A DNA stretch of 64,000 bases from a bacterium (GTDB lineage: Bacteria > Patescibacteriota > Minisyncoccia > CAIUEV01), in contig JAJXZR010000029.1 of NCBI GenBank assembly GCA_021779915.1, positions 12,495-76,494 of the forward strand, read 5' to 3'. Below, in pieces: positions 1 through 64,000 of this stretch. The translations under genes were made by a program, and so were the position numbers. Position 1 is the first letter of the stretch, and each line of letters begins with the position of its first letter. A model generated the notes under the pieces. It worked only from the letters and a program-made list of their open reading frames with translations. It did no database searches and was not told where the DNA came from.

Positions 1-12
1 CCACTTGCTGTT

Positions 13-546
13 TTGGCTGTTTTGATTGTCTTAGTGGCGTTTTTAGTGGCGGTTTATAACGGGCTTATTAAGCTTCGAAACAAGACGGAGGAAGCCTGGT
101 CGGATATTGATGTTCAACTCAAGAGAAGGTATGACCTGATCCCTAATCTGGTTGAAACAGTAAAGGGTTATGCTAAACACGAAAACAAGACTTTTGAAGA
201 TATAGCGAATCTCAGAAGCCAAGCTATGCAAGCAAATACTCCTGCTGAGAAAGCTAAAGCTGACAACATGCTTTCAGACACGCTAAAGAGTCTTTTTGCG
301 GTAGTGGAGAATTATCCTGAGTTGAAGGCTAATCAAAATTTTATGGATCTTCAAAGTCAACTTTCTTCGATTGAAGAAACAATTCAGCAGTCAAGAAGAT
401 ATTATAACGGCAATGTCAGAGACTTCAACATCAAGCTCGAAACATTCCCCAACAATTTGGTTGCTGGTTCGTTCGGATTCAAAAAATTTGATTTTTTTGA
501 AGTAGCTGACGCCAAAGAAAAAGAAAATGTGAAAGTGGAATTCTAA
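13..546 (+). CDS. LemA family protein
   Basis: N-terminal TM helix followed by a conserved LemA-like block (NGLIKLRN...WSDIDVQLKRRYDLIPNLVETVKGYAKHE); could start upstream of window. Confidence 0.65.
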   Translation: MAVLIVLVAFLVAVYNGLIKLRNKTEEAWSDIDVQLKRRYDLIPNLVETVKGYAKHENKTFEDIANLRSQAMQANTPAEKAKADNMLSDTLKSLFAVVENYPELKANQNFMDLQSQLSSIEETIQQSRRYYNGNVRDFNIKLETFPNNLVAGSFGFKKFDFFEVADAKEKENVKVEF

Positions 547-551
547 AATGT

Positions 552-663
552 AGTTCATCAAGTTTTTCAAGTTTATCAAGTTCATAAAGTAAGAAATTTT
601 ACGAATTTTGGTAGACTATAAACTTGATAAACTTGATGAGCTTTATAACTTGATAAACTAATC
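552..663 (+). promoter_or_regulatory. CTTGATAAAC / GTTTATCAAG palindromic repeat module ending in the start-codon-proximal motif
   Basis: catcaagtttttcaagtttatcaagttcataaag ... ctataaacttgataaacttgatgagctttataacttgataaactaat-cccc-ATG. Confidence 0.5.
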
Positions 664-666
664 CCC

Positions 667-1047
667 ATGCCCAAAGAAGACAAAAAAGAAGAAAAAGAAA
701 CTAAAAAGGAGGAAAAAATTGACGAAGCTCTGCAAAAAGACATTGAAGCCAACAAGGCTGTAACTTTTCTCAGCTATCTAGGAATTCTTGCACTCATCCC
801 CTTACTTGCTAACAAGGACAGTAAATTTGCCCAATTTCATGCTAAACAAGGCTTGATTCTTGCTCTTGCAGTTATTGTGGGAGTTTGGATCTCTGGATTA
901 ATTCCAGTTCTGGGTTGGATGATTTTGTCTCCTGCCATAAGTATTGGAGGAATTGTTCTTATGATTATGGGTCTTATTAATGTTGCTAACGGGGAAATGA
1001 AAGATCTTCCGATTATTGGCGATTTCTCAAAAAAAATAAAACTATAA
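667..1047 (+). CDS. DUF4870-like small integral membrane protein
   Basis: K/E-rich N-terminus then two TM segments with an FHAKQG motif typical of DUF4870. Confidence 0.45.
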   Translation: MPKEDKKEEKETKKEEKIDEALQKDIEANKAVTFLSYLGILALIPLLANKDSKFAQFHAKQGLILALAVIVGVWISGLIPVLGWMILSPAISIGGIVLMIMGLINVANGEMKDLPIIGDFSKKIKL

Positions 1048-1063
1048 TTTCAAAATTTAAAAA

Positions 1064-1462
1064 ATGGAAATTCCGTCGAACAAAACTCTTTATGTGATTG
1101 TTGGTGTTTTGGGTGTTGTTATAGTTGTCTTACTAATTGCTTTACTTATTTTAAAAAAACCTCAAGGAAGTAGTCTTTCTGAGGTGAATAAAATAAATAA
1201 TGTTACAGATCCTAATGCCGGGAAAACGTTAGAAGAACTTACCACAGCTCCTGATAACAGTTCCAATACAAATGATGCCCCTCAAACTAATGAAGAATTA
1301 CAAAAAATGATTTCTGCTCCTCCACCCAAAAATTCATCAGGAGAGAATAAAAATAAAGTGAAGACAGAAAACATTGGTACGGAACCTCTAAACATCCCAA
1401 AAGAAGAACAGTCAATGAGCAAAGAACTTCAAGACAGCCTGACAGCGCCGAGTCGGGAATAA
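1064..1462 (+). CDS. hypothetical membrane-anchored protein with a low-complexity Ser/Asn/Pro-rich tail
   Basis: single N-terminal TM helix; low complexity; no recognisable domain. Confidence 0.3.
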   Translation: MEIPSNKTLYVIVGVLGVVIVVLLIALLILKKPQGSSLSEVNKINNVTDPNAGKTLEELTTAPDNSSNTNDAPQTNEELQKMISAPPPKNSSGENKNKVKTENIGTEPLNIPKEEQSMSKELQDSLTAPSRE

Positions 1463-1567
1463 AATAACTTGCATCATCCCGATTTGTATTCAAAACCTAT
1501 TTTTATTTTCTTTCTCTCGACTAAACTATTTATTCAGGCTAATCTTCGCTTAAAGTAAAGAAATTAA

Positions 1568-2626
1568 ATGAAAATTCCTGATTCTAAAACTATTGTTTCC
1601 ATTGATTCGAACACTATTTTTCGCACACTTTTGATCATTCTTCTGCTGTTTTTTTTGTATTATATTTCGGATGTTCTCATTATTATTTTCTTGTCTTTTA
1701 TTATTGTTTCCGCTATTGCTCCAGTGGTGGACTATTTAGAAAAATTCCGTCTTCCTCGAAGCGTAGTTACGCTTGCGATCTACGTTCTGGTTATTGGTGG
1801 GACGTTTTATATCCTCTCGCTTTTAGTTCCGGCGGTGGGGGAACAGCTGGGACAATTGGGTAACAATATTCCTCGTTACAGCCAGAGTCTGCATAATCTA
1901 GAAGAGCGAATTTTGAATTTTATGGGGAGTAAAGGAATTGCCGAGTCTCAGAGTAGCCAATTGCTGGTTAACTTGAGTAACAAACTTAACGAGGGGTGGT
2001 GGAACCTGTTTTCTCAAGCCGGATCTTTCTTGAGTGGCATAGTCAGTTTTATTGCCATTCTCTCTCTTTCCTTTTATTCTAGTATTCAAAAAAAGAATGT
2101 AGGCGAATTTTTACAAGCTTTTATTCCGGTTTCACATCGAGAATACGTGCTGACTTTGATGGATAGAATCCAGCAAAAAATTGGTTACTGGCTACTCGGG
2201 CAGATAATTCTTAATATAATTATCGGAGTGATGGTTTATATTGGACTCAGTTTGTTGGGAGTGCCCTATGCTTTGGTCTTGGCACTGCTCGCGGCAATTT
2301 TTGAGGTAGTTCCTTATGTTGGACCAATTCTTTCTTCAGTGGCAGGAATTCTTGTGGCTCTCAGTCTCGGTCCTGTGCAAGCTTTAGCTGTCCTTGTAAT
2401 GTACATTTTTGTCCAACAGCTAGAGAATCATTTAATTGTTCCTATGGTAATGAAACAAGCCGTGGGGCTCAATCCAGTCGCTGTCATTATTGCCATGCTC
2501 ATTGGGATGAAAGTTGCCGGACCTCTGGGACTGATTCTAGCTATTCCAGTTACAGCGGTAATAAGCGTGTTTTTGTCAGATTTGATTAAAGTGGAGAACA
2601 AAAGTGGGGTTGGGAGTGGGAAATAG
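1568..2626 (+). CDS. AI-2E family transporter (PerM/YhhT-like, UPF0118)
   Basis: 352 aa polytopic membrane protein with the characteristic AI-2E family architecture and C-terminal Gly-rich helices. Confidence 0.65.
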   Translation: MKIPDSKTIVSIDSNTIFRTLLIILLLFFLYYISDVLIIIFLSFIIVSAIAPVVDYLEKFRLPRSVVTLAIYVLVIGGTFYILSLLVPAVGEQLGQLGNNIPRYSQSLHNLEERILNFMGSKGIAESQSSQLLVNLSNKLNEGWWNLFSQAGSFLSGIVSFIAILSLSFYSSIQKKNVGEFLQAFIPVSHREYVLTLMDRIQQKIGYWLLGQIILNIIIGVMVYIGLSLLGVPYALVLALLAAIFEVVPYVGPILSSVAGILVALSLGPVQALAVLVMYIFVQQLENHLIVPMVMKQAVGLNPVAVIIAMLIGMKVAGPLGLILAIPVTAVISVFLSDLIKVENKSGVGSGK

Positions 2627-2845
2627 ATGTCCTTTTTATAATAATTTTCAATTTCACAATTTTATAATTTTCAAACAAACACAACTATCTATATTATATT
2701 TTCTAGAAGAAGATAGTCCGTTTTTAAAATTGAAAAATTAAGGAATTGGAAATTAGAAATTGGAAATTAGGTATACAATTTAAATCTCTAAACTTGAAAT
2801 ACAAAAAAGCAAATTTTTCTATACTCAAATTAATCAACTATTTCT

Positions 2846-4000
2846 ATGCGTACTTCCTATTCTTCTCTCAACAATTTTAAAACCTGCCCTCTTAAATATA
2901 AATACAAGGAAATTGACAAAATCAAAGGGAAACAAACCGCAATCCTCGCTTTTGGGAATTTGATGCATAAAACGCTCCGGTTTATTTACACTCCCACTGC
3001 TCATGGTTTTCCTACTAAAGAAGAAGCGATAAATTTTTTCGGACAGAATTGGAAACAGGAAATTTTAATCAAGGAAGGTGAAGAAAAAGGGTATTTTGAA
3101 GACGGGATCAAAATTTTGAGCAACTATATTGATTCCAAAGACGATGCGGAGAGAAACCAAGTGATTGCGCTTGAACACCATTTCAACATTAAAATCGGAG
3201 AACACGACTTGGAAGGATTTATTGACCGAATAGACAGAACTAAAGAAGGTTTTGAGATTATTGATTACAAAACCAGCCAAAAAATTCCCCCTGAAAAAGA
3301 AATTGAGAATGACTTGCAACTCAGTATCTATCTGCGAGCGTTCATCAATGAATGGCCTTCCCTCTTCAAAGAAGTCAAAGAAACTGACAAAATCAAACTA
3401 ACTCTCTATTTTTTGAGACACGACATAAAACTCTCGGCTACTCGAACTAAAAAAGATTTAAAAGATATCGACGAGAAAATTACCGAGCTTATTAATGCAG
3501 TTGAGGAGGCAAAAAAAAATAATAAATTTGATCCGTTCCCTTCTAATCTTTGTGGTTGGTGTGATTATCAGGAAATATGTCCTGTTTGGTCGCACAAATT
3601 CAAACCCGTTTCAAAGGAGCTTGAGGAAAAAGAAATTCAAGAAATAAGTCAAAAGTTTATCAGTCTGCGAGCCAAGAAAAAAGAAATCGAAGGGGAAATC
3701 AGAGAAGTTCAAGAAAAAATTAACAAGTATTTTACCGATACCAAATTGGAGCAGTTTTTCACGGATTTTGGAAGCATTTTAAAGTCGCCTCGCAAAACTT
3801 ACTCTTACAATCCAATCAAGATAGCTGAAATAATAAGACAAATAGGCAAAGACCCGATTTCAGTTATGAAAGTGGACTCTCGGGCTTTAACCGGTCTGAA
3901 AGCAGGATTAGAAAGAGAACAAAAAAAGATGATTGAAGAGGCGAAAGAGTTGGAGAGAGAAGGGTTTGTATTGGTGGTGAAGGGGGATAAGAAAGTTTAA
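2846..4000 (+). CDS. PD-(D/E)XK nuclease superfamily protein (RecB/Cas4-like) with C-terminal Cys cluster and K/E-rich coiled-coil tail
   Basis: RecB/Cas4-like N-terminus (CPLKYKY...), D..E.K-type core (IDRID...IIDYKTS) and CGWCDYQEICPVW cysteine motif. Confidence 0.45.
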   Translation: MRTSYSSLNNFKTCPLKYKYKEIDKIKGKQTAILAFGNLMHKTLRFIYTPTAHGFPTKEEAINFFGQNWKQEILIKEGEEKGYFEDGIKILSNYIDSKDDAERNQVIALEHHFNIKIGEHDLEGFIDRIDRTKEGFEIIDYKTSQKIPPEKEIENDLQLSIYLRAFINEWPSLFKEVKETDKIKLTLYFLRHDIKLSATRTKKDLKDIDEKITELINAVEEAKKNNKFDPFPSNLCGWCDYQEICPVWSHKFKPVSKELEEKEIQEISQKFISLRAKKKEIEGEIREVQEKINKYFTDTKLEQFFTDFGSILKSPRKTYSYNPIKIAEIIRQIGKDPISVMKVDSRALTGLKAGLEREQKKMIEEAKELEREGFVLVVKGDKKV

Positions 4001-4098
4001 AATGGAAAAATCAAAATGGAAAATTGTGGAGTCACTTTGCGACAATCAAATGTCACCTTTGGCGACACCGCAATTTTACATTTTGATTTTTCCATTTT

Positions 4099-5220
4099 TC
4101 ATTCTCTGATGTGCAGATTCTGTCCGCATTTGAAACAACCTCCGTTTTCGTCGAAGCGGTCAATTTGGTAATTTCTTCTTTCAATATTGATGGCTTTGCA
4201 GTGGGGACAGATTGTGTTGGCGAGGTTTGTGATTGATGCGTAGACAAATTTCAATCCTTCTTTTTTGCCTATTTCATAGGCTTTTTTTATTTCTTCTTCG
4301 CTAGTTTTTTGCCAGCTTTGCATTTGCCAGGAAATTTCGGGAGAAAAGTCGAGGAGATGCCAAGGGGTGGTTCTAGAAAGCTTATTTTTAATGAAAGAGG
4401 CGATTCCTCGGAGCATATTTTCGTTGTTGGAAAACTTCGGAATTATTAAAGTGGTAACTTCTAAGTGAATATCAGATTCTTTTATTTTAATTAGATTGGC
4501 AAGAACTCGAGAGAGTTTTCCTTTTGGATGCGACTGATAAAATCTTTGATCAAAAGATTTTAAATCCACATTCATGGCATCAATGTAAGGAAAAATCTCT
4601 TCCCGGGCAGAATCGGAAAAAAATCCGTTGGTAATCCACACGTTCTTAATTTTAGCTTTTTTAGCCAGTTTCATTACATCCATTACAAACTCAATAGATA
4701 TCGTTGGTTCGTTGTAAGTGTAAGCGATTCCTATACAATTATTTTCCACTGCTTGATTCACTATTTCGGCGGGGGAAATGTCGGAAAAATTTTCCAGGAT
4801 AGAATTTAAAGATTCTGGTTTTGTATGGACTAGAGAGGAAGTTTGAGAAATTTGCCAGTTATGGCAGTTGGGACAACGGAAGTTGCATCCAAAACTTCCA
4901 AAAGAAAGGAGGTTTTCGCCCGGAAAAAAATGGTAAAGAGGTTTTTTTTCAACAGGATCGACGGCAAGGCTGGTAACTTTGCCATAAGTAAGAGAATAAA
5001 GAATCCCATTTATATTAGTTCTTGTTCCGCAAAATCCCATATTTTCTTTTTTTAGGTAAGGAAAAATAGAAAGATTCGGGCTTCCCTTTGCTGGTAAAAT
5101 AACACACTTATGCTCGCAAAGATCACACCTCACAGCTCCAGCGTTTAATTTTTCATATAGAATCGCTTCTTTAAAAATATTTTTCATATTTGTTTTGATA
5201 AAAATCTTAATTTCTTTCAA
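4099..5220 (-). CDS. radical SAM enzyme, AmmeMemoRadiSam-system type (PflA-like)
   Basis: CNFRCPNCHNW radical-SAM CxxxCxxC motif, N-terminal Cys/His cluster (CDLCEHKC), C-terminal CPHC...CFKC zinc ribbon. Confidence 0.55.
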   Translation of the reverse strand: MKEIKIFIKTNMKNIFKEAILYEKLNAGAVRCDLCEHKCVILPAKGSPNLSIFPYLKKENMGFCGTRTNINGILYSLTYGKVTSLAVDPVEKKPLYHFFPGENLLSFGSFGCNFRCPNCHNWQISQTSSLVHTKPESLNSILENFSDISPAEIVNQAVENNCIGIAYTYNEPTISIEFVMDVMKLAKKAKIKNVWITNGFFSDSAREEIFPYIDAMNVDLKSFDQRFYQSHPKGKLSRVLANLIKIKESDIHLEVTTLIIPKFSNNENMLRGIASFIKNKLSRTTPWHLLDFSPEISWQMQSWQKTSEEEIKKAYEIGKKEGLKFVYASITNLANTICPHCKAINIERRNYQIDRFDENGGCFKCGQNLHIRE

Positions 5221-6478
5221 TCTCCACTCCGATTCCCTTCAATCTTGTATCAATATCTGCATATCCCCTCTCGATCTGGTATATGTTGTCAATTACGGTT
5301 TCGCCTTCAGCGATTGATCCAGCAAGAACCAAAGCTATTCCTGCCCGAATATCGGGGCTGGCCAGTTTTTTACCGATCAAAGGAGTAGGTCCTTGAACCA
5401 CAATCCGATGCGGGTCGCACATAATTATTTTCGCTCCCATCTGGGAAAGATTGTCGGTAAAGAATAGTCGACCATCAAAAATCGGCTCATGGATGAGGCT
5501 TATTCCCTGGGCTTGGGTCATGAGAACCGTATAGGGCGGTTGATAGTCCGTTGCAAAACCAGGATATTCGTGAGTCATAATATTGTTACTCCCAAGCTCT
5601 TTATAAGGTAAACTAGTAACATAATTTTTGTTCTTCTCAATTTTTACTCCCGATTTTTGAAGCATATTGATAAGAGCCTCAATAAGGCTGGGATCACATT
5701 TTGAGATCTTTAATTTGGTTTTGTGGAGAGCTCCTAAAATCAAAAAGGTAGCCGCTTCTATCCGATCAGGAATGATTTTGGTTTCTCCTCCTCTCAATCT
5801 TTCTACTCCTCTAACTTGAATTTCTGATGTTCCGACTCCTTTTATTTTCGCTCCGCATTTGTTGAGAAAATTACATAAAGCAATAATTTCTGGCTCTAAA
5901 GCACAATTTTTTAAAATTGTTTTTCCCCGAGCCAAGACCGATGCGATAATAAGTGCCTCAGTTGCCGTAACACTTATTCTGGGAAAAAAGAATTCCCCTC
6001 CTTTCAATCGACCGCCTTTGGCCTTGAGATTGATCATCTCTTCGTCTCCCGAGACATCCGCCCCCAACTCTTTAAAGCCTTCCAGAAAGATATCAACGGG
6101 TCTCTTGCCAAGAACACAACCGCCTGGATGATAAAAGCTCACTTTGCCGAAACGTGAAAGTAAAGCGGCTGCCAAAACAATAGAGGTTCGAATAGTGCTT
6201 GATTTCTGAGGATCAAGTTTAGTAGTGGTAATATTTTTTGCATTAACGTAGACTGTTTCTTTTTCTCTTTTCACTTCTACTCCAATGGAAACAAGTAACT
6301 CTTCTTTTCTTCGGACATCCTCAATAAGGGGGATATTGGTTATTTTTACCGTTTTATCAGTCAAAACTGTAGCGGCCAAGACTTTCAGAGCATGGTTCTT
6401 CGCCCCCCTAACCGCAATTTCTCCTCCAACATCGGTTGATTTTTTAATAATAAAACGAGCGTTGTTTTCTTGTTGCAT
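5207..6478 (-). CDS. murA: UDP-N-acetylglucosamine 1-carboxyvinyltransferase
   Basis: 423 aa; N-terminal GAKN motif and full-length EPSP-synthase-fold similarity to MurA. Confidence 0.85.
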   Translation of the reverse strand: MQQENNARFIIKKSTDVGGEIAVRGAKNHALKVLAATVLTDKTVKITNIPLIEDVRRKEELLVSIGVEVKREKETVYVNAKNITTTKLDPQKSSTIRTSIVLAAALLSRFGKVSFYHPGGCVLGKRPVDIFLEGFKELGADVSGDEEMINLKAKGGRLKGGEFFFPRISVTATEALIIASVLARGKTILKNCALEPEIIALCNFLNKCGAKIKGVGTSEIQVRGVERLRGGETKIIPDRIEAATFLILGALHKTKLKISKCDPSLIEALINMLQKSGVKIEKNKNYVTSLPYKELGSNNIMTHEYPGFATDYQPPYTVLMTQAQGISLIHEPIFDGRLFFTDNLSQMGAKIIMCDPHRIVVQGPTPLIGKKLASPDIRAGIALVLAGSIAEGETVIDNIYQIERGYADIDTRLKGIGVEIERN

Positions 6479-6564
6479 AATATTAAGCTGTGAAGATTTA
6501 AAATGCTTTTTATAGAGTTTGGCACTGTTTTTAAACTAGCCAAATAAAAATAAAAATTTTCTCC

Positions 6565-7107
6565 TTACACTTGTTTCTCCTCTCCTTCCGTCGTCACCCT
6601 TCCTCCTTGCCACTGACCTCGATAAAGGTTTGTTTCACCTTTAACTTCTTGGAAAGTAATATGAACAATTCTTGATCCAAGGGCAATTTTAATATTTTTC
6701 CCTCCAAGGTTACAGAGAGCAAAAGTCAGTTTTCCTTGATAGCCAGGAGAAACGGCACCATTAAAAAGTGCAATTCCCGAGCGAAAAAGAGTGGTACGTG
6801 AAACGATGAAAGCAATGAGATCCTGAGGTAAATTAACTGATTCTACGGTAGTAATGAGATAATATTTTCCAGGGTTAAATTCAAAAAAAGTTTCCTCACT
6901 TCCTTCTTTAAACTCCGCTATTTTTTTTAAATCGGGAGTATCACGATTCTCAACCCCTAAAAACCCGCTTCCCTCTAATTCATAAATCTCACCCATTCGA
7001 AGGTCAAAACCCGCTCCCTCGGGATTACTAAGTTCTCTCTCACAAAGCCCTTCCACTAATTTTTTTTCTTTTACTAGTTGTAATAAGCTATCAACACCGA
7101 GAATCAT
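6565..7107 (-). CDS. dcd: dCTP deaminase (dUTPase fold)
   Basis: 180 aa dUTPase-like beta-barrel protein with Dcd-like motifs. Confidence 0.65.
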   Translation of the reverse strand: MILGVDSLLQLVKEKKLVEGLCERELSNPEGAGFDLRMGEIYELEGSGFLGVENRDTPDLKKIAEFKEGSEETFFEFNPGKYYLITTVESVNLPQDLIAFIVSRTTLFRSGIALFNGAVSPGYQGKLTFALCNLGGKNIKIALGSRIVHITFQEVKGETNLYRGQWQGGRVTTEGEEKQV

Positions 7108-7210
7108 GATTCTTATTTAAGATTTAGATTACTTAGTTATTAAATAATAGATTTATAGGGAGGCAAAGGATACCTAATTTTATACATTCCAAACAAGATG
7201 GGGCTATGGT

Positions 7211-7249
7211 CTATGCATAATCCCGGATCAAATCTGGGATTATGCATAG
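7211..7249. repeat. 17-bp-arm inverted repeat in the dcd/gatB divergent intergenic region
   Basis: ctatgcataatcccgga-tcaaa-tctgggattatgcatag. Confidence 0.5.
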
Positions 7250-7347
7250 AACCGTAATTTTCTTTGCAAATTGAAAAATATATCCTTTTTTGAACAATTA
7301 ATATATTTATTATAGCTTAAATAGGTCTAATCGAAGTAACTCCAAAA

Positions 7348-8838
7348 ATGGAAAAACAACCAAGTTGGAAAGTCATAATTGGAATGGAAGTACATGTTCA
7401 GCCAAAAACGGAAAGCAAGATGTTTTGCGAGTGCAAAAACGATCCTTTTTGCAAAGATCCGAATATTCACACTTGTCCGGTGTGTATGGCTCTGCCAGGA
7501 AGTTTGCCGGTGGCTAATGAAAAAGCGATTGAAGAAATTATCAAGCTGGGGGTCGCTCTCAATTCAAAAATAGCTTCTTATAGTTGTTTTGCCAGAAAAA
7601 GTTATTTTTATCCCGATCTCCCCAAGGGTTATCAAATCAGTCAATACGATAAGCCATTTTGTCAGGGAGGAGAACTTTCTGTAAACGGTAAAAAGATTAA
7701 AATCACCCGTATTCATCTGGAAGAAGATGCAGGAAAAAATTTCCATCCCAAAGGAACCGATTACACTCTGGTAGATCTAAACAGAGCCGGTGTGCCACTT
7801 ATTGAGCTGGTAACCGAACCGGATATCGAAAGTGCTGAAGAAGCCAAGCTTTTTTGTCAGGAATTGCAATTAGTTTTGCGCTACTTAAAAATTTCCGATG
7901 CTGATATGGAAAAAGGTCAGATGCGGTGCGAAGCCAACATTTCTTTAGTTCCGAAGGGAACTTTAGAGAAGGACAAGCTTTCTGGAACCAAAGTCGAAGT
8001 TAAAAATCTCAATTCTTTTAAAGCGGTGGAGAGAAGTATTGAATTTGAAATAAAAAGACAATCAAGAATTCTCGAAAGAGGAGAGAAAGTGGTAGCGGAA
8101 ACTCGCGGTTGGAGCGAAGGAAAACAAGGAACAGTGAGTCAAAGGAGCAAGGAGGAAGCCAGTGAATACCGCTACTTCCCCGAACCCGACCTGCCTCCTA
8201 TTCTTGTTGATCCGAAGGACGTTGAAAAACTGAGAGATAATTTACCCGAGCTTCCCCAAGAATTTAGAAAAAGGCTGAGAGACGAATATAAACTGGCTCC
8301 AAGCGCAATCGAGGCTTTTACTTGCGATAAAAACTTGGGAAACTATTTTGAAGAGGCTGGGAGTGAACTTCGCGCCTGGTGGGAAGATACTTCCAAAGAA
8401 AAGTTTTCTAAAGATATTTATCAACTACTCGCTAATTACTTGATAACGGAAATTAAAAAATATTTAAGTGTCAGCAAAACAGACATAAAAGATCTTCTGG
8501 TTACTCCTGAAAATCTAGCAGAGCTCATTGTTATGCTTTATGAAAACAAAATAAACTCTTCTGCCGCTCAAACCATTCTAGCAAAAATGCTTGAAAAGGG
8601 AAGCGACCCAGATCAGATTGCTAAAGAATTGGATCTTCTTCAAATATCCGACAATAGCGCACTCACAGAAATTGTAGAAAAGGTTTTAAGCAATAATCCT
8701 CAAGCTATTGAGGATCTAAAAAGCGGTAAGGAACAAATTTTACAATACCTCATCGGCCAAGTAATGAAAGAAACCAGAGGAAAAGCCAACCCAAAAGTTG
8801 TGGATGATATGATCAGAGAGAAGATATTTGGAAAATAG
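7348..8838 (+). CDS. gatB: Asp-tRNA(Asn)/Glu-tRNA(Gln) amidotransferase subunit B
   Basis: N-terminal VIGMEVHVQ motif and C-terminal GatB/YqeY domain; 496 aa. Confidence 0.9.
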   Translation: MEKQPSWKVIIGMEVHVQPKTESKMFCECKNDPFCKDPNIHTCPVCMALPGSLPVANEKAIEEIIKLGVALNSKIASYSCFARKSYFYPDLPKGYQISQYDKPFCQGGELSVNGKKIKITRIHLEEDAGKNFHPKGTDYTLVDLNRAGVPLIELVTEPDIESAEEAKLFCQELQLVLRYLKISDADMEKGQMRCEANISLVPKGTLEKDKLSGTKVEVKNLNSFKAVERSIEFEIKRQSRILERGEKVVAETRGWSEGKQGTVSQRSKEEASEYRYFPEPDLPPILVDPKDVEKLRDNLPELPQEFRKRLRDEYKLAPSAIEAFTCDKNLGNYFEEAGSELRAWWEDTSKEKFSKDIYQLLANYLITEIKKYLSVSKTDIKDLLVTPENLAELIVMLYENKINSSAAQTILAKMLEKGSDPDQIAKELDLLQISDNSALTEIVEKVLSNNPQAIEDLKSGKEQILQYLIGQVMKETRGKANPKVVDDMIREKIFGK

Positions 8839-8851
8839 AGGCTGTTTTTCT

Positions 8852-8924
8852 GGGCTCGTAGCTTAGTTGGTAGAGCGCCGCGTTTGCAACGCGGAGGTCA
8901 GGGGTTCGAATCCCCTCGAGTCCA
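8852..8924 (+). tRNA. tRNA-Ala (anticodon TGC)
   Basis: cloverleaf with G3:U70 in the acceptor stem, anticodon loop tTTGCAa, T-arm GGTTCGAATCC; no encoded CCA. Confidence 0.85.
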
Positions 8925-8953
8925 CTAGAGGAAGAGCGGTCGCCTGAGGCGAC

Positions 8954-8984
8954 AGGTCAGGGGTTCGAATCCCCTCGAGTCCAC
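8954..8984 (+). repeat. 31-bp perfect direct repeat of the 3' end (T-arm plus acceptor 3' strand) of tRNA-Ala; att-site-like remnant or tRNA pseudo-fragment
   Basis: AGGTCAGGGGTTCGAATCCCCTCGAGTCCAC occurs at 8895-8925 and again at 8954-8984; the second copy lacks a 5' acceptor strand and D-arm. Confidence 0.7.
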
Positions 8985-9087
8985 ACAGCCTCTAAACAAA
9001 CAAGGACAATTTTTAAAACTCTAAAGAACTTTAACAATTTGGAAGTCTGAAAAGGAAAAGTAGACTCTAAAATCTCAACAAGACATC

Positions 9088-9120
9088 GACACCAGCTTAA
9101 ATTAGGCTGGTGTTTATTTT
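9088..9120 (+). terminator. rho-independent terminator downstream of tRNA-Ala
   Basis: CACCAGC...GCTGGTG hairpin followed by a T-run. Confidence 0.5.
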
Positions 9121-9214
9121 TCTCTTGACAAGATTGTTATTATATCTAAACTAAACAGTTCTATTAAATTAGGAAAAGCACTTTAAAAATTAGAAAAATG
9201 GGAGGTAACGATTT

Positions 9215-9943
9215 ATGGGAGCTTTGAAACACGAACATGAAAGGGATCACTACAGGGTTGATAATCTCGTGATTTTCAAACCTCAGAGACAAAACTCGGA
9301 CGCTTGGTTGTTGGAAGTTGGAGATTTGGTTCTTCTAAAAACCAGCTTTAACCGTAAATTAGGAAAAATTGGGTTCGCTCCAAGCTTCCCTTCTTCTGAT
9401 GCTATTTTTGACAGTATGGAAAGTTCCATCAGAGTTTTCCGCCCCCTGAATAATAATTTTTCTTTGGGAGAGAAAGGAGAGGAATGGCTGGTCAGGGTTG
9501 AGACAGTGAAGGTGAACAAGTGGAAAAGAACAAGCGATGACAGAATTTTTGTTTATATTGGGGTGAAAGTTTCGGAGCGAGTAGAGGTTACAGTAAGACA
9601 TTATTATGTCTCAGAGAACCTTTACACGGAAACGATTCAGAGTGGCACTTCAATCATTTCAAGCAGGATTGTCAGGAATCCCAAGGTGGAGGAAAAGTAT
9701 TATCTCGATGGAACGCTAGTGTCCAAAGGGATGACAATTTTTTCTCCTGAAGGAGAACGGCTGGCTGTCAATCGTATTGAGTCCGAGAGCAAAGAAGGGT
9801 ACTTCCAAAGAAGAGTCGCAGAAATAAAGGACTCTCCTTTTGCAGGAAAGCTCGGACAACCGGCAGATGTCATCGGGAGGGAGTTAAAATCATTTCCTAA
9901 GTTCCCTAGCGAAGAAAAATTTGGGTTTAATTTGCATTACTAG
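9215..9943 (+). CDS. hypothetical protein
   Basis: 242 aa ORF with a strong GGAGG RBS; no recognisable motif; own terminator at 9961-10000. Confidence 0.4.
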   Translation: MGALKHEHERDHYRVDNLVIFKPQRQNSDAWLLEVGDLVLLKTSFNRKLGKIGFAPSFPSSDAIFDSMESSIRVFRPLNNNFSLGEKGEEWLVRVETVKVNKWKRTSDDRIFVYIGVKVSERVEVTVRHYYVSENLYTETIQSGTSIISSRIVRNPKVEEKYYLDGTLVSKGMTIFSPEGERLAVNRIESESKEGYFQRRVAEIKDSPFAGKLGQPADVIGRELKSFPKFPSEEKFGFNLHY

Positions 9944-9960
9944 TAAAAGTACAAAACAAT

Positions 9961-10000
9961 TGCCCGTTGGTTAAAAATCTAATCAACGGGCTTTTTTATT
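9961..10000 (+). terminator. rho-independent terminator
   Basis: GCCCGTTG...CAACGGGC hairpin plus TTTTTT. Confidence 0.55.
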
Positions 10001-10110
10001 TTAAAATAAATAAAAAGCCAGAAAAATTCGACCAGTACTTATTTATGAGTTAGAAATTTTTAAACTGGTTCCTTAAAAATTTGATTGCTTCAAATGAAAG
10101 GAGGAAGGAA

Positions 10111-10884
10111 ATGTTAGGATTTATGGTTCGAAAAAAGTGGAAGCGAGGTGCTTCTAAAGTAGGTAAAATAAGTGAAACGGTTGATTTTTCAAAAAGCGAA
10201 TTAGAAAAATGTTTTGATCAGCAGACGACAAAAGTTTTAAACCCCCAGACTTATCCTGAAGCGGAATTCAAAATCTCCGTTCTGGCGTCTTTATTGGAAC
10301 TGCTCAGAAAAAAGATTCCTGAAAAAATTCCCTGTGAAGAGAGTAACATTCCTATTCTGCTTGTTTTGGGAAACTTTTTACCACTTGACGAGCAGCTTAA
10401 GGGAATGCAATTTCGGGAGAAAGACAGAGAATGTTCTTTACACCCCTATTTGGATCACAAATATCTTCCCAGGTCTCCTCTTTCGTATACTAACACCGAC
10501 CTTCCTTATTTGCTTTTTGATGTTGAACCCGGGGAAAAAACCAAAGGGATTTCGGAAGAAAAATGCCGAAAAATTTTTTCAGTTGTGGAACGTTTAGGGC
10601 TAGATATTTACGAAGTTGTGGCCCTCATCACTCAATTTTCGAAATACTGCTTAAATTACTCCGGATCACTTGAAACATATGTGATTTCAAACCCGGGAAG
10701 TATGACGAGCAGAAAAAGCGATATCTTTGTGCACCAAGAACACGTTATTTTTCCTCCGATATGGGGTAGAAAAAGAGTGGATTGGTATCCAATAAAGATC
10801 TTGGCTGGAGAGAAGGAAAACGACGAGCTGATCGAAGAAAACCGGTGCTGGCCTTCGTGCAAAAAGAGATTGTTTATGAGTTAA
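10111..10884 (+). CDS. hypothetical protein
   Basis: ORF preceded by an AAGGAGGAAGG RBS; start chosen at the ATG at 10111 rather than the upstream ATG at 10081; no recognisable domain. Confidence 0.4.
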   Translation: MLGFMVRKKWKRGASKVGKISETVDFSKSELEKCFDQQTTKVLNPQTYPEAEFKISVLASLLELLRKKIPEKIPCEESNIPILLVLGNFLPLDEQLKGMQFREKDRECSLHPYLDHKYLPRSPLSYTNTDLPYLLFDVEPGEKTKGISEEKCRKIFSVVERLGLDIYEVVALITQFSKYCLNYSGSLETYVISNPGSMTSRKSDIFVHQEHVIFPPIWGRKRVDWYPIKILAGEKENDELIEENRCWPSCKKRLFMS

Positions 10885-11011
10885 TTTTGCAAAAAGCGTT
10901 TTTTCCTTGACAAAACTGATTAAACTTGGATAATAACGGGTTCGTTAATAATTTGGAAATATTAGGAAGAATTAGGTTTGGGGAGAGCAATTTAGCTCGA
11001 GGAGGGTTTTT

Positions 11012-11215
11012 ATGGTATCTTCAAATGAGGTTGAACAGGCAAAAATTAGAGTTCTGTTCGAGGAGGCGAAAAAATCTGAAAATGCAGCGATTGCAGTTTG
11101 CAACCGGTGTATCCGTCAGAAAGAGTTTGATGTCGCCGAAGAAATTCGGGACAATTTTGTTCCCGAGTATGATTTGGAAAAGAAGATACAAGAACTTGTG
11201 GGTAATTTGAATTAG
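11012..11215 (+). CDS. small hypothetical protein
   Basis: 67 aa ORF followed by a terminator at 11287-11327. Confidence 0.3.
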   Translation: MVSSNEVEQAKIRVLFEEAKKSENAAIAVCNRCIRQKEFDVAEEIRDNFVPEYDLEKKIQELVGNLN

Positions 11216-11286
11216 TGGGGTTGTGATGAAATAACGAACGAAGGAGGATTGGCTGAGCCTTCAAAGCAAAAGTAAGCCGACACAAA

Positions 11287-11327
11287 ACCCGCGATTAAAC
11301 AATCGTGGGTTTTATTTTTTTCTGTGT
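11287..11327 (+). terminator. rho-independent terminator
   Basis: CCCGCGATT...AATCGTGGG hairpin plus a T-run. Confidence 0.55.
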
Positions 11328-11355
11328 CATCCCTGACCCCGAGCCGGGATGACAG
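11324..11355. repeat. solo hairpin unit of the GTGTCATCC...GATGACA repeat family (H4)
   Basis: GTGTCATCCCTGACCCCGAGCCGGGATGACAG; palindromic; same termini as the long elements. Confidence 0.6.
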
Positions 11356-11479
11356 GTACACTACAATGAGTCTTTGTTTATAAAATTCAGCTTAAAAGCT
11401 GGACAAACTTGTATTTGTTTAATAGAAAGGGACGGAGAAAAAGAACTTTGAAGTTTCCATAAAAGGAGGAATATGGAAC

Positions 11480-11662
11480 ATGAAAAAAGGAAAAAACAAT
11501 CCTTCGTCCGTTGGATACATTTGTCCAAACTGTGGATTTAGGCCTAAAAAGCCCAAACATCTAGTCTGTCTCGAATGCAATCATGAATTGGAGAGAGTAA
11601 TAGATATTAATCCGGAAGAACTCTACAAATTAGCTTTAAGGAGGGAAAAAAATGGAAATTGA
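11480..11662 (+). CDS. small zinc-ribbon protein
   Basis: CPNCGF...CLEC four-cysteine motif; AAGGAGG RBS upstream. Confidence 0.35.
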   Translation: MKKGKNNPSSVGYICPNCGFRPKKPKHLVCLECNHELERVIDINPEELYKLALRREKNGN

Positions 11663-11855
11663 GGGAAAAAAAGTAAAAGTTCTGAAGATTTTTGGCCAAA
11701 TTGGTTGTGGATTGGTAGACGGAGGCGATTTTGTCAATGTTTATCCAAGAAACGTTGAGCGGGAAAAACTATTTGAAGCTCTAAAAGAAGCCGAAAAAGA
11801 AGGACTGGAAGTCATCCAAGACTGCTATGGCAAACAATTTGGAGTTCAATTCTAA
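11652..11855 (+). CDS. small hypothetical protein
   Basis: 67 aa ORF overlapping the previous stop; terminator at 11878-11912. Confidence 0.3.
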   Translation: MEIEGKKVKVLKIFGQIGCGLVDGGDFVNVYPRNVEREKLFEALKEAEKEGLEVIQDCYGKQFGVQF

Positions 11856-11877
11856 TTTTCTACCGTTAATTTAACAA

Positions 11878-11912
11878 AAGACAGGCGCAAAAACCTGTCT
11901 TTTTTCTTTGGA
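11878..11912 (+). terminator. rho-independent terminator
   Basis: AGACAGGCGCAAAAACCTGTCT hairpin plus TTTTTTC. Confidence 0.55.
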
Positions 11913-11993
11913 AAAAATTGTGCTATTAGTTAAGTGATATTGATAAATAAATGAGCTACTTTCGACTTTTTACTTTCAACTTGCAACTAAATC

Positions 11994-13775
11994 ATGTACA
12001 TCACCAACAAACAATTAAAAAACTTTTTGCTCGAATCGGAGATTATATCGCCTGATACTTTGGATCAGGTGGAAAAAGAACTTCCAACCCAAGATGATAA
12101 ATTGGGAGAATTGTTGGTTCAAAAGGGCTTGCTTGAAGAAGAACAGCTTCGTAAAACCTATGCCTATATTTCTGGAATTCCTTTTGTAAACTTGGAGAAT
12201 CAATTTGTTGCCAAGGAAATTCTCAATATTATTCCCGAACCAATTGCGCGCAAGCACAATATAGTCGCTTTTGAAAGGGACGGAAGCAAAATCAAAGTGG
12301 CGATGCTTGATCCTCGAGATCTTCAAACGATTGATTTTATCAGAAAAAAAACTCAAAGCAAGATTCTGCCGTGCCTTACTTCAGAAAAATCAATTTCCCA
12401 TATTCTAACCTTGTACCAAAAGTCTTTGAAAGCTGAATTTGGCGATATTATTGAAGAAAGCGTTAAAATTTCTTCCGTTATGAATGAAGCAAGAGGGGTC
12501 GGTACAACTTCTGATGGGGGAGAGAAAGAAGAAGAAACACTAAAGAAAACTGCTGAAGAATTACCCGTTATAAAGATTATAGACGTACTCCTCAAGCATG
12601 CCATTTTGCAACAGGCCAGCGATATCCACATTGAACCCATCGAAAAAGAGGTTATTGTAAGATACAGGATTGATGGCATTTTGCACGACGTAATGTTTCT
12701 TCCTAGGGAGATATTGTCCGCAGTTATCGCCAGAATAAAAGTACTTTCCGATTTGAAGCTCGATGAGCACAGACTCCCTCAAGACGGAAGATTTAAACTG
12801 GAGACTCAAGATTATAAATTTTCTTTCCGAGTTTCGATTCTTCCTATCATCGATGGAGAAAAGATTGTTATTCGTCTTCTCAATGAAACGAGTAAAGGAT
12901 TAACTTTAGAGCAATTGGGCTTTCGAGGGAAAGCACTCGAGGTGATCCAAAAGAACATTCATCGTCCGCACGGAATGCTCTTGGTTACCGGACCGACCGG
13001 ATCAGGCAAAACCACCACCCTCTATACCATGATGGATATTTTGAATACCAACCAAGTGAATATTAGCACTGTAGAAGACCCAATTGAATACCGAATGCAA
13101 AGAATCAATCAAACTCAGGTTAATTCAAAAGTGGGTCTTACGTTTGCAGTTGGGCTTAGGTCTCTTTTACGCCAAGACCCGGACATCATTATGGTTGGAG
13201 AAATCAGAGACGAAGAGACGATGCATATTGCGATTAATGCTGCTATGACTGGGCATTTAGTGCTTTCAACCTTGCATACCAATTCTGCCGCTGCTACAAT
13301 GCCACGGCTCATGGACATGGGAGCTGAGCCGTTTCTTTTAGCCTCCACTTTGAACGTTGCCATTGCCCAAAGATTGGTGCGAAAAATCTGTCCCAATTGC
13401 CAGGAGGATTATTTAATGGGACAAAACGATGTTGAACTTTTGAAGAAAAAAGTTGATGCGGATAAGATTTTTGAAATTTTAAAGCAAGAGAAGATTATTC
13501 CTGAAACAGCTAGGGGTTTTGAGGAAGTGGCTTTTGCCAGAGGCAAAGGTTGCGTAAGATGCAACAACACCGGATACAAGGGAAGACTGGGCATTTATGA
13601 GGTGATCGAGGTTGATGACGATCTTCGAGCACTTATTTCCGAAAGAAAAGATTCTGATACAATCAACGCCAAAGCAGTGGAAAATGGCACGATCACTATG
13701 CTTCAAGATGGATTTATCAAAGCAATCCAAAAAGTTACTACAATCGAGGAAATTTTAAGAGTTACACAAGAATAA
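11994..13775 (+). CDS. pilB: type IV pilus assembly / type II secretion ATPase (GspE/PilB family)
   Basis: T2SSE_N domain, Walker A GPTGSGKTTTLY, Walker B DPDIIMVGEIRD, His box GHLVLSTLHTN, tetracysteine CPNC...CVRC. Confidence 0.85.
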   Translation: MYITNKQLKNFLLESEIISPDTLDQVEKELPTQDDKLGELLVQKGLLEEEQLRKTYAYISGIPFVNLENQFVAKEILNIIPEPIARKHNIVAFERDGSKIKVAMLDPRDLQTIDFIRKKTQSKILPCLTSEKSISHILTLYQKSLKAEFGDIIEESVKISSVMNEARGVGTTSDGGEKEEETLKKTAEELPVIKIIDVLLKHAILQQASDIHIEPIEKEVIVRYRIDGILHDVMFLPREILSAVIARIKVLSDLKLDEHRLPQDGRFKLETQDYKFSFRVSILPIIDGEKIVIRLLNETSKGLTLEQLGFRGKALEVIQKNIHRPHGMLLVTGPTGSGKTTTLYTMMDILNTNQVNISTVEDPIEYRMQRINQTQVNSKVGLTFAVGLRSLLRQDPDIIMVGEIRDEETMHIAINAAMTGHLVLSTLHTNSAAATMPRLMDMGAEPFLLASTLNVAIAQRLVRKICPNCQEDYLMGQNDVELLKKKVDADKIFEILKQEKIIPETARGFEEVAFARGKGCVRCNNTGYKGRLGIYEVIEVDDDLRALISERKDSDTINAKAVENGTITMLQDGFIKAIQKVTTIEEILRVTQE

Positions 13776-13784
13776 AAAATGTTT

Positions 13785-14004
13785 GTGTCATTCCCAGCGT
13801 GTCGACCGAGAATCCAGGAGGGTAGAAAATTATTCTAATTGACCTAATTATACTAATTATTCTAAACAAAATCCAAAAACCAATTTCTAAAATTTATTTT
13901 TATTGTTTGGTACTTGGTGCTTTTTTAGTATAATTAGTATAATTAGGTCAATTAGAATAATTAATGAGATTAAACTGAATCTCGTATTAAGCCCGAGATT
14001 ACAC
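13785..14004. repeat. MITE-like palindromic element, hairpin-TIR family, long subtype (H1)
   Basis: left terminus GTGTCATTCCCAGCGTGTCGACCGAGAATCCAGG, degenerate right terminus, internal ctaattat/ttggtgctttttt inverted module shared with the copies at 36851, 55222 and 63194. Confidence 0.65.
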
Positions 14005-14067
14005 AGATATAGGATATTTCGATTAAATATTTCTATACTATACATTTAAGATTTCAAATTACTCCAG

Positions 14068-15171
14068 ATGCAAATTCAGTCTCTTAAGACGTGGTTATCC
14101 GGCCACCAGTGGCTTCTCTGGCTCACGGTGGGAATGGCTGTAGTTATCAGTCTCAATACTCTTTACAGCATCTTTTATGGGACACCTCAGATCAAGATAT
14201 TCTATCACCAAATCATTTATGTTTTATTAGGATTTGTAATGGCTTATCTTATTGGTAGATATGATTACCGAATTTTTCGGCGTCATATTTTGGTGTTTTT
14301 TTTGGGAGCTTTGCTACTTTTGATTTTGGTTCTCGTTAGAGGCTTGAAAATCAATGGTACAACGGGTTGGCTAGATTTTAAAGTTTTTAGTTTTCAACCG
14401 GTTGAAGTGGCAAAGGTCGTAGTAATTTTAGCTTTAGCAACCTTTTTCGCTAAATATCACAATGTTTTGTATTCTTGGAAAGTTTTAGCTTTTTCCTTTT
14501 TAATTCCGTTGCCTTTTGCCACACTTACTTTATTACAACCAGACTTGGGATCAACTCTAGCTTTGATGGGTATTTGGGGAGGATTCATTTTTGCTTCCTC
14601 AGCCAGAAAAACTCAAAAAATAACCCTTATCGCTGTTACAGTGTCGATCGCTCTCTTTGGTTGGTTCTTTCTACTTAAGGATTATCAAAGAGATCGGCTT
14701 AGTACTTTTGTTAATCCGGAAAGAGACGCCCTTGGAACGGGTTACAACACTCTTCAGGCGGTAACTGCTATTGGTTCAGGAGGAGTGAAAGGCAAAGGAC
14801 TGGGTTTTGGCTCTCAAAGTCAACTCCATTTTCTTCCAGAAGCTCACAGCGACTTTATTTTTGCCGTTTTTGCAGAGGAAACCGGTTGGATTGGAGTGAT
14901 TATTTTTTTGGTCGCTTCCTTGCTTTTTTATTTTTCCATAATTAATATAGCTAGATTTAGCAAAGATAATTTTGGATATTTTTTAGTAGTGGGGATTTTC
15001 TGGTTTTTTCTTATTCATTTTTTTGTTAACGTTGGGATGAATCTGGGATTATTACCGATAGTTGGCCTTCCTCTCCCCTTCATAAGCGCTGGAGGGACAA
15101 ACCTCTTTGTTTCTTTTATCCTCGTGGGACTAGTACAAAGTGTTGGCAGACTAAGCCTTAAGAACAATTAA
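14068..15171 (+). CDS. FtsW/RodA/SpoVE (SEDS) family peptidoglycan glycosyltransferase
   Basis: 367 aa, about 10 TM segments, SEDS-family conserved blocks. Confidence 0.8.
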   Translation: MQIQSLKTWLSGHQWLLWLTVGMAVVISLNTLYSIFYGTPQIKIFYHQIIYVLLGFVMAYLIGRYDYRIFRRHILVFFLGALLLLILVLVRGLKINGTTGWLDFKVFSFQPVEVAKVVVILALATFFAKYHNVLYSWKVLAFSFLIPLPFATLTLLQPDLGSTLALMGIWGGFIFASSARKTQKITLIAVTVSIALFGWFFLLKDYQRDRLSTFVNPERDALGTGYNTLQAVTAIGSGGVKGKGLGFGSQSQLHFLPEAHSDFIFAVFAEETGWIGVIIFLVASLLFYFSIINIARFSKDNFGYFLVVGIFWFFLIHFFVNVGMNLGLLPIVGLPLPFISAGGTNLFVSFILVGLVQSVGRLSLKNN

Positions 15172-15208
15172 AAATTTATTAAGAATCTCTGTAAGAATAT
15201 TTTTTTGT

Positions 15209-15444
15209 GTGTCATCCTTGCGAAAGCGAGGATCCAGAGAAGTAAGACTGAAAAATTCCAAGAAACAAGAAGCAAGCTCCAAACAAATTAAAAATCACAA
15301 ATTCCAAACGAAAAAAGTTTTGAGTTTCGAATTTCGAATTTGGAAGATTGTATCTTGTTTGCCTGCCTACCGGTAGGTGGGTAATTTGTTTCTTGTCTCT
15401 TGGAATTTTACTTTCATGGATCCTCGCTTTCGCAAGGATGACAC
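15209..15444. repeat. MITE-like palindromic element, hairpin-TIR family with internal ccaagaaacaa/cctaccggtagg arms (H2)
   Basis: termini GTGTCATCCTTGCGAAAGCGAGGATCCAG ... GGATCCTCGCTTTCGCAAGGATGACAC are a perfect inverted repeat. Confidence 0.75.
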
Positions 15445-15456
15445 GGTGGAGTATCT

Positions 15457-15488
15457 TCTTGATAAACTCTATAACTTGATAAACTAAT
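15457..15488 (+). promoter_or_regulatory. CTTGATAAAC direct-repeat motif abutting the yebC start codon
   Basis: CTTGATAAACTCTATAACTTGATAAACTAAT then 4 nt then ATG; the same about 22-nt sequence precedes the ATGs at 667 and (rc) 37768. Confidence 0.5.
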
Positions 15489-15492
15489 TTAT

Positions 15493-16218
15493 ATGTCCGG
15501 TCATAGCCATTGGTCTGGTATAAAACGCAAAAAAGCGCTGGTTGATTCTAAAAGAGCCCAAAAATTTACTAAGTTGGGTAGGGCTATTACGATTGCCTCT
15601 CGAGAAGGAGGAGAAAATCCCGATTTCAACCCGAATTTACGCTTGGCTATCGAGAAAGCCAAAGAGTTTAATATGCCCAAAGATAAAATTCTGAATTCTA
15701 TCAAGAAAGGATCTTCTAAAAACGCTGAAGACCAACTGGAAGAAGTAACTTACGAAGCCCTGGGGCCGGAAGGTATAATGCTTGTTATTGAAACAATTAC
15801 AGACAATAGAAACCGTACAGTCTCAGAGATCAGGCACATTCTAGACGAACATGGCGGAAAAATGGCCGATGGAGGGGTGGGATGGAATTTTAGAAGAAGA
15901 GGGTTAATAACCTTTCAGGTTTTAGAGGAGCAAAAAGAAGAATTTGAATTAAAAGCTATTGAATGCTCGGTGGAAGACCTTATGGAGGAAGAAAAGGGTG
16001 CTGTTTCAGTTATATGCAGTCTTGAAGATATTGAAAAAATCAAAGAGAAGCTATCTGATTTTCCCATTATTGAAAATATTGTTGCTTATCTTTCTAACAA
16101 TCCGGTTGCTATTTCTGACAAAGTTCGAAAAAAATATGATATATTGTTAGACGATTTAGAGAATCAATCGGATGTTCAGGAAATCTGGGATAATGTCGAG
16201 AAAATAACGGTTATTTGA
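15493..16218 (+). CDS. yebC: YebC/PmpR family DNA-binding regulatory protein
   Basis: 241 aa; matches the YebC family along its full length. Confidence 0.85.
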   Translation: MSGHSHWSGIKRKKALVDSKRAQKFTKLGRAITIASREGGENPDFNPNLRLAIEKAKEFNMPKDKILNSIKKGSSKNAEDQLEEVTYEALGPEGIMLVIETITDNRNRTVSEIRHILDEHGGKMADGGVGWNFRRRGLITFQVLEEQKEEFELKAIECSVEDLMEEEKGAVSVICSLEDIEKIKEKLSDFPIIENIVAYLSNNPVAISDKVRKKYDILLDDLENQSDVQEIWDNVEKITVI

Positions 16219-16404
16219 TGAATAGTAGCGAATATAGGGCATATTATTCTATTTTATCGGTAAGACCCTTTATTTGACATATTATTAAGGTATGGTATTC
16301 CTTCAAAGTAAGGTATAAAGCGAGAAAAAGATATTTTGGTTTACTTAAAGAAAAAGAAATAATAATTTTGATTTTACTTTTAAAAAGAAAGGGGGTGAAA
16401 TTAA

Positions 16405-16677
16405 ATGAATAAAGAAGAATTAGTAGCTGCAATCGCTAAGAAAGCCGGTCTTTCAAAGAAAGACTCCGAAGGAGCCTTGAAATCCGCTTTGGAAGCCATT
16501 AAGGACGCCCTCAAAAAAGGGGGGAAGGTAACCTTGACCGGATTCGGAACTTTTATGGTCGCTAAACGAGCCGCCCGCAAAGGGGTAAACCCACAAACGG
16601 GAGCGGAAATCAAAATCCCAGCTCGAACAGTACCTAAGTTCAAACCGGGCAAAGCCCTCAAAGACGCCGTAAAATAG
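16405..16677 (+). CDS. hup: DNA-binding protein HU
   Basis: 90 aa HU fold with a GFGTF arm motif. Confidence 0.9.
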
Positions 16678-16708
16678 TCTTGGATAGAAACGAAATTAAA
16701 TAAGCAAA

Positions 16709-16738
16709 AAAGAGACCAAAAGTCTCTTTTTTGCTTTG
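16709..16738 (+). terminator. rho-independent terminator after hup
   Basis: AGAGACCAAAAGTCTCT hairpin plus TTTTTTG. Confidence 0.6.
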
Positions 16739-16785
16739 TAATAGAAATGCCAGCTATTTACAACCTTAAAAAATAGGAGTTACGT

Positions 16786-16880
16786 TATTAGTTCATAAAG
16801 TTCATAAAAAACATTAGAGGAAAATATTCCTTTTAACTTTACAAACTTTATAAACTTTCTAACTTTAAGAACTAGTTTGT
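16786..16880. repeat. degenerate copy of the TTCATAAAG/AACTTTATAAAC repeat module upstream of the GT4 gene
   Basis: gttcataaagttcataaa...aactttataaactttctaactttaag immediately before the ATG at 16881. Confidence 0.4.
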
Positions 16881-18038
16881 ATGCGTATTGGAGTCGATAT
16901 TAGATCTCTTAGTGCTGGAGGGCATTCTGGGGTGGAGGAGTATATTTTTAATCTTCTGCCTAATCTTTTCCGTTTGGGAAGGGAGGACCAGTTTGTTCTG
17001 CTTTACAACAGCTATTCCCGTGCTCTTCCGGAAAAAGTGAAAAAATGGGAAAAGTTACCGAACGTTAGTATTAAGGGATTTAAAATTCCCAGTAAATTGC
17101 TCAACGGTCTGCTTTGGCAGTTTAATTTTCCTTATCTCGATAAATTAATAGGCGGGGTGGATGTTTTTTTCTCTCCCAATATTACTTTCACTGCTGTTTC
17201 TGTAGGAACCCCCCACGTCATAACCATTCACGACTTATCTTTTGAGCTTTTTCCTCATTTTTTCAATTATTACAGGAGGTTGTGGCATTTTCTGGTTAAT
17301 CCTCGCAGACAGGCGAAAAAAGCAACGAAAGTAATTACTGTATCTAAATCGACGATGTCCGATGTAAACGAGCTGTACAGGATAAAAAAGAGCAAAATCA
17401 GACCGATTTATCTTGGGCTGTCTTCAATTTTTCAAAATTACACAAAAAATGAAAAGAAAGAAGAAAAAATTAGAAAAAAATATAAAATTCCCGCTAAACC
17501 CTTTATCCTTTACCTTGGTACTTTAGAGCCCAGAAAAAATATCGCTTCTTTGCTTTTGGCATTCAATGAATGGAAAAAGTCCTCTAAAGAAAATTACACG
17601 TTGGTAATTGCCGGAACAAAGGGGTGGTCCTTTCAGGAGATATTTCAATTGTCAGAGGAATCTCCTTACAAAAAAGATATTGTCTTTACCGGTGAGCTTC
17701 AAGAAAAAGATCGCCCCGCTATTTATAAAATGGCAAGCCTGTTTGTTTTCCCTTCTTTTTTGGAAGGTTTCGGTTTCCCACCCCTCGAGGCTCTTTCTTC
17801 AGGTGTCCCGGTAATTTGTTCGGCTTCTACTTCGCTTCTGGAAATATTTGGTGATCATTCCATTCTTGTCAATCCGCATGATGCAGGAGAATTGGCTTGG
17901 ACAATCGGCAGAGTCTTAGGCGACCAAGCCATTCAAGCTTCTTTGATTAAGGAAGGAGAGAAATATGCTAAGAAATTTACTTGGGAAAAAACAGCCAGGG
18001 AAACTTTGGAGGTGCTGAGAGAGGCAGGGGGAGAATAA
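16881..18038 (+). CDS. glycosyltransferase family 4
   Basis: GT-B fold; C-terminal GT4 motif E(G/A)FG.P..EA (FLEGFGFPPLEALSSGVPVI). Confidence 0.75.
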   Translation: MRIGVDIRSLSAGGHSGVEEYIFNLLPNLFRLGREDQFVLLYNSYSRALPEKVKKWEKLPNVSIKGFKIPSKLLNGLLWQFNFPYLDKLIGGVDVFFSPNITFTAVSVGTPHVITIHDLSFELFPHFFNYYRRLWHFLVNPRRQAKKATKVITVSKSTMSDVNELYRIKKSKIRPIYLGLSSIFQNYTKNEKKEEKIRKKYKIPAKPFILYLGTLEPRKNIASLLLAFNEWKKSSKENYTLVIAGTKGWSFQEIFQLSEESPYKKDIVFTGELQEKDRPAIYKMASLFVFPSFLEGFGFPPLEALSSGVPVICSASTSLLEIFGDHSILVNPHDAGELAWTIGRVLGDQAIQASLIKEGEKYAKKFTWEKTARETLEVLREAGGE

Positions 18039-18152
18039 AATGACGAATGACGAATATCGAATATCGAATGACGAACCAATAATAGAAGATATTTTTTGCC
18101 ATTTTATATTTGGATTTGATTCGTCATTCGTCATTTGGAATTTGTCATTTTA
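18039..18152. repeat. TGACGAA-heptad palindromic element (T1) between convergent stop codons
   Basis: atgacgaatgacgaatatcgaatatcgaatgacgaa ... ttcgtcattcgtcatttggaatttgtcatt. Confidence 0.7.
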
Positions 18153-18154
18153 TC

Positions 18155-18826
18155 CTAGTTTCTCCTAATCACACACCCTTCTTCTCTTTCCTTCTTAAAT
18201 TTATTAACAATCTTAAAGCGAATTTGGTTTTCTCCAGGTTTTAGGAATACGGGAGAAGAAAAGACTCCATTTTTGTCAACCAAGATATCTTCTCCGTTAA
18301 TAAAAATGTGTCCTTCTGGCTGGATGGTACCTCGAAGCTCTATTGTTTCTTCATTTGTGTTGAAGGGACAAGTAGCCGGACTGCTCAAGGCAAAAGAGGG
18401 CTGGCTGTAGAGAGGTAAAATTATTTTTATTAAAAAATATATCAACGTCATACTTATCATTGTTCCCATTAGCAAAATAAAATTTCTATAGTTTACATAA
18501 CGAAAAATTTTTGAATAGGGGCTTATCGGATGAAAAGAAAAAGAATCTTTTTCGACTCTTTTCTTTCTTTTTTCATAAAGCAAGATGGCTTTTTTGGGAT
18601 CAATTTGAACAAAATTAGCATAGCTTCCAACAATACCTCTGGAGTAAATATTGGGAGGAAGTGAGAAAAAATCATTTTGTTCCAGAGCGATTATGTATTC
18701 TTTACTTATAGTAAGAGACTTAGCGACTGTTTCGATCGTTAACCCCAATGATTCCCTTCCATTTTTCAAATAATCCCCCAAATTTTCTTCGTTAATTTTT
18801 CTAACCTTAAAGGCTGAGTCTCTCAT
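18155..18826 (-). CDS. RodZ-like helix-turn-helix membrane protein (XRE-type HTH, single TM, C-terminal DUF4115-like domain)
   Basis: N-terminal HTH, central TM helix, C-terminal beta-rich domain. Confidence 0.5.
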   Translation of the reverse strand: MRDSAFKVRKINEENLGDYLKNGRESLGLTIETVAKSLTISKEYIIALEQNDFFSLPPNIYSRGIVGSYANFVQIDPKKAILLYEKRKKRVEKDSFSFHPISPYSKIFRYVNYRNFILLMGTMISMTLIYFLIKIILPLYSQPSFALSSPATCPFNTNEETIELRGTIQPEGHIFINGEDILVDKNGVFSSPVFLKPGENQIRFKIVNKFKKEREEGCVIRRN

Positions 18827-20276
18827 CGCTTAGATATTGTTTAGAAAATATTTGCTTGATTTCGGAAATTTTAATTCCCGAAGTAAGAAACAATAGGCCT
18901 ATATAAATTCCTGAGCTTATAAGTCCTTTTATAACAAGACCGGTCCAAAGAGAGAAAGATAAGCCATTAAGAAGGTATAATGCAATAATCATTCCTAATG
19001 ACGACACTAATAGTGATAGGACTGGGAGTGGCTTCCAGCCCTTGCCCCGCCCAATACCCCATTTTCTACTGACAAGGAAAACCACAAAAGTTACCAAGGC
19101 TTCAGAAATAGTTGATATCACAGCTGCTGCCATAAAAGAGTAATAAGGAATAAAAATTACATTAAGGACGATATTAAGAAAAGCCACTCCTGAAAGAATA
19201 AGCAACAGCAATCTTTGTTTATTAACAACGATCAGAATACTGTTGAAAAAATGAGCCAAAAAAATAGCTCCAAGCGCAGGGGCTAAGATTTTCATTACTA
19301 GTGTCGACTCCTCAAAGCCTTTTCCAGCAATTATTCTTACTACTTCTCCTGATAGGAAAAAAATTAGAATAGTAATGGGTAGAGTAACGACCCATAGAGT
19401 TTTTAAAATCTGACTGGCAATCCTAAGAAATTTCTTGGGATATTTGAAAATATTATAGGAAAAAACCGGCATAACAAGACCCATAAACATGAAGGGGAAA
19501 TAAATCAAACTCTCTATCACCTTGTAGGCAGCTCCATAAATTCCTACGTCATGGCTAGTTTTATAGTGAGAAAGCAATAATATATCGGCTTTGAAATATA
19601 AAAAATTGACAATGGCGGCGAGTCCAAGAGGAAGAGATTCTTTGAGAAAATATTTCCAATATTTTTTATCAATCGAGAAAGTGGGTCTGATATATTTTCC
19701 AGCTAAATTCCAAGAAGCAAGAAAAATAAAGAGGTAACTCGAGGCAGTGGCGGCAACAACTCCACCTACGCCCAAATTGTAACGAACTGCCAAAAAAGTC
19801 AAACCTACCTGAAGAATTCTACCAGTAAGCTCTCTCCAAGCCAAACGGTTCATTACCAGTCTCTTCTGAAAAATGCTGTTTAGAGTTTGGGAAAGAGAGG
19901 TAAAAACAAGAGCTATACACATAATCCAGATGCCTTGTTTGATTGATGGGGCATAGTTTAAGAAAAACACACAGACAGCGCCTATAAAAGCAACAACGGA
20001 AGAAACTGTCAATTGAAGTCCTAAAATATTTGCCACAATATTTTTTTCATCTGCATCGGGTCGAGAGATTTCTCGGGTAAGAATTTGGGTAATCCCAAAA
20101 TCAGAAAGCGCCGTGATAAGGAAATAAAAGGCGATAACCGTTGAATAATCGCCATATCCTCCCGTTCCCAAATAGCGGGTCATAAGGCCTACCGTTATGA
20201 GAGCTAAAGCCAAGCTCAAAACTCGAGTAGTGGCTGCAATTATTGAATTGTGGGCAATGCGAGAAGCAAGAGACAT
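18807..20276 (-). CDS. polysaccharide/lipid-linked oligosaccharide flippase (MOP superfamily, Wzx/MurJ-like)
   Basis: 489 aa with about 14 TM segments and a MOP-family N-terminus. Confidence 0.6.
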   Translation of the reverse strand: MSLASRIAHNSIIAATTRVLSLALALITVGLMTRYLGTGGYGDYSTVIAFYFLITALSDFGITQILTREISRPDADEKNIVANILGLQLTVSSVVAFIGAVCVFFLNYAPSIKQGIWIMCIALVFTSLSQTLNSIFQKRLVMNRLAWRELTGRILQVGLTFLAVRYNLGVGGVVAATASSYLFIFLASWNLAGKYIRPTFSIDKKYWKYFLKESLPLGLAAIVNFLYFKADILLLSHYKTSHDVGIYGAAYKVIESLIYFPFMFMGLVMPVFSYNIFKYPKKFLRIASQILKTLWVVTLPITILIFFLSGEVVRIIAGKGFEESTLVMKILAPALGAIFLAHFFNSILIVVNKQRLLLLILSGVAFLNIVLNVIFIPYYSFMAAAVISTISEALVTFVVFLVSRKWGIGRGKGWKPLPVLSLLVSSLGMIIALYLLNGLSFSLWTGLVIKGLISSGIYIGLLFLTSGIKISEIKQIFSKQYLSDERLSL

Positions 20277-20462
20277 AGGAGGGATGTAGAATTATTTAAT
20301 AATTTTCAATTTCACAATATTTTAATGTTATAGACTAAATTTTTCTTTTTACAATCACTTTTATTAGTGTAGAATTGTTTGAGAAATTAAAAAACTAAAT
20401 CTCTTGGAACTTGTTTGAAAATTGTGAATTAAAAATTTTAATTCGTATTTAACTTAAAAACA

Positions 20463-20750
20463 ATGAAAAATATATTTTCTGACCAAAAAGACAATATTGA
20501 GAATAATATTGATGACTACGAAAAGGATATTCCAAAAGATGGTTTAGCGCAAAAAAGAAAAATATTGGATGCAATTGAAGAAGCCCCCAAGCCCTTTTTG
20601 AATCTCGAGGAAAAAGATTTAGGAGAATTGAAAAAATCCCAGGTGGATTATAAAACTCTCGTTGCTAATAGAAACCAGGGGGAATTTAGCAACGGAAACA
20701 GTGTAAAAGTAGATAATTTTTCTGGTTTAAGGAATAAACCGAGGTACTGA
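20463..20750 (+). CDS. hypothetical protein
   Basis: 95 aa acidic ORF; the stop codon is followed directly by repeat H3. Confidence 0.3.
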   Translation: MKNIFSDQKDNIENNIDDYEKDIPKDGLAQKRKILDAIEEAPKPFLNLEEKDLGELKKSQVDYKTLVANRNQGEFSNGNSVKVDNFSGLRNKPRY

Positions 20751-20754
20751 GTGT

Positions 20755-21005
20755 GTGTCATTCTCGGCGTGTCGACCGGGAATCCAGGAGGATAGTATTG
20801 GTCTAACAAAATTCCAAATTCCAAGAAACAAATTACCCACCTACCGGTAGGCAGGCAAACAAGATACGATTTTCCAAATTAAAAATTAAAAACATTATTT
20901 TTTTATTTTAAATTTGTGATTTTGAATTTGTTTGGAACTTGTTTCTTGCTTCTTGGAATTTTATGGTCTTACTTACATAGATCCTCGCTTTCGCAAGGAT
21001 GACAC
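20755..21005. repeat. MITE-like palindromic element, hairpin-TIR family with internal arms (H3), inverted relative to H2
   Basis: GTGTCATTCTCGGCGTGTCGACCGGGAATCCAGG ... GGATCCTCGCTTTCGCAAGGATGACAC; internal ttacccacctaccggtaggcaggcaaacaag. Confidence 0.75.
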
Positions 21006-21044
21006 GGAGGCAGGAACTTAAAACTAACAAATTAATCTACCTCT

Positions 21045-22391
21045 TTGCAAAAATTCAAACAAATTCTATTTTTTCTAACTATCTTATCTCTTCCCATTGA
21101 GCTGGCTTTTGTTAAAATTGGTGGTAGGGATATTAAATTCTGGTTTATTTTTGCCGTTTTGGGGGGTGTTGTTGTTTTGGCGGATTGGTGGAAGAAGGGA
21201 ATAAAAGAAATAACCAGTTTGAAAAGTTTTTATCTGGGAATTGCTACGATATTTTTTTCTTGCATTGCCCTGGTCGATTCGCCTGTTAAATCTTTCTCGA
21301 TCCAGCAACTGGTAATTCTTATCTCGCTGATTACGCTGGCTATGTTTGTTGAAAAATATTCCAAGAGATGCAAAAAAAAAATTCCCTCAGGACTTGCCAT
21401 TGGCATGATCTTAAGCTCAATTCTGGCTATTTGGCAAAACATTGCTTTTAATCTAGGAAATCAAAGTCTTGAGATTATGGCGGCAAGACCCAATGCGCTT
21501 TTTCCGGAACCCGATTGGCTAGGGTTTTATTTGTCTTTAGGGCTGGTGTTCTTCGTTGTTTCAACAAGAAATAAACAGTTACCGGAATTTTTAAAAAACA
21601 AATTTTCTTTGAGCATTTTTTGGCTGTTAAATATTACGGCACTTATCATTACAGTCGCTAGAGCGAGTTGGTTGGCTTTTATTTTGGAAGCTGGCGTCAC
21701 ATCCTTGCTATTAGCCACTTCTCTTTACCTTAGAAAAAAAGATTTAAAAGAAGCTCTAACTGCCTTTTTAAAAAAAGGGGGGGCTTTTGTTGCTCTGATT
21801 TTAATTTCTATTGCCATTATCCAAATCTTCCAATTAACGCGCTTCAATCTTTTTGATCGAATGAGAAGTATTTTTTTTAAACAACATATTGTCACTATGG
21901 CTTATAATCCGATTACGAAAGAGAGCTTAAAAATAAATTTGGAAGAAAAAGAGACTTACATTCAAAAAGGATTTGAAATTAAAGATGCTTATGTGCCCGA
22001 TGAAAATGTTATAAGTCGAGAAGATAAGGCAGTAAGTGCGTGGGACATTATCAAGAAGCATCCGATCCTAGGAAACGGATTGGGAATTATTCTCATTGAA
22101 ACCAACTATCAACACAACGCCAATAATCTCTTTCTTGAATGGTGGGCAAGCGCCGGTATTGGAGGGTTGATGGCAATTACCGGAACCCTTGTTTATTTTA
22201 TTGTCAAAGGATTGACTTTTATTAAAAATGAGAAGCGAAAATCCATTCTGCTAATTGCCGGAACCTTGGGATTTATCGCACTCAATCTCTTTAACGCTTC
22301 GATACTCCTCGCTTTTGCATGGTTTTTTCTAGGATATCTTTTTTCGCTTACCCACGTGTCATCCCGGCCTCCGAGCCGGGATCCAGGATGA
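21045..22391 (+). CDS. O-antigen ligase/polymerase-like integral membrane protein
   Basis: polytopic protein with a Wzy_C-like loop (TVARASWLAF) and a periplasmic insert; the C-terminal 11 aa and the stop codon lie inside repeat H5. Confidence 0.4.
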   Translation: MQKFKQILFFLTILSLPIELAFVKIGGRDIKFWFIFAVLGGVVVLADWWKKGIKEITSLKSFYLGIATIFFSCIALVDSPVKSFSIQQLVILISLITLAMFVEKYSKRCKKKIPSGLAIGMILSSILAIWQNIAFNLGNQSLEIMAARPNALFPEPDWLGFYLSLGLVFFVVSTRNKQLPEFLKNKFSLSIFWLLNITALIITVARASWLAFILEAGVTSLLLATSLYLRKKDLKEALTAFLKKGGAFVALILISIAIIQIFQLTRFNLFDRMRSIFFKQHIVTMAYNPITKESLKINLEEKETYIQKGFEIKDAYVPDENVISREDKAVSAWDIIKKHPILGNGLGIILIETNYQHNANNLFLEWWASAGIGGLMAITGTLVYFIVKGLTFIKNEKRKSILLIAGTLGFIALNLFNASILLAFAWFFLGYLFSLTHVSSRPPSRDPG

Positions 22392-22394
22392 CAC
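22356..22394. repeat. solo hairpin unit of the GTGTCATCC family (H5) overlapping the 3' end of the upstream CDS
   Basis: GTGTCATCCCGGCCTCCGAGCCGGGATCCAGGATGACAC. Confidence 0.7.
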
Positions 22395-22511
22395 CTTCAA
22401 TAATGATTTTGGACCCTTAACTTATTTACAGGGATTTGCAAATTTTCTCTTTTTAATTTTTTCATTTACAATACATCTCCCAAATAAAAAAATAATTTTT
22501 AAACAAAAAAT

Positions 22512-22703
22512 ATGACGAGAAACAAAAACCAAAAGAACCAGGAGCTCGTTAGCGCTTGCCCCCATTGCGGTTCTGACAATGTTTACGCCATTACAAGAGT
22601 TACGGGGTATTTCTCCAAAACTTCCATGTGGAACAAAGGAAAAATCGCCGAACTTAAGGACAGAGAAAGAGCTCTTAACAAGAAGTATTTTTCAAATGCT
22701 TAA
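22512..22703 (+). CDS. mini zinc-ribbon protein resembling the C-terminal glycyl-radical region of anaerobic ribonucleotide reductase NrdD
   Basis: CPHCGS ... TRVTGYFSKTSMWNKGKIAELKDRE resembles the class III RNR C-terminus (CxxC, RVxGY, WNxGKxxExxxR). Confidence 0.4.
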   Translation: MTRNKNQKNQELVSACPHCGSDNVYAITRVTGYFSKTSMWNKGKIAELKDRERALNKKYFSNA

Positions 22704-22711
22704 ATTTCTCT

Positions 22712-23263
22712 ATGAGTTTTGATAAGGGAAAACTTTTCATTATTACCGGAGCAGACGGATCCGGAAAAACGAAGGTGATTGAAGATCTGGAAAAGATTAA
22801 GTCTTTTTATTTGGTAAATTACATTACCACTGCTTCTCAAAGCGAAAAAGGAGTAGTTCCGGTCAGTTGGGATAATTTTCAATCATTCGCAGAGAACGAC
22901 GGTTTTGTTCTTTCTTTCAAAAAAAGAAATGCGATGACAGGAGTCACTCATGAGGAGATTAAAAAGGCCGAAGCAAGCGGTCAACCGATCGTTTGGGAGA
23001 TTGATATCCAGTGGATTGAAGATATTAGAAACGAACATCCGGAAGCGACTACAATTCTCGTAAATGGACTGGACGCCGAAGGATTTTATCAGCACTATGA
23101 AAGCAAAGGGAGCGCCGTACCCACTCTTACGGCAATCAAAGCTCAAAGAGCTGAGCATCTGCACGAATGGGGCAGAGGACAAGTAGATTACATCGTAGAA
23201 AATAAATTTGGAGAAAGCGCCAAAGCAGCAGAAGAAGTGAAAAAGATAATGGAAGGAGGATAA
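22712..23263 (+). CDS. guanylate kinase-like P-loop nucleotide kinase
   Basis: GADGSGKT P-loop and a C-terminal VDYIVENKF...EEVKKIM segment like Gmk. Confidence 0.45.
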   Translation: MSFDKGKLFIITGADGSGKTKVIEDLEKIKSFYLVNYITTASQSEKGVVPVSWDNFQSFAENDGFVLSFKKRNAMTGVTHEEIKKAEASGQPIVWEIDIQWIEDIRNEHPEATTILVNGLDAEGFYQHYESKGSAVPTLTAIKAQRAEHLHEWGRGQVDYIVENKFGESAKAAEEVKKIMEGG

Positions 23264-23392
23264 AAAATGACGAATGACAAATGTCGAATGACGAATTAAT
23301 GGCAAAATCCAAATATCAAAAAATTTTGTCATTTGGTATTTGAAATTTATCGTTTTATTAGAAATTAGGTGAATTAGGTTAATTAGAAATTT
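23264..23392. repeat. TGACGAA-heptad element (T2) with an ATTAGAAATTAGGTGAATTAG right terminus
   Basis: aatgacgaatgacaaatgtcgaatgacgaatt ... ttttgtcatttgg ... ttagaaattaggtgaattaggttaattagaa. Confidence 0.6.
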
Positions 23393-23396
23393 TATA

Positions 23397-24254
23397 ATGT
23401 CTTCTCTCTCCTCCGATCTCTCAGACTCTCTCTCAAAAAACAATATCTTCCCCAATAAAAAATTAGGTCAGTGTTTTCTTGTTTCAAAAAAAGCTTTGGA
23501 GCAAATTATAAAAGCTTCCAAAATAAAAAAAGGTGAAAAAATACTGGAAATTGGTCCGGGAACAGGAATTTTGACTAGAGAATTATTAAATCGGGGAGCC
23601 AAGGTTGTTGCAGTTGAAAAAGACAAGCGCCTTTTTGAAATAATTAGGGATAACTTTCAAAAAGAAATTAAGGAGGCAAGGCTAACCCTTATAAAAGGAG
23701 ACTTTCTGAATTTAAATTTCCCTCGATTTTTAAAAGATTTGAATTTTAAAGAAAAAGAATACAAAGTTGTTTCCAATTTGCCCTACCAAATCACTTCTCC
23801 TGTTCTCAAAGTTTTATTAGAAGAAAATTTTCTTCCTAAAGACATCATTATTACCATTCAAAAAGAGGTTGCGATGAGAATTTGTGCTGGTAAAGGAGAG
23901 CTTGGTTCTTTGAGCGTAATGGTTCAATCCTGCTCAAAAGGATGTAACATAGTGAACAAATTTCCTCCATCATATTTTAAACCTCAGCCAGAGGTTGATT
24001 CTGCCTTGATCAAAATTGAAGGGCTGGACTATCCTAAGGGAATTGATATTAATTTTCTGAGAAATCTTCTCCGAATTGGGTTTTCTTCTAAAAGAAAAAA
24101 ATTAGCAAAGAATTTTAAAAATGTTTTTCCTAAAGAACAAATCGATATTATTTGGGAAGAGTTAAATATACCGGAGAATGTTAGAGCGGAGGATTTAGTA
24201 GTAGAGAAATGGGGGGAAATCGCAAGGAAGATCAAAACTTGGAGTACAAATTAA
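23397..24254 (+). CDS. rsmA: 16S rRNA (adenine1518-N6/adenine1519-N6)-dimethyltransferase
   Basis: GQ.FL motif, SAM-binding LEIGPGTG, 285 aa. Confidence 0.85.
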   Translation: MSSLSSDLSDSLSKNNIFPNKKLGQCFLVSKKALEQIIKASKIKKGEKILEIGPGTGILTRELLNRGAKVVAVEKDKRLFEIIRDNFQKEIKEARLTLIKGDFLNLNFPRFLKDLNFKEKEYKVVSNLPYQITSPVLKVLLEENFLPKDIIITIQKEVAMRICAGKGELGSLSVMVQSCSKGCNIVNKFPPSYFKPQPEVDSALIKIEGLDYPKGIDINFLRNLLRIGFSSKRKKLAKNFKNVFPKEQIDIIWEELNIPENVRAEDLVVEKWGEIARKIKTWSTN

Positions 24255-24344
24255 AAGATATATTTAATAAAGACTAATCCAGCTATTTTTGAGCGAGTAA
24301 TGGGAGTCGACCCCGTCTTTTAGCCTTGCTTGCCCACCGAAATG

Positions 24345-24416
24345 AGCGGTAGACCGGGATCGAACCGGCGATCTTCTGCTTGGGAAGCAGACGTTCTACC
24401 ACTGAACTACTACCGC
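24345..24416 (-). tRNA. tRNA-Gly (anticodon CCC)
   Basis: rc is GCGGTAGTAGTTCAGTGGTAGAAC...TCTGC-TTCCCAA-GCAGA...GGTTCGATCCCGGTCTACCGCT; anticodon loop tTCCCAa. Confidence 0.8.
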
Positions 24417-24507
24417 ATAATTTAGGCGTGGGAAGGTCATGCAATACCGATATACGATACCCGCATATTTTTAATGGTAGAAATTATTTTTAGAATAGTC
24501 CAGACAA

Positions 24508-24575
24508 TTAAGAGTTAAAAGTTAAAAATGCAAAGTTCAAAGGAACAATTAACTTTTAATTGTCAATTGTTCGTG
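24508..24575. repeat. copy of the GCAAARTTCAAAGGAACA palindromic module (F2) upstream of the fused pilB
   Basis: agagttaaaagttaaaaatgcaaagttcaaaggaacaattaacttttaattgtcaattg. Confidence 0.45.
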
Positions 24576-24623
24576 CTATAATTTTCTCATCTTTTAAATT
24601 GTCAATAAAAAAACAAATAATCA

Positions 24624-27600
24624 ATGTCTCTTTCGAAAAAAGTTAGTGGCGGAAAACAGCAAGATTTTGAGGAAATTGCCCTTCGTGATACAACCAGAAG
24701 ATTAAGCAGGGCTTCAGAAGAGGAACAGGCTGCCATTCGAGCGGCTGGGTCCGGTCTTCCTTACCTTGATCTCAATATTTTTCCCGTAGGGGCGGAAACT
24801 TTAAGCATTCTTCCCGAAGAAGTGGCTCGACTAGGAGAAATTACCGTTATCCAGAAAGCGGGACGAGAAATTAAGGTAGGAGTTTTTGACCCCAACAACA
24901 AAACCACTCAAGAAGTTTTGGAAAAGTTGGAAAAAGACGAAGGATATCGTATTAAACTTTACATCGTTTCCAGAACCAGTCTTAAAAGAACTTGGGATAG
25001 ATATAAGCACATTAATCTAGCTTCTTCCCTGGAAGATATGATGCTGACACTTTCTGGCAAGGATTTAGAAAAATTTGAGAACGACATTAAAGAGCTTGTT
25101 GACCTAAAGAAAAGAATCCGGGAACTTCCAACCACCGAAGTATTAAACGTCATTATCGCCGGTGCAATCAAGATGGATGCTAGCGATATCCACACCGAAC
25201 CTCAAAAAGATGATGTTCGCATCCGTTATCGTCTGGATGGAGTTTTGCATGACATTGTCCATATTCCTTACAATTACTACCCTTACGTCCTTTCTCGAGT
25301 GAAAATGCTTTCTGGACTCAAACTCAATATCAAAGACCGTTCACAAGACGGACGTTTTTCCATCAAAACTAACAAGTACGAGATTGACGTTCGTATTTCA
25401 ATCCTTCCGGGAAATTATGGAGAAAACATAGTAATGAGGCTTCTCAACCAAAACGAAACTGGATTCACTTTGGAAGATTTAGGTCTTCGCGGAAGAGCCG
25501 CTGAACAACTGGCTATTCAAATGGCCAAACCTAACGGAATGATTCTTAATACCGGACCTACCGGTTCTGGAAAAACCACCACTCTTTATGCTTGTATCCG
25601 CAAATTGAATTCTCCCGACACAAAAATAATCACTATTGAAGACCCGATAGAATATCGTTTGGCAGGTGTATCCCAAACTCAAGTTCACAAGGAAAGAGGA
25701 TATGATTTTGCTAATGGTCTTCGAGCGATTGTTAGACAAGACCCTGATGTAATTTTGGTTGGGGAAATCAGAGACGAAGAAACGGGAGATATTGCAGTCC
25801 ACGCCTCTTTAACGGGACATCTGGTGCTTTCCACCCTTCACACTAACAGCGCCGCCGGAGCTATTCCTCGTTTGATTGATTTGGGAATCCGGCCTTCTCT
25901 TATCACTCCTTCGATTAATTGTATTATTGCTCAAAGGCTAGTTCGAAAACTTTGTCCTTTTTGCCGGGAAGAATATGTTCCTGCTCAGGAGACTTTAGAA
26001 AGCATGAGTCGCTTCTTGTCGATTATTTCCCCTAAAGCGCGAGTAGAAGTTCCGAAAAATATCACCACTCTTTATCGGGCAACGGGCTGTCCAAAATGCC
26101 ACGGATTGGGATATAAAGGCAGAATCGGAATATTTGAAATTTTTGAAGTCACTCCTTCTATTGAGAAACTAGTTCTAGAAATGGCTCCTGCTTCCGATCT
26201 TTTGGCTGCTTCTATGGAAGAAGGGATGGTAACAATGCTTCAAGACGGAATCCTTAAGGCCGCCGAAGGAATGACTTCGATGGAAGAGGTTGAAAGAGTG
26301 ACGGGATCCGGCCAATACCTGCAAGAAATTTACGAAAAAATTATGGTGCAACTTCTTTCACTCCAGCTAAAAATCACCGCAAAGCAAGGCGAAGAAGTGG
26401 TTGGTTGCGGATATGAAGCAAAAAATATCGCTGACTACATTCAAAAAGCATCAAATAAAGATATTCTTAATTATATTGTGGCTGGAGGGCTTTCTTTCGA
26501 TGCGGGAGATATCCACATGGAACCGCAAGGAGATAGAATAAAAATCCGCTATCGGATTGACGGTATTTTGGAAGATATTACTGATATAAAGGCAAGCGAC
26601 TATTTGCCGGTTCTTTCTCAAATAAAACTACTGGCCGGACTCAAAACCGATTCCCACGCTGCCGTTCAAGACAGTCGTTTTGGGATCAGTCTCGAAACAC
26701 CGATCCGCGACATCCCTAATAAACAAATAGACGTGAGAGTTTCCATTATTACTGGAGGGTATGGAGAAACAGTGGTGATGAGACTTTTGCATAAATCAGC
26801 TCAAGCCCTGGAAGTAGAAAAAATCGGTTTCCGACCACAACTACTGGACAAACTATTACGCGAAATTGAAAAACCCAACGGAATGATTCTTAACACAGGA
26901 CCAACCGGTTCTGGAAAAACTACCACTTTGTACTCTCTTCTTAATCGATTGAATAAACCCGAAGTTAAAATCATCACTGTGGAAGACCCAATTGAGTATC
27001 GCTTGGCGGGAATATTGCAAACTCAGGTTTCAGTTGATGAAGGATACAATTTTGCCGACGCTCTGCGAGCGCTCCTTCGCCAAAATCCGGATATTATGAT
27101 GATTGGGGAAATTAGAGATGAAGAAACGGGAAAAATTTCTATCCAAGCCTCTTTGACAGGGCACTTGGTACTTTCCACTTTGCATACCAACAATGCCGTA
27201 GCTTCTATCCAACGTATGATCAATATGAACATCGACCCCACTGACATCGCCACCGCTACCAACGCCATGATGGCTCAAAGATTGGTCAGAAAGCTTTGTC
27301 CTGTTTGCAAAAAGAAAGTTCCTATTACTCCCGATAACAAAAAAAGATTGGAAGAAATTATTGCCGGAATTCACCCCTCGACTGGAATTTCAATTCCAAG
27401 CAACACAGTTGACTTTCTATATGAACCAGTTGGCTGTTCAGAGTGTAAAAACATAGGTTTCAAGGGAAGATTTCCCGTCGCAGAACTAATGCTAATGACT
27501 CCGACTCTCGAAGAAATGGTAGCCCACTTTGCCATCACTTCTGAAATTGAAAAACAAGCCATCCAAGAAGGAATGCTCACTATGACCCAAGACGCAGCCC

Positions 27601-27659
27601 TCCGCATCGCCGACGGAGAAACCAGTCTGGCCGAAGCAGCGAGATTGACAGAGCTATAA
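24624..27659 (+). CDS. tandem-fused double GspE/PilB-family ATPase (T2SSE_N domain plus two complete ATPase cores)
   Basis: two Walker A motifs GPTGSGKTTTLY at about aa 312 and 754, two Walker B DPDxIxxGEIRDEET boxes, two His boxes GHLVLSTLHTN, two tetracysteine motifs. Confidence 0.8.
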   Translation: MSLSKKVSGGKQQDFEEIALRDTTRRLSRASEEEQAAIRAAGSGLPYLDLNIFPVGAETLSILPEEVARLGEITVIQKAGREIKVGVFDPNNKTTQEVLEKLEKDEGYRIKLYIVSRTSLKRTWDRYKHINLASSLEDMMLTLSGKDLEKFENDIKELVDLKKRIRELPTTEVLNVIIAGAIKMDASDIHTEPQKDDVRIRYRLDGVLHDIVHIPYNYYPYVLSRVKMLSGLKLNIKDRSQDGRFSIKTNKYEIDVRISILPGNYGENIVMRLLNQNETGFTLEDLGLRGRAAEQLAIQMAKPNGMILNTGPTGSGKTTTLYACIRKLNSPDTKIITIEDPIEYRLAGVSQTQVHKERGYDFANGLRAIVRQDPDVILVGEIRDEETGDIAVHASLTGHLVLSTLHTNSAAGAIPRLIDLGIRPSLITPSINCIIAQRLVRKLCPFCREEYVPAQETLESMSRFLSIISPKARVEVPKNITTLYRATGCPKCHGLGYKGRIGIFEIFEVTPSIEKLVLEMAPASDLLAASMEEGMVTMLQDGILKAAEGMTSMEEVERVTGSGQYLQEIYEKIMVQLLSLQLKITAKQGEEVVGCGYEAKNIADYIQKASNKDILNYIVAGGLSFDAGDIHMEPQGDRIKIRYRIDGILEDITDIKASDYLPVLSQIKLLAGLKTDSHAAVQDSRFGISLETPIRDIPNKQIDVRVSIITGGYGETVVMRLLHKSAQALEVEKIGFRPQLLDKLLREIEKPNGMILNTGPTGSGKTTTLYSLLNRLNKPEVKIITVEDPIEYRLAGILQTQVSVDEGYNFADALRALLRQNPDIMMIGEIRDEETGKISIQASLTGHLVLSTLHTNNAVASIQRMINMNIDPTDIATATNAMMAQRLVRKLCPVCKKKVPITPDNKKRLEEIIAGIHPSTGISIPSNTVDFLYEPVGCSECKNIGFKGRFPVAELMLMTPTLEEMVAHFAITSEIEKQAIQEGMLTMTQDAALRIADGETSLAEAARLTEL

Positions 27660-27702
27660 AATAATGTTGCAATTAACAGAACTAAGTAAAATGTTAAACC
27701 CC

Positions 27703-27844
27703 GTGTCATCCCGGGCTTGACCCGGGATCCAGTTAGACTAACAGAATGTTATTTTAACGTGTATTTGTAAAAAACTAAACAAAAGAACGTTTTGTTAGAC
27801 TAACACTATTTTCCTGGATCCCGGCTCAGAGGCCGGGATGACAC
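27703..27844. repeat. MITE-like element, hairpin-TIR family, short subtype (H6)
   Basis: GTGTCATCCCGGGCTTGACCCGGGATCCAG ... CTGGATCCCGGCTCAGAGGCCGGGATGACAC; internal ttagactaaca modules. Confidence 0.75.
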
Positions 27845-27894
27845 ATAACCCCAAGGGTTTCTTTTCTTAAAATATAAAAACTAATAAATAAAAA

Positions 27895-30795
27895 ATGTTT
27901 AAAAACAAAAAAACTACAAAAAATCAAAAAATACTGATTATTTCTTTGGTTTTGTTTGTTTTGCTTGTTTCTGTTTTTCTCTGTCTTAATGTGGCAAAAA
28001 AAACCGCTTTAAGAAATGAAGTGACTAGTAAGTTGGAGCTTCAGCATCAAATATCAAAGAATTTAGCGGGAATAACTGAAACTTATAGTTATAATGCCTA
28101 TACAAGCGGAGTACCTATGCATACTGTCTATGAAGATGAGAATTATTTAGGCATTCCGACTGGTGTAAAATCAGATTTTTTGATTATCCCAGATGGCGCA
28201 CAATTGCTTCAGGATTTGGGATATTCAAAATCCGTTTTGGGAAACAATTATCGTACTATGAATGAGGGAAAAGACGTTATTTTTTCATCAAATGCATGGG
28301 ATTATGTCACAAACAAAGAGAGTGGTGAATACACGGGATATAGATTAAGAGATTCCGGGCTGTTTATTCCGTTTGAGGGACTGGATTCGCGGACAACTTG
28401 GGAAAAAACCGCACCCGAATTTTTGGGAGGAAAAACCGCTAGAGAGAAACTTGATGAATTGCAAGCAAGTAACTCTCCAGAGAAAGTCCAATCTCTAAAA
28501 AAAGAACTAACCCCTGGTAGCATTGGAGATGGAAATGGTAATGTTATTCTTGGCACACCTGGTGTTCCTGGTAGTGCTTCAGGAGATACAAATGGGATTA
28601 CAGAAGTAGTCGGTCCAGACAAGCAGACACACAAACTTGATGAGAATGGCAATCCAGTGGTTTTGAACCCGAATACCAATAAATGGGAACCAGACACCAC
28701 TCCCGATGCAACGATTTCTCCATCTAACCAAAAAGATTCAAACAACCAAAATCCGAATCCGGGAAATATGCAGGCAAGTTCTGATCTGAGTGACCAGCAG
28801 GTCGCTTCTGATGCTTATCCTGCCAACGGGTTTCCAACACCTGGTCCAGACAATTCTTTATTATCCACTGCTAAGAAACAAGAAGCGGAGCAGAGGTACC
28901 AAGAAGCTTTGGACAAATATAATAAAGGAGAACTCTCTGCCGACGATTTTTCCTTGGAAAAAGCGCTTTACAGAGGATCATTTATAGAGCCTAAAACTGA
29001 CGAATTAAAACAATTAGAAAAAAACACTTTGGATAGTGCTAATGCTGTTTACAATAATTTTGCTAATTTGTATCCAGAAAGAGCAAAAGAAATACTTGCG
29101 GAGGAAGAAGCGAAAAAAACATATTCGAAGGATGGTAATTCAGGTAATAATCCTCCTTCAGATAATTCTTCCCCGTCTCTCGGAAAATCTGTAGGGGAAT
29201 CTTGGATTAATCCTCCTGCACCCAAAGACATGGCAACTCTGGATGATGCCACAAACAGGTTACTGGGATCGGATGGCATAACAAAAGAAGCGGTAAAAAA
29301 TGCACTTGAACTGTCCAAAAATTACGATAGTTTAGATGATAAACAAAAGGCTTTAGTGGATTCGGTAAACGATTTTATTTCCTATGGTAAGAAAACCACG
29401 GAAAAAGAGCTCGAACAACCTCAATTAAATGTCCTTGAACCTTCTCTTACTGGCAATAAAGTTCGGGAAGAAATGAATGCTTGGAATAAACTGGATGAGG
29501 AACGAACAAAAGCTGGTTTTCCAGATACCACCTCAATTACTCCTTCGAATGACTTTGATAAAGAAGGAGGTACTCTTGAACCCTTTAATGGGGAAGCGAA
29601 ATGGAACGTTGACCCTTCTAAGTTGAATCCGCCAAGCCCTTCTGCCATGGAAGCTTATCAAACTTTGAATGATTTTTCCCAAAATGGTACAGACCCCAGA
29701 AGTTGGTCGGAATATCTTAATCCGCTTGGTCCATCTTTACAGGAAAAATTAAATGATTTACAAAAAACAGCTAGTCTTACTCCCGAGGTTAAGCAATTTG
29801 GTGGCATCGACTTAACTAAAGGGGACGTTTCAGAACCTGTAAAAAAATTGGACGACTATTTTAACAACATGCAAGATCCCCGCAGTTTGTCTGAAAGATT
29901 GAACCCTTTTGGCCCAACAATTGATGAAAAAATAAACTCCTTGGAAAATCAGATTTATGAGGATGAAAGCAAAAAGAAACAAATTTTAAACGGAGCGGAG
30001 TTTAATTACCAAGACGCTCTTTATAAATACGCGAATGGCGAAATTTCTGAGGAAGAAAAAAATAAGGCACTAGAAAAATTTCAGGAGGAAACAGATAAAT
30101 ATTTAAAAGAAACGGCTGTAATTTCTCAAACCACTTCACCAGAAACACTGCCACAAAGCAATTTTGATTTTAATTCTGACAACTCCAATAGTTCACCTGC
30201 CGACAAGGGAAGTGATCGATCAGAGGGACAAAATGTTCAAACCACCGGGGACAGAACGGGGAGTGGGACGACTACTTCAAATTTTTGGGATAGGAATGAA
30301 AATCAATATTCTGGAGAAAATAATTCTGCGGGGGCAAATGAGGTTAAGAATGATAACAGTAGTCAAACACAAACTGTATCCACAGAACCTTATAATTTTA
30401 AAGATAATTTTTCTGCCGGAAACGGGAGTCAGGAGGAACCTTTTGCTGGTTGGACAAACAAAAATATTGCTGAAGCCTTCTCCTATGATGAAAAAACGGG
30501 GGAATTAAAATTAAACGAAGACTGGAAAGAACAGACGGGGCTTCCCGGAGGAGAATATCTTATTATTCCGCCAAGCAAAGCAGAGATCATAAAAGGTCTT
30601 TTTGAAGAAAATAAAATAGATTCACGAACTAAAGATGCTCTTGATAAAAAAAATGAAGCGGGAACACTGAAAAAAGAAATGCCAGAGAATCAAGATGTAT
30701 ACGATCTAAAAAAACAAGAGACTACTGAAGGAAAACCCAACAGCGACAAGTACCGAGAAATGAAAGCAGAAGAGATTCTGAAAACAAGTCAGTAA
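27895..30795 (+). CDS. large membrane-anchored extracellular protein with low-complexity regions and internal repeats
   Basis: N-terminal TM anchor; repeated block DPRSWSEYLNPLGPSLQEKLNDLQK / DPRSLSERLNPFGPTIDEKINSLEN; S/N/G/D-rich segments. Confidence 0.5.
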   Translation: MFKNKKTTKNQKILIISLVLFVLLVSVFLCLNVAKKTALRNEVTSKLELQHQISKNLAGITETYSYNAYTSGVPMHTVYEDENYLGIPTGVKSDFLIIPDGAQLLQDLGYSKSVLGNNYRTMNEGKDVIFSSNAWDYVTNKESGEYTGYRLRDSGLFIPFEGLDSRTTWEKTAPEFLGGKTAREKLDELQASNSPEKVQSLKKELTPGSIGDGNGNVILGTPGVPGSASGDTNGITEVVGPDKQTHKLDENGNPVVLNPNTNKWEPDTTPDATISPSNQKDSNNQNPNPGNMQASSDLSDQQVASDAYPANGFPTPGPDNSLLSTAKKQEAEQRYQEALDKYNKGELSADDFSLEKALYRGSFIEPKTDELKQLEKNTLDSANAVYNNFANLYPERAKEILAEEEAKKTYSKDGNSGNNPPSDNSSPSLGKSVGESWINPPAPKDMATLDDATNRLLGSDGITKEAVKNALELSKNYDSLDDKQKALVDSVNDFISYGKKTTEKELEQPQLNVLEPSLTGNKVREEMNAWNKLDEERTKAGFPDTTSITPSNDFDKEGGTLEPFNGEAKWNVDPSKLNPPSPSAMEAYQTLNDFSQNGTDPRSWSEYLNPLGPSLQEKLNDLQKTASLTPEVKQFGGIDLTKGDVSEPVKKLDDYFNNMQDPRSLSERLNPFGPTIDEKINSLENQIYEDESKKKQILNGAEFNYQDALYKYANGEISEEEKNKALEKFQEETDKYLKETAVISQTTSPETLPQSNFDFNSDNSNSSPADKGSDRSEGQNVQTTGDRTGSGTTTSNFWDRNENQYSGENNSAGANEVKNDNSSQTQTVSTEPYNFKDNFSAGNGSQEEPFAGWTNKNIAEAFSYDEKTGELKLNEDWKEQTGLPGGEYLIIPPSKAEIIKGLFEENKIDSRTKDALDKKNEAGTLKKEMPENQDVYDLKKQETTEGKPNSDKYREMKAEEILKTSQ

Positions 30796-30796
30796 A

Positions 30797-30914
30797 ATAA
30801 ATGACGAAGTTCGAATGACGAATGACGAATTGTGGTGTTCACTATCCTCACAATCAATCGTCGCCTTCGGTGACACCTTAATTTGTCATTCGTCATTCGA
30901 ACTTCGTCATTTAT
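30797..30914. repeat. TGACGAA-heptad palindromic element (T3) between convergent stop codons
   Basis: aatgacgaagttcgaatgacgaatgacgaatt ... aatttgtcattcgtcattcgaacttcgtcattt; nearly perfect inverted halves. Confidence 0.75.
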
Positions 30915-31621
30915 TGAAACAGCCCTTCATTAAATATCAGATTTATAAGGGTGGCTCTGGCTGGGGCGACTCCCCAGACTTCATACGAACCACCTAATTG
31001 ATTCAAATTAACGTCTCCTCCAATAATATTAGCAAAAACTGCTGCTTCTATTTTGGGAGGAGTTCCCCAAGTGCAGTTTCCTTCTAGCATTCCCTTAACT
31101 GTGCCTTGGCAGTCTCCACCCTGCTGTTTGCCCAGTCCTTCAAAAAGAAAGGGGATTCCAAATTGCAGATTTTGTTTGGCAATTCCTCCAGCATTGTCAA
31201 GAGCCGCTACGGCTAGTCCTCCCGCAGGAGCGCTCGCAAGCGTCGCTGGAGTACCAAAACTTCCATAGGTGAGAAGTTCGTTACGATACTGATCGACCAA
31301 AGTACTCCAAGCATTTTGGTTGACATCTTCAATTTGTTTGAGAAGTGTTTGAACATCACTAACAAAATGACCTCCCATGGATTGCATGCCGGCATGCCCC
31401 TGAAAAACAAACTGCAGTTTTTCCGGTACTTGGTTCTGAGATACCCGAGACTGAGGGTCTTGATAAGAGTCGGGAGCACTGGCTTGTCCCGCTCCAACAT
31501 TAATATTTCCACTAGGACCAAAAAGCCCGCCACCAGGAGAAAGATTGGCAGCACTGGCTACATTAAAAATGGTGATGGGAAACAAAATTGTAAGAGCTGA
31601 AATAAGAAATGTTTTTTTCAT
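30911..31621 (-). CDS. secreted hypothetical protein (signal peptide, Gly-rich)
   Basis: N-terminal signal peptide MKKTFLISALTILFPITIFNVASA. Confidence 0.45.
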   Translation of the reverse strand: MKKTFLISALTILFPITIFNVASAANLSPGGGLFGPSGNINVGAGQASAPDSYQDPQSRVSQNQVPEKLQFVFQGHAGMQSMGGHFVSDVQTLLKQIEDVNQNAWSTLVDQYRNELLTYGSFGTPATLASAPAGGLAVAALDNAGGIAKQNLQFGIPFLFEGLGKQQGGDCQGTVKGMLEGNCTWGTPPKIEAAVFANIIGGDVNLNQLGGSYEVWGVAPARATLINLIFNEGLFQ

Positions 31622-31625
31622 CAGT

Positions 31626-32702
31626 TTATTGAATTGATTTTTTTACTTCTCCTGAAAAAGCGTCAAGCTCCGCATTGATTTTCTCAGCCCGACCGGCAGC
31701 AAGGAACGATCGGAAATAATCACCTTCCTGAATGTTATCAAAAACGATTCCCAGAGATTTAACAATATGGAGAACTTTTGTATGAAGGTTTTTTAAATCA
31801 GGATTTATTGGCATCAAGGTTAACTCGTTATAAGAACTGTCTATCTCTTTTTTCCAGATACTTGCTTTTTCCAAATCAATATCACTTTTTCTCATTTGGG
31901 AAAGGGAGTCGATTATTTTCTTAATTCCTCCTTCCAATGTATCGCCATCACTTATTAATCCGTTCTTTCTTAGCACACTCTTTACTTGTTCAAGATATTT
32001 TTTCGCATCTTTGTCTATTTTTTCATCCACTAAAATCTTGTTTTCATCAATACTGAAAGCAAAATCAAGACCCGTGCCCTTAAGAAGACTGGCAGTGAAA
32101 TCAGTGATTTCTGATTTCACTTTGTCTTGCACATCAGCAGGAACTGAATCATAAGAAACGGAATAAAGCTTATAGCTTGCTATGATATCGTCTACTTTGG
32201 AAGCTACTTTGTCGGTTAGACTACCGCTGGTTAAGGGGTCAGCATTTTGATTAAAATTGTCGATTACTAAGGTCGAATTAGCTTGGTTGTTATTCAAATT
32301 TCCGTTTTGATTATTATTTTGATTACTATTTTGGTTAGAATTATTGTTTGCATTATTATTTGCGTTATTATTGGTATTAGAAGCGGAATAGTGGTCGGAT
32401 GTTGCCGTTAATTTATCACTTGGCGCGGCAACGAGAGGGCTGTACCCGCCTTTCACTTCTTGACCATCCATAAATCCATCCCCGTCAGTATCAGGATTTT
32501 TGGGGTCAGTTCCCCATTTTTTTTCGTCCGCATCGGAAAGCCCGTCCTTATCTGAATCAACATTTGCATTGCTAGTATTGCTAACGGCACCAAAAAGGGT
32601 GGGGACAGGAACCTTCTCCTTGGATGAAGAAATCCTCCCTCCCAGTCCCCAGACTGCAAGGACTAAAAATAAAACTAATGCGATTATTCTGATTTTTTTC
32701 AT
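31626..32702 (-). CDS. secreted protein with thrombospondin-type-3-like calcium-binding Asp repeats and an Asn-rich linker
   Basis: signal peptide; DKDGLSDADE...DPKNPDTDGDGFMDGQE repeats; poly-N/NNQ tract. Confidence 0.5.
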   Translation of the reverse strand: MKKIRIIALVLFLVLAVWGLGGRISSSKEKVPVPTLFGAVSNTSNANVDSDKDGLSDADEKKWGTDPKNPDTDGDGFMDGQEVKGGYSPLVAAPSDKLTATSDHYSASNTNNNANNNANNNSNQNSNQNNNQNGNLNNNQANSTLVIDNFNQNADPLTSGSLTDKVASKVDDIIASYKLYSVSYDSVPADVQDKVKSEITDFTASLLKGTGLDFAFSIDENKILVDEKIDKDAKKYLEQVKSVLRKNGLISDGDTLEGGIKKIIDSLSQMRKSDIDLEKASIWKKEIDSSYNELTLMPINPDLKNLHTKVLHIVKSLGIVFDNIQEGDYFRSFLAAGRAEKINAELDAFSGEVKKSIQ

Positions 32703-32879
32703 TTATTTTGAAATAACCCAACAAAGAATTTTCCTATTTTTTAAATATAACACGATTTTTTTGGGAATAAAATCCAACTCAACACAACTCAACAAACTTG
32801 GCTTCGCACCTGGGCTAAGACTCATCAACTAGAGAGCCACTCATCAAAAATAATCATTGATATTCCATTTAAAATTAAA

Positions 32880-32906
32880 AAAACGCTCAGCTGAGCGTTT
32901 TTTTAA
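32880..32906. terminator. perfectly palindromic hairpin plus T-run downstream of tRNA-Tyr, potentially bidirectional
   Basis: AAAAACGCTCAGCTGAGCGTTTTTTT. Confidence 0.6.
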
Positions 32907-32916
32907 AATTTTTTTG

Positions 32917-32999
32917 TCCGAGGAGAGGGATTCGAACCCCCGTAGGGAAGACCCGACAGATTTACAGTCTGTTGCAATTGACCACTCTGCCACCCTCGG
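32917..32999 (-). tRNA. tRNA-Tyr (anticodon GTA), class II with long variable arm
   Basis: rc CCGAGGGTGGCAGAGTGGTCAATTGCA-ACAGA-CTGTAAA-TCTGT-CGGGTCTTCCCTACG-GGGGTTCGAATCCC...CTCGGA; anticodon loop ctGTAaa. Confidence 0.8.
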
Positions 33000-33019
33000 T
33001 AATTAACTTTTTAAATCCT

Positions 33020-33190
33020 ACACTAGTTCATCAAGTTTATCAAGTTACGCGAATTAGTTTAGAAGGTTTAGAAAGTTTTGAAAGTTTAGAAAGACAGAAT
33101 GGTGCTTTTTTATGAAAAATATTATAACCAAAAACTCTCTGACTTTCTAAACTTTCCTAACCTTCTAAACTTTCTAAACTAGCTTTCCTG
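33020..33190. repeat. composite palindromic repeat: CTTGATAAAC units upstream of tRNA-Tyr plus a GTTTAGAAAG palindrome
   Basis: rc of 33024-33049 reads taacttgataaacttgatgaactag; gtttagaaaggttt.../...aaactttctaaac inverted halves. Confidence 0.5.
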
Positions 33191-33268
33191 ATTTTCATTT
33201 TATCTTTTTTTTATAATTATTTTATCTCCACTCATTTATAAGGAAGGTATAATTATTAATTTTTCAAA

Positions 33269-33742
33269 ATGACTTTGAAAAAAAATATATCCTCCTTTTT
33301 AACTTTTTCTTTAATTTGGAAAATTATTTTTCCTCTTTTTTGTATTTCATCCGGGTTCTTGTCCGGATTTTTTTATAAACAGTATCTCGGAAAAGAAGAG
33401 TGCCTCAATCTTGCATTTTCCAACAATCAAGAAGCGATGAGTCAATCTCAAATAGAAGAAATCAGTCAACTTCTCAATCAAGGAAATGAGACGGGACCTC
33501 TGTCTCAAGAAAATTTAAACGCGAATCAAAATAATTCAAACGTGAATGCTAACCCACTCAAAGATACTCCTCAAGCCAATAATACTGGAACAGGCAAATT
33601 TGTTGGAAGCCAAAAAAGCGACAAATTTTATCCTATCGCCTGCCACTTCGCCAAAAGAATCAAGGAAGAAAACAAAGTCTGGTTTGCAAGTGTAGAAGAA
33701 GGCGAAAAAGCAGGAAGGAAGTTTGTGGAATGTAATAATTAA
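33269..33742 (+). CDS. secreted protein with a C-terminal Ada-type metal-binding-like domain
   Basis: signal/TM N-terminus; C-terminal F.V......YPIACHF......EN.VWFAS.EEGEKAGRKFVEC resembles the Ada_Zn_binding pattern. Confidence 0.3.
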   Translation: MTLKKNISSFLTFSLIWKIIFPLFCISSGFLSGFFYKQYLGKEECLNLAFSNNQEAMSQSQIEEISQLLNQGNETGPLSQENLNANQNNSNVNANPLKDTPQANNTGTGKFVGSQKSDKFYPIACHFAKRIKEENKVWFASVEEGEKAGRKFVECNN

Positions 33743-33780
33743 AAATTAAAAGTTAGAAATGCAAAAGAACAATTCAAATT
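33741..33780. repeat. short copy of the GCAAAAGAACA module (F3)
   Basis: aaaagttagaaatgcaaaagaacaattcaaatt. Confidence 0.3.
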
Positions 33781-33789
33781 ATTTCTTTC

Positions 33790-33961
33790 GTGTCACCCTA
33801 ACTCCACCTGTCATTCCCGCGAAGGCGGGAATCCAGGAAGATTTTATTAAATTAATAGAATGTTATTTTAGTTATTTTCTTAACTATAGAACCCAAACAA
33901 TCATTCTTTTAGTCTAATAAAGTATTAGTTTACTGGATTCCCGCCTTCGCGGGAATGACAC
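33790..33961. repeat. MITE-like element, hairpin-TIR family, short subtype (H7)
   Basis: GTGTCA...TGTCATTCCCGCGAAGGCGGGAATCCAGG ... CTGGATTCCCGCCTTCGCGGGAATGACAC; compensatory hairpin variant. Confidence 0.75.
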
Positions 33962-33997
33962 GGACGAATTTATAACTTTTAATTTTTAACTAAAGAG

Positions 33998-36547
33998 ATG
34001 TCCACAAAACCATTTCTACCAATCCTAATATTCCTTCTTTTTCCTATTTTCGCCTTCGCCAGCCCCTCTGAAGAAACCATCAGTTCGAATCTTTCCATTA
34101 TCCAAAACACCATCTGGAGCGGAACAAAAATCATTAATGGAGCGAAAATTACGGTTGAAAACACAGCTACCCTCACCCTTGAGCCAGGAACAACGGTTAT
34201 TGGTTTAAATGGCGCGTCTATTTATATTAAAGGAAGGTTTATCGCGATTGGAGAAGAAAACCATAAGATCAGATTTACCTCTGACAAAGATAGGCAACAA
34301 AATTTTACTTTAACCTATTCTCTCAGTTCCATAGCGGGAAGCGAGGTTGAGATGAGAAATTTTATCTTGGAGGACGGAGGAGGAAACCAAGATCTAGCCT
34401 CTCTTCCAGCCCTTACCCTTAAGGGAAAAGGAACCCTTTCCGATTGTATTATCAGAAGAAACAGAACCACGGGGGTTCGTTTTTGGGACAGTGTTGATAA
34501 TGAATCAATAGAAAATTGCGAAATTTACGAAAACGAGAATTTAGCCATTGAAAACAAAACCACTAATCTCTTGAAGGCCGAGAATAATTGGTGGGGATCG
34601 AAAGACGGCCCCAGTTATTTTGTCAGCGCTCCCCGTGCCTACATCTGGGGCAATATTGATTTTGATCCTTGGCAACAAAAAGGTCCTATTCCTATTATTC
34701 TGGTACCGGGATTTGGGGGAAGCTTCAGTTTTAAGCTATTTAGTAATTCGGCAAAAAACGACTGGTGGATGACGCCTCTAGGGACTGGTTCTTACCGCTA
34801 TTTTGCAAAAGCTCTAGCTTCCAAAAATTACACTTTGGGGCAAGATTATTTCTGGGCCTTTTACGATTGGAGAAAGCTTAATGAAGAAAGTGCCCAAAAC
34901 TATTTAAAAAAAACTATTGAGGAAGCCAAACAAAAAAGTGACCACAACGAAGTTAATCTTGTTGCTCACAGCATGGGAGGCCTTTTAGCCAGAAGCTATA
35001 TTCAAAGCGATAATTTTGAGGATGATGTTGATCGTTTGGTAACTGCCGGAACTCCTCACCTGGGGTCTAGTGAAACTTATTCTCTTTGGGAAGGAGGAGA
35101 GCTCCTCGGTGCTAAAAAAATATTACTTCCTTACCTCTGGTACCTGGAAATTCTAAATCGAAATTATTCCAACATTGACACGCTTCGAAATGAATTTCCT
35201 TCTCTTGCCGAAATGCTTCCCACTTATGATTATCTCTACCAAAAAGATTCAGGAGAAACTATTTCTTACGCTTCTCAAAAATATCAAAATTCGTTTTTAG
35301 AAAGCATAAATTCCGATCTTAAAAACCTCAAAAGAAAAGTTTGGCTGGGAGTTGTTGCAGGAACAGGAGAAAAGACTTTGGAAAAAATCCCTGTAAAAGC
35401 TTGCACAGAAAATTCCAATATTTTTGAAGATGGAGTTCCGGATCCTCTTAACTCAATTCCTGATTCACTTTTCGGTGACGGAACCGTTACTCAAAAAAGC
35501 GCTACTCTAAATAACCAATTAACTAACAATTCAATTACTATCCCCAGTTCCCATGGAGAACTTTTTCAAAAAGGTCAGAAAAATTTGTTTGACGAATTAA
35601 ATATTCGCCCTTCCACTTTTTCCCTTGCCGATATTTTAGATGACTTTTTATTCAGCTCCTCCGGGCCGATTGACATTTCAATTGAAAACGAAGCCGGAAA
35701 AATTTTGAACACAGACGCAAAAGAAATTAATGAAAGCGAGTACGACGAGGAAGAAATTGAAGGAAAAAAGCTAGTTTTTGCCAGTTTTCCAATCAATTAC
35801 TCGACCTCTTTGCAAAAGCAGAGTCTAAAAATTACTGTTTTGGGAAAGGACGAAGGAACAGCCAAGCTGGCTTTTTGGCATTTTTCTTCTAATGAAGATT
35901 TTGATAAAGTTGAAAAAGAAATCGGCACAGACGAAAATTCTAAAGTCATTTACACCGTTTCTCTGGAAAAAGGCTTGGATGGAAAACCAAAAATAAATAT
36001 TACTGATACTGATTCCTTAAGCTTTATTAAGACAAGAATACCTCTTCCTAACGACAATTATTTGAATTGGCAATATCTGCTTCCGGAAGCATACATCTGG
36101 AGCGGGGAAGACGACGAAAAAATCGAAAGTTCGAAGGTAAGCTATTCTCTTGATCAAAAGGACGTTAGTGGAAGCCTAGATCTTTCTTCTTTGCCACTTG
36201 GCCACCATGAGATAAAAGTCCGAGGAAGTTGGTTAAAAAAAGGTGTCTCTCAAAATGACGAAAAAGAAATTCCCTTCGTTATCAGCACTTCCTTAAAAAG
36301 TTTTTCTACTCTCCTAGACAGATTTTACAAAGAAGGAAAAATCAACAGCTGGAAAGACAGAAGCAATCTAACTAATTTATCTTCTTTAGCTTATCAAGAT
36401 TTATCGGAAGGAGATCTGAATGGGGCAAAAAACAAGATAAGAGAAATAAAAAACACTCTTTTAGAAAAAGAAGATTTGTTTAAGGACAAAAAAGACAAGG
36501 AAATAATGAATAATTCTATTGCTTATTTGGAAAATAATCCAAATTAA
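33998..36547 (+). CDS. secreted protein: N-terminal right-handed beta-helix (pectin-lyase-like) domain plus alpha/beta-hydrolase lipase/esterase domain
   Basis: signal peptide; NxxxGxxI beta-helix repeats; lipase nucleophile elbow VNLVAHSMGGLLARSY (GxSxG). Confidence 0.6.
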   Translation: MSTKPFLPILIFLLFPIFAFASPSEETISSNLSIIQNTIWSGTKIINGAKITVENTATLTLEPGTTVIGLNGASIYIKGRFIAIGEENHKIRFTSDKDRQQNFTLTYSLSSIAGSEVEMRNFILEDGGGNQDLASLPALTLKGKGTLSDCIIRRNRTTGVRFWDSVDNESIENCEIYENENLAIENKTTNLLKAENNWWGSKDGPSYFVSAPRAYIWGNIDFDPWQQKGPIPIILVPGFGGSFSFKLFSNSAKNDWWMTPLGTGSYRYFAKALASKNYTLGQDYFWAFYDWRKLNEESAQNYLKKTIEEAKQKSDHNEVNLVAHSMGGLLARSYIQSDNFEDDVDRLVTAGTPHLGSSETYSLWEGGELLGAKKILLPYLWYLEILNRNYSNIDTLRNEFPSLAEMLPTYDYLYQKDSGETISYASQKYQNSFLESINSDLKNLKRKVWLGVVAGTGEKTLEKIPVKACTENSNIFEDGVPDPLNSIPDSLFGDGTVTQKSATLNNQLTNNSITIPSSHGELFQKGQKNLFDELNIRPSTFSLADILDDFLFSSSGPIDISIENEAGKILNTDAKEINESEYDEEEIEGKKLVFASFPINYSTSLQKQSLKITVLGKDEGTAKLAFWHFSSNEDFDKVEKEIGTDENSKVIYTVSLEKGLDGKPKINITDTDSLSFIKTRIPLPNDNYLNWQYLLPEAYIWSGEDDEKIESSKVSYSLDQKDVSGSLDLSSLPLGHHEIKVRGSWLKKGVSQNDEKEIPFVISTSLKSFSTLLDRFYKEGKINSWKDRSNLTNLSSLAYQDLSEGDLNGAKNKIREIKNTLLEKEDLFKDKKDKEIMNNSIAYLENNPN

Positions 36548-36792
36548 GGTACTTTGTCCACACCTCCTTCGTTCCAGGGATGGCATCTAGAAATTCTTTT
36601 GACAGTCAACCAGGAGCCTTTTGCTAAACCATATTTTTTAAGCGCCTGAACGGAATATTCCGAACAAGTGGGATGAAAAATACAAACCCTAAACCCCATA
36701 CTTTTCCCCCAGAAACTTTGGTCAGGAGAAAGGGTTTTTTGATAGATGCGGATGAGGAAAATGAGGGGGAGGGTAGTAATTTTTTGGAACAT
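36544..36792 (-). CDS. yidD: membrane protein insertion efficiency factor YidD
   Basis: 82 aa; conserved CxxxPTCSxY and CHPW motifs. Confidence 0.8.
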   Translation of the reverse strand: MFQKITTLPLIFLIRIYQKTLSPDQSFWGKSMGFRVCIFHPTCSEYSVQALKKYGLAKGSWLTVKRISRCHPWNEGGVDKVP

Positions 36793-36850
36793 AGGGTTTT
36801 GAGTTTAAAATAGCAGAATTTACAAATTTCAATTTCTTATTATATTTTGT

Positions 36851-37095
36851 GTGTCATCCCGGGCTTGACCCGGGATCCAAGAGAATAGAAAATTGCTCTA
36901 ATTAACCTAATTATACCCACCGCCTAAGGCGGGATCCCGCTTTGCGGTGATAATTGACCTAAAAAAGCACCAAACAATAAAAAATAAATCTTGAAAATTG
37001 GTTCTTGGCATTTTATTTAGAACAATTAGATCAATTAGGGTAATTAGAATAATTGGCGAGTCTAACTAGATCCCGGGTCAAGCCCGGGATGACAC
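36851..37095. repeat. MITE-like element, hairpin-TIR family, long subtype (H8), inverted relative to H1
   Basis: GTGTCATCCCGGGCTTGACCCGGGATCCAAG ... CTAGATCCCGGGTCAAGCCCGGGATGACAC; internal aattagggtaattagaataatt module. Confidence 0.75.
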
Positions 37096-37108
37096 TTGGT
37101 TACAAATT

Positions 37109-37768
37109 TTACTTGTCCATTTGTTTCCTCCTCCATTTCTCAATCTTCTTCGGGTCCCCGCACAAAAGCACACTCGGTACCTTCCAGCCTTTATAAACTT
37201 CGGGTCTAGTATATTGCGGGTACTCCGTTTCATTAGTATTATAAGATTCCTCTTTCAAAGATTCTTCATTCCCTAGCACTCCAGGGATTAATCTGGTGAC
37301 GGAATCAAGAATGGTGGCCGCTCCCAGTTCTCCCCCGCTTAGAATATACTTTCCCATAGATATTTCTTCATCAGCTATATGATTTATCACCCTTTCGTCG
37401 ACCCCTTCATATCTGCCACAAACAAAAATTATTTGCTTATATTTTTTAGATAATTCAAGGGACTTCTTTTGGTTAAAAATCTTTCCTTTGGCGGCAAGTA
37501 AAATTATTCTAATTTCATTTCTTTTATATGGACTTTTTTTCAAAATTTCCTCAACACATTTTTCAACCGGCTCAACTTTCATGAGCATTCCCACCCCTCC
37601 TCCATACGGGACATCATCTGTCGTCCTATGTTTATCCTTGGCATAATCCCGAAGGTCATGCACAAAAATTTCAATTAGCTTCTTTGCTTTAGCCCTTTTA
37701 ATTTGGGCTTCAGCAAAATAGGAATCGAGAATGTGAGGGAATATGGTGATTATGTCAAATCGCAACAT
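37109..37768 (-). CDS. trmD: tRNA (guanine37-N1)-methyltransferase
   Basis: 219 aa SPOUT-fold protein with TrmD motifs (DIITIFP, YGGG.GM). Confidence 0.9.
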   Translation of the reverse strand: MLRFDIITIFPHILDSYFAEAQIKRAKAKKLIEIFVHDLRDYAKDKHRTTDDVPYGGGVGMLMKVEPVEKCVEEILKKSPYKRNEIRIILLAAKGKIFNQKKSLELSKKYKQIIFVCGRYEGVDERVINHIADEEISMGKYILSGGELGAATILDSVTRLIPGVLGNEESLKEESYNTNETEYPQYTRPEVYKGWKVPSVLLCGDPKKIEKWRRKQMDK

Positions 37769-37810
37769 TAGTTTATCAAGTTTATAAAGTTATAAAGTTT
37801 ATCAAGTATT
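37769..37810 (-). promoter_or_regulatory. CTTGATAAAC direct-repeat motif abutting the trmD start codon
   Basis: rc: CTTGATAAACTTTATAACTTTATAAACTTGATAAACTA-ATG. Confidence 0.5.
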
Positions 37811-37818
37811 CTAAAAGG

Positions 37819-37926
37819 AAAATATTTTGTTTCAAATTGGGAAACTGTGTTTTAAAAACTATGATTTTCTTATAGGAAATCCCCTAGTTTTTAAAACACA
37901 GTTTCCCAATTTGAAACAAAATATTT
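37819..37926. repeat. 42-bp perfect inverted repeat separated by about 35 bp in the divergent trmD / 37993 intergenic region
   Basis: aaaatattttgtttcaaattgggaaactgtgttttaaaaact ... agtttttaaaacacagtttcccaatttgaaacaaaatatttt. Confidence 0.7.
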
Positions 37927-37992
37927 TTTGAAGATTAAACTTTATCAACTAGTTAATTCATAGTATAAAATTATAAAGCTTTAAATTCAATT

Positions 37993-39174
37993 ATGCCAAG
38001 CGGATCGGAACCAGGTTTCCTCGAAATTCTGTGGCAGGTTATTATTTTTGGTTGGTGGATTTTTCTTCCAATTGGTCTTTATTCGATTTTTAGACCTCTT
38101 TGGGAAAAGTATGTTTCAGGAGTTTATGCCAGAGAAAGTTTAAATACAATTCTACTTAAAATTAAAATTCCGCAGGATCAATCTGCTAATCCAAAGGCAA
38201 TGGAAAGCGTTCTTATAGGACTAACTGGAACTGGCAGGACAATAACTCTTTATAACGCCATAACCACAGGGGCTTTTCAAGATTATTTCTCTCTCGAGAT
38301 TGCCAGCCGGGAGGGAGAAACTTCATTTTATATTGCTACGCCAAAAAGATCTGAGGATTTAGTGAAAAAACTTTTTTACAGTCAATTCCCCGACATTGAA
38401 ATTATGGAAGCTCCTGAAGATTACACCAAAGCCATTCCCGATACTATTCCCGATGAAAACTGGGGACTTTGGGGAGGAAAATATATTTTGGAAAAAAACC
38501 AGGCTCAACCAATCAATACTTATCCTTCTTTTGAAGACAAGTTCACCGGTGAAATGGTAGACCCGCTCTCTGGGCTCCTAGAGGCAATGGGAAGCCTTGG
38601 ACCTGGAGAGCATCTATGGTTTCAAATTCAAATCGGTCTCCCTCCTGCCGAATGGAGAAAAGAAGGCAAAAAAGAAATAGAGAAGATTTTAAAAAAATAC
38701 AATTTGATGCCTGCTTCTGAAAGTAGCGAAGAAGTAATGATGAGAGTACTTCCTCACCATGAACAAGAAACCATCAAAGCTATCAGCTACAAAATGTCAA
38801 AACCCGCCTTCAGCACTCAAATAATCTTTGCTTATATAGCGAGGCAAGAAGTTTTTAATCCTATCTTAGCGGCAAATATTGGTGGAGCCATGAAGCAATT
38901 TGAATCGGGAGATTTGAATGCTTTTATGCTCGACAAATATTACACTCTTTCCACTTACTTTTTACTCGCGAAAGGAAGAAAAGAATATCGAGCTAGAAGA
39001 TTAGTTGACATGCTTCGAGATAGGGATATGCAAGGGGTGTGTCCCGTCCTAAATGTTGAAGAATTGGCCACTTTATTCCATTTCCCAACTAAGATGATGA
39101 GAGTTCCAAGCCTTCCAAGGCTTGATAATAAACGAGCACCTGCTCCACCTAATTTGCCCTTGGAGGAAAAATAA
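37993..39174 (+). CDS. hypothetical membrane-anchored protein
   Basis: N-terminal TM hairpin followed by a 330 aa soluble domain; no recognisable motif. Confidence 0.4.
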   Translation: MPSGSEPGFLEILWQVIIFGWWIFLPIGLYSIFRPLWEKYVSGVYARESLNTILLKIKIPQDQSANPKAMESVLIGLTGTGRTITLYNAITTGAFQDYFSLEIASREGETSFYIATPKRSEDLVKKLFYSQFPDIEIMEAPEDYTKAIPDTIPDENWGLWGGKYILEKNQAQPINTYPSFEDKFTGEMVDPLSGLLEAMGSLGPGEHLWFQIQIGLPPAEWRKEGKKEIEKILKKYNLMPASESSEEVMMRVLPHHEQETIKAISYKMSKPAFSTQIIFAYIARQEVFNPILAANIGGAMKQFESGDLNAFMLDKYYTLSTYFLLAKGRKEYRARRLVDMLRDRDMQGVCPVLNVEELATLFHFPTKMMRVPSLPRLDNKRAPAPPNLPLEEK

Positions 39175-39226
39175 AGATACAGTAATTTTAGATGGTATAA
39201 TTAAATAAAAATAACAAAATAAAAAA

Positions 39227-42200
39227 ATGAAAAAAGACCAATTATTTCGACTTGCAAAGAAAAGTTCAGTGTCTTTTTTAGCTTTGTCGTTTTTGTTTCA
39301 GATGGGAAGTCTACAGAGTCTTATTCAAGCAGAGGTTTCCCATGCCGATTTTAGTCGGGGAGATATGTCAAAGTTATTTAAATCTACCCCTAGAAATAAC
39401 CAAGTTCAAACCAAAATTAACAAATCAAGTAATCAAAAATCAGATTTCGTTCCAGGAGAAGTTTTAGTTAAGTTTAAGGAAAATAAAATCAGTTTAAAAA
39501 GTTTTTTGGGAGGAAAAAATAATAAAAAATTGAATATCGAAAATTCCTTGGCAGGAAAAAGTATTAATAGCGTTGCAAATAAATATAATCTGGAAAAAAA
39601 AGATTATCTACCAAAAGATAATTCTTCTCTGATGAAAATTAAAGACTCCGATAGCATCGAACAGAAAATAGAAAAATTAAAAAAAGATCCAACAATTGAA
39701 TCGGCTCAACCTAATTATAAATATCATTTAAATTCCATTACTCCTGGTAACGATACTTATTATGTAGATCAGTGGGCACTTCATAACACTGGACAAACAG
39801 TTGATGGCGTAAAAGGAACGGCGGATGCTGACATTGACGCTCCAGAAGCTTGGGCCACTTCTGAAGGAAACAACAGCATAATTGCTGCAGTAATTGACAC
39901 AGGAGTAGCCTATGATCACCCAGATCTTTTGGCTAATATGTGGGATGGGTCAAGTTGTAAAGATGAAAATAATGCGACAATCCCGGGAGGATGTACCTAT
40001 GGTTATGATTATGACAGCAACGACACCAATCCAGCTCCAGATGGAGATTCTCTTACCACTGGCGCCTATTCTCACGGCACTCACGTAGCTGGAATTATCG
40101 CGGCGGCCGACAACACAAACGGGATTGTTGGGGTGGCACCTCACACCAAAATTATGGCAGTAAAAACTGCTTTGTTGACTACTTCCGAAATTGTTAAAGC
40201 CATTGCTTTTGCTGAAAACAATGGTGCAAAAATAATTAACGCCAGCTGGGGGGGCTCTGAAAACGACACTCTTATGAAAGAGGCTATTAGGGGGTTTAGT
40301 GGTCTATTCATCGCAGCCGCAGGAAACTCAGGAGATGATAATGATGGAGCTGATCCTTTGTATCCTTGTTCTTTTGATTTAGATAATATTGTTTGTGTAG
40401 CCGCTACTGATCAAAATGACAAACTAACAAGTTGGTCCAGCTATGGGGCGAATACCGTTGATGTTGGAGCACCTGGAGATAACATTATTAGTGATGTCGC
40501 AGAAAGAAAAACAGTAAATCAAGACTTTGAAACCACTACTGTTGGTCAAATTCCTACTGGTTTTTCTAAAACCGGTAATTGGCAAGTAAAAACTGCTCCG
40601 GCAGAATTGAATTGGGGAACCACTAAGGTTCTTTTTGCGGATAACTCCTTTCCTTACGCCGATAATGCCAATTCAACTTTTGCCAACACCACTGCCTATA
40701 ATTTGGATGGTTCCACTACAGCAGAACTCAGTTTTTGGACAGCCTGTGATACTGAATACGACAGTCGCAGTTCTGCTTGGACAGATTATTTGGCCTTGGA
40801 GTTAAGCAGTGACGGCACAAATTTTTCTGAAGTAGCCAGGTGGGATAAAGGATCTCTTTCTGGTGGGGGAATTGGCTATTCAACTGGATTTTATGATGAT
40901 TTTATTCCTTCGGGATATTTAACTTCTAATTTTAAATTACGTTTTAGATGGGTCACTAACGGAACGAATAACTATTACGGTGGTTGTCTTATTGATGATT
41001 TAAAGCTAGAAACTTACGGAAATAGTATTAACGACGAATATGATTATTGGTCCGGCACTTCTATGGCAACTCCTCAAGTTGTAGGACTTACTAGTTTGGT
41101 TTGGGAAACAAATGGTAGCTTGACAAATAGCCAAGTAAAAAATTTAATCTTAAAATCTGGTGATCCCCTCGCTGATCTTGACGGAACAACCGTTTCGGGA
41201 AAAAGAATTAATGCCTATAAAGCACTCACAACCAAACGGATTGACACTTTCGATTTTAATAGCCTAGATCCAACCGTTTCTGGGGATATTGATGAAACTA
41301 ACCACACAATAAGTCTTGTGGTTCCTTATGGAACAAACATTACTTCTCTTGTTCCCACAATCAGTTACACAGGAGGAACAATGAGTCCGGCAACGGGAGT
41401 AGCTCAAAATTTTACCAGTCCCAAAACTTATACTGTTACTGCTGCTGACGGTACAACTCAAAATTACACAGTTACCGTAACCGTCAGTACCGAACTAACA
41501 AAACAAATTACTGCTTTTGATTTTAATGATTTGGGTGTTTCTGGAATTATTAATGAAGGAAATAACACAATCTCTCTTACCGTACCTCACGATACTAATG
41601 TAACCTCTCTTTCCCCAACAATCACCTTCACGGGAGAGTCTTTAAGTCCTTTGAGTAATATTCCTCAGAATTTTACTAATCCCGTAACTTATACTATTAC
41701 CGACTCAGACGGTTTTACCAGAAATTATACCGTTACAGTGACAGTTTTAAGAAATTCTGAAAAACAAATTACTGCTTTTGATTTTAATGATTTTTCCTAC
41801 CCTGTTATTGGATCGATCGACGAAGAAAATAAAACTATTAATTTAACTGTTGCCAACGGCACTAATTTAACTTATCTTACTCCAACAATCAGTTATTCTG
41901 GTTCTTCCATTAGTCCTGGTTCGGAAGTCAGTCAAGACTTCACAAGTCCCATAACCTACACAATAACAGCAGAGGATGGATCGACAACTTCCTACACGGT
42001 AACAGTCGACAAATCAACCGATCCTTACATTTCTAATATTCAAAGAATTAACAAGAAAAAAACTAGAATTATTATTTCCGATTTAACTCTTTCAACTCAA
42101 AAAAAATTAAAACCGACCACTGCCTTTTTAAATGGCAATAGAGTAAGAATTTCTGGGGTCAAAAATTCCGGAAATAGAACTTTTTTAATAGCGAATTTGA

Positions 42201-42322
42201 GCTACTCAAAATGGCCACGAGGACCATATGAGTTTTCTTTTAGTTACAAAATTTCAACCGGTAAAAAATCTTATAGAGTAGAAACTTTTAATCCTTCAGA
42301 AAATGATTTCCAAATAAATTAA
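39227..42322 (+). CDS. secreted subtilisin-like serine protease (peptidase S8) with N-terminal inhibitor-I9-like region and three C-terminal about 80 aa Ig-like repeats
   Basis: signal peptide; catalytic triad contexts VIDTGV (D), HGTHVAGII (H), GTSMATPQV (S); threefold repeat FDFN..TISL.VP.GTN.TSL.PTI...G...SP......FT.P.TYT.T..DG.T.NYTVTV. Confidence 0.85.
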   Translation: MKKDQLFRLAKKSSVSFLALSFLFQMGSLQSLIQAEVSHADFSRGDMSKLFKSTPRNNQVQTKINKSSNQKSDFVPGEVLVKFKENKISLKSFLGGKNNKKLNIENSLAGKSINSVANKYNLEKKDYLPKDNSSLMKIKDSDSIEQKIEKLKKDPTIESAQPNYKYHLNSITPGNDTYYVDQWALHNTGQTVDGVKGTADADIDAPEAWATSEGNNSIIAAVIDTGVAYDHPDLLANMWDGSSCKDENNATIPGGCTYGYDYDSNDTNPAPDGDSLTTGAYSHGTHVAGIIAAADNTNGIVGVAPHTKIMAVKTALLTTSEIVKAIAFAENNGAKIINASWGGSENDTLMKEAIRGFSGLFIAAAGNSGDDNDGADPLYPCSFDLDNIVCVAATDQNDKLTSWSSYGANTVDVGAPGDNIISDVAERKTVNQDFETTTVGQIPTGFSKTGNWQVKTAPAELNWGTTKVLFADNSFPYADNANSTFANTTAYNLDGSTTAELSFWTACDTEYDSRSSAWTDYLALELSSDGTNFSEVARWDKGSLSGGGIGYSTGFYDDFIPSGYLTSNFKLRFRWVTNGTNNYYGGCLIDDLKLETYGNSINDEYDYWSGTSMATPQVVGLTSLVWETNGSLTNSQVKNLILKSGDPLADLDGTTVSGKRINAYKALTTKRIDTFDFNSLDPTVSGDIDETNHTISLVVPYGTNITSLVPTISYTGGTMSPATGVAQNFTSPKTYTVTAADGTTQNYTVTVTVSTELTKQITAFDFNDLGVSGIINEGNNTISLTVPHDTNVTSLSPTITFTGESLSPLSNIPQNFTNPVTYTITDSDGFTRNYTVTVTVLRNSEKQITAFDFNDFSYPVIGSIDEENKTINLTVANGTNLTYLTPTISYSGSSISPGSEVSQDFTSPITYTITAEDGSTTSYTVTVDKSTDPYISNIQRINKKKTRIIISDLTLSTQKKLKPTTAFLNGNRVRISGVKNSGNRTFLIANLSYSKWPRGPYEFSFSYKISTGKKSYRVETFNPSENDFQIN

Positions 42323-43240
42323 ATGAATAAAACCAACTTATTATCCAAGGCTGTAGCCATTGTAGGGCCAACTGCTGCTGGAAAAACCAGACTGGGAGTT
42401 TTTATTGCCAAAAAATTTGATGGGGAAGTTGTTTCTGCAGACTCTCGCCAGATTTATAGACATTTAGACCTTTCAACTGGAAAAGACAAAGGTGATTATG
42501 TTTTGAAGAATAAAAAAATTCCTTATCACTTAATCGATATTCTTGAGCCAAATGAAGAGTTTAGTTCTGCCGAATTTCAAAAGAAGGCTTTTATTTCAAT
42601 TGATAACATTTTAAAAAAAAGAAAACTTCCGCTTCTGGTCGGCGGAAGCCCTTTCTACATCTACTCCGTTACAGAAGGTTGGCAATTTCCCAAAATTAAA
42701 AAAGATGAAAAATTAAGAAAAAAGCTTGAAAAAATGGACTTGGAAGATTTGAAAAGATTACTAGAAAAAATTGATCCTCAAGCTTTTTCTAAAATTGACC
42801 AAAAAAATCCAAGAAGATTACAAAGAGCCATTGAAACATGTATTCTTTCCGGAAAAAGTTTTGAGGAAGCCAAACCAAAATCTAATCCAAAGTATGATTT
42901 TTTGTTTCTCGGCATCACTTTTCCCTTTCCGGAGCTCAAAAAAAGAATTGAAAAACGACTTAAAGAAAGAATCAAGGAGGGGATGGTTGAAGAAATTTCA
43001 GAAATTTTAAAAAGCCAAAAAGCTTCCCGCGACGATCTTCTTAAGATGGGTCTGGAGCCAAGATTCATCACTTATTATCTTGATCAAAAAATAAACAAAA
43101 AAGAGCTAGAAGAGCTCCTGGTCAGAAATATTCTAAGTTTTGCCAGAAGACAAATGAATTGGTTTCGAAAAGACGAGAATATTAAATGGATAGAGAATGA
43201 TAGAGAAGCAGAAAAGATTACTGGGAAATTTCTAAGCTAA
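42323..43240 (+). CDS. miaA: tRNA dimethylallyltransferase
   Basis: P-loop GPTAAGKT and DSRQIYR motif. Confidence 0.85.
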   Translation: MNKTNLLSKAVAIVGPTAAGKTRLGVFIAKKFDGEVVSADSRQIYRHLDLSTGKDKGDYVLKNKKIPYHLIDILEPNEEFSSAEFQKKAFISIDNILKKRKLPLLVGGSPFYIYSVTEGWQFPKIKKDEKLRKKLEKMDLEDLKRLLEKIDPQAFSKIDQKNPRRLQRAIETCILSGKSFEEAKPKSNPKYDFLFLGITFPFPELKKRIEKRLKERIKEGMVEEISEILKSQKASRDDLLKMGLEPRFITYYLDQKINKKELEELLVRNILSFARRQMNWFRKDENIKWIENDREAEKITGKFLS

Positions 43241-43415
43241 TTTTTTAAGTAGGGAAAACTAGCTCCAAATTTTCAATTCGTAATTTTCAATTTTTGAAAA
43301 ATTTATTTTTGTGCTTCCGGTCCAATCGGGAAGTTATCAGGATAGACGGTCAGTTTCTCTGTCCCATCCTGTTTCTTGGTAACATTTATTTGTTACTCTA
43401 GACAAGTTCCAAAAA

Positions 43416-44729
43416 TTATTTCGGATTTATAACGTCTTTCCCAACGTATCCTCGCAGGACTTCAGGCACGACCACGCTTCCGTCTTTTTGTTGAAAATTT
43501 TCCAAAATTGCGATCAGGGTTCTAGGACTGGCTAGAGCAGTATTATTGAGCATATATACATATTTTTTGTCTTTTCCGTCAGTGTATTTCACGTCCAATC
43601 TCCTTGCCTGCCAATCAAGAAAATTGGAGGCTGACCCGGTTTCACCAAAGCGATTCATGCCAGGAAGCCAAGCCTCAATATCAAAAGCTCTATATTTTCC
43701 AGGGCTCATATCACCCGTGCAAATCTGAACAATCCGATAGGGAAGTTTAAAATCTTCATGGATTTCTTTAGAAATTTGAAGCATCTCTTCTTGAATTTTT
43801 TTAGAGGCTTCAACGTCATCATCAGCAATCACTACTTGCTCCACCTTCATAAACTCATGGACTCGATAAATACCTTTGGTGTCCTTTCCATAACTTCCAA
43901 TTTCACTTCGGTAACATTGACTGAATCCGCACATTTTTAATGGAAGGTCTTCTTTTTTTAAAACTTCTCCGGAATAATAGGCAAGGAGAGATGGTTCAGC
44001 TGTTCCCACCAAAAATTTATTTTCTTTACTTTGTTCCCCTAACTGATTTTTCTCGAAATTAGCAATTTGATAAATTTCATCAATTTCAGGATTAAACTCG
44101 GCATCTTTAAAATATCCGCTACCAAAAAGAGCAAACTCTTTCACCAAAGTCGGTGGAATCATCGGCGAATAACCTTTGGAGATCATTTTGTTAAGTGCGT
44201 ACATCATCATCCCAAAAACCAGCATAACTCCTTCATTCTTGAGGTAATACCCTCTGTATCCTCCGACTTTTACACCCCTTTCGAAATCAATAATGTCTAA
44301 ATTTTTTGCAAGTTCTATGTGATCTTTAGGAACAAAACTAAATTGGGGAATCTCTCCAAAACGAGAAACTTCAGGATTGTCGTCTCCATTTTTTCCTACC
44401 GGAGTATCAGGAGAAGGAATATTAGGGACTCTCGCCATGAGATTTTTTAATCTCCCTTTGACCTCTCGGTAATCAGTTTCTAATCTTGCAATTTCGTTGC
44501 GAATCATCCGCCCCTTGGTAGATATTTCTTTTTGTTCAACATCCGTAAGATTCATCCCCATCGAACTTAGTTGGTTTTTCTCCGCCCTCCTCATCTCTAT
44601 TTCCTGTGCCATAGCAACTCTGTCTTTATCGACCGAAAGAAGATAATCAAGATCAAGCTCAATTCCCTTATTTTTTATCGCCTCTTTTAGTTTGTCACTA
44701 TTTTCGCGAATGAATTTAATATCGAGCAT
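43416..44729 (-). CDS. serS: serine--tRNA ligase
   Basis: N-terminal coiled-coil arm and class II catalytic core; start placed at the ATG giving MLDIKFIREN, not the upstream GTG. Confidence 0.85.
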   Translation of the reverse strand: MLDIKFIRENSDKLKEAIKNKGIELDLDYLLSVDKDRVAMAQEIEMRRAEKNQLSSMGMNLTDVEQKEISTKGRMIRNEIARLETDYREVKGRLKNLMARVPNIPSPDTPVGKNGDDNPEVSRFGEIPQFSFVPKDHIELAKNLDIIDFERGVKVGGYRGYYLKNEGVMLVFGMMMYALNKMISKGYSPMIPPTLVKEFALFGSGYFKDAEFNPEIDEIYQIANFEKNQLGEQSKENKFLVGTAEPSLLAYYSGEVLKKEDLPLKMCGFSQCYRSEIGSYGKDTKGIYRVHEFMKVEQVVIADDDVEASKKIQEEMLQISKEIHEDFKLPYRIVQICTGDMSPGKYRAFDIEAWLPGMNRFGETGSASNFLDWQARRLDVKYTDGKDKKYVYMLNNTALASPRTLIAILENFQQKDGSVVVPEVLRGYVGKDVINPK

Positions 44730-44759
44730 TGGGAGGATTAAAAGTAAGATTCTACCCAC

Positions 44760-44899
44760 GTGTCATCCCGGGCTTGACCCGGGATCCAGGAGAGTGGTAT
44801 TAGTCTAATAAAATGTTAGTTTGTTCAATCTCTTACAATGCACATTAAAATAACATTCTGTTAGTCTAACTGGATCCCGGGTCAAGCCCGGGATGACAC
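44760..44899. repeat. MITE-like element, hairpin-TIR family, short subtype (H9)
   Basis: GTGTCATCCCGGGCTTGACCCGGGATCCAGG ... CTGGATCCCGGGTCAAGCCCGGGATGACAC; nearly perfect. Confidence 0.8.
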
Positions 44900-45050
44900 C
44901 TCTGGTAAAATTCAATAAAATAACAAAATATTTTCAAATTAGGAATATTTTTTGAATTAGTTTATAAATTATTTATTGCACAACAAAATAATAAATCCAA
45001 GCCCTAACAACTTTATATCTTTCGACTTTATACTTTTTAACTAATTTGTT

Positions 45051-45755
45051 ATGTTTGATACTCGTGGACTTGAAAAATTTTCCTTAGTTGAATGGCCTGG
45101 GAAAATGTCGGCCATCATTTTCACCGGCGGATGCAATTTTCGCTGTCCTTTTTGTCATAATCCGGAATTAGTAACTGAGCTTCAAAAGACACCGATTTAC
45201 CCCTGGGAAGAAATTGAAAAATTTCTTAACAAAAAAGTGGGGTGGATTGATGCGATTATTATCACTGGGGGGGAGCCTACTCTACAAGAGAGTTTACCTG
45301 AAATTCTCCAAAAAATTAAAAAAATGGGATACTTAACCGGAATCGCAACTAACGGAACCAATCCTGAAATGCTGGAAGAACTGATAAGAAAAAACTTGCT
45401 GGACAAGATAGCTATGGACATCAAAAGCTCCGAGGAAAAATATTATTTAGCAACAGGCACGAATGAAGTTGGCTTGGAAAAAATTAAAAAGAGTATCAAT
45501 TTGATAATCAACAGTGGAATCGAATATGATTTTAAAGTGACTTTAGCTCCAGGAATAGTCGAAACTAGCGATATTGAAGGAATCGGGAAATTCATTAAGG
45601 GAGCAAAAAAAGTCACTCTTCAACAATTCCGCCCCCTTAAAACACTTGACAAAACCTTCGAACACAAAGTACCCTATTCACTAGATACTATTAAAGAAAT
45701 GAAAGAAATTTTGGGTAGTTACGTTGAAAGTGTTAGTTTGGAAGGAATAGAATAA
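45051..45755 (+). CDS. nrdG: anaerobic ribonucleoside-triphosphate reductase activating protein-like radical SAM enzyme
   Basis: WPGKMS...GGCNFRCPFCHNPE matches the NrdG-type signature (WPG, GCN.RC..CHN). Confidence 0.6.
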   Translation: MFDTRGLEKFSLVEWPGKMSAIIFTGGCNFRCPFCHNPELVTELQKTPIYPWEEIEKFLNKKVGWIDAIIITGGEPTLQESLPEILQKIKKMGYLTGIATNGTNPEMLEELIRKNLLDKIAMDIKSSEEKYYLATGTNEVGLEKIKKSINLIINSGIEYDFKVTLAPGIVETSDIEGIGKFIKGAKKVTLQQFRPLKTLDKTFEHKVPYSLDTIKEMKEILGSYVESVSLEGIE

Positions 45756-45836
45756 AAATTTCAATTTCTAATTTTCAATTTTCAAACAATTTTCAATTTA
45801 TTAATTACTCAATTACATAAATAATACCCGTCTAGT

Positions 45837-45928
45837 GTGTCATCCTTGCGAAAGCGAGGATCCAGGAGAATGATATTAGACTAATAGAGTATTAATTTCC
45901 TGGATTCCCGCTTTCGCAGGAATGACAC
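45837..45928. repeat. MITE-like element, hairpin-TIR family, minimal subtype (H10)
   Basis: GTGTCATCCTTGCGAAAGCGAGGATCCAGG ... CTGGATTCCCGCTTTCGCAGGAATGACAC. Confidence 0.75.
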
Positions 45929-46016
45929 GTGTTTCTTTGTTTGAAAATTAATGAATTGTAAAATTGAAAATTGTTTGAAAATTGAAAATTAGAAATTGAA
46001 AATTTTTTAATACACT

Positions 46017-47108
46017 ATGTCTAAAGATTACTACGGTGTTCTGGGTCTTTCCAAGAACGCTACGCCAGAAGAAATTAAAAAAGCTTACCATAAGCTTGCA
46101 CACAAGTATCATCCCGATAAAAAAGGCGGTGACTCTGAGAAATTCAAAGAGATTAACGAGGCTTACAGCGTTCTTTCCGACTCGAAGAAAAAAGCCACTT
46201 ATGATCAGTTCGGATCTTATCAGGAAGGAGCTAGTGGTCCTTCTGGTTTTGGCGGGGCTGATTTTTCCGGATTTGGAAATTTTTCCGGATTTGATTTCTC
46301 TCAAGGGATTGATTTGGGAGATCTTTTTGGTGATATTTTTGAAGGGTTTGGAGTTAGAAGAGGAGGCACTTCTTCAAGAAGAGAGAGAGGGTCTGACATT
46401 CAAATCGATCTAGAAATTTCTTTTTTTGAAATGGCTCAAGGGGTTAGAAAGAACGTATCCGTCTACAAGAACGAACGTTGTCAAGCTTGCAAGGGGAAAG
46501 GGGCGGAAAAAGATGAAGATGTGGAAAAGTGTTCCTATTGCAATGGAACGGGAAAAATGGAGAGGAGGATTAACACTGGATTTGGATCTTTTGCCCAGGT
46601 TACACCTTGTTCCAATTGCCAAGGAAAAGGTTTTCAAATAAAGAAAAAATGTTCCAATTGCCAGGGGATTGGCGTTGCCAAAAGAAAAACAGAGTTAAAT
46701 ATTACCATACCCGCTGGCGTAGAAGAAGGTAGTGTTTTGAAACTTGAAAACATGGGGGCAGAATCTAGAGATGGAATAAGCGGAGATCTTTTTGTCAAAA
46801 TTCATGTTATGCCTCATTCTTCATTTAAAAGAGTCGGAAATGATGTCTTTTTCGAAAAAGAAGTTTCTCTTACTGATGCCCTATTGGGAAAAACAATTTC
46901 TGTTCCTACTCTTGAAGGCGAGGACAAGCTGGAAATTCCTGAAAACACAGTGAACGGGGAGCTTTTCCGCATGAAAGGAAGAGGCATAAAAGCAGGGATA
47001 TCCCGAACGGATGGCGACGAAATTGTACAAGTTAAAATAAAAATGCCAAAAAGGCTTTCAAGTAGGGCTAAGAGACTACTGGAGGAATTGAGGGAAGAAG
47101 GGATGTGA
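46017..47108 (+). CDS. dnaJ: molecular chaperone DnaJ
   Basis: J domain with HPD (YHPDKK), G/F-rich linker, four CxxCxGxG zinc-finger repeats. Confidence 0.9.
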
Positions 47109-47157
47109 TGATTTGAATTTCTAATTCACCTAATTTTTAATTTACCTAATAAAATAA

Positions 47158-47390
47158 CCAAATTCCAAGAAACAAATTACAAACAAGAAACAATTTTCCA
47201 AATTAAAACATCCCACGTGTCATCCCCGGCGTGTTGACCGGGGATCTAGGAAAATTATATTTTACTAGTCTAATATAATTCTCCTGGATCCTCGCTTTCA
47301 CAAGGATGAAACGCTAAAAGGGTATTGTTTTGTATTTCGAATTTGTTTGTAATTTGTTTCTTGCTTCTTGGAATTTTTATTAGAACTTAT
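47158..47390. repeat. composite element (H11): hairpin-TIR core (47217-47322) flanked on the outside by ccaagaaacaa inverted arms
   Basis: arm ...aattccaagaaacaaattacaaacaag... | GTGTCATCCCCGGCGTGTTGACCGGGGATCTAGG ... CTGGATCCTCGCTTTCACAAGGATGAAAC | ...cttgcttcttggaatt arm. Confidence 0.7.
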
Positions 47391-47417
47391 GTAAATTAGA
47401 AATTAAACTAAAACCTC

Positions 47418-49673
47418 ATGAAGCTCGTCATCGTTGAATCTCCTACTAAAGCCCGAACTATTGGTCGTTTCCTAGACAAAGAATATCATGTTCTTTCTTC
47501 TTACGGTCATATTCGCGATCTTCCCACAGGAAAATTGGGAGTAGACGTCGAAAAAAATTTTTCTCCAGACTATGTTATTCCTCCAAAAGCGAAAAAGAAT
47601 CTTTCCCTTCTTAAAACAGAAAGTAAAAAAGCGACAAAAATCATTCTCGCTACTGACGAAGACCGGGAAGGAGAGGCGATTGCCTACCATTTAAAGCATG
47701 TTCTCGGAGGTATCAACAAAAAAGTTCCTTTTGAAAGAATTACATTTCATGAAATAACTCCTCTTGCTATCAAAGAAGCCTTGAAACATCCCCGAGAAAT
47801 CGATGTTCGGCTTTTCGAGGCTCAACAAACCAGAAGGATTTTGGATCGTCTAGTTGGTTATGAACTTTCTCCTTTTCTCTGGAAGAAAATCCGCAAAGGC
47901 CTTTCTGCTGGGAGAGTTCAGTCAGTCGCGGTCAGATTAATTGTTGAAAGAGAAAGAGAAAGAGAAAAATTCAAATCGGAAGAATTTTGGAAAATAAAAA
48001 TTCTTTGGAAAAAACAAGGCGAAAAAGAGCAAAAAGAAACTTTGGAAATCATAAAAGAAAGTGAATTAAATAAGCTTCTAAAAATTAAGGAAGAAAAGGA
48101 AAAAATTAACGGTTCAATCGCCACCCTTGTTGAAAAAAATGGAAAAAAGCTAAACAAGCTTTCCATAAAAGAAGAAAAAGAAAGTCAAAAGATACTGGAT
48201 ACCCTTTGTTCTTCAAAAATGGAAGTCACAGGTATAGAAAAAAAGAGAGTTTTTCGACAACCATCTCCGCCATTTCGAACCAGTACATTACAACAAGAAG
48301 CTGGAAGAAGGCTGGGCTTTTCCGCTAAAAGAACTATGATGACTGCCCAACAGCTTTATGAAGGAATCAGCGTTGACAGAAAACAAGTTGGTCTTATTAC
48401 TTATATGAGAACAGATTCGCTAACTATTTCTGCTTCTGCTCTTAATACTATAAAAGAGGTTATTAATAAGAATTTTGGTCCAAACTATTCATTACAATCC
48501 CCTCGTTATTTTAAAAACAAAGCCAAAGGAGCTCAAGAAGCCCATGAAGCGATCAGACCTTCTTTTCCAGAAAAAACTCCTGATGAATTGAAAGATTTTT
48601 TAAGTTCCGACCAGTATAAATTGTACCGTTTAATTTGGGAAAAAACGATTGGAAGCCAAATGGCGCCGGCAGAGTTGAATACTGTTAAAATAAAATTTAG
48701 AATTTCCGAGTATGGTTTTTTGTCAGAAGGAAGCCAGATTGTTTTTGATGGATTCATGAAAGTCCTTGGGAAGGGTATTTTAAAAGAAGAGTTGCTTCCG
48801 GAAGTTTCAAAAGGAGAAAAAGTAGACAAGAGGAAGTTATTTGCTGAACAGAATTTTACCAAACCGCCCGCCCGCTACACCGAAGCGAGCCTTATCAAAG
48901 CACTAGAAGAAAATGGTATTGGCCGACCTTCCACCTATGCTCCAACTATCAGTACTATTCAAGACCGAGGCTATGTTTCCAAGGACGACAGCCAATCCTT
49001 GTTTCCTAACGAAATCGGTTGTATCGTCAACGACTCCCTAGTAGAACATTTTCCCAATATTGTTGAAATCAAGTTCACTGCAAGTGTTGAAGAAGATTTA
49101 GATAAAATCGCTAGTGGCAAAGAGAAATGGGTACCAGTTGTTAGTAATTTTTATAAGCCCTTCAAGAAAAATCTGCTTATAAAAGACAAGGAGGTTTCTA
49201 AATTTCAAAAACTGATTGACAAGAAGTGTCCGGAATGCGGAAAGCAACTAGTGGAAAAATTTGGTCGATTTGGAAAATTTTATGCTTGCTCCGGTTATCC
49301 CGAGTGTAAACATTCAGAAGGAACCGACGAAGAAAAACAACTAGAGAAAGAGGTAAGCGCCGAAAAATGTCCGGAATGCGGACACCCCCTCACTGTGAAA
49401 AGAAGCAAATGGGGAATGTTCAAAGGGTGTAGCAACTACCCTAATTGCAAGTTCATCAAAAAGTTTGAAAAAACTATCGGTATCAAATGCCCCGAATGTA
49501 AAACGGGGGATCTAGTGGAAAAACGGGGAAAAAGAGGACCCTTCTACGCCTGCAACCAATATCCGAAATGCAAATACATCGCCAAGGGAAGACCAGGGAA
49601 AAACAAGTGTGAGAAATGCGGGCAAATTATGATGAGAACGAAAGAAGGAGAACACTGTTTGAATTGTGGATAA
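47418..49673 (+). CDS. topA: DNA topoisomerase I with C-terminal tandem zinc ribbons
   Basis: TOPRIM N-terminus (LVIVESPTKA), active-site Tyr region, five C-terminal CxxC...CxxC ribbons. Confidence 0.9.
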   Translation: MKLVIVESPTKARTIGRFLDKEYHVLSSYGHIRDLPTGKLGVDVEKNFSPDYVIPPKAKKNLSLLKTESKKATKIILATDEDREGEAIAYHLKHVLGGINKKVPFERITFHEITPLAIKEALKHPREIDVRLFEAQQTRRILDRLVGYELSPFLWKKIRKGLSAGRVQSVAVRLIVEREREREKFKSEEFWKIKILWKKQGEKEQKETLEIIKESELNKLLKIKEEKEKINGSIATLVEKNGKKLNKLSIKEEKESQKILDTLCSSKMEVTGIEKKRVFRQPSPPFRTSTLQQEAGRRLGFSAKRTMMTAQQLYEGISVDRKQVGLITYMRTDSLTISASALNTIKEVINKNFGPNYSLQSPRYFKNKAKGAQEAHEAIRPSFPEKTPDELKDFLSSDQYKLYRLIWEKTIGSQMAPAELNTVKIKFRISEYGFLSEGSQIVFDGFMKVLGKGILKEELLPEVSKGEKVDKRKLFAEQNFTKPPARYTEASLIKALEENGIGRPSTYAPTISTIQDRGYVSKDDSQSLFPNEIGCIVNDSLVEHFPNIVEIKFTASVEEDLDKIASGKEKWVPVVSNFYKPFKKNLLIKDKEVSKFQKLIDKKCPECGKQLVEKFGRFGKFYACSGYPECKHSEGTDEEKQLEKEVSAEKCPECGHPLTVKRSKWGMFKGCSNYPNCKFIKKFEKTIGIKCPECKTGDLVEKRGKRGPFYACNQYPKCKYIAKGRPGKNKCEKCGQIMMRTKEGEHCLNCG

Positions 49674-49702
49674 GGAATATAATTTTCAATTTGACTTATT
49701 TT

Positions 49703-49826
49703 TCTCCCCTTCAGATGAAGGGGAGTACCCCGTAGGGGGAGGGGTTTGATGCCGAAGGCCGAATTTTGATCGCTTCGCGTTCAAACCCTCCGCCCTTACG
49801 GGCACCTCCCTTCATCTGAAGGGAGG
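49703..49826. repeat. 124-bp GC-rich nested palindrome after the topA stop (G1)
   Basis: tctccccttcagatgaaggggag-taccccgtagggggaggggtttga ... tcaaaccctccgcccttacgggca-cctcccttcatctgaagggagg. Confidence 0.7.
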
Positions 49827-49872
49827 AAAAAGTCACCTTTTAGGTGAATTAGAAATTTTAATTATCTTTCCT

Positions 49873-51030
49873 ATGAAAATCGCCATCTTCTCCGACACCT
49901 TTCCCCCTGAAATCAATGGGGTGGCTAATTTTGTTAAATTTTCTGCCCAGAGTTTGGCTAAAAAAGGACATGAAGTCCAAGTTTTTACCGTATCAAAATT
50001 CAGTGAAAAAAAACTGAATAAAAATTATCCCAAAAATCTTTTCGTAAACACTCTTCCTTCTTTGCCAGCACTTGTTTATCCCGACATCCGCTTCACCGTG
50101 CCAGCTGTATTAACCCTTTCAAAACTAAAAAAATTCAATCCCGACATAATACACTCCCACACTCCTTTTGCTTTGGGATGGGAAGCCGTGATGGATGCAA
50201 AAATCTTAAAAAAACCACTGGTCGGAACCCATCACACTTTCTATGACCAATACCTAAAACATTTAAAAGTCGATTTTGAATCAACGCGAAAATTCACTTG
50301 GAAATATACAGTCAGTTTCTATAATTTTTGCAATCTGGTTACAACCCCCAGCCAATCCCTTGCCAAAGAAATGGCGAAAAACGGGCTTTTGAAACCAGCT
50401 TTTGTATTACCTAATTTTGTAGACACAAAACTTTTTTCTCCTCCAAGCTCCAAAGAAAAAGTCGAATTTAAAAAATTTTTCAAAGTTTCTGGGACAACGA
50501 TTGTCTATATGGGAAGACTTAGCTATGAAAAAAGCGTTGATCGAGCAATAAAGTCTTTTGCTCTTGCGCAAAAAGTAATACCTGATATTTCCTTGCTAAT
50601 TATAGGTGATGGACCAAAAAAAAATAGCCTTGAAGATTTAGTAAATCAACTAGAAATACAAAATAAGGTTGTCTTTACTGGTTTTCAAAGGGGAGAATCA
50701 TTAGTTAATGCTCTTAGAGCGGGAGACATTTATTTTACTGCCAGCGAAACCGAGACTTTCTGTATTTCAGCCTTGGAAGCCATGGCGGTCGGTCTCCCCG
50801 TAGTTGCAGTTGACAAGGGAGGACTGGGAGAAATAGTTCAAGATAAAAAGAACGGGCTTTTGGCTTCTGAGAACGGAATCAACCAAATGGCGCAAAATCT
50901 GTTAACTTTCCTCCGAAATCAAAAAATGCTTACCGAATATGGTGAAAGATCCCGGGAGTACTCTTTGGAATATTCCAAAGAAAAAGTGACTAAAAAACTG
51001 GAAGAGATCTATGAAAAAGCAATTTTGTGA
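49873..51030 (+). CDS. glycosyltransferase family 4
   Basis: GT-B fold; motif SETETFCISALEAMAVGLPVVA. Confidence 0.7.
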   Translation: MKIAIFSDTFPPEINGVANFVKFSAQSLAKKGHEVQVFTVSKFSEKKLNKNYPKNLFVNTLPSLPALVYPDIRFTVPAVLTLSKLKKFNPDIIHSHTPFALGWEAVMDAKILKKPLVGTHHTFYDQYLKHLKVDFESTRKFTWKYTVSFYNFCNLVTTPSQSLAKEMAKNGLLKPAFVLPNFVDTKLFSPPSSKEKVEFKKFFKVSGTTIVYMGRLSYEKSVDRAIKSFALAQKVIPDISLLIIGDGPKKNSLEDLVNQLEIQNKVVFTGFQRGESLVNALRAGDIYFTASETETFCISALEAMAVGLPVVAVDKGGLGEIVQDKKNGLLASENGINQMAQNLLTFLRNQKMLTEYGERSREYSLEYSKEKVTKKLEEIYEKAIL

Positions 51031-51065
51031 ACGTGATTTTCAATAATTCTTTAAAATAAAAAATA

Positions 51066-52073
51066 ATGAAAATCTGCCTCTATTTAGACCTTAAAAGAAA
51101 TTTTAACGGCGTTCTCTACAAAAACATAGGCAGTGGAATAATTTCCGCTTACAAAAATCAAGAGAGACTTTTAAAAAGCCTAAAAATAGACTTTTCGGAT
51201 AATATCAAAGATTCTTGGGATATATTGCAAATTAATTTACCTGGTCCTTTGTCTATTTTACAAATGAAAAAGGCTCGAAAAAATAATAAAAAAATAATTG
51301 CCTGGTCTCATATGACAGCCGAAGACTTTACTGGGGTTTTCCGTATTGGAGGTCTTTCTTATCCCATAACAAAAAAATATTTAGCCTACGTATACAACCT
51401 TGCAGACCTAGTATTCTCTCCTAGCGAATATACCAAAGGTCTCCTTGTTTCCTATGGCATCCCTGAAGAAAAAATTGTTGTGATGAGTAACGGTGTTGAT
51501 TTAAAAATATTTCGCAAAGATAAGATAAAAAGAAAAATCGGTAGGGAAAAACATGGGGCGAAAGGAATAACCATCGGTACAGCTAGCTTGGTAGTGCCAA
51601 GAAAAGGCGTGGACACTTTTTTGTCGCTTGTTAAACAATTTCCAGATAACCAATTTCTCTGGTTTGGAAAAATATACAATTCTTTTCTAGCTAAAGCTCT
51701 TCCGAAAGATCTGCCAAAAAATATTGATTTTAAAGGCTATGTCCAAGATGTAAACGAAGCTCTCAATGCCCTAGATATTTTTCTTTTCCCTTCCTACGAG
51801 GAAAACCAAGGAATGGCAATTATTGAAGCTGCTGCTGTTGGCCTTCCTTTGCTCATTAGAGACCTCCCGGTTTATAAGGGCTGGCTTATCCACCAAGAGA
51901 ACTGTCTAAAGGCTAAAAACGATAAAGAATTCAAAAAATACCTTAATTTATTAATCAAAGACAAAAATCTAAGAGAAAGGCTTGGCAAAAATGCTTTAAA
52001 AATGGCTCAAGATGAAGATATTCTTGAAATTGCCAAAAAAACTAAAAGAATATACGAAAACCTTCTTCAATAG
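51066..52073 (+). CDS. glycosyltransferase family 4
   Basis: GT-B fold; motif EENQGMAIIEAAAVGLPLL. Confidence 0.65.
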   Translation: MKICLYLDLKRNFNGVLYKNIGSGIISAYKNQERLLKSLKIDFSDNIKDSWDILQINLPGPLSILQMKKARKNNKKIIAWSHMTAEDFTGVFRIGGLSYPITKKYLAYVYNLADLVFSPSEYTKGLLVSYGIPEEKIVVMSNGVDLKIFRKDKIKRKIGREKHGAKGITIGTASLVVPRKGVDTFLSLVKQFPDNQFLWFGKIYNSFLAKALPKDLPKNIDFKGYVQDVNEALNALDIFLFPSYEENQGMAIIEAAAVGLPLLIRDLPVYKGWLIHQENCLKAKNDKEFKKYLNLLIKDKNLRERLGKNALKMAQDEDILEIAKKTKRIYENLLQ

Positions 52074-52083
52074 AACAGATTTA

Positions 52084-52638
52084 CTATTTCTTTTTTCTTT
52101 GTTTTCTTCTTTTGAAGAGAAAGTAGGCTATTGGAATAAAAATAAGCATGAACAAAGCAATTGTTGTGTCCAAAAAAACATTGCTGTATCTTTTCCATAC
52201 TTCGCCAAAATAATAACCTACTGCAACCAGAAACGCCGATTTGATAGCGGTAGCAAAAAAATCAAGAATTAAAAACTTCCACCAAGGATACTGGGCAATA
52301 CCTGCGGTAATCAGAATAGGAAGCCCAACAAAGTGAGAAAGTTTCCCAAACACAATTACTTTTTTTCTGTTACTTTGAAAAAATATTTTGGCCTTTTCAA
52401 TTTCTTTTAGGGTAAAGCCAAAAAATTTGGCCAGTTTTGGCAATAGTTTTATGCCTCCAAAATACCCCAATGAATAATAAAGAAAATCCGCACTTAAGTC
52501 CCCAAAAACATGAGTTAGATAGCCAAGATAAATATTCATATAACCCAAACGAGAAAGAAATCCCACCGAAACCCCGGCAGTAGGACCCTCAGTAAAAGAG
52601 GCTAAAAAAATACCCAGATATTTTAGGAATTCAAACAT
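52084..52638 (-). CDS. DedA/TVP38 (SNARE-associated) family membrane protein
   Basis: 184 aa, 4-5 TM segments, DedA-like N-terminal block. Confidence 0.65.
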   Translation of the reverse strand: MFEFLKYLGIFLASFTEGPTAGVSVGFLSRLGYMNIYLGYLTHVFGDLSADFLYYSLGYFGGIKLLPKLAKFFGFTLKEIEKAKIFFQSNRKKVIVFGKLSHFVGLPILITAGIAQYPWWKFLILDFFATAIKSAFLVAVGYYFGEVWKRYSNVFLDTTIALFMLIFIPIAYFLFKRRKQRKKK

Positions 52639-53132
52639 AAAAATTTTTGAAAAATGGTCTAATCTATTTTACTAAAAAAAAATAATTTCACTAGCCCCAA
52701 AGTTATATTTTAGACGGCACAATGATTTACACTGGAATTGTTTTTTAATGGCTCAATTCGGCTACCTCTTTTTCAAATGCAGAAAGAAAAAAAGAGACTG
52801 GTTATTCAGTCCCTTTTGATAAAAACAAGAAATTAACAATTCTCCAATTTTTTTGTTCGAAATAAGCTGTCCCTCATTTCATCAATTAAAACTGCCGAGT
52901 ACATGAGGAAAATGGCAATGCCCAAGATTGTTGCGGCAAAAAGAGTAGCTATTTCTTCTTTCCATTCAAAAATAAAGTTTTCTACCTTTCTTATTTTTAT
53001 TTCAGAAGGTGAAAGCTCCCTCATTTTTTTAAAGGTCTTTTGTCTGTTATTTTTTATTCGCATCTTGTTTTCTCCTTTTTGACATAGAAAAATTTGCTAA
53101 TTTCTTTTATATATTATTACATTTGAAATTAG

Positions 53133-53525
53133 TTGGACGCAAGAAAAAAATTGGAGGATAAAATGGCAACGGCACTCGTTGACCAGAGAGGAAAAAGTTT
53201 TATTGGCCTTCTTTCCGCGGCAAAAAGAAGATTTCCCAAACAAGTTTATCTTTCTTCTGATGATATTAAAATTCTAAAGAGGAAAGTTTTTGAGGGAAGA
53301 TCAGCTTCATCCCTTGATGCAATTGAGGTGAAGTTAGGCAGAATACTTTATTTACGTCGGTGCCCCTATTGCAAAGAACCGATGATACAAATTAAAGTAT
53401 ATTCTCGCGAAGGGGGAAAGTATTCAAACTTCAAAAAACCACCGAAGAGGCTTGCAGACGAATACATTTGTACCAGTTGCAAAAGCCATTTTAGAGCCAT
53501 TAGAATTTTTCCAGATTTTTTCTGA
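53133..53525 (+). CDS. hypothetical zinc-ribbon protein
   Basis: CPYC...CTSC motif; terminator follows. Confidence 0.35.
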   Translation: MDARKKLEDKMATALVDQRGKSFIGLLSAAKRRFPKQVYLSSDDIKILKRKVFEGRSASSLDAIEVKLGRILYLRRCPYCKEPMIQIKVYSREGGKYSNFKKPPKRLADEYICTSCKSHFRAIRIFPDFF

Positions 53526-53547
53526 AAAGAAAATTTTCCTCCGATTT

Positions 53548-53590
53548 TTTGTATAACCCATCAAACATTGATTTTGATGGGTTTTTTATT
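53548..53590 (+). terminator. rho-independent terminator
   Basis: CCCATCAAACATTGATTTTGATGGG hairpin plus TTTTTTATTTTTT. Confidence 0.6.
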
Positions 53591-53592
53591 TT

Positions 53593-54783
53593 TTAATCGT
53601 TTTTTCCTAAAAATTTTACCCCTTCCTCAAATTTTCCCAACAGCATGTCAGCAGCAACTTCTTCAATTTCTTTTTCTCCCAAATCTCTTCCTCCCAAACC
53701 ATAAACATAGCTTTGAACCTTTCTGCCAGATTCCTCGAAACGGAAAAGGGTTGTCATAATTTCAGTACACAAAGGAGGAACACTACCAAAACTAAATGCT
53801 CGATCAAGAACGGCAATATTGGCTACGTTTCCGAGAGCTCTAAACATCTCTTCATAGGGAAAGGGACGAAAAAGTCGAACTTTGATCACTCCAACTTTAT
53901 GTCCTTTTTTGTGCAAGCTCTCGGCCACTGCCTTGGCCGTTCCTGCACTTCCTCCAAGCAAAATTATCACTCCTTCCGTATCTTTTTCAACTTGAAAAAC
54001 TTCGATTTTAGGATATTCCCGATTAGTTATTTTTGAAAGTTTTTGAGCCATTTCATCGTAGACCGATTCAACTTCTGCCATAGCTTCGGATTGGTCTATT
54101 TTAACTTCAAAAAAATGGTCTGGAAGAACAAGTGCTCCGAAAGTAATTTTTTTATCATTTTTAAGAAGGGAATAAGGATAATCATACTTTCCAATAAATT
54201 CCTCTACCTCATCATCGGGAAGAAGCTCTATCTTTTCCATCAAGTGAGAAGTTGAAAAGCCATCTTGAATTACCATCGCCGGCAATAATACTTTTTTGTT
54301 TTCTGCTATTTTAACGGCTAATAGATTGTGGTCATAGGCTTCTTGCGCTGTTTCGGAGAAAATTTGAATCCAACCAGCCTCCCTGACTCCCATAACATCC
54401 GAGTGGTCACAATGAATATTAATCGGGGAAGAAAGGGCTCGACTGGCAACGTTCATTACAATAGGAAGCCTCATCCCAGACGCCACTCCCAACATTTCAT
54501 ACATAAGTGCCAATCCCGCAGAGGAGCTTGCGGTCATTGCTCTAACTCCCGAGCTTGCCGCACCAATCGTCGCACTCATAACTGAATGCTCTGATTCGCA
54601 AGTGATTACCTCGCTGTCAACCTTGCCGTCAGCAACATATTTTATAAAATTCTCAATAATAGGGGTCTGGGGAGTAATAGGATAAACCGGAACTACTCCT
54701 GGATTGATCTGTCTCATTGCCTCGGCTGTCGCTTCGCCTCCAGTAAGAGCTAAATTTTTAGTTTTATTTTGATAAGACAACAC
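53593..54783 (-). CDS. porA: pyruvate/2-oxoacid:ferredoxin oxidoreductase alpha subunit (GTG start)
   Basis: N-terminal LTGGEATAEAMRQINPGVVPVYPITPQTP typical of the POR/KOR alpha subunit; 396 aa. Confidence 0.8.
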   Translation of the reverse strand: MLSYQNKTKNLALTGGEATAEAMRQINPGVVPVYPITPQTPIIENFIKYVADGKVDSEVITCESEHSVMSATIGAASSGVRAMTASSSAGLALMYEMLGVASGMRLPIVMNVASRALSSPINIHCDHSDVMGVREAGWIQIFSETAQEAYDHNLLAVKIAENKKVLLPAMVIQDGFSTSHLMEKIELLPDDEVEEFIGKYDYPYSLLKNDKKITFGALVLPDHFFEVKIDQSEAMAEVESVYDEMAQKLSKITNREYPKIEVFQVEKDTEGVIILLGGSAGTAKAVAESLHKKGHKVGVIKVRLFRPFPYEEMFRALGNVANIAVLDRAFSFGSVPPLCTEIMTTLFRFEESGRKVQSYVYGLGGRDLGEKEIEEVAADMLLGKFEEGVKFLGKND

Positions 54784-54789
54784 GAAAAA

Positions 54790-54902
54790 AATTAAAAGTT
54801 AAAAGTTAAAAATTCAAAAGAACAGTTTAAAATTCAAAATTTCCTTAAATAATTTTTAATTTTGAACTGTTCCTTTGAATTTTGCATTTTTAACTTTGAA
54901 TT
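54790..54902. repeat. palindromic module (F1) occupying the porD-porA intercistronic gap
   Basis: aaaagttaaaagttaaaaattcaaaagaacagttt ... aactgttcctttgaattttgcatttttaactttgaattg. Confidence 0.65.
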
Positions 54903-55156
54903 GTTACGCTTATCGCCTTCACCGGACACTCATTGACACAAACCAAACATCCCTTACAATAATCCGCATCCACTTCCACATCTTTTCCATTCTCCTTTAT
55001 ATTAATACAATCCTCCGGACAAAATAAAACACAAGTGTGACATTTAATGCACTTTTTTTGATCAATAAAAGCCCTCTTGGTTGCCCAGGAACCAGTTTTA
55101 TTTTTTTTACTATTACCACCGTCGGTAATGATTGCACCGAGAGAAACTTTATCCAC
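54890..55156 (-). CDS. porD: POR delta subunit, 2x[4Fe-4S] ferredoxin
   Basis: CIKCHTCVLFCP and CKGCLVCVNECP cluster motifs; 88 aa. Confidence 0.8.
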   Translation of the reverse strand: MDKVSLGAIITDGGNSKKNKTGSWATKRAFIDQKKCIKCHTCVLFCPEDCINIKENGKDVEVDADYCKGCLVCVNECPVKAISVTIQS

Positions 55157-55221
55157 GAGAAAAAGTTTAAAGTTAAAAATTCTATACTAAAAAAATTATT
55201 ACACTTGAAATATTTAACCCC

Positions 55222-55433
55222 GTGTCCTCCCGGGCTTGACCCGGGATCCAGTTAAACTCACTAAATTATTCTAATTGCTCTAATTAGCCTAATTATTCTA
55301 AACAAAATACCAAGAACCAATTAAAAAATTTTTGTTTATTGGTACTTAGTGCTTTTTAGAATAATTAGTATAATTAGGTTAACTAGAGTAATTCTCTACC
55401 CGCCTGGATCCCGGGTCAAACCCGGGATGACAC
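55222..55433. repeat. MITE-like element, hairpin-TIR family, long subtype (H12)
   Basis: GTGTCCTCCCGGGCTTGACCCGGGATCCAG ... CTGGATCCCGGGTCAAACCCGGGATGACAC; internal ctaattagcctaattattctaaacaaaata module. Confidence 0.8.
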
Positions 55434-55441
55434 CTTTCCTT

Positions 55442-56755
55442 TTAATTAAAAAGGCTCACGCCTCTTAGGACAACTAACACTAACGTTACTATCGAAATTC
55501 CAATCGCAAAAATTGCAAAAGCTTTTTTTCCTTGACCGTTTTCTTTGAATTCTTGAAGATAGTCTAATTCCTTTTGTTTCCTAAGAAATGTCAGCGAAGC
55601 AAAAATAAACAGCATCCAGACCAAGAAATAAAGCAAGGTACTTTCCGAATAGTATAGCAATTGTCCCGTCATAACCCCAAACAAGGATCCAATGATTGCC
55701 AGCGTAAGAGTCCTTTCCGTTTTGCCGGAGAGAAAAGCGACTATTCCAAAGATTAAAATAAAAAATTCAAGTGCCAAATAAAACAATATTTTATCGAGCA
55801 GTATGGGGTGATTTAATAAAACCGAATAATACGGCATAATAGAAACTTTTTCCGTATGCAGTATGAGAGGAGAAGTAGCTTGAGAAAAGGAAAAAAGAAA
55901 AACAAAGAAAAGATATTTTCCTTTCCCCTTTGTAATATTTCGAAGAAAAGAACCGTTTTTAGGAAGAGGTATTCCCAACTGTCTTTGGTCGGCTCTTTCC
56001 ACTTCTCCCCGATGTTTGAATAAAAAATCAAAAAAAACAATAATCCCGGTTCCAGAAGCCCACACCCACCAGCTGAGGGGATAATCCAAAACCGATGAGA
56101 TAAAAAGGAGAGCCAACGCACTGAAAAGATTCAACCAATCCATCACTTTTTCTTTGACTTTAACCGTCCACCAAAGAGCTAGGGAGGTTACCCCACAAAC
56201 TGCCACCACCAAAGAAGGGGTTCTTGCGAAATTAGCCGTTATGAACTCACTTTTCCCAAAATAAGCCAATATAACAAGAAAAATCGAAGAAGCCGACAAA
56301 GAGAAAAGAAACATCTCCAAATTTTGTCGCCAAGAGTCTTTAGAAAAAAACTGCGTACCCAAAAGGTAAAAAATAAAAAAAGTCACGTATTCACTCACTC
56401 CGGAAGTAAAACTCCCTTGATAACCTTCCCAGGATATTTGATGGTTGTTTGAATACAAAAACAACACCCCAAGAAGAAATGAAAGGAAAATTACCACCCA
56501 ATTAAACCTGTTTCTTTTCCACTCCAGCGCTCCTCTCTTGATAATCCCCATTAAACTGACGATCAGCATTAATCCTACAATCAGAATTAAAAAAGATTGT
56601 TTAAGAAGTTCTAGAGGTTTGGAGTAAAGAAAAAACAGCCAAGGAAAGGCGATTGTTAGAATAATCATTCCACTCTTCAAAATATTTTCTTCTATTTTTC
56701 CTTTTTCCAAATAACTTTTATTTCCCGCCAAATTAGAGTTTTGTATTTGAAACAT
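55442..56755 (-). CDS. polytopic integral membrane protein (O-antigen polymerase/ligase-like)
   Basis: 437 aa, at least 10 TM helices; no strong motif. Confidence 0.35.
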   Translation of the reverse strand: MFQIQNSNLAGNKSYLEKGKIEENILKSGMIILTIAFPWLFFLYSKPLELLKQSFLILIVGLMLIVSLMGIIKRGALEWKRNRFNWVVIFLSFLLGVLFLYSNNHQISWEGYQGSFTSGVSEYVTFFIFYLLGTQFFSKDSWRQNLEMFLFSLSASSIFLVILAYFGKSEFITANFARTPSLVVAVCGVTSLALWWTVKVKEKVMDWLNLFSALALLFISSVLDYPLSWWVWASGTGIIVFFDFLFKHRGEVERADQRQLGIPLPKNGSFLRNITKGKGKYLFFVFLFSFSQATSPLILHTEKVSIMPYYSVLLNHPILLDKILFYLALEFFILIFGIVAFLSGKTERTLTLAIIGSLFGVMTGQLLYYSESTLLYFLVWMLFIFASLTFLRKQKELDYLQEFKENGQGKKAFAIFAIGISIVTLVLVVLRGVSLFN

Positions 56756-56904
56756 TTTACAAAAATTATTGATTGCTTATATTATCCTATATTCTATTAT
56801 TATTGCAACTTCATTATGCTTATGGTAGAGTGATAGCGTAGATTAGAAATTTGATTAGTCATAGAACATTAAAATAATTACGATAAAATTCCAATAGCCA
56901 AGAT

Positions 56905-57128
56905 ACAATTTCCAAACAAGATACAATTTTCCAAATTTGAAAAACCAAACAACTTCACGTGTCATCCCGGCCCCTGAGCCGGGATCCAGAAAAATAATAT
57001 TTTAAGAGTCTAATATTATTCTCCTGGATCCCGGGTCAAGCCCGGGATGACACACTAAAAGGGTACTATTTGGAGTTTGTGATGCTTGAATTTGTTTGGA
57101 ATTTGTTTCTTGTTTCTTGGAATTTTTT
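56905..57128. repeat. composite element (H13): hairpin-TIR core (56959-57053) flanked by outer ccaaacaag / cttgtttcttgg arms
   Basis: GTGTCATCCCGGCCCCTGAGCCGGGATCCAG ... CTGGATCCCGGGTCAAGCCCGGGATGACAC. Confidence 0.75.
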
Positions 57129-57199
57129 AAATTTAGTTTTAGGAATTTTATTAAAGATTAGACTAAATTAGAACTTAAAAATTTATTTTAACTACCATC

Positions 57200-58081
57200 A
57201 TGGTTTCTCAAAAAATAAAAAAGGCCATTATTGCCGTGGCAGGAAGTGGGACTCGATTGCTTCCAGCCACCAAGGCTATGCCCAAAGAAATGCTTCCAAT
57301 TGTAGACAAGCCGATTATTCAATTAGTGGTGGAAGAATTGATTGAAGCAGGAATTGAAGATATTATTCTTGTTACCAAGTGGGACAAAAAACCATTGGAA
57401 GACCATTTTGATAGAAGCTGGGCTCTAGAGAATGAACTGGAAAAAAACAACAAGCTAGAAAAACTGGAAGAAATCAAAAGAATTTCCGAACTGGCTAATT
57501 TTATTTATGTCAGGCAGAAAGGTCCTTATGGAAACGGTACCCCGGTTCTTTCGGCCGGAAGCTTGGTAGATGACGAACCTTTTGTTTTTGTTTGGGGAGA
57601 CGATCTAGTTAAAGCTAAGCAATCTTTTACTAAATCAATGGTAGAAGATTACGAAAAAAACGGACATCTCATGATAGGAGTTCAAAAAGTGCCAGAAACC
57701 GAAGTCAGTCGTTATGGAATCGTAAAACTTCGAGAAGGAACTAATGAAATCGAGGACATTATTGAAAAACCCAAGCAAGAAGAAGCTCCGTCTTGCCTTG
57801 CCGATTTTGGCAGAATGATCCTTGATCAAGAAATAATCAACATCTTGAAAAACACAGCTCTTGGAAAAGACAATGAGCTTTGGATTGTCGACGCTATCAG
57901 AACTTACGTGAAAAACGGGGGAATTTTCCTGGCTAAAGAAGTGGAAAATGGGGAATGGATGACAACTGGGGACGCTCTCAATTACCTAAAAGCCACTCTA
58001 GCTTACGCTTTTGACAGAGAGGATTTAGCTAGGGAGATTGAGGCGTATATTGGGAAGATCAAGGGGGGATCTGGGGTTTAG
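57200..58081 (+). CDS. galU: UTP--glucose-1-phosphate uridylyltransferase
   Basis: KAIIAVAGSGTRLLPATKAMPKEMLP N-terminal signature. Confidence 0.85.
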   Translation: MVSQKIKKAIIAVAGSGTRLLPATKAMPKEMLPIVDKPIIQLVVEELIEAGIEDIILVTKWDKKPLEDHFDRSWALENELEKNNKLEKLEEIKRISELANFIYVRQKGPYGNGTPVLSAGSLVDDEPFVFVWGDDLVKAKQSFTKSMVEDYEKNGHLMIGVQKVPETEVSRYGIVKLREGTNEIEDIIEKPKQEEAPSCLADFGRMILDQEIINILKNTALGKDNELWIVDAIRTYVKNGGIFLAKEVENGEWMTTGDALNYLKATLAYAFDREDLAREIEAYIGKIKGGSGV

Positions 58082-58148
58082 TTAAGTTTTTTGCAATAAT
58101 TAAATCTACCATCCTGTTAACATAAAATATTTTTAATTCATCTACTAA

Positions 58149-58266
58149 AATGACTAATGACTAATATCGAATGACGAATCAATGACAAAGTCCTAATATC
58201 AAAAAATTTTGTTATTTGGATTTCGGATTTGGTTTGTTATTTGTCATTCGGAATTCGTCATTTGAT
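58149..58266. repeat. TGACGAA/TGACTAA-heptad palindromic element (T4) after the galU stop
   Basis: aatgactaatgactaatatcgaatgacgaatcaatgacaaag ... ttgtcattcggaattcgtcatttg. Confidence 0.65.
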
Positions 58267-58336
58267 TAGTTAGATTAGGCTTTTTTGCAGTTTCTCTTGA
58301 ATAATCAGTTTAATTATTACTCTTCATCAACATCTA

Positions 58337-59812
58337 ATGTCTTCAAACCAAACCCTCAAACAACTTCTTGCGGATCGAAAGAAAAAACTCGATTTAATTA
58401 AAGAAGCGGGGGTTAATCCCTATCCGAGCAAAGCAAAACGTACTTGCACAAATGCTGAGGCTTTGAAAAATTTCAACAAATTAAAAAAAAGAAAGATTAC
58501 TTTGGTCGGGAGAATAATGGGAAAGAGAGGCCATGGAGGAATAAATTTTGCCGATCTGGAAGATGAAAGTGGTAAAATCCAAATTGCCCTCAGAAAAGAT
58601 GAGATCGGAGAGAAAAATTTCAATATCTTTTTGAATTTAATTGAAAGGGGAGATTTTATTGAAGTTGAAGGAACTCTTTTCCTAACCCGTGCCGGAGAAA
58701 AAACGTTAGGAGTTTCTCGATGGAAACTTCTTTCCAAAGCCTTAAAGCCTCTTCCGGAAAAATGGAAGGGATTACAAAGCGAAGAATTACGCTACCGAAA
58801 GCGCTATCTTGATCTTCTTACCAACCAAGAAACAAGAGAAAGATTTAGAAAAAGAAGCCATTTCATCGAACTTTTACGTAATTTTCTTCTTGGCAAAGGA
58901 TTTCTGGAAGTGGAAACTCCCATTTTACAACAAATGGCTGGGGGAGCGATTGCTAAGCCTTTTAAAACTAGACACAATGCTCTTGGACAGGATTATTTTT
59001 TACGCATTGCTCCCGAGTTATATCTCAAAAGATTGATCGTTGGCGGATTCGAGAAAGTTTTTGAATTTGCCAGAAATTTTCGCAACGAAGGAATCAGTAC
59101 CCAGCATAATCCCGATTTTACCATGCTAGAATTTTATCTTGCCTACAGTGACTACGAGAAACTGATGAGCTTGACCGAAGAGATGTTTAAAAAAATCATC
59201 CCCAAAATCAACGGATCTTTTGTCATAAATTTTCAAGGAAAAAAGTTTGATTTTAAACCTCCTTATAAAAAGGTATTGTTTAGTGATTTAGTAAAGAAAG
59301 AATTAAAGCTGGATATGGATAAGTTGAAAAGAAAAGATTTGTTAGAGATAATCAAGAAGAACTCAATTGAACTAAAAAATATCAGCTCGGAGTCAGATGC
59401 GAAACTCCTAGATGAAATATACAAAAAAATAATTCGTCCAAAACTTTCCGGTCCGTTATTTCTGATGGATTATCCCAAAGAAATGATTCCTCTTGCCAAA
59501 ACTAAAGAAGAAAATCCCAAACGAATTGCTACCTTTCAACTGATTGTTAATGGTTGGGAAATAATTAAAGCCTACAACGAGCTTAATGATCCTGGGGAAC
59601 AAGCCGATCGTTTTTTAGAGCAAGCTAAAGCAAAAGAAAAAGGCGACGAAGAAGCTCACGGTTTTGATGAAGATTACGTTGAGGCTCTTTCCTACGGCAT
59701 GCCCCCAACAGCTGGCTGGGGAATGGGGATAGACCGATTTTTGGCTATTTTATTGGATCAGAAGAATTTAAGGGACGTGATTTTGTTTCCCTTGAGGAGG
59801 AAGAAGGATTAA
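58337..59812 (+). CDS. lysS: lysine--tRNA ligase (class II)
   Basis: OB-fold anticodon-binding domain plus class II core (motif 2 FRNEG, motif 3 GMGIDR). Confidence 0.9.
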   Translation: MSSNQTLKQLLADRKKKLDLIKEAGVNPYPSKAKRTCTNAEALKNFNKLKKRKITLVGRIMGKRGHGGINFADLEDESGKIQIALRKDEIGEKNFNIFLNLIERGDFIEVEGTLFLTRAGEKTLGVSRWKLLSKALKPLPEKWKGLQSEELRYRKRYLDLLTNQETRERFRKRSHFIELLRNFLLGKGFLEVETPILQQMAGGAIAKPFKTRHNALGQDYFLRIAPELYLKRLIVGGFEKVFEFARNFRNEGISTQHNPDFTMLEFYLAYSDYEKLMSLTEEMFKKIIPKINGSFVINFQGKKFDFKPPYKKVLFSDLVKKELKLDMDKLKRKDLLEIIKKNSIELKNISSESDAKLLDEIYKKIIRPKLSGPLFLMDYPKEMIPLAKTKEENPKRIATFQLIVNGWEIIKAYNELNDPGEQADRFLEQAKAKEKGDEEAHGFDEDYVEALSYGMPPTAGWGMGIDRFLAILLDQKNLRDVILFPLRRKKD

Positions 59813-59817
59813 AGAAG

Positions 59818-59996
59818 TTCTAATTCACCTAATTCCTAATTCACCTAATAAAATGTCAAAGGTCAAATGACGAATGACGAATTAATTCCGAATATCAAAT
59901 GACAAAAAAAGTATTTTGAAATTTGGATTTTGTCATTGATTTGTCATTTGACATTAGTCATTTGTCATTTTATTAGAAATTAGGTGAATTAGAACT
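59818..59996. repeat. TGACGAA-heptad element with TTCTAATTCACCTAAT / ATTAGGTGAATTAGAA terminal inverted repeats (T5) after the lysS stop
   Basis: ttctaattcacctaattcctaattcacctaat-aaaatgtcaaaggtcaaatgacgaatgacgaatt ... ttgtcatttgacattagtcatttgtcatttt-attagaaattaggtgaattagaa. Confidence 0.75.
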
Positions 59997-60087
59997 TAGA
60001 AATTTATCCCCCCTCTCTTGCCTTTCCCAAAAAAACCTCTCTATAATGGTAAGTTAGGCGTTTAAAAATTATTTCTAAATATTTTTT

Positions 60088-63000
60088 ATGTTTAAGTCCG
60101 TTGACCCTAAAATACCTCCCTCGGAAAGAGAAAAGAAAACCATCAAGTTTTGGAAGAAAAATATGGCTTTTGAAAAGTCCATTGAGAACAGACGGGAAGC
60201 TCCAATTTACAGCTTTTTCGACGGTCCTCCTTTTATTACTGGTGTACCTCATTATGGGACGCTTCTCTCTTCTATTGCTAAAGATGTGGTTCCTAGATAT
60301 TGGACAATGAGAGGTTATCGGGTTGACAGGCGTTGGGGTTGGGATTGTCATGGACTTCCGGCCGAACACATGGTGGAAAAAAAGCTAGGACTCAAGACAA
60401 AAAAAGAGATTGAGGAAGGAGTCGGAATCGAGAGATTTGTCTGTGAATGCCTCCGATCAACCAGCAAAGTCGCCTCTTCTTGGGAAGATACCATTGACCG
60501 CATCGGTCGTTGGATAGACTATAAAAATGCCTATCGTACCATGGACTCTGATTACATGGAATCGGTTTGGTGGGCTTTCAAAGAACTTCACAGCAAAGGA
60601 CTTATCTATAAAGACACCCGTATTTCTCTTTACTGTCCGCGTTGCGCCACTCCACTGGCTAATTTTGAAATTGCTATGGACAACAGTTATCAAGATGTGG
60701 TAGACGCCTCCGCCTTCGTTCGATTTCCTCTTACTCAAGAATCTAAGGAAAAATTGAGTCTTTCTGCAAAGGATCCGGTCTATTTCGTTGCTTGGACAAC
60801 TACTCCCTGGACTTTGCTTTCTAATTCCGGATTGGCAGTCAGTCCAAAGATGGATTATTTGGTAATCAAACCTAAAAAAGAAAAAGGCCTTTTAATTTTA
60901 GCCAAATCAAGATGGGAATATGTCAAAGAACTTGCAAAAATTGAGGGAGAGATAGTATCCGAAATAAAGGGAAGTGGTCTCGAGAATCTCACTTATGAAA
61001 GAATTCTCCCTGAAGAAACAGTTTACGAAAAATCAGAGAACGACAACGGTTTTCGAGTGGTTTTGGGGGATTTCGTTGAAGAAGACAACGGTAGTGGAAT
61101 TGTTCACATGTCTCCGGCTTTTGGGGAAGAGGACTACAAAAAAGGAAAGGAAGAAAATCTACCTATTCTCTTAAATGTTGACTCCGAAGGGAAGTTCATT
61201 GAAGGACAGTTTGAAGGAAAAAATGTTTGGGATGCCAACCCAAAAATTGTAGAACTCCTCAAAAAGAAAGAACTTCTCTTAGTGGAAGAAAAAATCACCC
61301 ACAGTTACCCATTCTGCCATCGATGTCACACAAAACTGATTTACAAAGTCCAACCGGCTTGGTTTATCAAAGTCAGTAGCCTTAAAGACCAATTAATTTC
61401 AGAAAATGAAAAAATCAATTGGCATCCAGAACATTTGAAACATGGAAGATTCTTGAAGGGAATTGAATCGGCTCCTGATTGGAATATTTCCCGAGACCGC
61501 TTTTTTGGTACCGCTATCCCTATTTGGGAATGTGAAAGTTGCAACAAACAAATTGCGGTCGGTTCCTACGACGAACTTTATCAGCTTTCGGGACAAAGAC
61601 TTGATGATTACCACCGACCTTACGTCGACAAAATCACTTTCAAATGCCCAGATTGCGAAAATACTTGTAGAAGAATTCCTCAAGTGCTTGATTGTTGGGT
61701 TGAATCAGCATCCATGCCTTTTGCGGAAAGACACTATCCTTTTAAAAACCAAGAAGATTTCAACCAAAAATTCCCTTGCGATTTTGTTTCCGAATACATT
61801 GGCCAAACTCGAGCCTGGTTTTTTGTAATGCACACAATGGCCGTCGCTCTTTTTGGAAAACCAGCCTTTAAAAATGTCGTTACCACTGGAGTCATCGCCG
61901 GTTCTGACGGGAAAAAAATGTCCAAGTCTTTGGGTAATTTTCCCGACCCAGAAGAAGTCCTCAATAAATATTCCGCGGACGCCTTACGCTTTTATCTTAT
62001 GAGTTCCCCTATTATGGAAGCTGAAAATATGAATTTTTCGGAAGAGAAAGTGGGAGAAATTCAAAAAGGTCTGCTTCGCGCCTGGCTTAATTCCTACTAT
62101 TTTTTCATCACTTACGCCCGCCTCGACAAATGGAAGCCCGATATGGAAATTCCTTTCCGTTGGAGCGACCCCCAATCTTTCAGAGAGGCTTGGCAAAAAC
62201 CAACAATCACTATCGACGCTTGGATTCTTTCCGAACTTCACACACTCCTCCGAGATATGCGAGAGTTTATGGATAATTACAAAATAGCAAGGGCTGCAAG
62301 ACTCCTTCCTCCGTTCCTGGACAAACTTTCCAATTGGTATATTCGAAGAAGTAGAAAACGTTTTTGGAAAAGCGAAAATGATGAAAACAAAAACGACGCT
62401 TATCAGGCTCTCTACGAAGTTCTTACCAAGCTTGGCCAGTCCGCCGCTCCTTTTTTGCCTTTTCTAACCGAAGAAATTTATCAAAATATTAATGTGTTTG
62501 AAGGAAAAGACTTAGAACTAGACGAAGGCAAAGAAATGAACAAAACCCTCAACAAAGAATCAATCCACCTAACCGACTTTCCTGAAGTAAATCCTATGCT
62601 CATCGATGAAGAGTTAAATCTTTCCATGGAAAGAGTGAGACAAATCGTAACCATTGGTCTTTCTCTTCGTGCAAAGAAAGGGATTAAAGTCCGCCAACCT
62701 CTTCAAACTCTTTTTGTGAAAGAGTTAGGGAACATTACCGAAGAACTTTGGGAATTGGTAAAGGAAGAATTAAATATTAAGGAGATAAAAGAAAAAACTA
62801 ATTTAGATGAGCTTATCTTGGAAAATAAACTTCCTCAAGATCTAATCGGGATAACCGAGAAAGAAGAAACTATTGCTATCGATTTAAAACTAAACGAAGA
62901 CCTTCTTCTCGAAGGAGAAATGAGGGAAGTGGTAAGACAAATTCAAGAAGGAAGAAAAAAGGCTGGATTCAATATTGAAGATCATATCATCCTCGGCTAC

Positions 63001-63156
63001 ATCGGAAAAGAAGAAATATTCAATCGCTTTGGCTATGTGATCAGCAAAGAAACACTGGCCGATGAAATATTTAACAAAGAACTTCCTGAGAAAGAATATT
63101 TTTTTGAGATTAAATTAGGAACAGAAAAAGTCAGTATTTCGCTTAAGAAAAAATAG
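60088..63156 (+). CDS. ileS: isoleucine--tRNA ligase, type 2 (eukaryote-like)
   Basis: GPPFITGVPHYG (type-2 IleS HYGH-region variant), KMSKS, WNISRDRFFGTAIPIW, Zn-binding CxxC pairs; 1022 aa. Confidence 0.8.
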   Translation: MFKSVDPKIPPSEREKKTIKFWKKNMAFEKSIENRREAPIYSFFDGPPFITGVPHYGTLLSSIAKDVVPRYWTMRGYRVDRRWGWDCHGLPAEHMVEKKLGLKTKKEIEEGVGIERFVCECLRSTSKVASSWEDTIDRIGRWIDYKNAYRTMDSDYMESVWWAFKELHSKGLIYKDTRISLYCPRCATPLANFEIAMDNSYQDVVDASAFVRFPLTQESKEKLSLSAKDPVYFVAWTTTPWTLLSNSGLAVSPKMDYLVIKPKKEKGLLILAKSRWEYVKELAKIEGEIVSEIKGSGLENLTYERILPEETVYEKSENDNGFRVVLGDFVEEDNGSGIVHMSPAFGEEDYKKGKEENLPILLNVDSEGKFIEGQFEGKNVWDANPKIVELLKKKELLLVEEKITHSYPFCHRCHTKLIYKVQPAWFIKVSSLKDQLISENEKINWHPEHLKHGRFLKGIESAPDWNISRDRFFGTAIPIWECESCNKQIAVGSYDELYQLSGQRLDDYHRPYVDKITFKCPDCENTCRRIPQVLDCWVESASMPFAERHYPFKNQEDFNQKFPCDFVSEYIGQTRAWFFVMHTMAVALFGKPAFKNVVTTGVIAGSDGKKMSKSLGNFPDPEEVLNKYSADALRFYLMSSPIMEAENMNFSEEKVGEIQKGLLRAWLNSYYFFITYARLDKWKPDMEIPFRWSDPQSFREAWQKPTITIDAWILSELHTLLRDMREFMDNYKIARAARLLPPFLDKLSNWYIRRSRKRFWKSENDENKNDAYQALYEVLTKLGQSAAPFLPFLTEEIYQNINVFEGKDLELDEGKEMNKTLNKESIHLTDFPEVNPMLIDEELNLSMERVRQIVTIGLSLRAKKGIKVRQPLQTLFVKELGNITEELWELVKEELNIKEIKEKTNLDELILENKLPQDLIGITEKEETIAIDLKLNEDLLLEGEMREVVRQIQEGRKKAGFNIEDHIILGYIGKEEIFNRFGYVISKETLADEIFNKELPEKEYFFEIKLGTEKVSISLKKK

Positions 63157-63193
63157 AAAGAAAGACCTGTATATACACAATCTTAATTTTAAC

Positions 63194-63419
63194 GTGTCAT
63201 TCCCGGCGTGTCGACCGGAAATCCAGGTTAGACTCACTAATTATTCTAATTTCTCTAATTGACCTAATTATTCTAAACAAAATCCCCAAAAACCAATTTC
63301 CAAATTTTATTTTTTATTGTTTGGTATTTGGTGCTTTTTTAGGTTAATTAGTATAATTAGGTCAATTAGAGCAATTTTACGTTCTCCCAGATCCCCGGTC
63401 GACACGCCGAGGATGACAC
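63194..63419. repeat. MITE-like element, hairpin-TIR family, long subtype (H14)
   Basis: GTGTCATTCCCGGCGTGTCGACCGGAAATCCAGG ... CCAGATCCCCGGTCGACACGCCGAGGATGACAC; internal ctaattgacctaattattctaaacaaaatcc module as in H1 and H12. Confidence 0.8.
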
Positions 63420-63460
63420 ATAAGAGTTAAATGAATTACAATAAAGACTAAATACAACTC

Positions 63461-64000
63461 ATGAACTTAAATTTTTTTCTCCCCAAACAACCTGAATTTT
63501 TTGTTTACTTTGATGAGTACGGCGACTGTTTGAATGAAATGGCCAATTTGTTTAAAAAGTTTACTCACAATTTTAACAATTTTGAGGAATATTTTGAAGA
63601 AGCTAGAGTAATTGAACATGAAGGAGACAAGATCTGCCGTAAAATTATCGACAAACTCAATCGCACCATCATCACTCCTTTTGATCGCGAAGACATCCAT
63701 TTAATTGCCAGGAAGACTGACCGATTGATTGACTTGACTGAGAACGTCATTAGAAACATCTATTTCTATAAACCCAAAGAAAAAATTGAGGCTGTTACAG
63801 AATTTTCCGACCTTATTTGTAGAGCCACCATGAATACAACCAAACTCTTGAAACTCCTCAAAAAAATGAAATACACCTCTGAGGTTAAAAAACTAGTTAT
63901 GGAAAATCACAAACTGGAAGATCGAGGCGATCTTGTCTTCAAAAAATCTATCGTGAAACTCTTTGAAGACGAAAAAGACCCGGCCAACATCATCAAATGG
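63461..64000 (+). CDS. DUF47 family protein (PhoU-like phosphate-transport regulator-related); 3' end beyond the window
   Basis: ATG at 63461; translation MNLNFFLPKQPEFFVYFDEY...EEAR...EHEGDKICRKI matches the DUF47 N-terminal pattern; ORF still open at 64000. Confidence 0.45.
   Translation, partial: MNLNFFLPKQPEFFVYFDEYGDCLNEMANLFKKFTHNFNNFEEYFEEARVIEHEGDKICRKIIDKLNRTIITPFDREDIHLIARKTDRLIDLTENVIRNIYFYKPKEKIEAVTEFSDLICRATMNTTKLLKLLKKMKYTSEVKKLVMENHKLEDRGDLVFKKSIVKLFEDEKDPANIIKW

Follow-up and report, generated by a model that had tools for sequence, protein, structure and literature searches.

Does the segment at 27895-42322 of the 64,000-nucleotide stretch of DNA analysed here (the window) form a coherent host-interaction locus, as the original prediction proposed for a putative episymbiont, or does it bring together exported proteins of separate function? 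The genome is that of a Candidatus Moranbacteria member (Patescibacteria/CPR), an ultra-small bacterium; TrmD has its closest match in a Moraniibacteriota MAG (65%), and the sources of the homologues are named as Moranbacteria. How CPR/Patescibacteria come by their lipids and amino acids has yet to be settled (PMC11665869; PMC7242380). We favor, with a probability of about 0.6, the reading that the region is a loose neighbourhood enriched in Sec-exported or membrane-anchored proteins, not one functional unit, in which hydrolases exported to scavenge lipids and peptides lie beside clade-specific envelope proteins. Among CPR bacteria such a neighbourhood is nothing unusual.

What was observed directly is the structure of the genes, their domain families, the N-terminal segments of export type, and the patterns of conservation and synteny; the features are collected in Table 1. 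Signal peptides and transmembrane (TM) segments were called from hydropathy, AXA-type heuristics and orthologue conservation of the N-terminal hydrophobic segment, which is retained among orthologues despite varying sequence. For the export test, a protein was counted if it carried an N-terminal n-h-c signal peptide or a single N-terminal TM segment, and a predicted segment of this type is present in all seven proteins p966, p236, p358, p157, p849, p393 and p1031, which are very probably exported or membrane-anchored. These seven secreted or bitopic proteins are found among the 11 genes of the region, against 2 of the 33 genes in the rest of the window (p=2.5e-4 in a one-sided Fisher test, a comparison within the 64-kb window). 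The six secreted or surface proteins originally predicted within 15 kb are encoded exactly where they had been placed, each with a predicted signal or anchor segment.

Table 1. Features of the region, in order of position; protein names give the length in residues.
Feature	Position	Strand	Description
p966	27895..30795	+	Predicted bitopic; hydrophobic/TM segment aa 13-31 behind a Lys-rich N-terminus
p236	30911..31621	-	Gly/Ala-rich; predicted signal peptide of Sec type (..VASA|A); second in the p358-p236 pair
p358	31626..32702	-	N-terminal anchor/signal (predicted), two TSP3 repeats, poly-Asn linker, C-terminal helical bundle; first gene of the pair
Bidirectional terminator-like hairpin	32875-32906		Beside tRNA-Tyr
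tRNA-Tyr (GTA)	32916..32999	-	Housekeeping, inside the cluster
p157	33269..33742	+	Small; N-terminal TM anchor (predicted), conserved C-terminal Cys-containing domain
Paired inverted hairpin element	33810..33959		GTCATTCCCGCGAAGGCGGGAATCCA in both orientations; between p157 and p849
p849	33998..36547	+	Predicted signal peptide, beta-helix-like domain, LCAT/LPLA2-type alpha/beta hydrolase, C-terminal part
YidD, membrane protein insertion efficiency factor	36544..36792	-	PF01809; housekeeping
TrmD, tRNA (m1G37) methyltransferase	37109..37768	-	Housekeeping
p393	37993..39174	+	N-terminal TM segment (predicted) and DUF8128 domain
p1031	39227..42322	+	Signal-peptide-like N-terminus, fervidolysin-type prodomain, S8 subtilase, three DUF5018 repeats

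To recognise a genomic island or single operon, we looked for an unbroken run of genes in one orientation, a shift in composition, mobility genes, or borders peculiar to an island. The region has the character of neither: its genes occupy both strands, interspersed with tRNA-Tyr, YidD, TrmD, MiaA and terminator-like and palindromic elements, its GC content is unremarkable (0.35-0.41; whole window about 0.37), domain searches detect no mobility genes in it, and its repeats occur throughout the window. The repeats and the tRNA-Tyr gene described as flanking several of the genes are real but do not serve as borders, as the same hairpin elements occupy 11 of the 31 intergenic gaps of more than 100 nt in the whole window and tRNA-Tyr is internal. 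The element between p157 and p849 belongs to a genome-wide intergenic repeat family; a 52-aa ORF called at its position in the NCBI MAG is a read-through of the hairpin. Rfam, applied to the window, returns three tRNAs and nothing else. PHROGs give no match for p966, p236, p358 or p849; a phage origin is not indicated. Other assemblies carrying the region's genes are all at least 99.99% identical.

The first of two hydrolases is p849, in which a predicted signal peptide (cleavage site ...AFA|S) is followed by a beta-helix-like domain (aa ~25-230), a hydrolase domain (aa ~231-560) and ~290 aa without a family match, for which an isolated sub-domain search also gives no Pfam match. The lipase fold and GxSxG motif ascribed to it hold: the protein scores 58.4 bits against Pfam LCAT (PF02450; cut-off 21), the alignment being limited to positions 69-211 of 392 in the N-terminal half of the profile, and 47.2 bits against PGAP1 (PF07819; cut-off 24.3), and it matches the LPLA2 structure 4x90 at E=5.6e-7. 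The nucleophile elbow reads AHSMG, and AYSLG or AHSLG in orthologues, with the serine invariant. Downstream, a GD(G/D)(T/R)V motif and a histidine ~25 residues later (GDGTV and SSH motifs) are invariant in four orthologues; the former resembles the GDDTV motif of LCAT. The catalytic Asp (GDGTV) and His are putative assignments from motif conservation and known LCAT motifs, and a PDB sequence search with the Asp/His segment alone gives no match. The beta-helix part of the prediction stays just below threshold (PF13229, 23.5 bits, E=4.6e-5, cut-off 25.9), with an alignment that takes in the entire N-terminal domain and spans profile positions 8-155 of 158; three of the four orthologues match the profile too, and the domain has no PDB sequence match.

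Orthologues of p849, with 40-62% identity, occur in four relatives (L004, L086, L087 and L095), and in each of them a p157 gene lies directly upstream of the lipase gene. The conserved C-terminal domain of p157 comprises ~45 aa and only two conserved cysteines. The Ada-type metal-binding domain proposed for it (PF02805) found no Pfam match even at E<=10 and no NCBIfam or PDB support. A sunset domain was likewise not supported: the sole NCBIfam match, which aligns with the end of an L17 variant where the sunset domain lies, is non-significant (E=0.097), and two conserved cysteines stand against the four metal ligands expected. The LCAT family includes acyltransferases, and p849 would be an exported serine hydrolase, most likely a phospholipase A or acyltransferase acting on foreign membranes or lipid debris, with p157 as its putative membrane-anchored partner. 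The fatty acids and lysolipids that it would release could serve a cell that presumably cannot make lipids itself. For CPR bacteria, in which lipid synthesis is missing, uptake of lipids and lysolipids from other cells has been proposed, possibly by way of phospholipase A (PMC7242380).

The second hydrolase, p1031, is the S8 protease with triple Ig-like repeats that had been predicted: it scores 146.8 bits against Peptidase_S8 (PF00082; cut-off 21.8), matches deseasin MCP-01 in the PDB (3vv3) at E=1.7e-48, and carries the catalytic triad in order, D224 (VIDTG), H283 (SHGTH) and S612 (SGTSMATP), within canonical DTG, HGT and GTSMA motifs. Three ~90-aa Ig-like repeats are visible, corresponding to three DUF5018 stretches (111.9 bits, cut-off 38.2). 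A ~180-aa insert separates the oxyanion Asn region from the catalytic Ser, and the C-terminal ~90 aa are basic; neither the insert nor the C-terminus, searched as isolated sub-domains, has a Pfam match. The stop codon abuts the start of MiaA. A metagenome scan with p1031 recovers four distant loci, with a best whole-protein identity of 35-39% and no close orthologue, and L004, L086 and L087 lack the gene at the syntenic position. The protein is probably a cell-associated protease supplying peptides. Surface proteins, phospholipases and proteases have been proposed to serve nutrient acquisition in CPR (PMC11665869), and p849 and p1031, as two hydrolases of predicted extracellular type, fit the published idea of lipid and peptide scavenging (PMC11665869; PMC7242380).

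The one unexplained item of the region is the p358-p236 pair. The Ca-binding-type TSP3 repeats and poly-Asn tract anticipated in p358 are present: TSP3_bac (PF18884) is matched at 30 bits (cut-off 25) by two repeats, followed by the Asn tract, and D49, D51, D53, D71, D73, G74 and D75 are invariant in an alignment of 33 sequences. The linker is variable, and the C-terminal helical-bundle domain (aa ~160-358) is conserved. The Gly-rich secreted protein of the prediction is p236, with 13.6% Gly, a predicted signal peptide (MKK...NVASA|A) and two invariant cysteines; it matches no PDB, Pfam or PHROG entry, and its profile finds only its own single cluster among 1.84 billion representative proteins. 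Structure prediction succeeded for one partner: the AF2 model of p358 is confident (pLDDT above 90 at aa 50-95 and 160-358), its bundle matching generic helix bundles only, whereas that of p236, from a 21-sequence alignment, is unusable (pLDDT 44). With TrmD as the yardstick for conservation (63-67% identity), p236 reaches 59-78% among relatives, in which its gene always follows the TSP3 gene directly. The C-terminal domain of p358 and its obligatory partner p236 are confined to about 30 Moranbacteria sequences.

We picture p358 as a membrane-anchored protein whose Ca-binding TSP3 repeats and flexible poly-Asn stalk would carry a helical-bundle head, and p236 as an ultra-conserved, putatively secreted Gly-rich protein; together they most likely form a structure of the envelope or surface that is specific to the clade. 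As p236 lacks a fold model and the p358 head is a generic bundle, the basis of this reading is limited to the export signals, the TSP3 repeats, and the co-occurrence and conservation of the two proteins. A bolder version, which we consider speculative and unlikely, is a two-component surface apparatus of one Moranbacteria clade, in which a Ca2+-dependent p358 stalk presents or polymerises p236 and mediates host contact or permeabilisation, after which the LCAT-like lipase harvests host lipids; it would be previously undescribed. A tie between the pair and a DUF8128-DUF87-TrwB ATPase, encoded 3-8 kb upstream in three relatives, was rejected, as the ATPase is not in the 64-kb window; the small genes between that ATPase and the pair in relatives have no homologues in the window. 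Actual export, the substrates, physical contact within p358-p236 or p157-p849 and any role at a host are what we infer from these patterns.

The remaining bitopic proteins differ in their conservation. The 966-aa membrane-anchored repeat protein is borne out by its predicted anchor and by internal duplications that are real but short (a 38-aa repeat, z=16, and a 21-aa repeat, z=5); outside them, p966 is polar and of low complexity. No Pfam, NCBIfam or PHROG family matches it, nor does Pfam match its N- and C-terminal parts searched as isolated sub-domains. Among 5.8 billion proteins it has one partial homologue (P0027; 37% identity over 24% of the query), whose gene adjoins PolA and shares no context with p966. 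In the closest relative the C-terminal 180-196 aa reach 59-60% identity, and the convergent arrangement with p236 is kept there. By sequence comparison p966 is a near-orphan and fast-evolving; this anchored low-complexity protein is probably an extended surface fibril. The DUF8128 protein p393, absent from the original list of six, matches phrog_5156 at E=3.5e-8 and is paralogous to the N-terminal part of a DUF8128-DUF87-TrwB ATPase. It adjoins TrmD in L004, L086 and L087 and is a conserved neighbour in relatives.

Comparison among relatives, for which a TrmD-anchored scan of genome contigs returned mostly non-CPR genomes with L004 alone informative, separates three layers of conservation. The proteins p966 and p1031 are variable; p358-p236 and p157-p849 are strictly conserved, with reading frames that overlap or abut in relatives, so that the pairs, at least, are functional units; the DUF8128 gene beside TrmD is conserved as well. 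We therefore describe the region as two putative two-gene modules, a conserved DUF8128 membrane protein as a second layer, and two lineage-variable large proteins. The p358 and p236 genes are adjacent or overlapping in L084, L086, L087, L093, L094 and L095, and in the closest relative, as well as in L086 and L087, the distance between the two pairs does not exceed about 8 kb. In L084, L093 and L094, p358-p236 is found among sugar-nucleotide, CCA-adding enzyme and FtsA genes, so its grouping with the lipase is not universal. Rearrangements between relatives include an inverted p393-TrmD segment and an S8 gene that is found here alone. Attachment or scavenging effectors remain a partial description: the two hydrolases of predicted extracellular type, the TSP3 repeats and the variable p966 and p1031 agree with it, but four of the six proteins belong to clade-conserved pairs and p236 is conserved like TrmD, which is not the signature of fast-evolving host effectors.

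These patterns bear on how the grouping arose. That all six products act jointly, from a dedicated locus or island, as episymbiont attachment and scavenging effectors is improbable in our view: the significant local enrichment, the hydrolase and adhesion-type domains, the proximity of both pairs in the closest relative and in L086 and L087, and a variability of p966 and p1031 often seen in surface or host-range proteins all speak for it, but the mixed strands with housekeeping genes and hairpin elements between them, the flat GC without mobility genes, the genome-wide repeats, the other setting of p358-p236 in three relatives and purifying selection on p236 as strong as on TrmD do not suit a coherent host-interaction locus. 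Grouping without functional meaning, in which ancestral gene order persists in a compact genome whose genes code for membrane or exported proteins in about a fifth to a third of cases, accommodates the interleaved housekeeping genes, the unequal conservation levels and the rearrangements; we hold it unlikely, given the enrichment within the window and the strict conservation of two pairs with overlapping or abutting frames.

A role in the cell's own envelope is rather unlikely. Here p358-p236 would be a structural part of the wall or surface layer, p849 would remodel the cell's own lipids, for example by LCAT-like lysolipid transacylation of the kind that the acyltransferases of its family suggest, and the S8 protease would process its own surface proteins. 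The very high conservation of p236 with its two invariant cysteines, the occurrence of TSP3 on OmpA-family and L,D-transpeptidase cell-wall proteins in other bacteria, CPR included, the adjacent YidD, and the position of p358-p236 among cell-envelope polysaccharide genes and FtsA in relatives agree with this. Against it, peptidoglycan-binding, S-layer (SLH) and sortase motifs were looked for and none was detected, the family is confined to a single small clade, a narrower range than is usual for core envelope functions, and no observation distinguishes self from foreign substrates. A loose neighbourhood of scavenging hydrolases and clade-specific envelope proteins is the reading that we retain.

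The cluster as such is expected in CPR genomes generally and defines no new system. Within it, p849 is a conserved, putatively exported LCAT/LPLA2-type candidate with an intact nucleophile for obtaining lysolipids and fatty acids from foreign membranes, and p358-p236, conserved like a tRNA-modification enzyme yet restricted to one clade, is a candidate for an envelope or contact structure that defines the lineage.

Each component can be set beside known systems. With LCAT, lysosomal phospholipase A2 (group XV PLA2) and PGAP1-like hydrolases, p849 shares a core (aa ~231-420) with the nucleophile motif AHSMG, downstream of which GDGTV and a His are conserved in all its orthologues; it differs in being bacterial, with a predicted signal peptide, a ~200-aa beta-helix-like domain ahead and ~290 aa behind. 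Pseudomonas and Burkholderia encode lipases in gene pairs with a lipase-specific foldase (Lif), and p157-p849 may be analogous, as a small N-terminally anchored protein encoded beside a secreted lipase in a conserved pair; p157 (130-157 aa), however, has no Lif similarity by Pfam match, and its gene is upstream whereas that of Lif is downstream. The D/H/S catalytic domain, fervidolysin-type prodomain and C-terminal accessory beta-domains of p1031 recall deseasin MCP-01 and fervidolysin, from which the ~180-aa insert of unassigned family, the basic tail and the three DUF5018 repeats set it apart; these repeats, otherwise typical of Bacteroidota surface proteins, form its accessory domains. Two DxDxDG-type Ca-binding repeats, placed in p358 just outside the membrane anchor, are shared with TSP3 surface proteins (Myxococcus MtsD and CglD; OmpA-family and L,D-transpeptidase proteins with TSP3_bac), but the commonality is confined to this ~45-aa repeat region, the helical bundle and p236 being unique to about 30 Moranbacteria sequences.

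The region at 27895-42322 had been proposed as a host-interaction locus encoding six secreted or surface proteins. Its genes were recovered at the same coordinates by ORF listing and translation (see table; window proteins are named by their length in amino acids), and the observation was confirmed except for an Ada-like domain. The interpretation holds in part: the region does encode exported hydrolases and surface proteins, but it is not a coherent host-interaction locus. The synteny and sequence identities of relatives point instead to a mixture of two strictly conserved two-gene modules (p358-p236 and p157-p849), one conserved membrane protein (p393) and two variable large proteins (p966 and p1031).

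Coordinates of genes and repeats, with tblastn identities of the window proteins to relatives' loci; TrmD serves as the yardstick.
Feature	Position	Strand	Identity to relatives
242-aa ORF	9215-9943	+	
267-aa ORF	10081-10884	+	
Ordinary PilB	11994-13775		
PilB-PilB fusion	24624-27659	+	
p966	27895-30795	+	
p236	30911-31621	-	59-78%
p358 (TSP3)	31626-32702	-	36-61%
tRNA-Tyr	32916-32999	-	
p157	33269-33742	+	41-61%
52-aa ORF	33759-33917	+	
p849 (lipase)	33998-36547	+	40-62%
YidD	36544-36792	-	
TrmD	37109-37768	-	63-67%
p393 (membrane protein, weak DUF8128 annotation)	37993-39174	+	48-55%
p1031 (protease)	39227-42322	+	
Paired inverted hairpins, examples	27705-27842, 33810-33959, 36853-37093, 44762-44897		
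ATGACGAAT/ATTCGTCAT-like arrays	30786-30912 (p966/p236 gap), 18025-18153, 23252-23355, 58135-58266, 59838-59973		

The organism is a Moranbacteria-lineage member of the Patescibacteria/CPR: in a collection of species-representative genomes, TrmD finds its best match in a Candidatus Moraniibacteriota MAG (65% identity), and the homologues of p236 and p358 are labelled Moranbacteria by their sources. Contigs of two NCBI MAGs match the window at 99.99% identity or more, as do ENA and Logan assemblies.

Export of the six proteins is supported heuristically by an N-terminal hydrophobic segment following a short basic stretch, which is found in all of them and in p393. The segments of p236 (..NVASA|A) and p849 (..FAFA|S) have the appearance of cleaved Sec signal peptides, that of p1031 contains a shorter h-region (VSFLALSFLF), which ends in ..LIQA|E, and those of p966, p358, p157 and p393 resemble signal anchors. 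In orthologue alignments the hydrophobicity of the segment is kept while its sequence drifts, the behavior expected of export signals. When every plausible gene of the window was counted, with polytopic membrane proteins excluded, secreted or bitopic proteins made up 7 of the 11 protein genes in the 27.9-42.3 kb interval versus 2 of 33 elsewhere (Fisher one-sided p=2.5e-4), and the local enrichment is real.

Against a single locus stand the presence of region genes on both strands, the housekeeping genes between them (YidD and TrmD, like p393, were not stressed in the original prediction) and a GC content of 0.35-0.41, the same as in the rest of the window; no mobility genes or phage families were found. 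The repeats and tRNA-Tyr described as flanking the genes are present, with palindromic elements in several gaps and a bidirectional terminator-like hairpin beside the tRNA, but the repeats recur across the window. Of the 31 intergenic gaps above 100 nt in the 64 kb, 11 (within 13787-57051) contain paired inverted hairpins, GTCATYCC-stem-loop-stem-GGRATCCA elements present in both orientations and spaced 60-200 nt apart, which resemble a REP/BIME- or MITE-like intergenic repeat family. A second intergenic family consists of ATGACGAAT/ATTCGTCAT-like units in inverted arrays, located at five sites between convergent or adjacent genes. Because they recur throughout the 64 kb, the repeats are a genome-wide feature and not island borders. 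The 52-aa ORF, an NCBI MAG gene call with the peptide ..VIPAKAGIQ.., is a read-through of the palindromic repeat and almost certainly not a true gene.

KsgA and a tandem PilB-PilB fusion of 1011 aa are found upstream of the region; the fusion comprises two complete PilB/GspE-type ATPase units with two T2SSE domains. Its halves are 45% identical, and both carry the Walker A sequence GPTGSGKTTT and a CxxC..CxxC motif. The same ORF is present in five independently assembled contigs, which rules out an assembly artefact; a pseudo-hexamer of three fused dimers is possible. PilB is single-unit in the relatives' loci L011 and L089, and an ordinary PilB also occurs in the window, just downstream of the 242-aa and 267-aa ORFs, for which no Pfam family was found.

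Comparison with relatives also bears on the proposal that these proteins are likely effectors: p966 and p1031 are variable, but most members are conserved clade-specific genes. The p157 gene lies directly upstream of p849 in every case (L004, L086, L087 and L095), p393 adjoins TrmD in L004, L086 and L087, and both gene pairs together with p393 fall inside ~8 kb in L086 and L087. A paired-hairpin copy separates p157 from p849 in the window, whereas the two genes abut or overlap in relatives.

The variable protein p1031, predicted as an S8 protease with triple repeats, bears out that description: it combines Peptidase_S8 (147 bits), with D224, H283 and S612 within canonical motifs, a fervidolysin-type prodomain and three DUF5018 repeats. 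Its best solved relative is deseasin MCP-01, a scan of JGI metagenomes gave no relatives above 39% identity, and the syntenic position lacks it in L004, L086 and L087. Its start lies 52 nt after the end of p393 and its stop codon abuts the MiaA start codon (42322/42323), with seryl-tRNA synthetase following, so this secreted protease may be co-transcribed with a tRNA-modification gene, an illustration of mixed operon structure in this genome. The membrane-anchored repeat protein p966 likewise holds up, with a signal-anchor-like N-terminus and internal duplications that are genuine but short (z=16 and z=5 versus shuffles); the remainder is polar and of low complexity. Its sole partial homologue among 5.8 billion proteins (P0027; 37% identity over 24% of the query) lies in an unrelated context. 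In the closest relative, its C-terminal 180-196 aa are 59-60% identical, and there too p966 and p236 are convergent. Most simply, p966 is an extended, rapidly evolving surface protein.

The conserved p393, a stand-alone DUF8128 protein, is paralogous (25-27% identity) to the N-terminal portion of a DUF8128 + DUF87 (HerA-like) + TrwB_AAD_bind ATPase. This 835-864-aa protein lies 3-8 kb upstream of the p358-p236 pair in three relatives (L086 3955-6462, L093 3385-5979 and L094 166-2745) and is not within the window; a literature search for DUF8128 gave nothing.

The lipase fold expected of p849 was recovered (LCAT 58 bits, PGAP1 47 bits, nucleophile elbow AHSMG), while its N-terminal domain, scanned alone, matched the right-handed Beta_helix profile over its full length at 23.5 bits, just below the cut-off of 25.9 bits; the profile is also matched by three of four orthologues. 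In the PDB, group XV phospholipase A2 was its only relative. Invariant in the four orthologues are, in order, the nucleophile Ser, GD(G/D)(T/R)V and a His ~25 residues later. The Asp motif resembles the GDDTV motif of LCAT, and the Asp/His segment alone had no match in the PDB, so the Ser-Asp-His triad is treated as putative. We infer an exported phospholipase A or acyltransferase. The Ada-type metal-binding-like domain attributed to p157 is not borne out: Pfam (even at E<=10) and the PDB were empty, and the sole NCBIfam match, a sunset-domain variant, was non-significant (E=0.097). Two Cys are kept in its conserved C-terminal ~45 aa; speculatively, p157 might be a membrane-anchored lipase helper, cf. 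Lif foldases. Most CPR bacteria are argued to be unable to make fatty-acid lipids and to be lysolipid-rich; these lipids are possibly acquired from other cells, for which phospholipase A is a plausible route (PMC7242380). Surface proteins, phospholipases and proteases are named in a recent perspective as proposed nutrient-acquisition tools (PMC11665869). Both p849 and p1031 are in line with this picture and of an ordinary kind, and the region's contents are of kinds already known from CPR genomes.

The p358-p236 pair is the unexplained and most interesting item. As predicted for its TSP3-like Ca-binding repeats and poly-Asn tract, p358 matches TSP3_bac above threshold, followed by a poly-Asn linker. 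For p236, 25 homologues were found among 5.8 billion proteins, all of equal length and 59-78% identical, and when 1.84 billion cluster representatives were searched by profile, the only cluster returned was its own. It had no match in profile searches of the PDB, Pfam, NCBIfam or PHROGs, and the AlphaFold model failed (pLDDT 44). The TSP3 gene directly precedes p236 in six of six relatives (L084, L086, L087, L093, L094 and L095), often with overlapping stop and start; in L084, L093 and L094 the pair sits among sugar-nucleotide enzymes, CCA-adding enzyme and FtsA. The strong purifying selection on the pair speaks for a structural or conserved-target role and not an arms-race effector. Since TSP3 repeats like those of p358 are carried by OmpA-family and L,D-transpeptidase envelope proteins, CPR included, and by Myxococcus cohesion and gliding proteins, we read the pair as a putative clade-specific envelope/surface module.

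Follow-up and report, generated by a model that had tools for sequence, protein, structure and literature searches.

A palindrome at the topA–GT4 junction of a Patescibacteria genome is homologous to both ends of a DUF559-carrying element

Described palindromic elements and the topA–GT4 locus

REPINs, the presumed substrates of RAYT transposases, are dispersed and multi-copy doublets in which two inverted short palindromic units, each with its own conserved hairpin and a conserved short motif, form one hairpin of ~100–130 nt; one small gene of nuclease type has such units on both of its sides. The element family described here, which we encountered in the intergenic DNA of a member of the Patescibacteria (CPR; Moranbacteria-like by its topA relatives), resembles REPIN/RAYT in all of these respects. 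It differs in that its gene encodes a DUF559 PD-(D/E)XK nuclease and not an HUH/Y1 transposase, its units carry no GTAG or CGTC tag and instead start with (T)TC and end with TTTGA, each unit combines two hairpins (P1 and P2) with a mirror G-tract, and one P1 sequence is common to several phyla. A tblastn search with E. coli RayT found nothing at E <1 in the window (the whole 64-kb stretch of DNA analysed here) or in ~1.06 Mb of unit-bearing loci.

Further parallels exist with other classes of small elements. MITEs such as Correia of Neisseria and ERIC/IRU of enterobacteria are similar in size (~125–160 bp), in being non-coding and ending in long inverted repeats of imperfect match (here 133 nt, with arms of 59 nt), in looking like internal-deletion derivatives of gene-carrying elements, in lying between co-oriented genes and in their presence or absence at orthologous sites (here a spacer of 199 versus 17 and 8 bp, in a species-level comparison). 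Unlike in MITEs, the only gene of the parent element is DUF559 (PF04480), which belongs to no known transposase family, and the arms fold independently and also occur singly; no target-site duplication could be defined. Rickettsia palindromic elements, for which we know of no associated gene, are palindromes of ~100–150 bp able to sit in frame in genes, as do copies of the present family in the CPR MAG CAZRPR01; this is a likeness of behaviour, in another host phylum, and the window copy is intergenic with a stop codon in the frame used by the CAZRPR01 copies. IS200/IS605 elements and their PATE derivatives are comparable in that recognition would rely on folded subterminal hairpins and that gene-less derivatives exist, and IS608 recognition includes non-Watson–Crick contacts between distant short segments. 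Those elements have a Y1 transposase and asymmetric ends without terminal inverted repeats; the present element instead carries DUF559 as its gene and has one and the same unit, inverted, at either end. H-DNA and other triplex mirror repeats likewise combine a homopurine/homopyrimidine tract with a mirror-repeat third segment in the order Y–loop–R–turn–R, but the known tracts are long simple repeats and not dispersed structured units, and the triplex considered here is one that we infer from sequence. Finally, the nuclease fold family of DUF559 is common to Vsr and to the Vsr-like homing endonucleases (EDxHD family), and the clade that holds Vsr and DUF559 includes I-Bth0305I, a proven homing endonuclease and as such a selfish mobile member (PMC3424549). 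I-Bth0305I differs in residing in a group I intron without flanking structured inverted repeats, and its structure (3r3p) is a weak structure-database match to the nuclease studied here (E 0.076); Vsr differs in being a housekeeping mismatch nickase.

In the window, an inverted-repeat search recovers one long palindrome with arms at 49699-49757 and 49773-49831 (59 nt each, 76% complementary, 15 nt apart), so that the whole element measures 133 nt. It lies 30 nt past the stop codon of topA and consists of two units, A (+ strand) and B (- strand), placed tail to tail:

47418..49673, + strand: topA, the upstream neighbour (Pfam Toprim, Topoisom_bac and Zn_ribbon_Top1)
49699..49703, + strand: T5 run bordering unit A on its outer side, pairing with the A5 run at 49827-49831
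49704..49725, + strand: P1 of unit A, with pyrimidine arm CTCCCCTTCA, central GA and purine arm TGAAGGGGAG; perfect 10-nt arms
49728..49738, + strand: P2 of unit A, a small hairpin CCCC-GTA-GGGG found by DNA fold, at a position whose sequence varies family-wide
49739..49749, + strand: G-tract GAGGGG of unit A, then the conserved tail TTTGA; mirrors the P1 purine-arm end GGGGAG
49750..49779, no strand: central spacer of 30 nt, the position of the DUF559 gene in full-length relatives
49750-49759, no strand: mini-hairpin TGCCGAAGGC, within the central spacer
Between the two mini-hairpins, no strand: spacer centre CGAATTTTGAT, 11 nt
49771-49779, no strand: mini-hairpin CGCTTCGCG, within the central spacer
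49781..49791, - strand: G-tract GGAGGG of unit B, then the tail TTTGA; mirrors the P1 purine-arm end GGGAGG
49792..49803, - strand: P2 of unit B, a hairpin GCCC-GTAA-GGGC found by DNA fold
49805..49826, - strand: P1 of unit B, CCTCCCTTCA-GA-TGAAGGGAGG; perfect 10-nt arms, the commonest P1 in the family
49827..49831, + strand: A5 run closing the long hairpin (sequence, inverted-repeat search)
49832..49857, + strand: small hairpin TCACC-TTTT-AGGTGA, overlapping the AGGTGAATTAGAAATT module (inverted-repeat search)
49873..51030, + strand: GT4 glycosyltransferase gene, the downstream neighbour (annotated by domain search)

A preliminary description of this DNA had proposed a GC-rich nested palindrome at 49703-49826 whose outer arms are each a hairpin, and both proposals hold: the two outer arms form perfect 10+10 hairpins (49704-49713/49716-49725, CTCCCCTTCA/TGAAGGGGAG, and 49805-49814/49817-49826, CCTCCCTTCA/TGAAGGGAGG). 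The inner arm pair that it also listed exists, with imperfect pairing, and the pairing extends weakly outwards (49692-49700/49827-49835 and 49670-49684/49860-49874). Local GC is, as had been noted, far above that of the surroundings (0.593 at 49704-49826; the window as a whole has 0.374, and the remaining parts of the spacer 0.20 and 0.27); ~0.08% of 124-nt windows have an equal or higher value, the sole higher peak being a tRNA region near 8869. Secondary-structure prediction, which had been suggested as a check, returns folds far beyond chance for RNA of the + strand (-87.2 kcal/mol, z -8.2), RNA of the - strand (-88.9 kcal/mol, z -10.3) and DNA (-44.7 kcal/mol, z -8.3), with no shuffled sequence as good in any of the three cases. 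No ORF of >=50 aa is present in the spacer. Repeat, pattern and unit-profile searches found no second copy of the palindrome within the 64-kb window, and the unit profile matched there only twice, at units A and B.

The palindrome is lineage-specific extra DNA at the topA–GT4 junction, in a comparison of diverged genomes between species, because the 199-bp spacer of the window corresponds, in the closest relative (79% identity in topA; L004-L006, same dnaJ-topA-GT4-GT4 order), to one of 17 bp and, in the next one (topA 67%; L007/L008, same synteny), to one of 8 bp. The extra DNA amounts to ~180 bp relative to the closest relatives, of which the palindrome makes up 133 bp; it also holds AT-rich flanks and a 16-mer module, and the insertion boundaries are thus approximate. 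This AGGTGAATTAGAAATT module has 8 matches at <=2 mismatches in the window versus 0.13 expected, with copies at the edges of other intergenic repeats. It was claimed to be shared with the TGACGAA elements of the window, which is true of the flanking 16-mer; the palindrome sequence itself is unrelated to them. Doublets from other genomes lack the module (judging by the flanks of 13 elements, either doublets or forms with the gene), and it is a separate repeat, common to other intergenic elements of the host genome and not part of the DUF559-type element elsewhere. The same 13 flanks contain no direct repeat that would represent a target-site duplication; the element ends, A–TTTTC...GAAAA–T, form a palindrome of their own, and the CPR copies among them all start with (A/T)TTTTC. 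All three assemblies of the host species (3/3) carry an identical element, with no filled/empty polymorphism within the species. Arrival of the element would have split a formerly tight topA–GT4 junction, and in any read-through transcript the hairpin (about -87 kcal/mol) could cause attenuation or greater stability, an effect that we take to be a side effect and not the reason for the presence of the element.

A structured repeat unit spread across phyla

To place the two arms in a wider context, one genome per GTDB species was scanned with a 20-nt degenerate P1 pattern, a set to which the window's own genome does not belong. The pattern matched 103 loci, and full P1–P2–G-tract–TTTGA units (78 in total) occur in the window and in 50 of these. 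The units are ~50–70 nt long and share the layout (T)TC, P1 (CYYCCC TTCA GA TGAA GGGRRG), 1–2 nt, P2, G-tract and TTTGA, with TTCTGA as the tail in some CPR copies. Their hosts are Flavobacteriaceae (Xanthomarina, Sinomicrobium, Nonlabens, Arenibacter and Maribacter), Bacteroidales (Paludibacter and Microbacter), Cloacimonadales (one chromosome) and CPR MAGs, with up to 8 full or partial unit-profile matches within 8 kb in Xanthomarina and a shorter unit without P2 in a Fraserbacteria MAG. Half-element matches across phyla reach 85–94% identity over ~50 nt. The P1 of unit A is identical in Bacteroidales and CPR units, and that of unit B recurs unchanged in units of Flavobacteriaceae, Cloacimonadales and CPR. 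By blastn, plasmids and phages contain no match to the element, and a 16-mer scan of viral contigs returned 24 single, chance-like hairpin matches. The P1 sequence was not found in the literature (mostly outside subscription journals).

Several features indicate that the unit is under structural selection. In the DNA fold of a lone unit, P1 and P2 form (the P1 hairpin of unit A is recovered in this way) and the G-tract and tail stay single-stranded. P2 exists as 58 distinct sequences, of which 49 form hairpins of 4 bp or more (mean z -2.65 across P2 sequences), and P1 shows compensatory changes, TTC/GAA being replaced by TTT/AAA or CTC/GAG. The central dinucleotide of P1 is GA or TC and flips between copies, which argues against a loop–tail pseudoknot and for a DNA palindrome; a pseudoknot between the P1 loop (UCAGA) and the tail (UYUGA) was rejected, the loop dinucleotide flipping while the tail is constant. 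The G-tract, in turn, reproduces the 3' end of the P1 purine arm in mirror order, as opposed to copying it directly or complementing it (GGGAGG/GGAGGG, GGGGAG/GAGGGG, GGGAAA/AAAGGG, GAGGGG/GGGGAG and GGGGAGG/GGAGGGG are examples). The mirror is complete (6/6) in 19 of the 28 informative classes, and mirror identity exceeds direct identity by 21 to 1. When the end of the profile match served as the anchor for the tail, none of 5000 permutations reached the observed value, and with a poorer anchor 625 of 10000 did; the sequences being related, this mirror covariation is suggestive and not to be read as a probability. The order of pyrimidine arm, loop, purine arm, turn and mirror purine tract is that of a purine-motif foldback triplex, and the unit may adopt such a structure.

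Outside CPR, the units mostly occur singly and in intergenic DNA, co-oriented with the gene on their 5' side at 32 of 40 loci (orientation was taken from the strands of profile matches, since the P1 pattern alone misorients copies with a flipped loop). This co-orientation would also fit a role at the RNA level or a replication-strand bias. In CPR, the A/B doublet of the window recurs as such: it occupies at least 10 loci of CAZRPR01 and is also present in CALFZX01. A metagenome query with the junction pattern of unit tail and mini-hairpin gave at least 120 matches, mostly by chance in GC-rich coding DNA; the matches listed include ~10 further true doublets, several of them from the sample with the 79% relative, and none of the doublets among the matches listed contains DUF559. 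At six CAZRPR01 loci (L043, L046, L047, L068, L071 and L131) the doublet lies in frame within long ORFs, always in the same frame. The encoded proteins, giant and of surface type, thereby gain the peptide FSSLQMKGG...EGSE...SPSSEGEKN, and three doublet copies lie in a single ORF of >2394 codons.

The DUF559 gene-carrying form

Clustering of the ORFs near units across genomes yielded a sole small recurrent family, DUF559 (PF04480, E 6e-30 and 7e-33), and no other recurrent candidate for a mobilising gene. The gene (~120 aa, stand-alone) lies between convergent units on four CPR contigs (L083, L138, L139 and L140). In CAZRPR01 (L083) it occupies precisely the space from a B unit to an A unit, and the three closest homologues identified by protein search (L138, L139 and L140), on independent contigs, have the same layout. 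The position of the gene in all four corresponds to the 30-nt spacer of the window. In an alignment, the window element matches L140 at both of its ends and lacks the ~400 nt between them that comprise the whole gene; also matched are the mini-hairpins ACGCGAAGCG and GCCTTCGGCATC, one per side, which bracket the DUF559 ORF in L140. In addition, TGATGCCGAAGGCCGAAT of the window is identical to the sequence that follows the upstream unit of L138, this unit being A-type in L138 and B-type in L083 and L140. The 64-kb window contains no DUF559 gene. The full-length form is a stand-alone DUF559 gene (Vsr-like PD-(D/E)XK) between two convergent ~50-nt units, and the palindrome is homologous to both ends of this element, with the gene gone.

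The association also holds when starting from the protein. Seven DUF559 genes picked by protein similarity only (L138, L139, L140, L141, L147, L270 from Nitrospinota and L271 from Zixibacteria) all (7/7) have units of the type Y–loop–R–linker–mirror-R on both sides within ~150 nt, and these units are lineage-specific in sequence (for example CCCCTCC-TTACCAA-GGAGGGG-ACTAA-GGGGAGG-TTAA). A strict motif (Y6, loop, R6, up to 50 nt and an exact mirror R6) has 18 matches in 6 kb of DNA around ten DUF559 genes (3 per kb), a partly biased sample since five of the genes had been found through the unit pattern and five by protein, compared with 3 matches in ~935 kb of controls; its only two matches in the window are the two arms. 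In Flavobacteriaceae, DUF559 adjoins units at five loci. The relative orientation of the two units differs among DUF559 genes: CPR and Zixibacteria show the convergent arrangement, L147 and some Flavobacteria have direct units, and in L270 they diverge.

Bacteria very commonly carry the DUF559 domain (PF04480), and we are aware of no function for its stand-alone form. The nucleases look active, judging by residues D54, E65, D67 and H71, which are invariant in all 13 aligned proteins (13/13), and the nearest solved structure is the N. gonorrhoeae DUF559 protein 3hrl (2e-17). The literature on DUF559 (mostly outside subscription journals) yielded no link to repeats or mobility, and nothing relevant was found on a Vsr/MITE/REPIN link or on CPR repeat elements. 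The DUF559-associated element thus appears, provisionally, to be undescribed.

We consider it probable that the palindrome of the window is a MITE/REPIN-like non-autonomous derivative of a small selfish DUF559-associated element. The preliminary description had offered a 'third MITE type' as one of its readings, and in kind this was right, given the near-empty orthologous site, the multi-copy doublet elsewhere and the gene-deleted alignment to L140. By analogy with RAYT and REPINs, mobilisation could occur in trans by a DUF559 nuclease: in DNA that is single-stranded or extruded, the unit would form a foldback in which the G-tract runs antiparallel to the P1 purine arm, with triads of the types G*G-C and A*A-T; a DUF559 nuclease encoded at another locus would recognise this fold and nick nearby; and host replication and repair would copy the doublet to new sites in a RAYT/REPIN-like manner. 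To our knowledge, a PD-(D/E)XK nuclease alone is incapable of strand transfer, and we know of no DUF559 or Vsr-like nuclease that mobilises DNA other than by homing.

Competing explanations and significance

The main rival model inverts the relationship between gene and repeat. It holds that the doublet is the primary repeat, spread by other means, that DUF559 is a free-standing homing endonuclease gene which invades the doublet centre, and that the window copy is an uninvaded allele and not a deletion derivative. The layout is compatible with this, the gene sitting exactly in the spacer between the two mini-hairpins, and the gene faces either way with respect to units A and B (L138 versus L083 and L140), as invasion of a near-symmetric target would lead one to expect; membership of the proven homing endonuclease I-Bth0305I in the Vsr/DUF559 clade (PMC3424549) points the same way, the match to 3r3p being weak. 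The homing model nevertheless leaves the arrival of doublets at unrelated sites, ORFs included, without explanation, no other mobilising gene recurs near the units, and DUF559 is flanked by units, in direct or divergent arrangement, in lineages in which no doublets were seen (Flavobacteriaceae, Nitrospinota and L147). We regard it as unlikely.

Still less probable, in our view, is that the palindrome is a cis element serving the host, whatever its mobile origin, either as a hairpin in topA RNA by which the transcript is terminated, attenuated or stabilised, or as a REP/BIME-like site for gyrase or nucleoid proteins. E. coli REP and BIME elements have secondary roles of this kind, the hairpin is very stable on either strand, it lies 30 nt past the topA stop codon, and the single units of other phyla tend to follow the orientation of the gene on their 5' side (32/40 loci). 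Against such a function stand the lack of the element at the same junction in both closest relatives and the in-frame copies inside CAZRPR01 ORFs, and the GA/TC flip of the P1 loop speaks against a sequence-specific RNA loop. The two other readings of the preliminary description are not supported. A strong bidirectional terminator is argued against by the order of T5 run, hairpin and A5 run, which is the same on both strands and the reverse of that of an intrinsic terminator, with no U-tract following on either strand; a consensus terminator scan gave no + strand site after topA, the sole nearby call being a 6-bp hairpin on the - strand. A structured ncRNA finds no support in the covariance search that had been proposed, which returned no family at its gathering score for the palindrome: Rfam 15 gave tRNAs only over the window, miRNA-precursor models only over the element at an E cut-off of 10 (<=45.6 bits versus gathering scores of 68 to 135) and nothing for the units over ten unit-rich loci. 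It is also at odds with the closest relatives, which lack the element, and with the copies inside ORFs elsewhere. Lastly, an incidental, lineage-specific palindrome without relatives, to which a single-copy and unconserved element had been said to point, is refuted. Within the 64-kb window the element is indeed single-copy, and it is absent from the orthologous site of relatives; the palindrome is not incidental, however, because its family is found in other genomes, with unit and doublet homologues in many of them, and fold z-scores of -8 to -10 and the alignment to the ends of the DUF559 element argue likewise.

Taken by itself, the window feature is of an ordinary kind, a gene-less palindromic selfish element, whereas the enzyme partner and the end structure of its family appear to be new. 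A broader model can be envisioned, which we put forward tentatively, as possible and well short of the derivative reading in likelihood: stand-alone DUF559 proteins would be the nucleases of an unrecognised, cross-phylum class of mobile or selfish elements, whose ends, instead of plain inverted repeats, would be foldback triplex units recognised by the nuclease, and the palindrome would be a MITE/REPIN-like offspring able to land in frame in genes. For the DUF559 family, the association turns a domain of 'unknown function' into the subject of a testable hypothesis, a nuclease–repeat partnership like that of RAYT and REPIN with a different enzyme fold. The mirror covariation suggests a natural, protein-recognised intramolecular triplex, which would be unusual. 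The streamlined genomes of CPR bacteria accommodate selfish DNA of palindromic form, which may also shape them; it can split operon junctions such as topA–GT4 and add peptide segments to surface proteins.

Repeat units in and around coding sequence

At the Flavobacteriaceae loci of DUF559, a small Vsr-like nuclease (L093, L098 and L119), the flanks are not limited to the unit made up of the P1 and P2 hairpins, G-tract and TTTGA tail; the genes sit among closely packed hairpin repeats that belong to several distinct families, exemplified by TTCAAACTCCCCTTTCTT...CCCCTCTTCGTTCCAAGAGGGGAGC. In Escherichia coli K-12, a C-rich/G-rich palindrome lies at the end of the DUF559 gene ycjD (region L272, 11030-11840), followed ~40 nt downstream by a duplicated fragment of a DUF559 3' end and, past this fragment, by a nested palindrome that is rich in GC (CCCCTCGCCCCTCTGGGGAGAGGGTTAGGGTGAGGGG). 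The DUF559 ORF of several lineages extends at its 3' end into the downstream unit, so that its final codons come from the unit:

L147, 1878-1911
L139 (CPR), 2805-2854
L271 (Zixibacteria), 1595-1625

Giant ORFs of the CPR metagenome-assembled genome CAZRPR01 contain the A/B doublet, two convergent units, in frame and always in the same reading frame (L043, 6045-6954; also L046, L047, L068, L071 and L131), with three doublets within one N-terminal region of one such ORF. This behaviour resembles that of Rickettsia palindromic elements.

Other repeated sequences in the window

Short, GC-rich hairpin repeats of a second family also occur in the window. They comprise GTGTCATCCCGGGCTTGACCCGGGATCCAG with its variants (repeat families D7, D10 and D15) and may resemble repeats of the ATTCCC-N8-GGGAAT type, which occur in Neisseria and elsewhere among bacteria:

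27689-27747, 36837-36895, 44746-44804 and 55208-55266
47213-47257, 13781-13825, 20751-20795 and 63190-63234

Three mutually paralogous coding stretches (12955-13319, 25519-25883 and 26863-27227) share a segment containing a Walker A motif (GGACCNACCGGNTCNGGAAAAACCAC); they probably derive from paralogous ATPase genes and are unrelated to the palindrome between topA and the GT4 gene.

Layered palindromes and the tip of P1

Many intergenic regions of the window genome consist of large layered palindromes, built from tandem modules with an 8-nt period:

47109-47417, 59810-60000 and 23250-23400
18040-18170, 30800-30915 and 58135-58275

Their outermost layer, adjoining the flanking genes, is formed by xxTAATTAG-type 8-mers, including AGGTGAATTAGAAATT, and their inner layer by TGACGAAT-type 8-mers mirrored on the opposite side. 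The dnaJ-topA spacer measures 309 bp in the window, whereas that of the relative L007 measures 18 bp.

At its centre, P1 carries the dinucleotide GA in the majority of copies, but TC in some, the remainder of the unit being constant (units of L042, L039, L052, L119 and L127 compared with the rest). Such a flip-flop at the hairpin tip is of the kind expected of hairpin or cruciform processing, or of intra-palindrome recombination. At some loci, the P1 loop houses other small hairpin repeats (L107, 2290-2363; L093, 5078-5162; and L098, at the same site as L093). The hairpin loops of one repeat family thus serve as insertion sites of another, and this may account for the layering of the palindromes.
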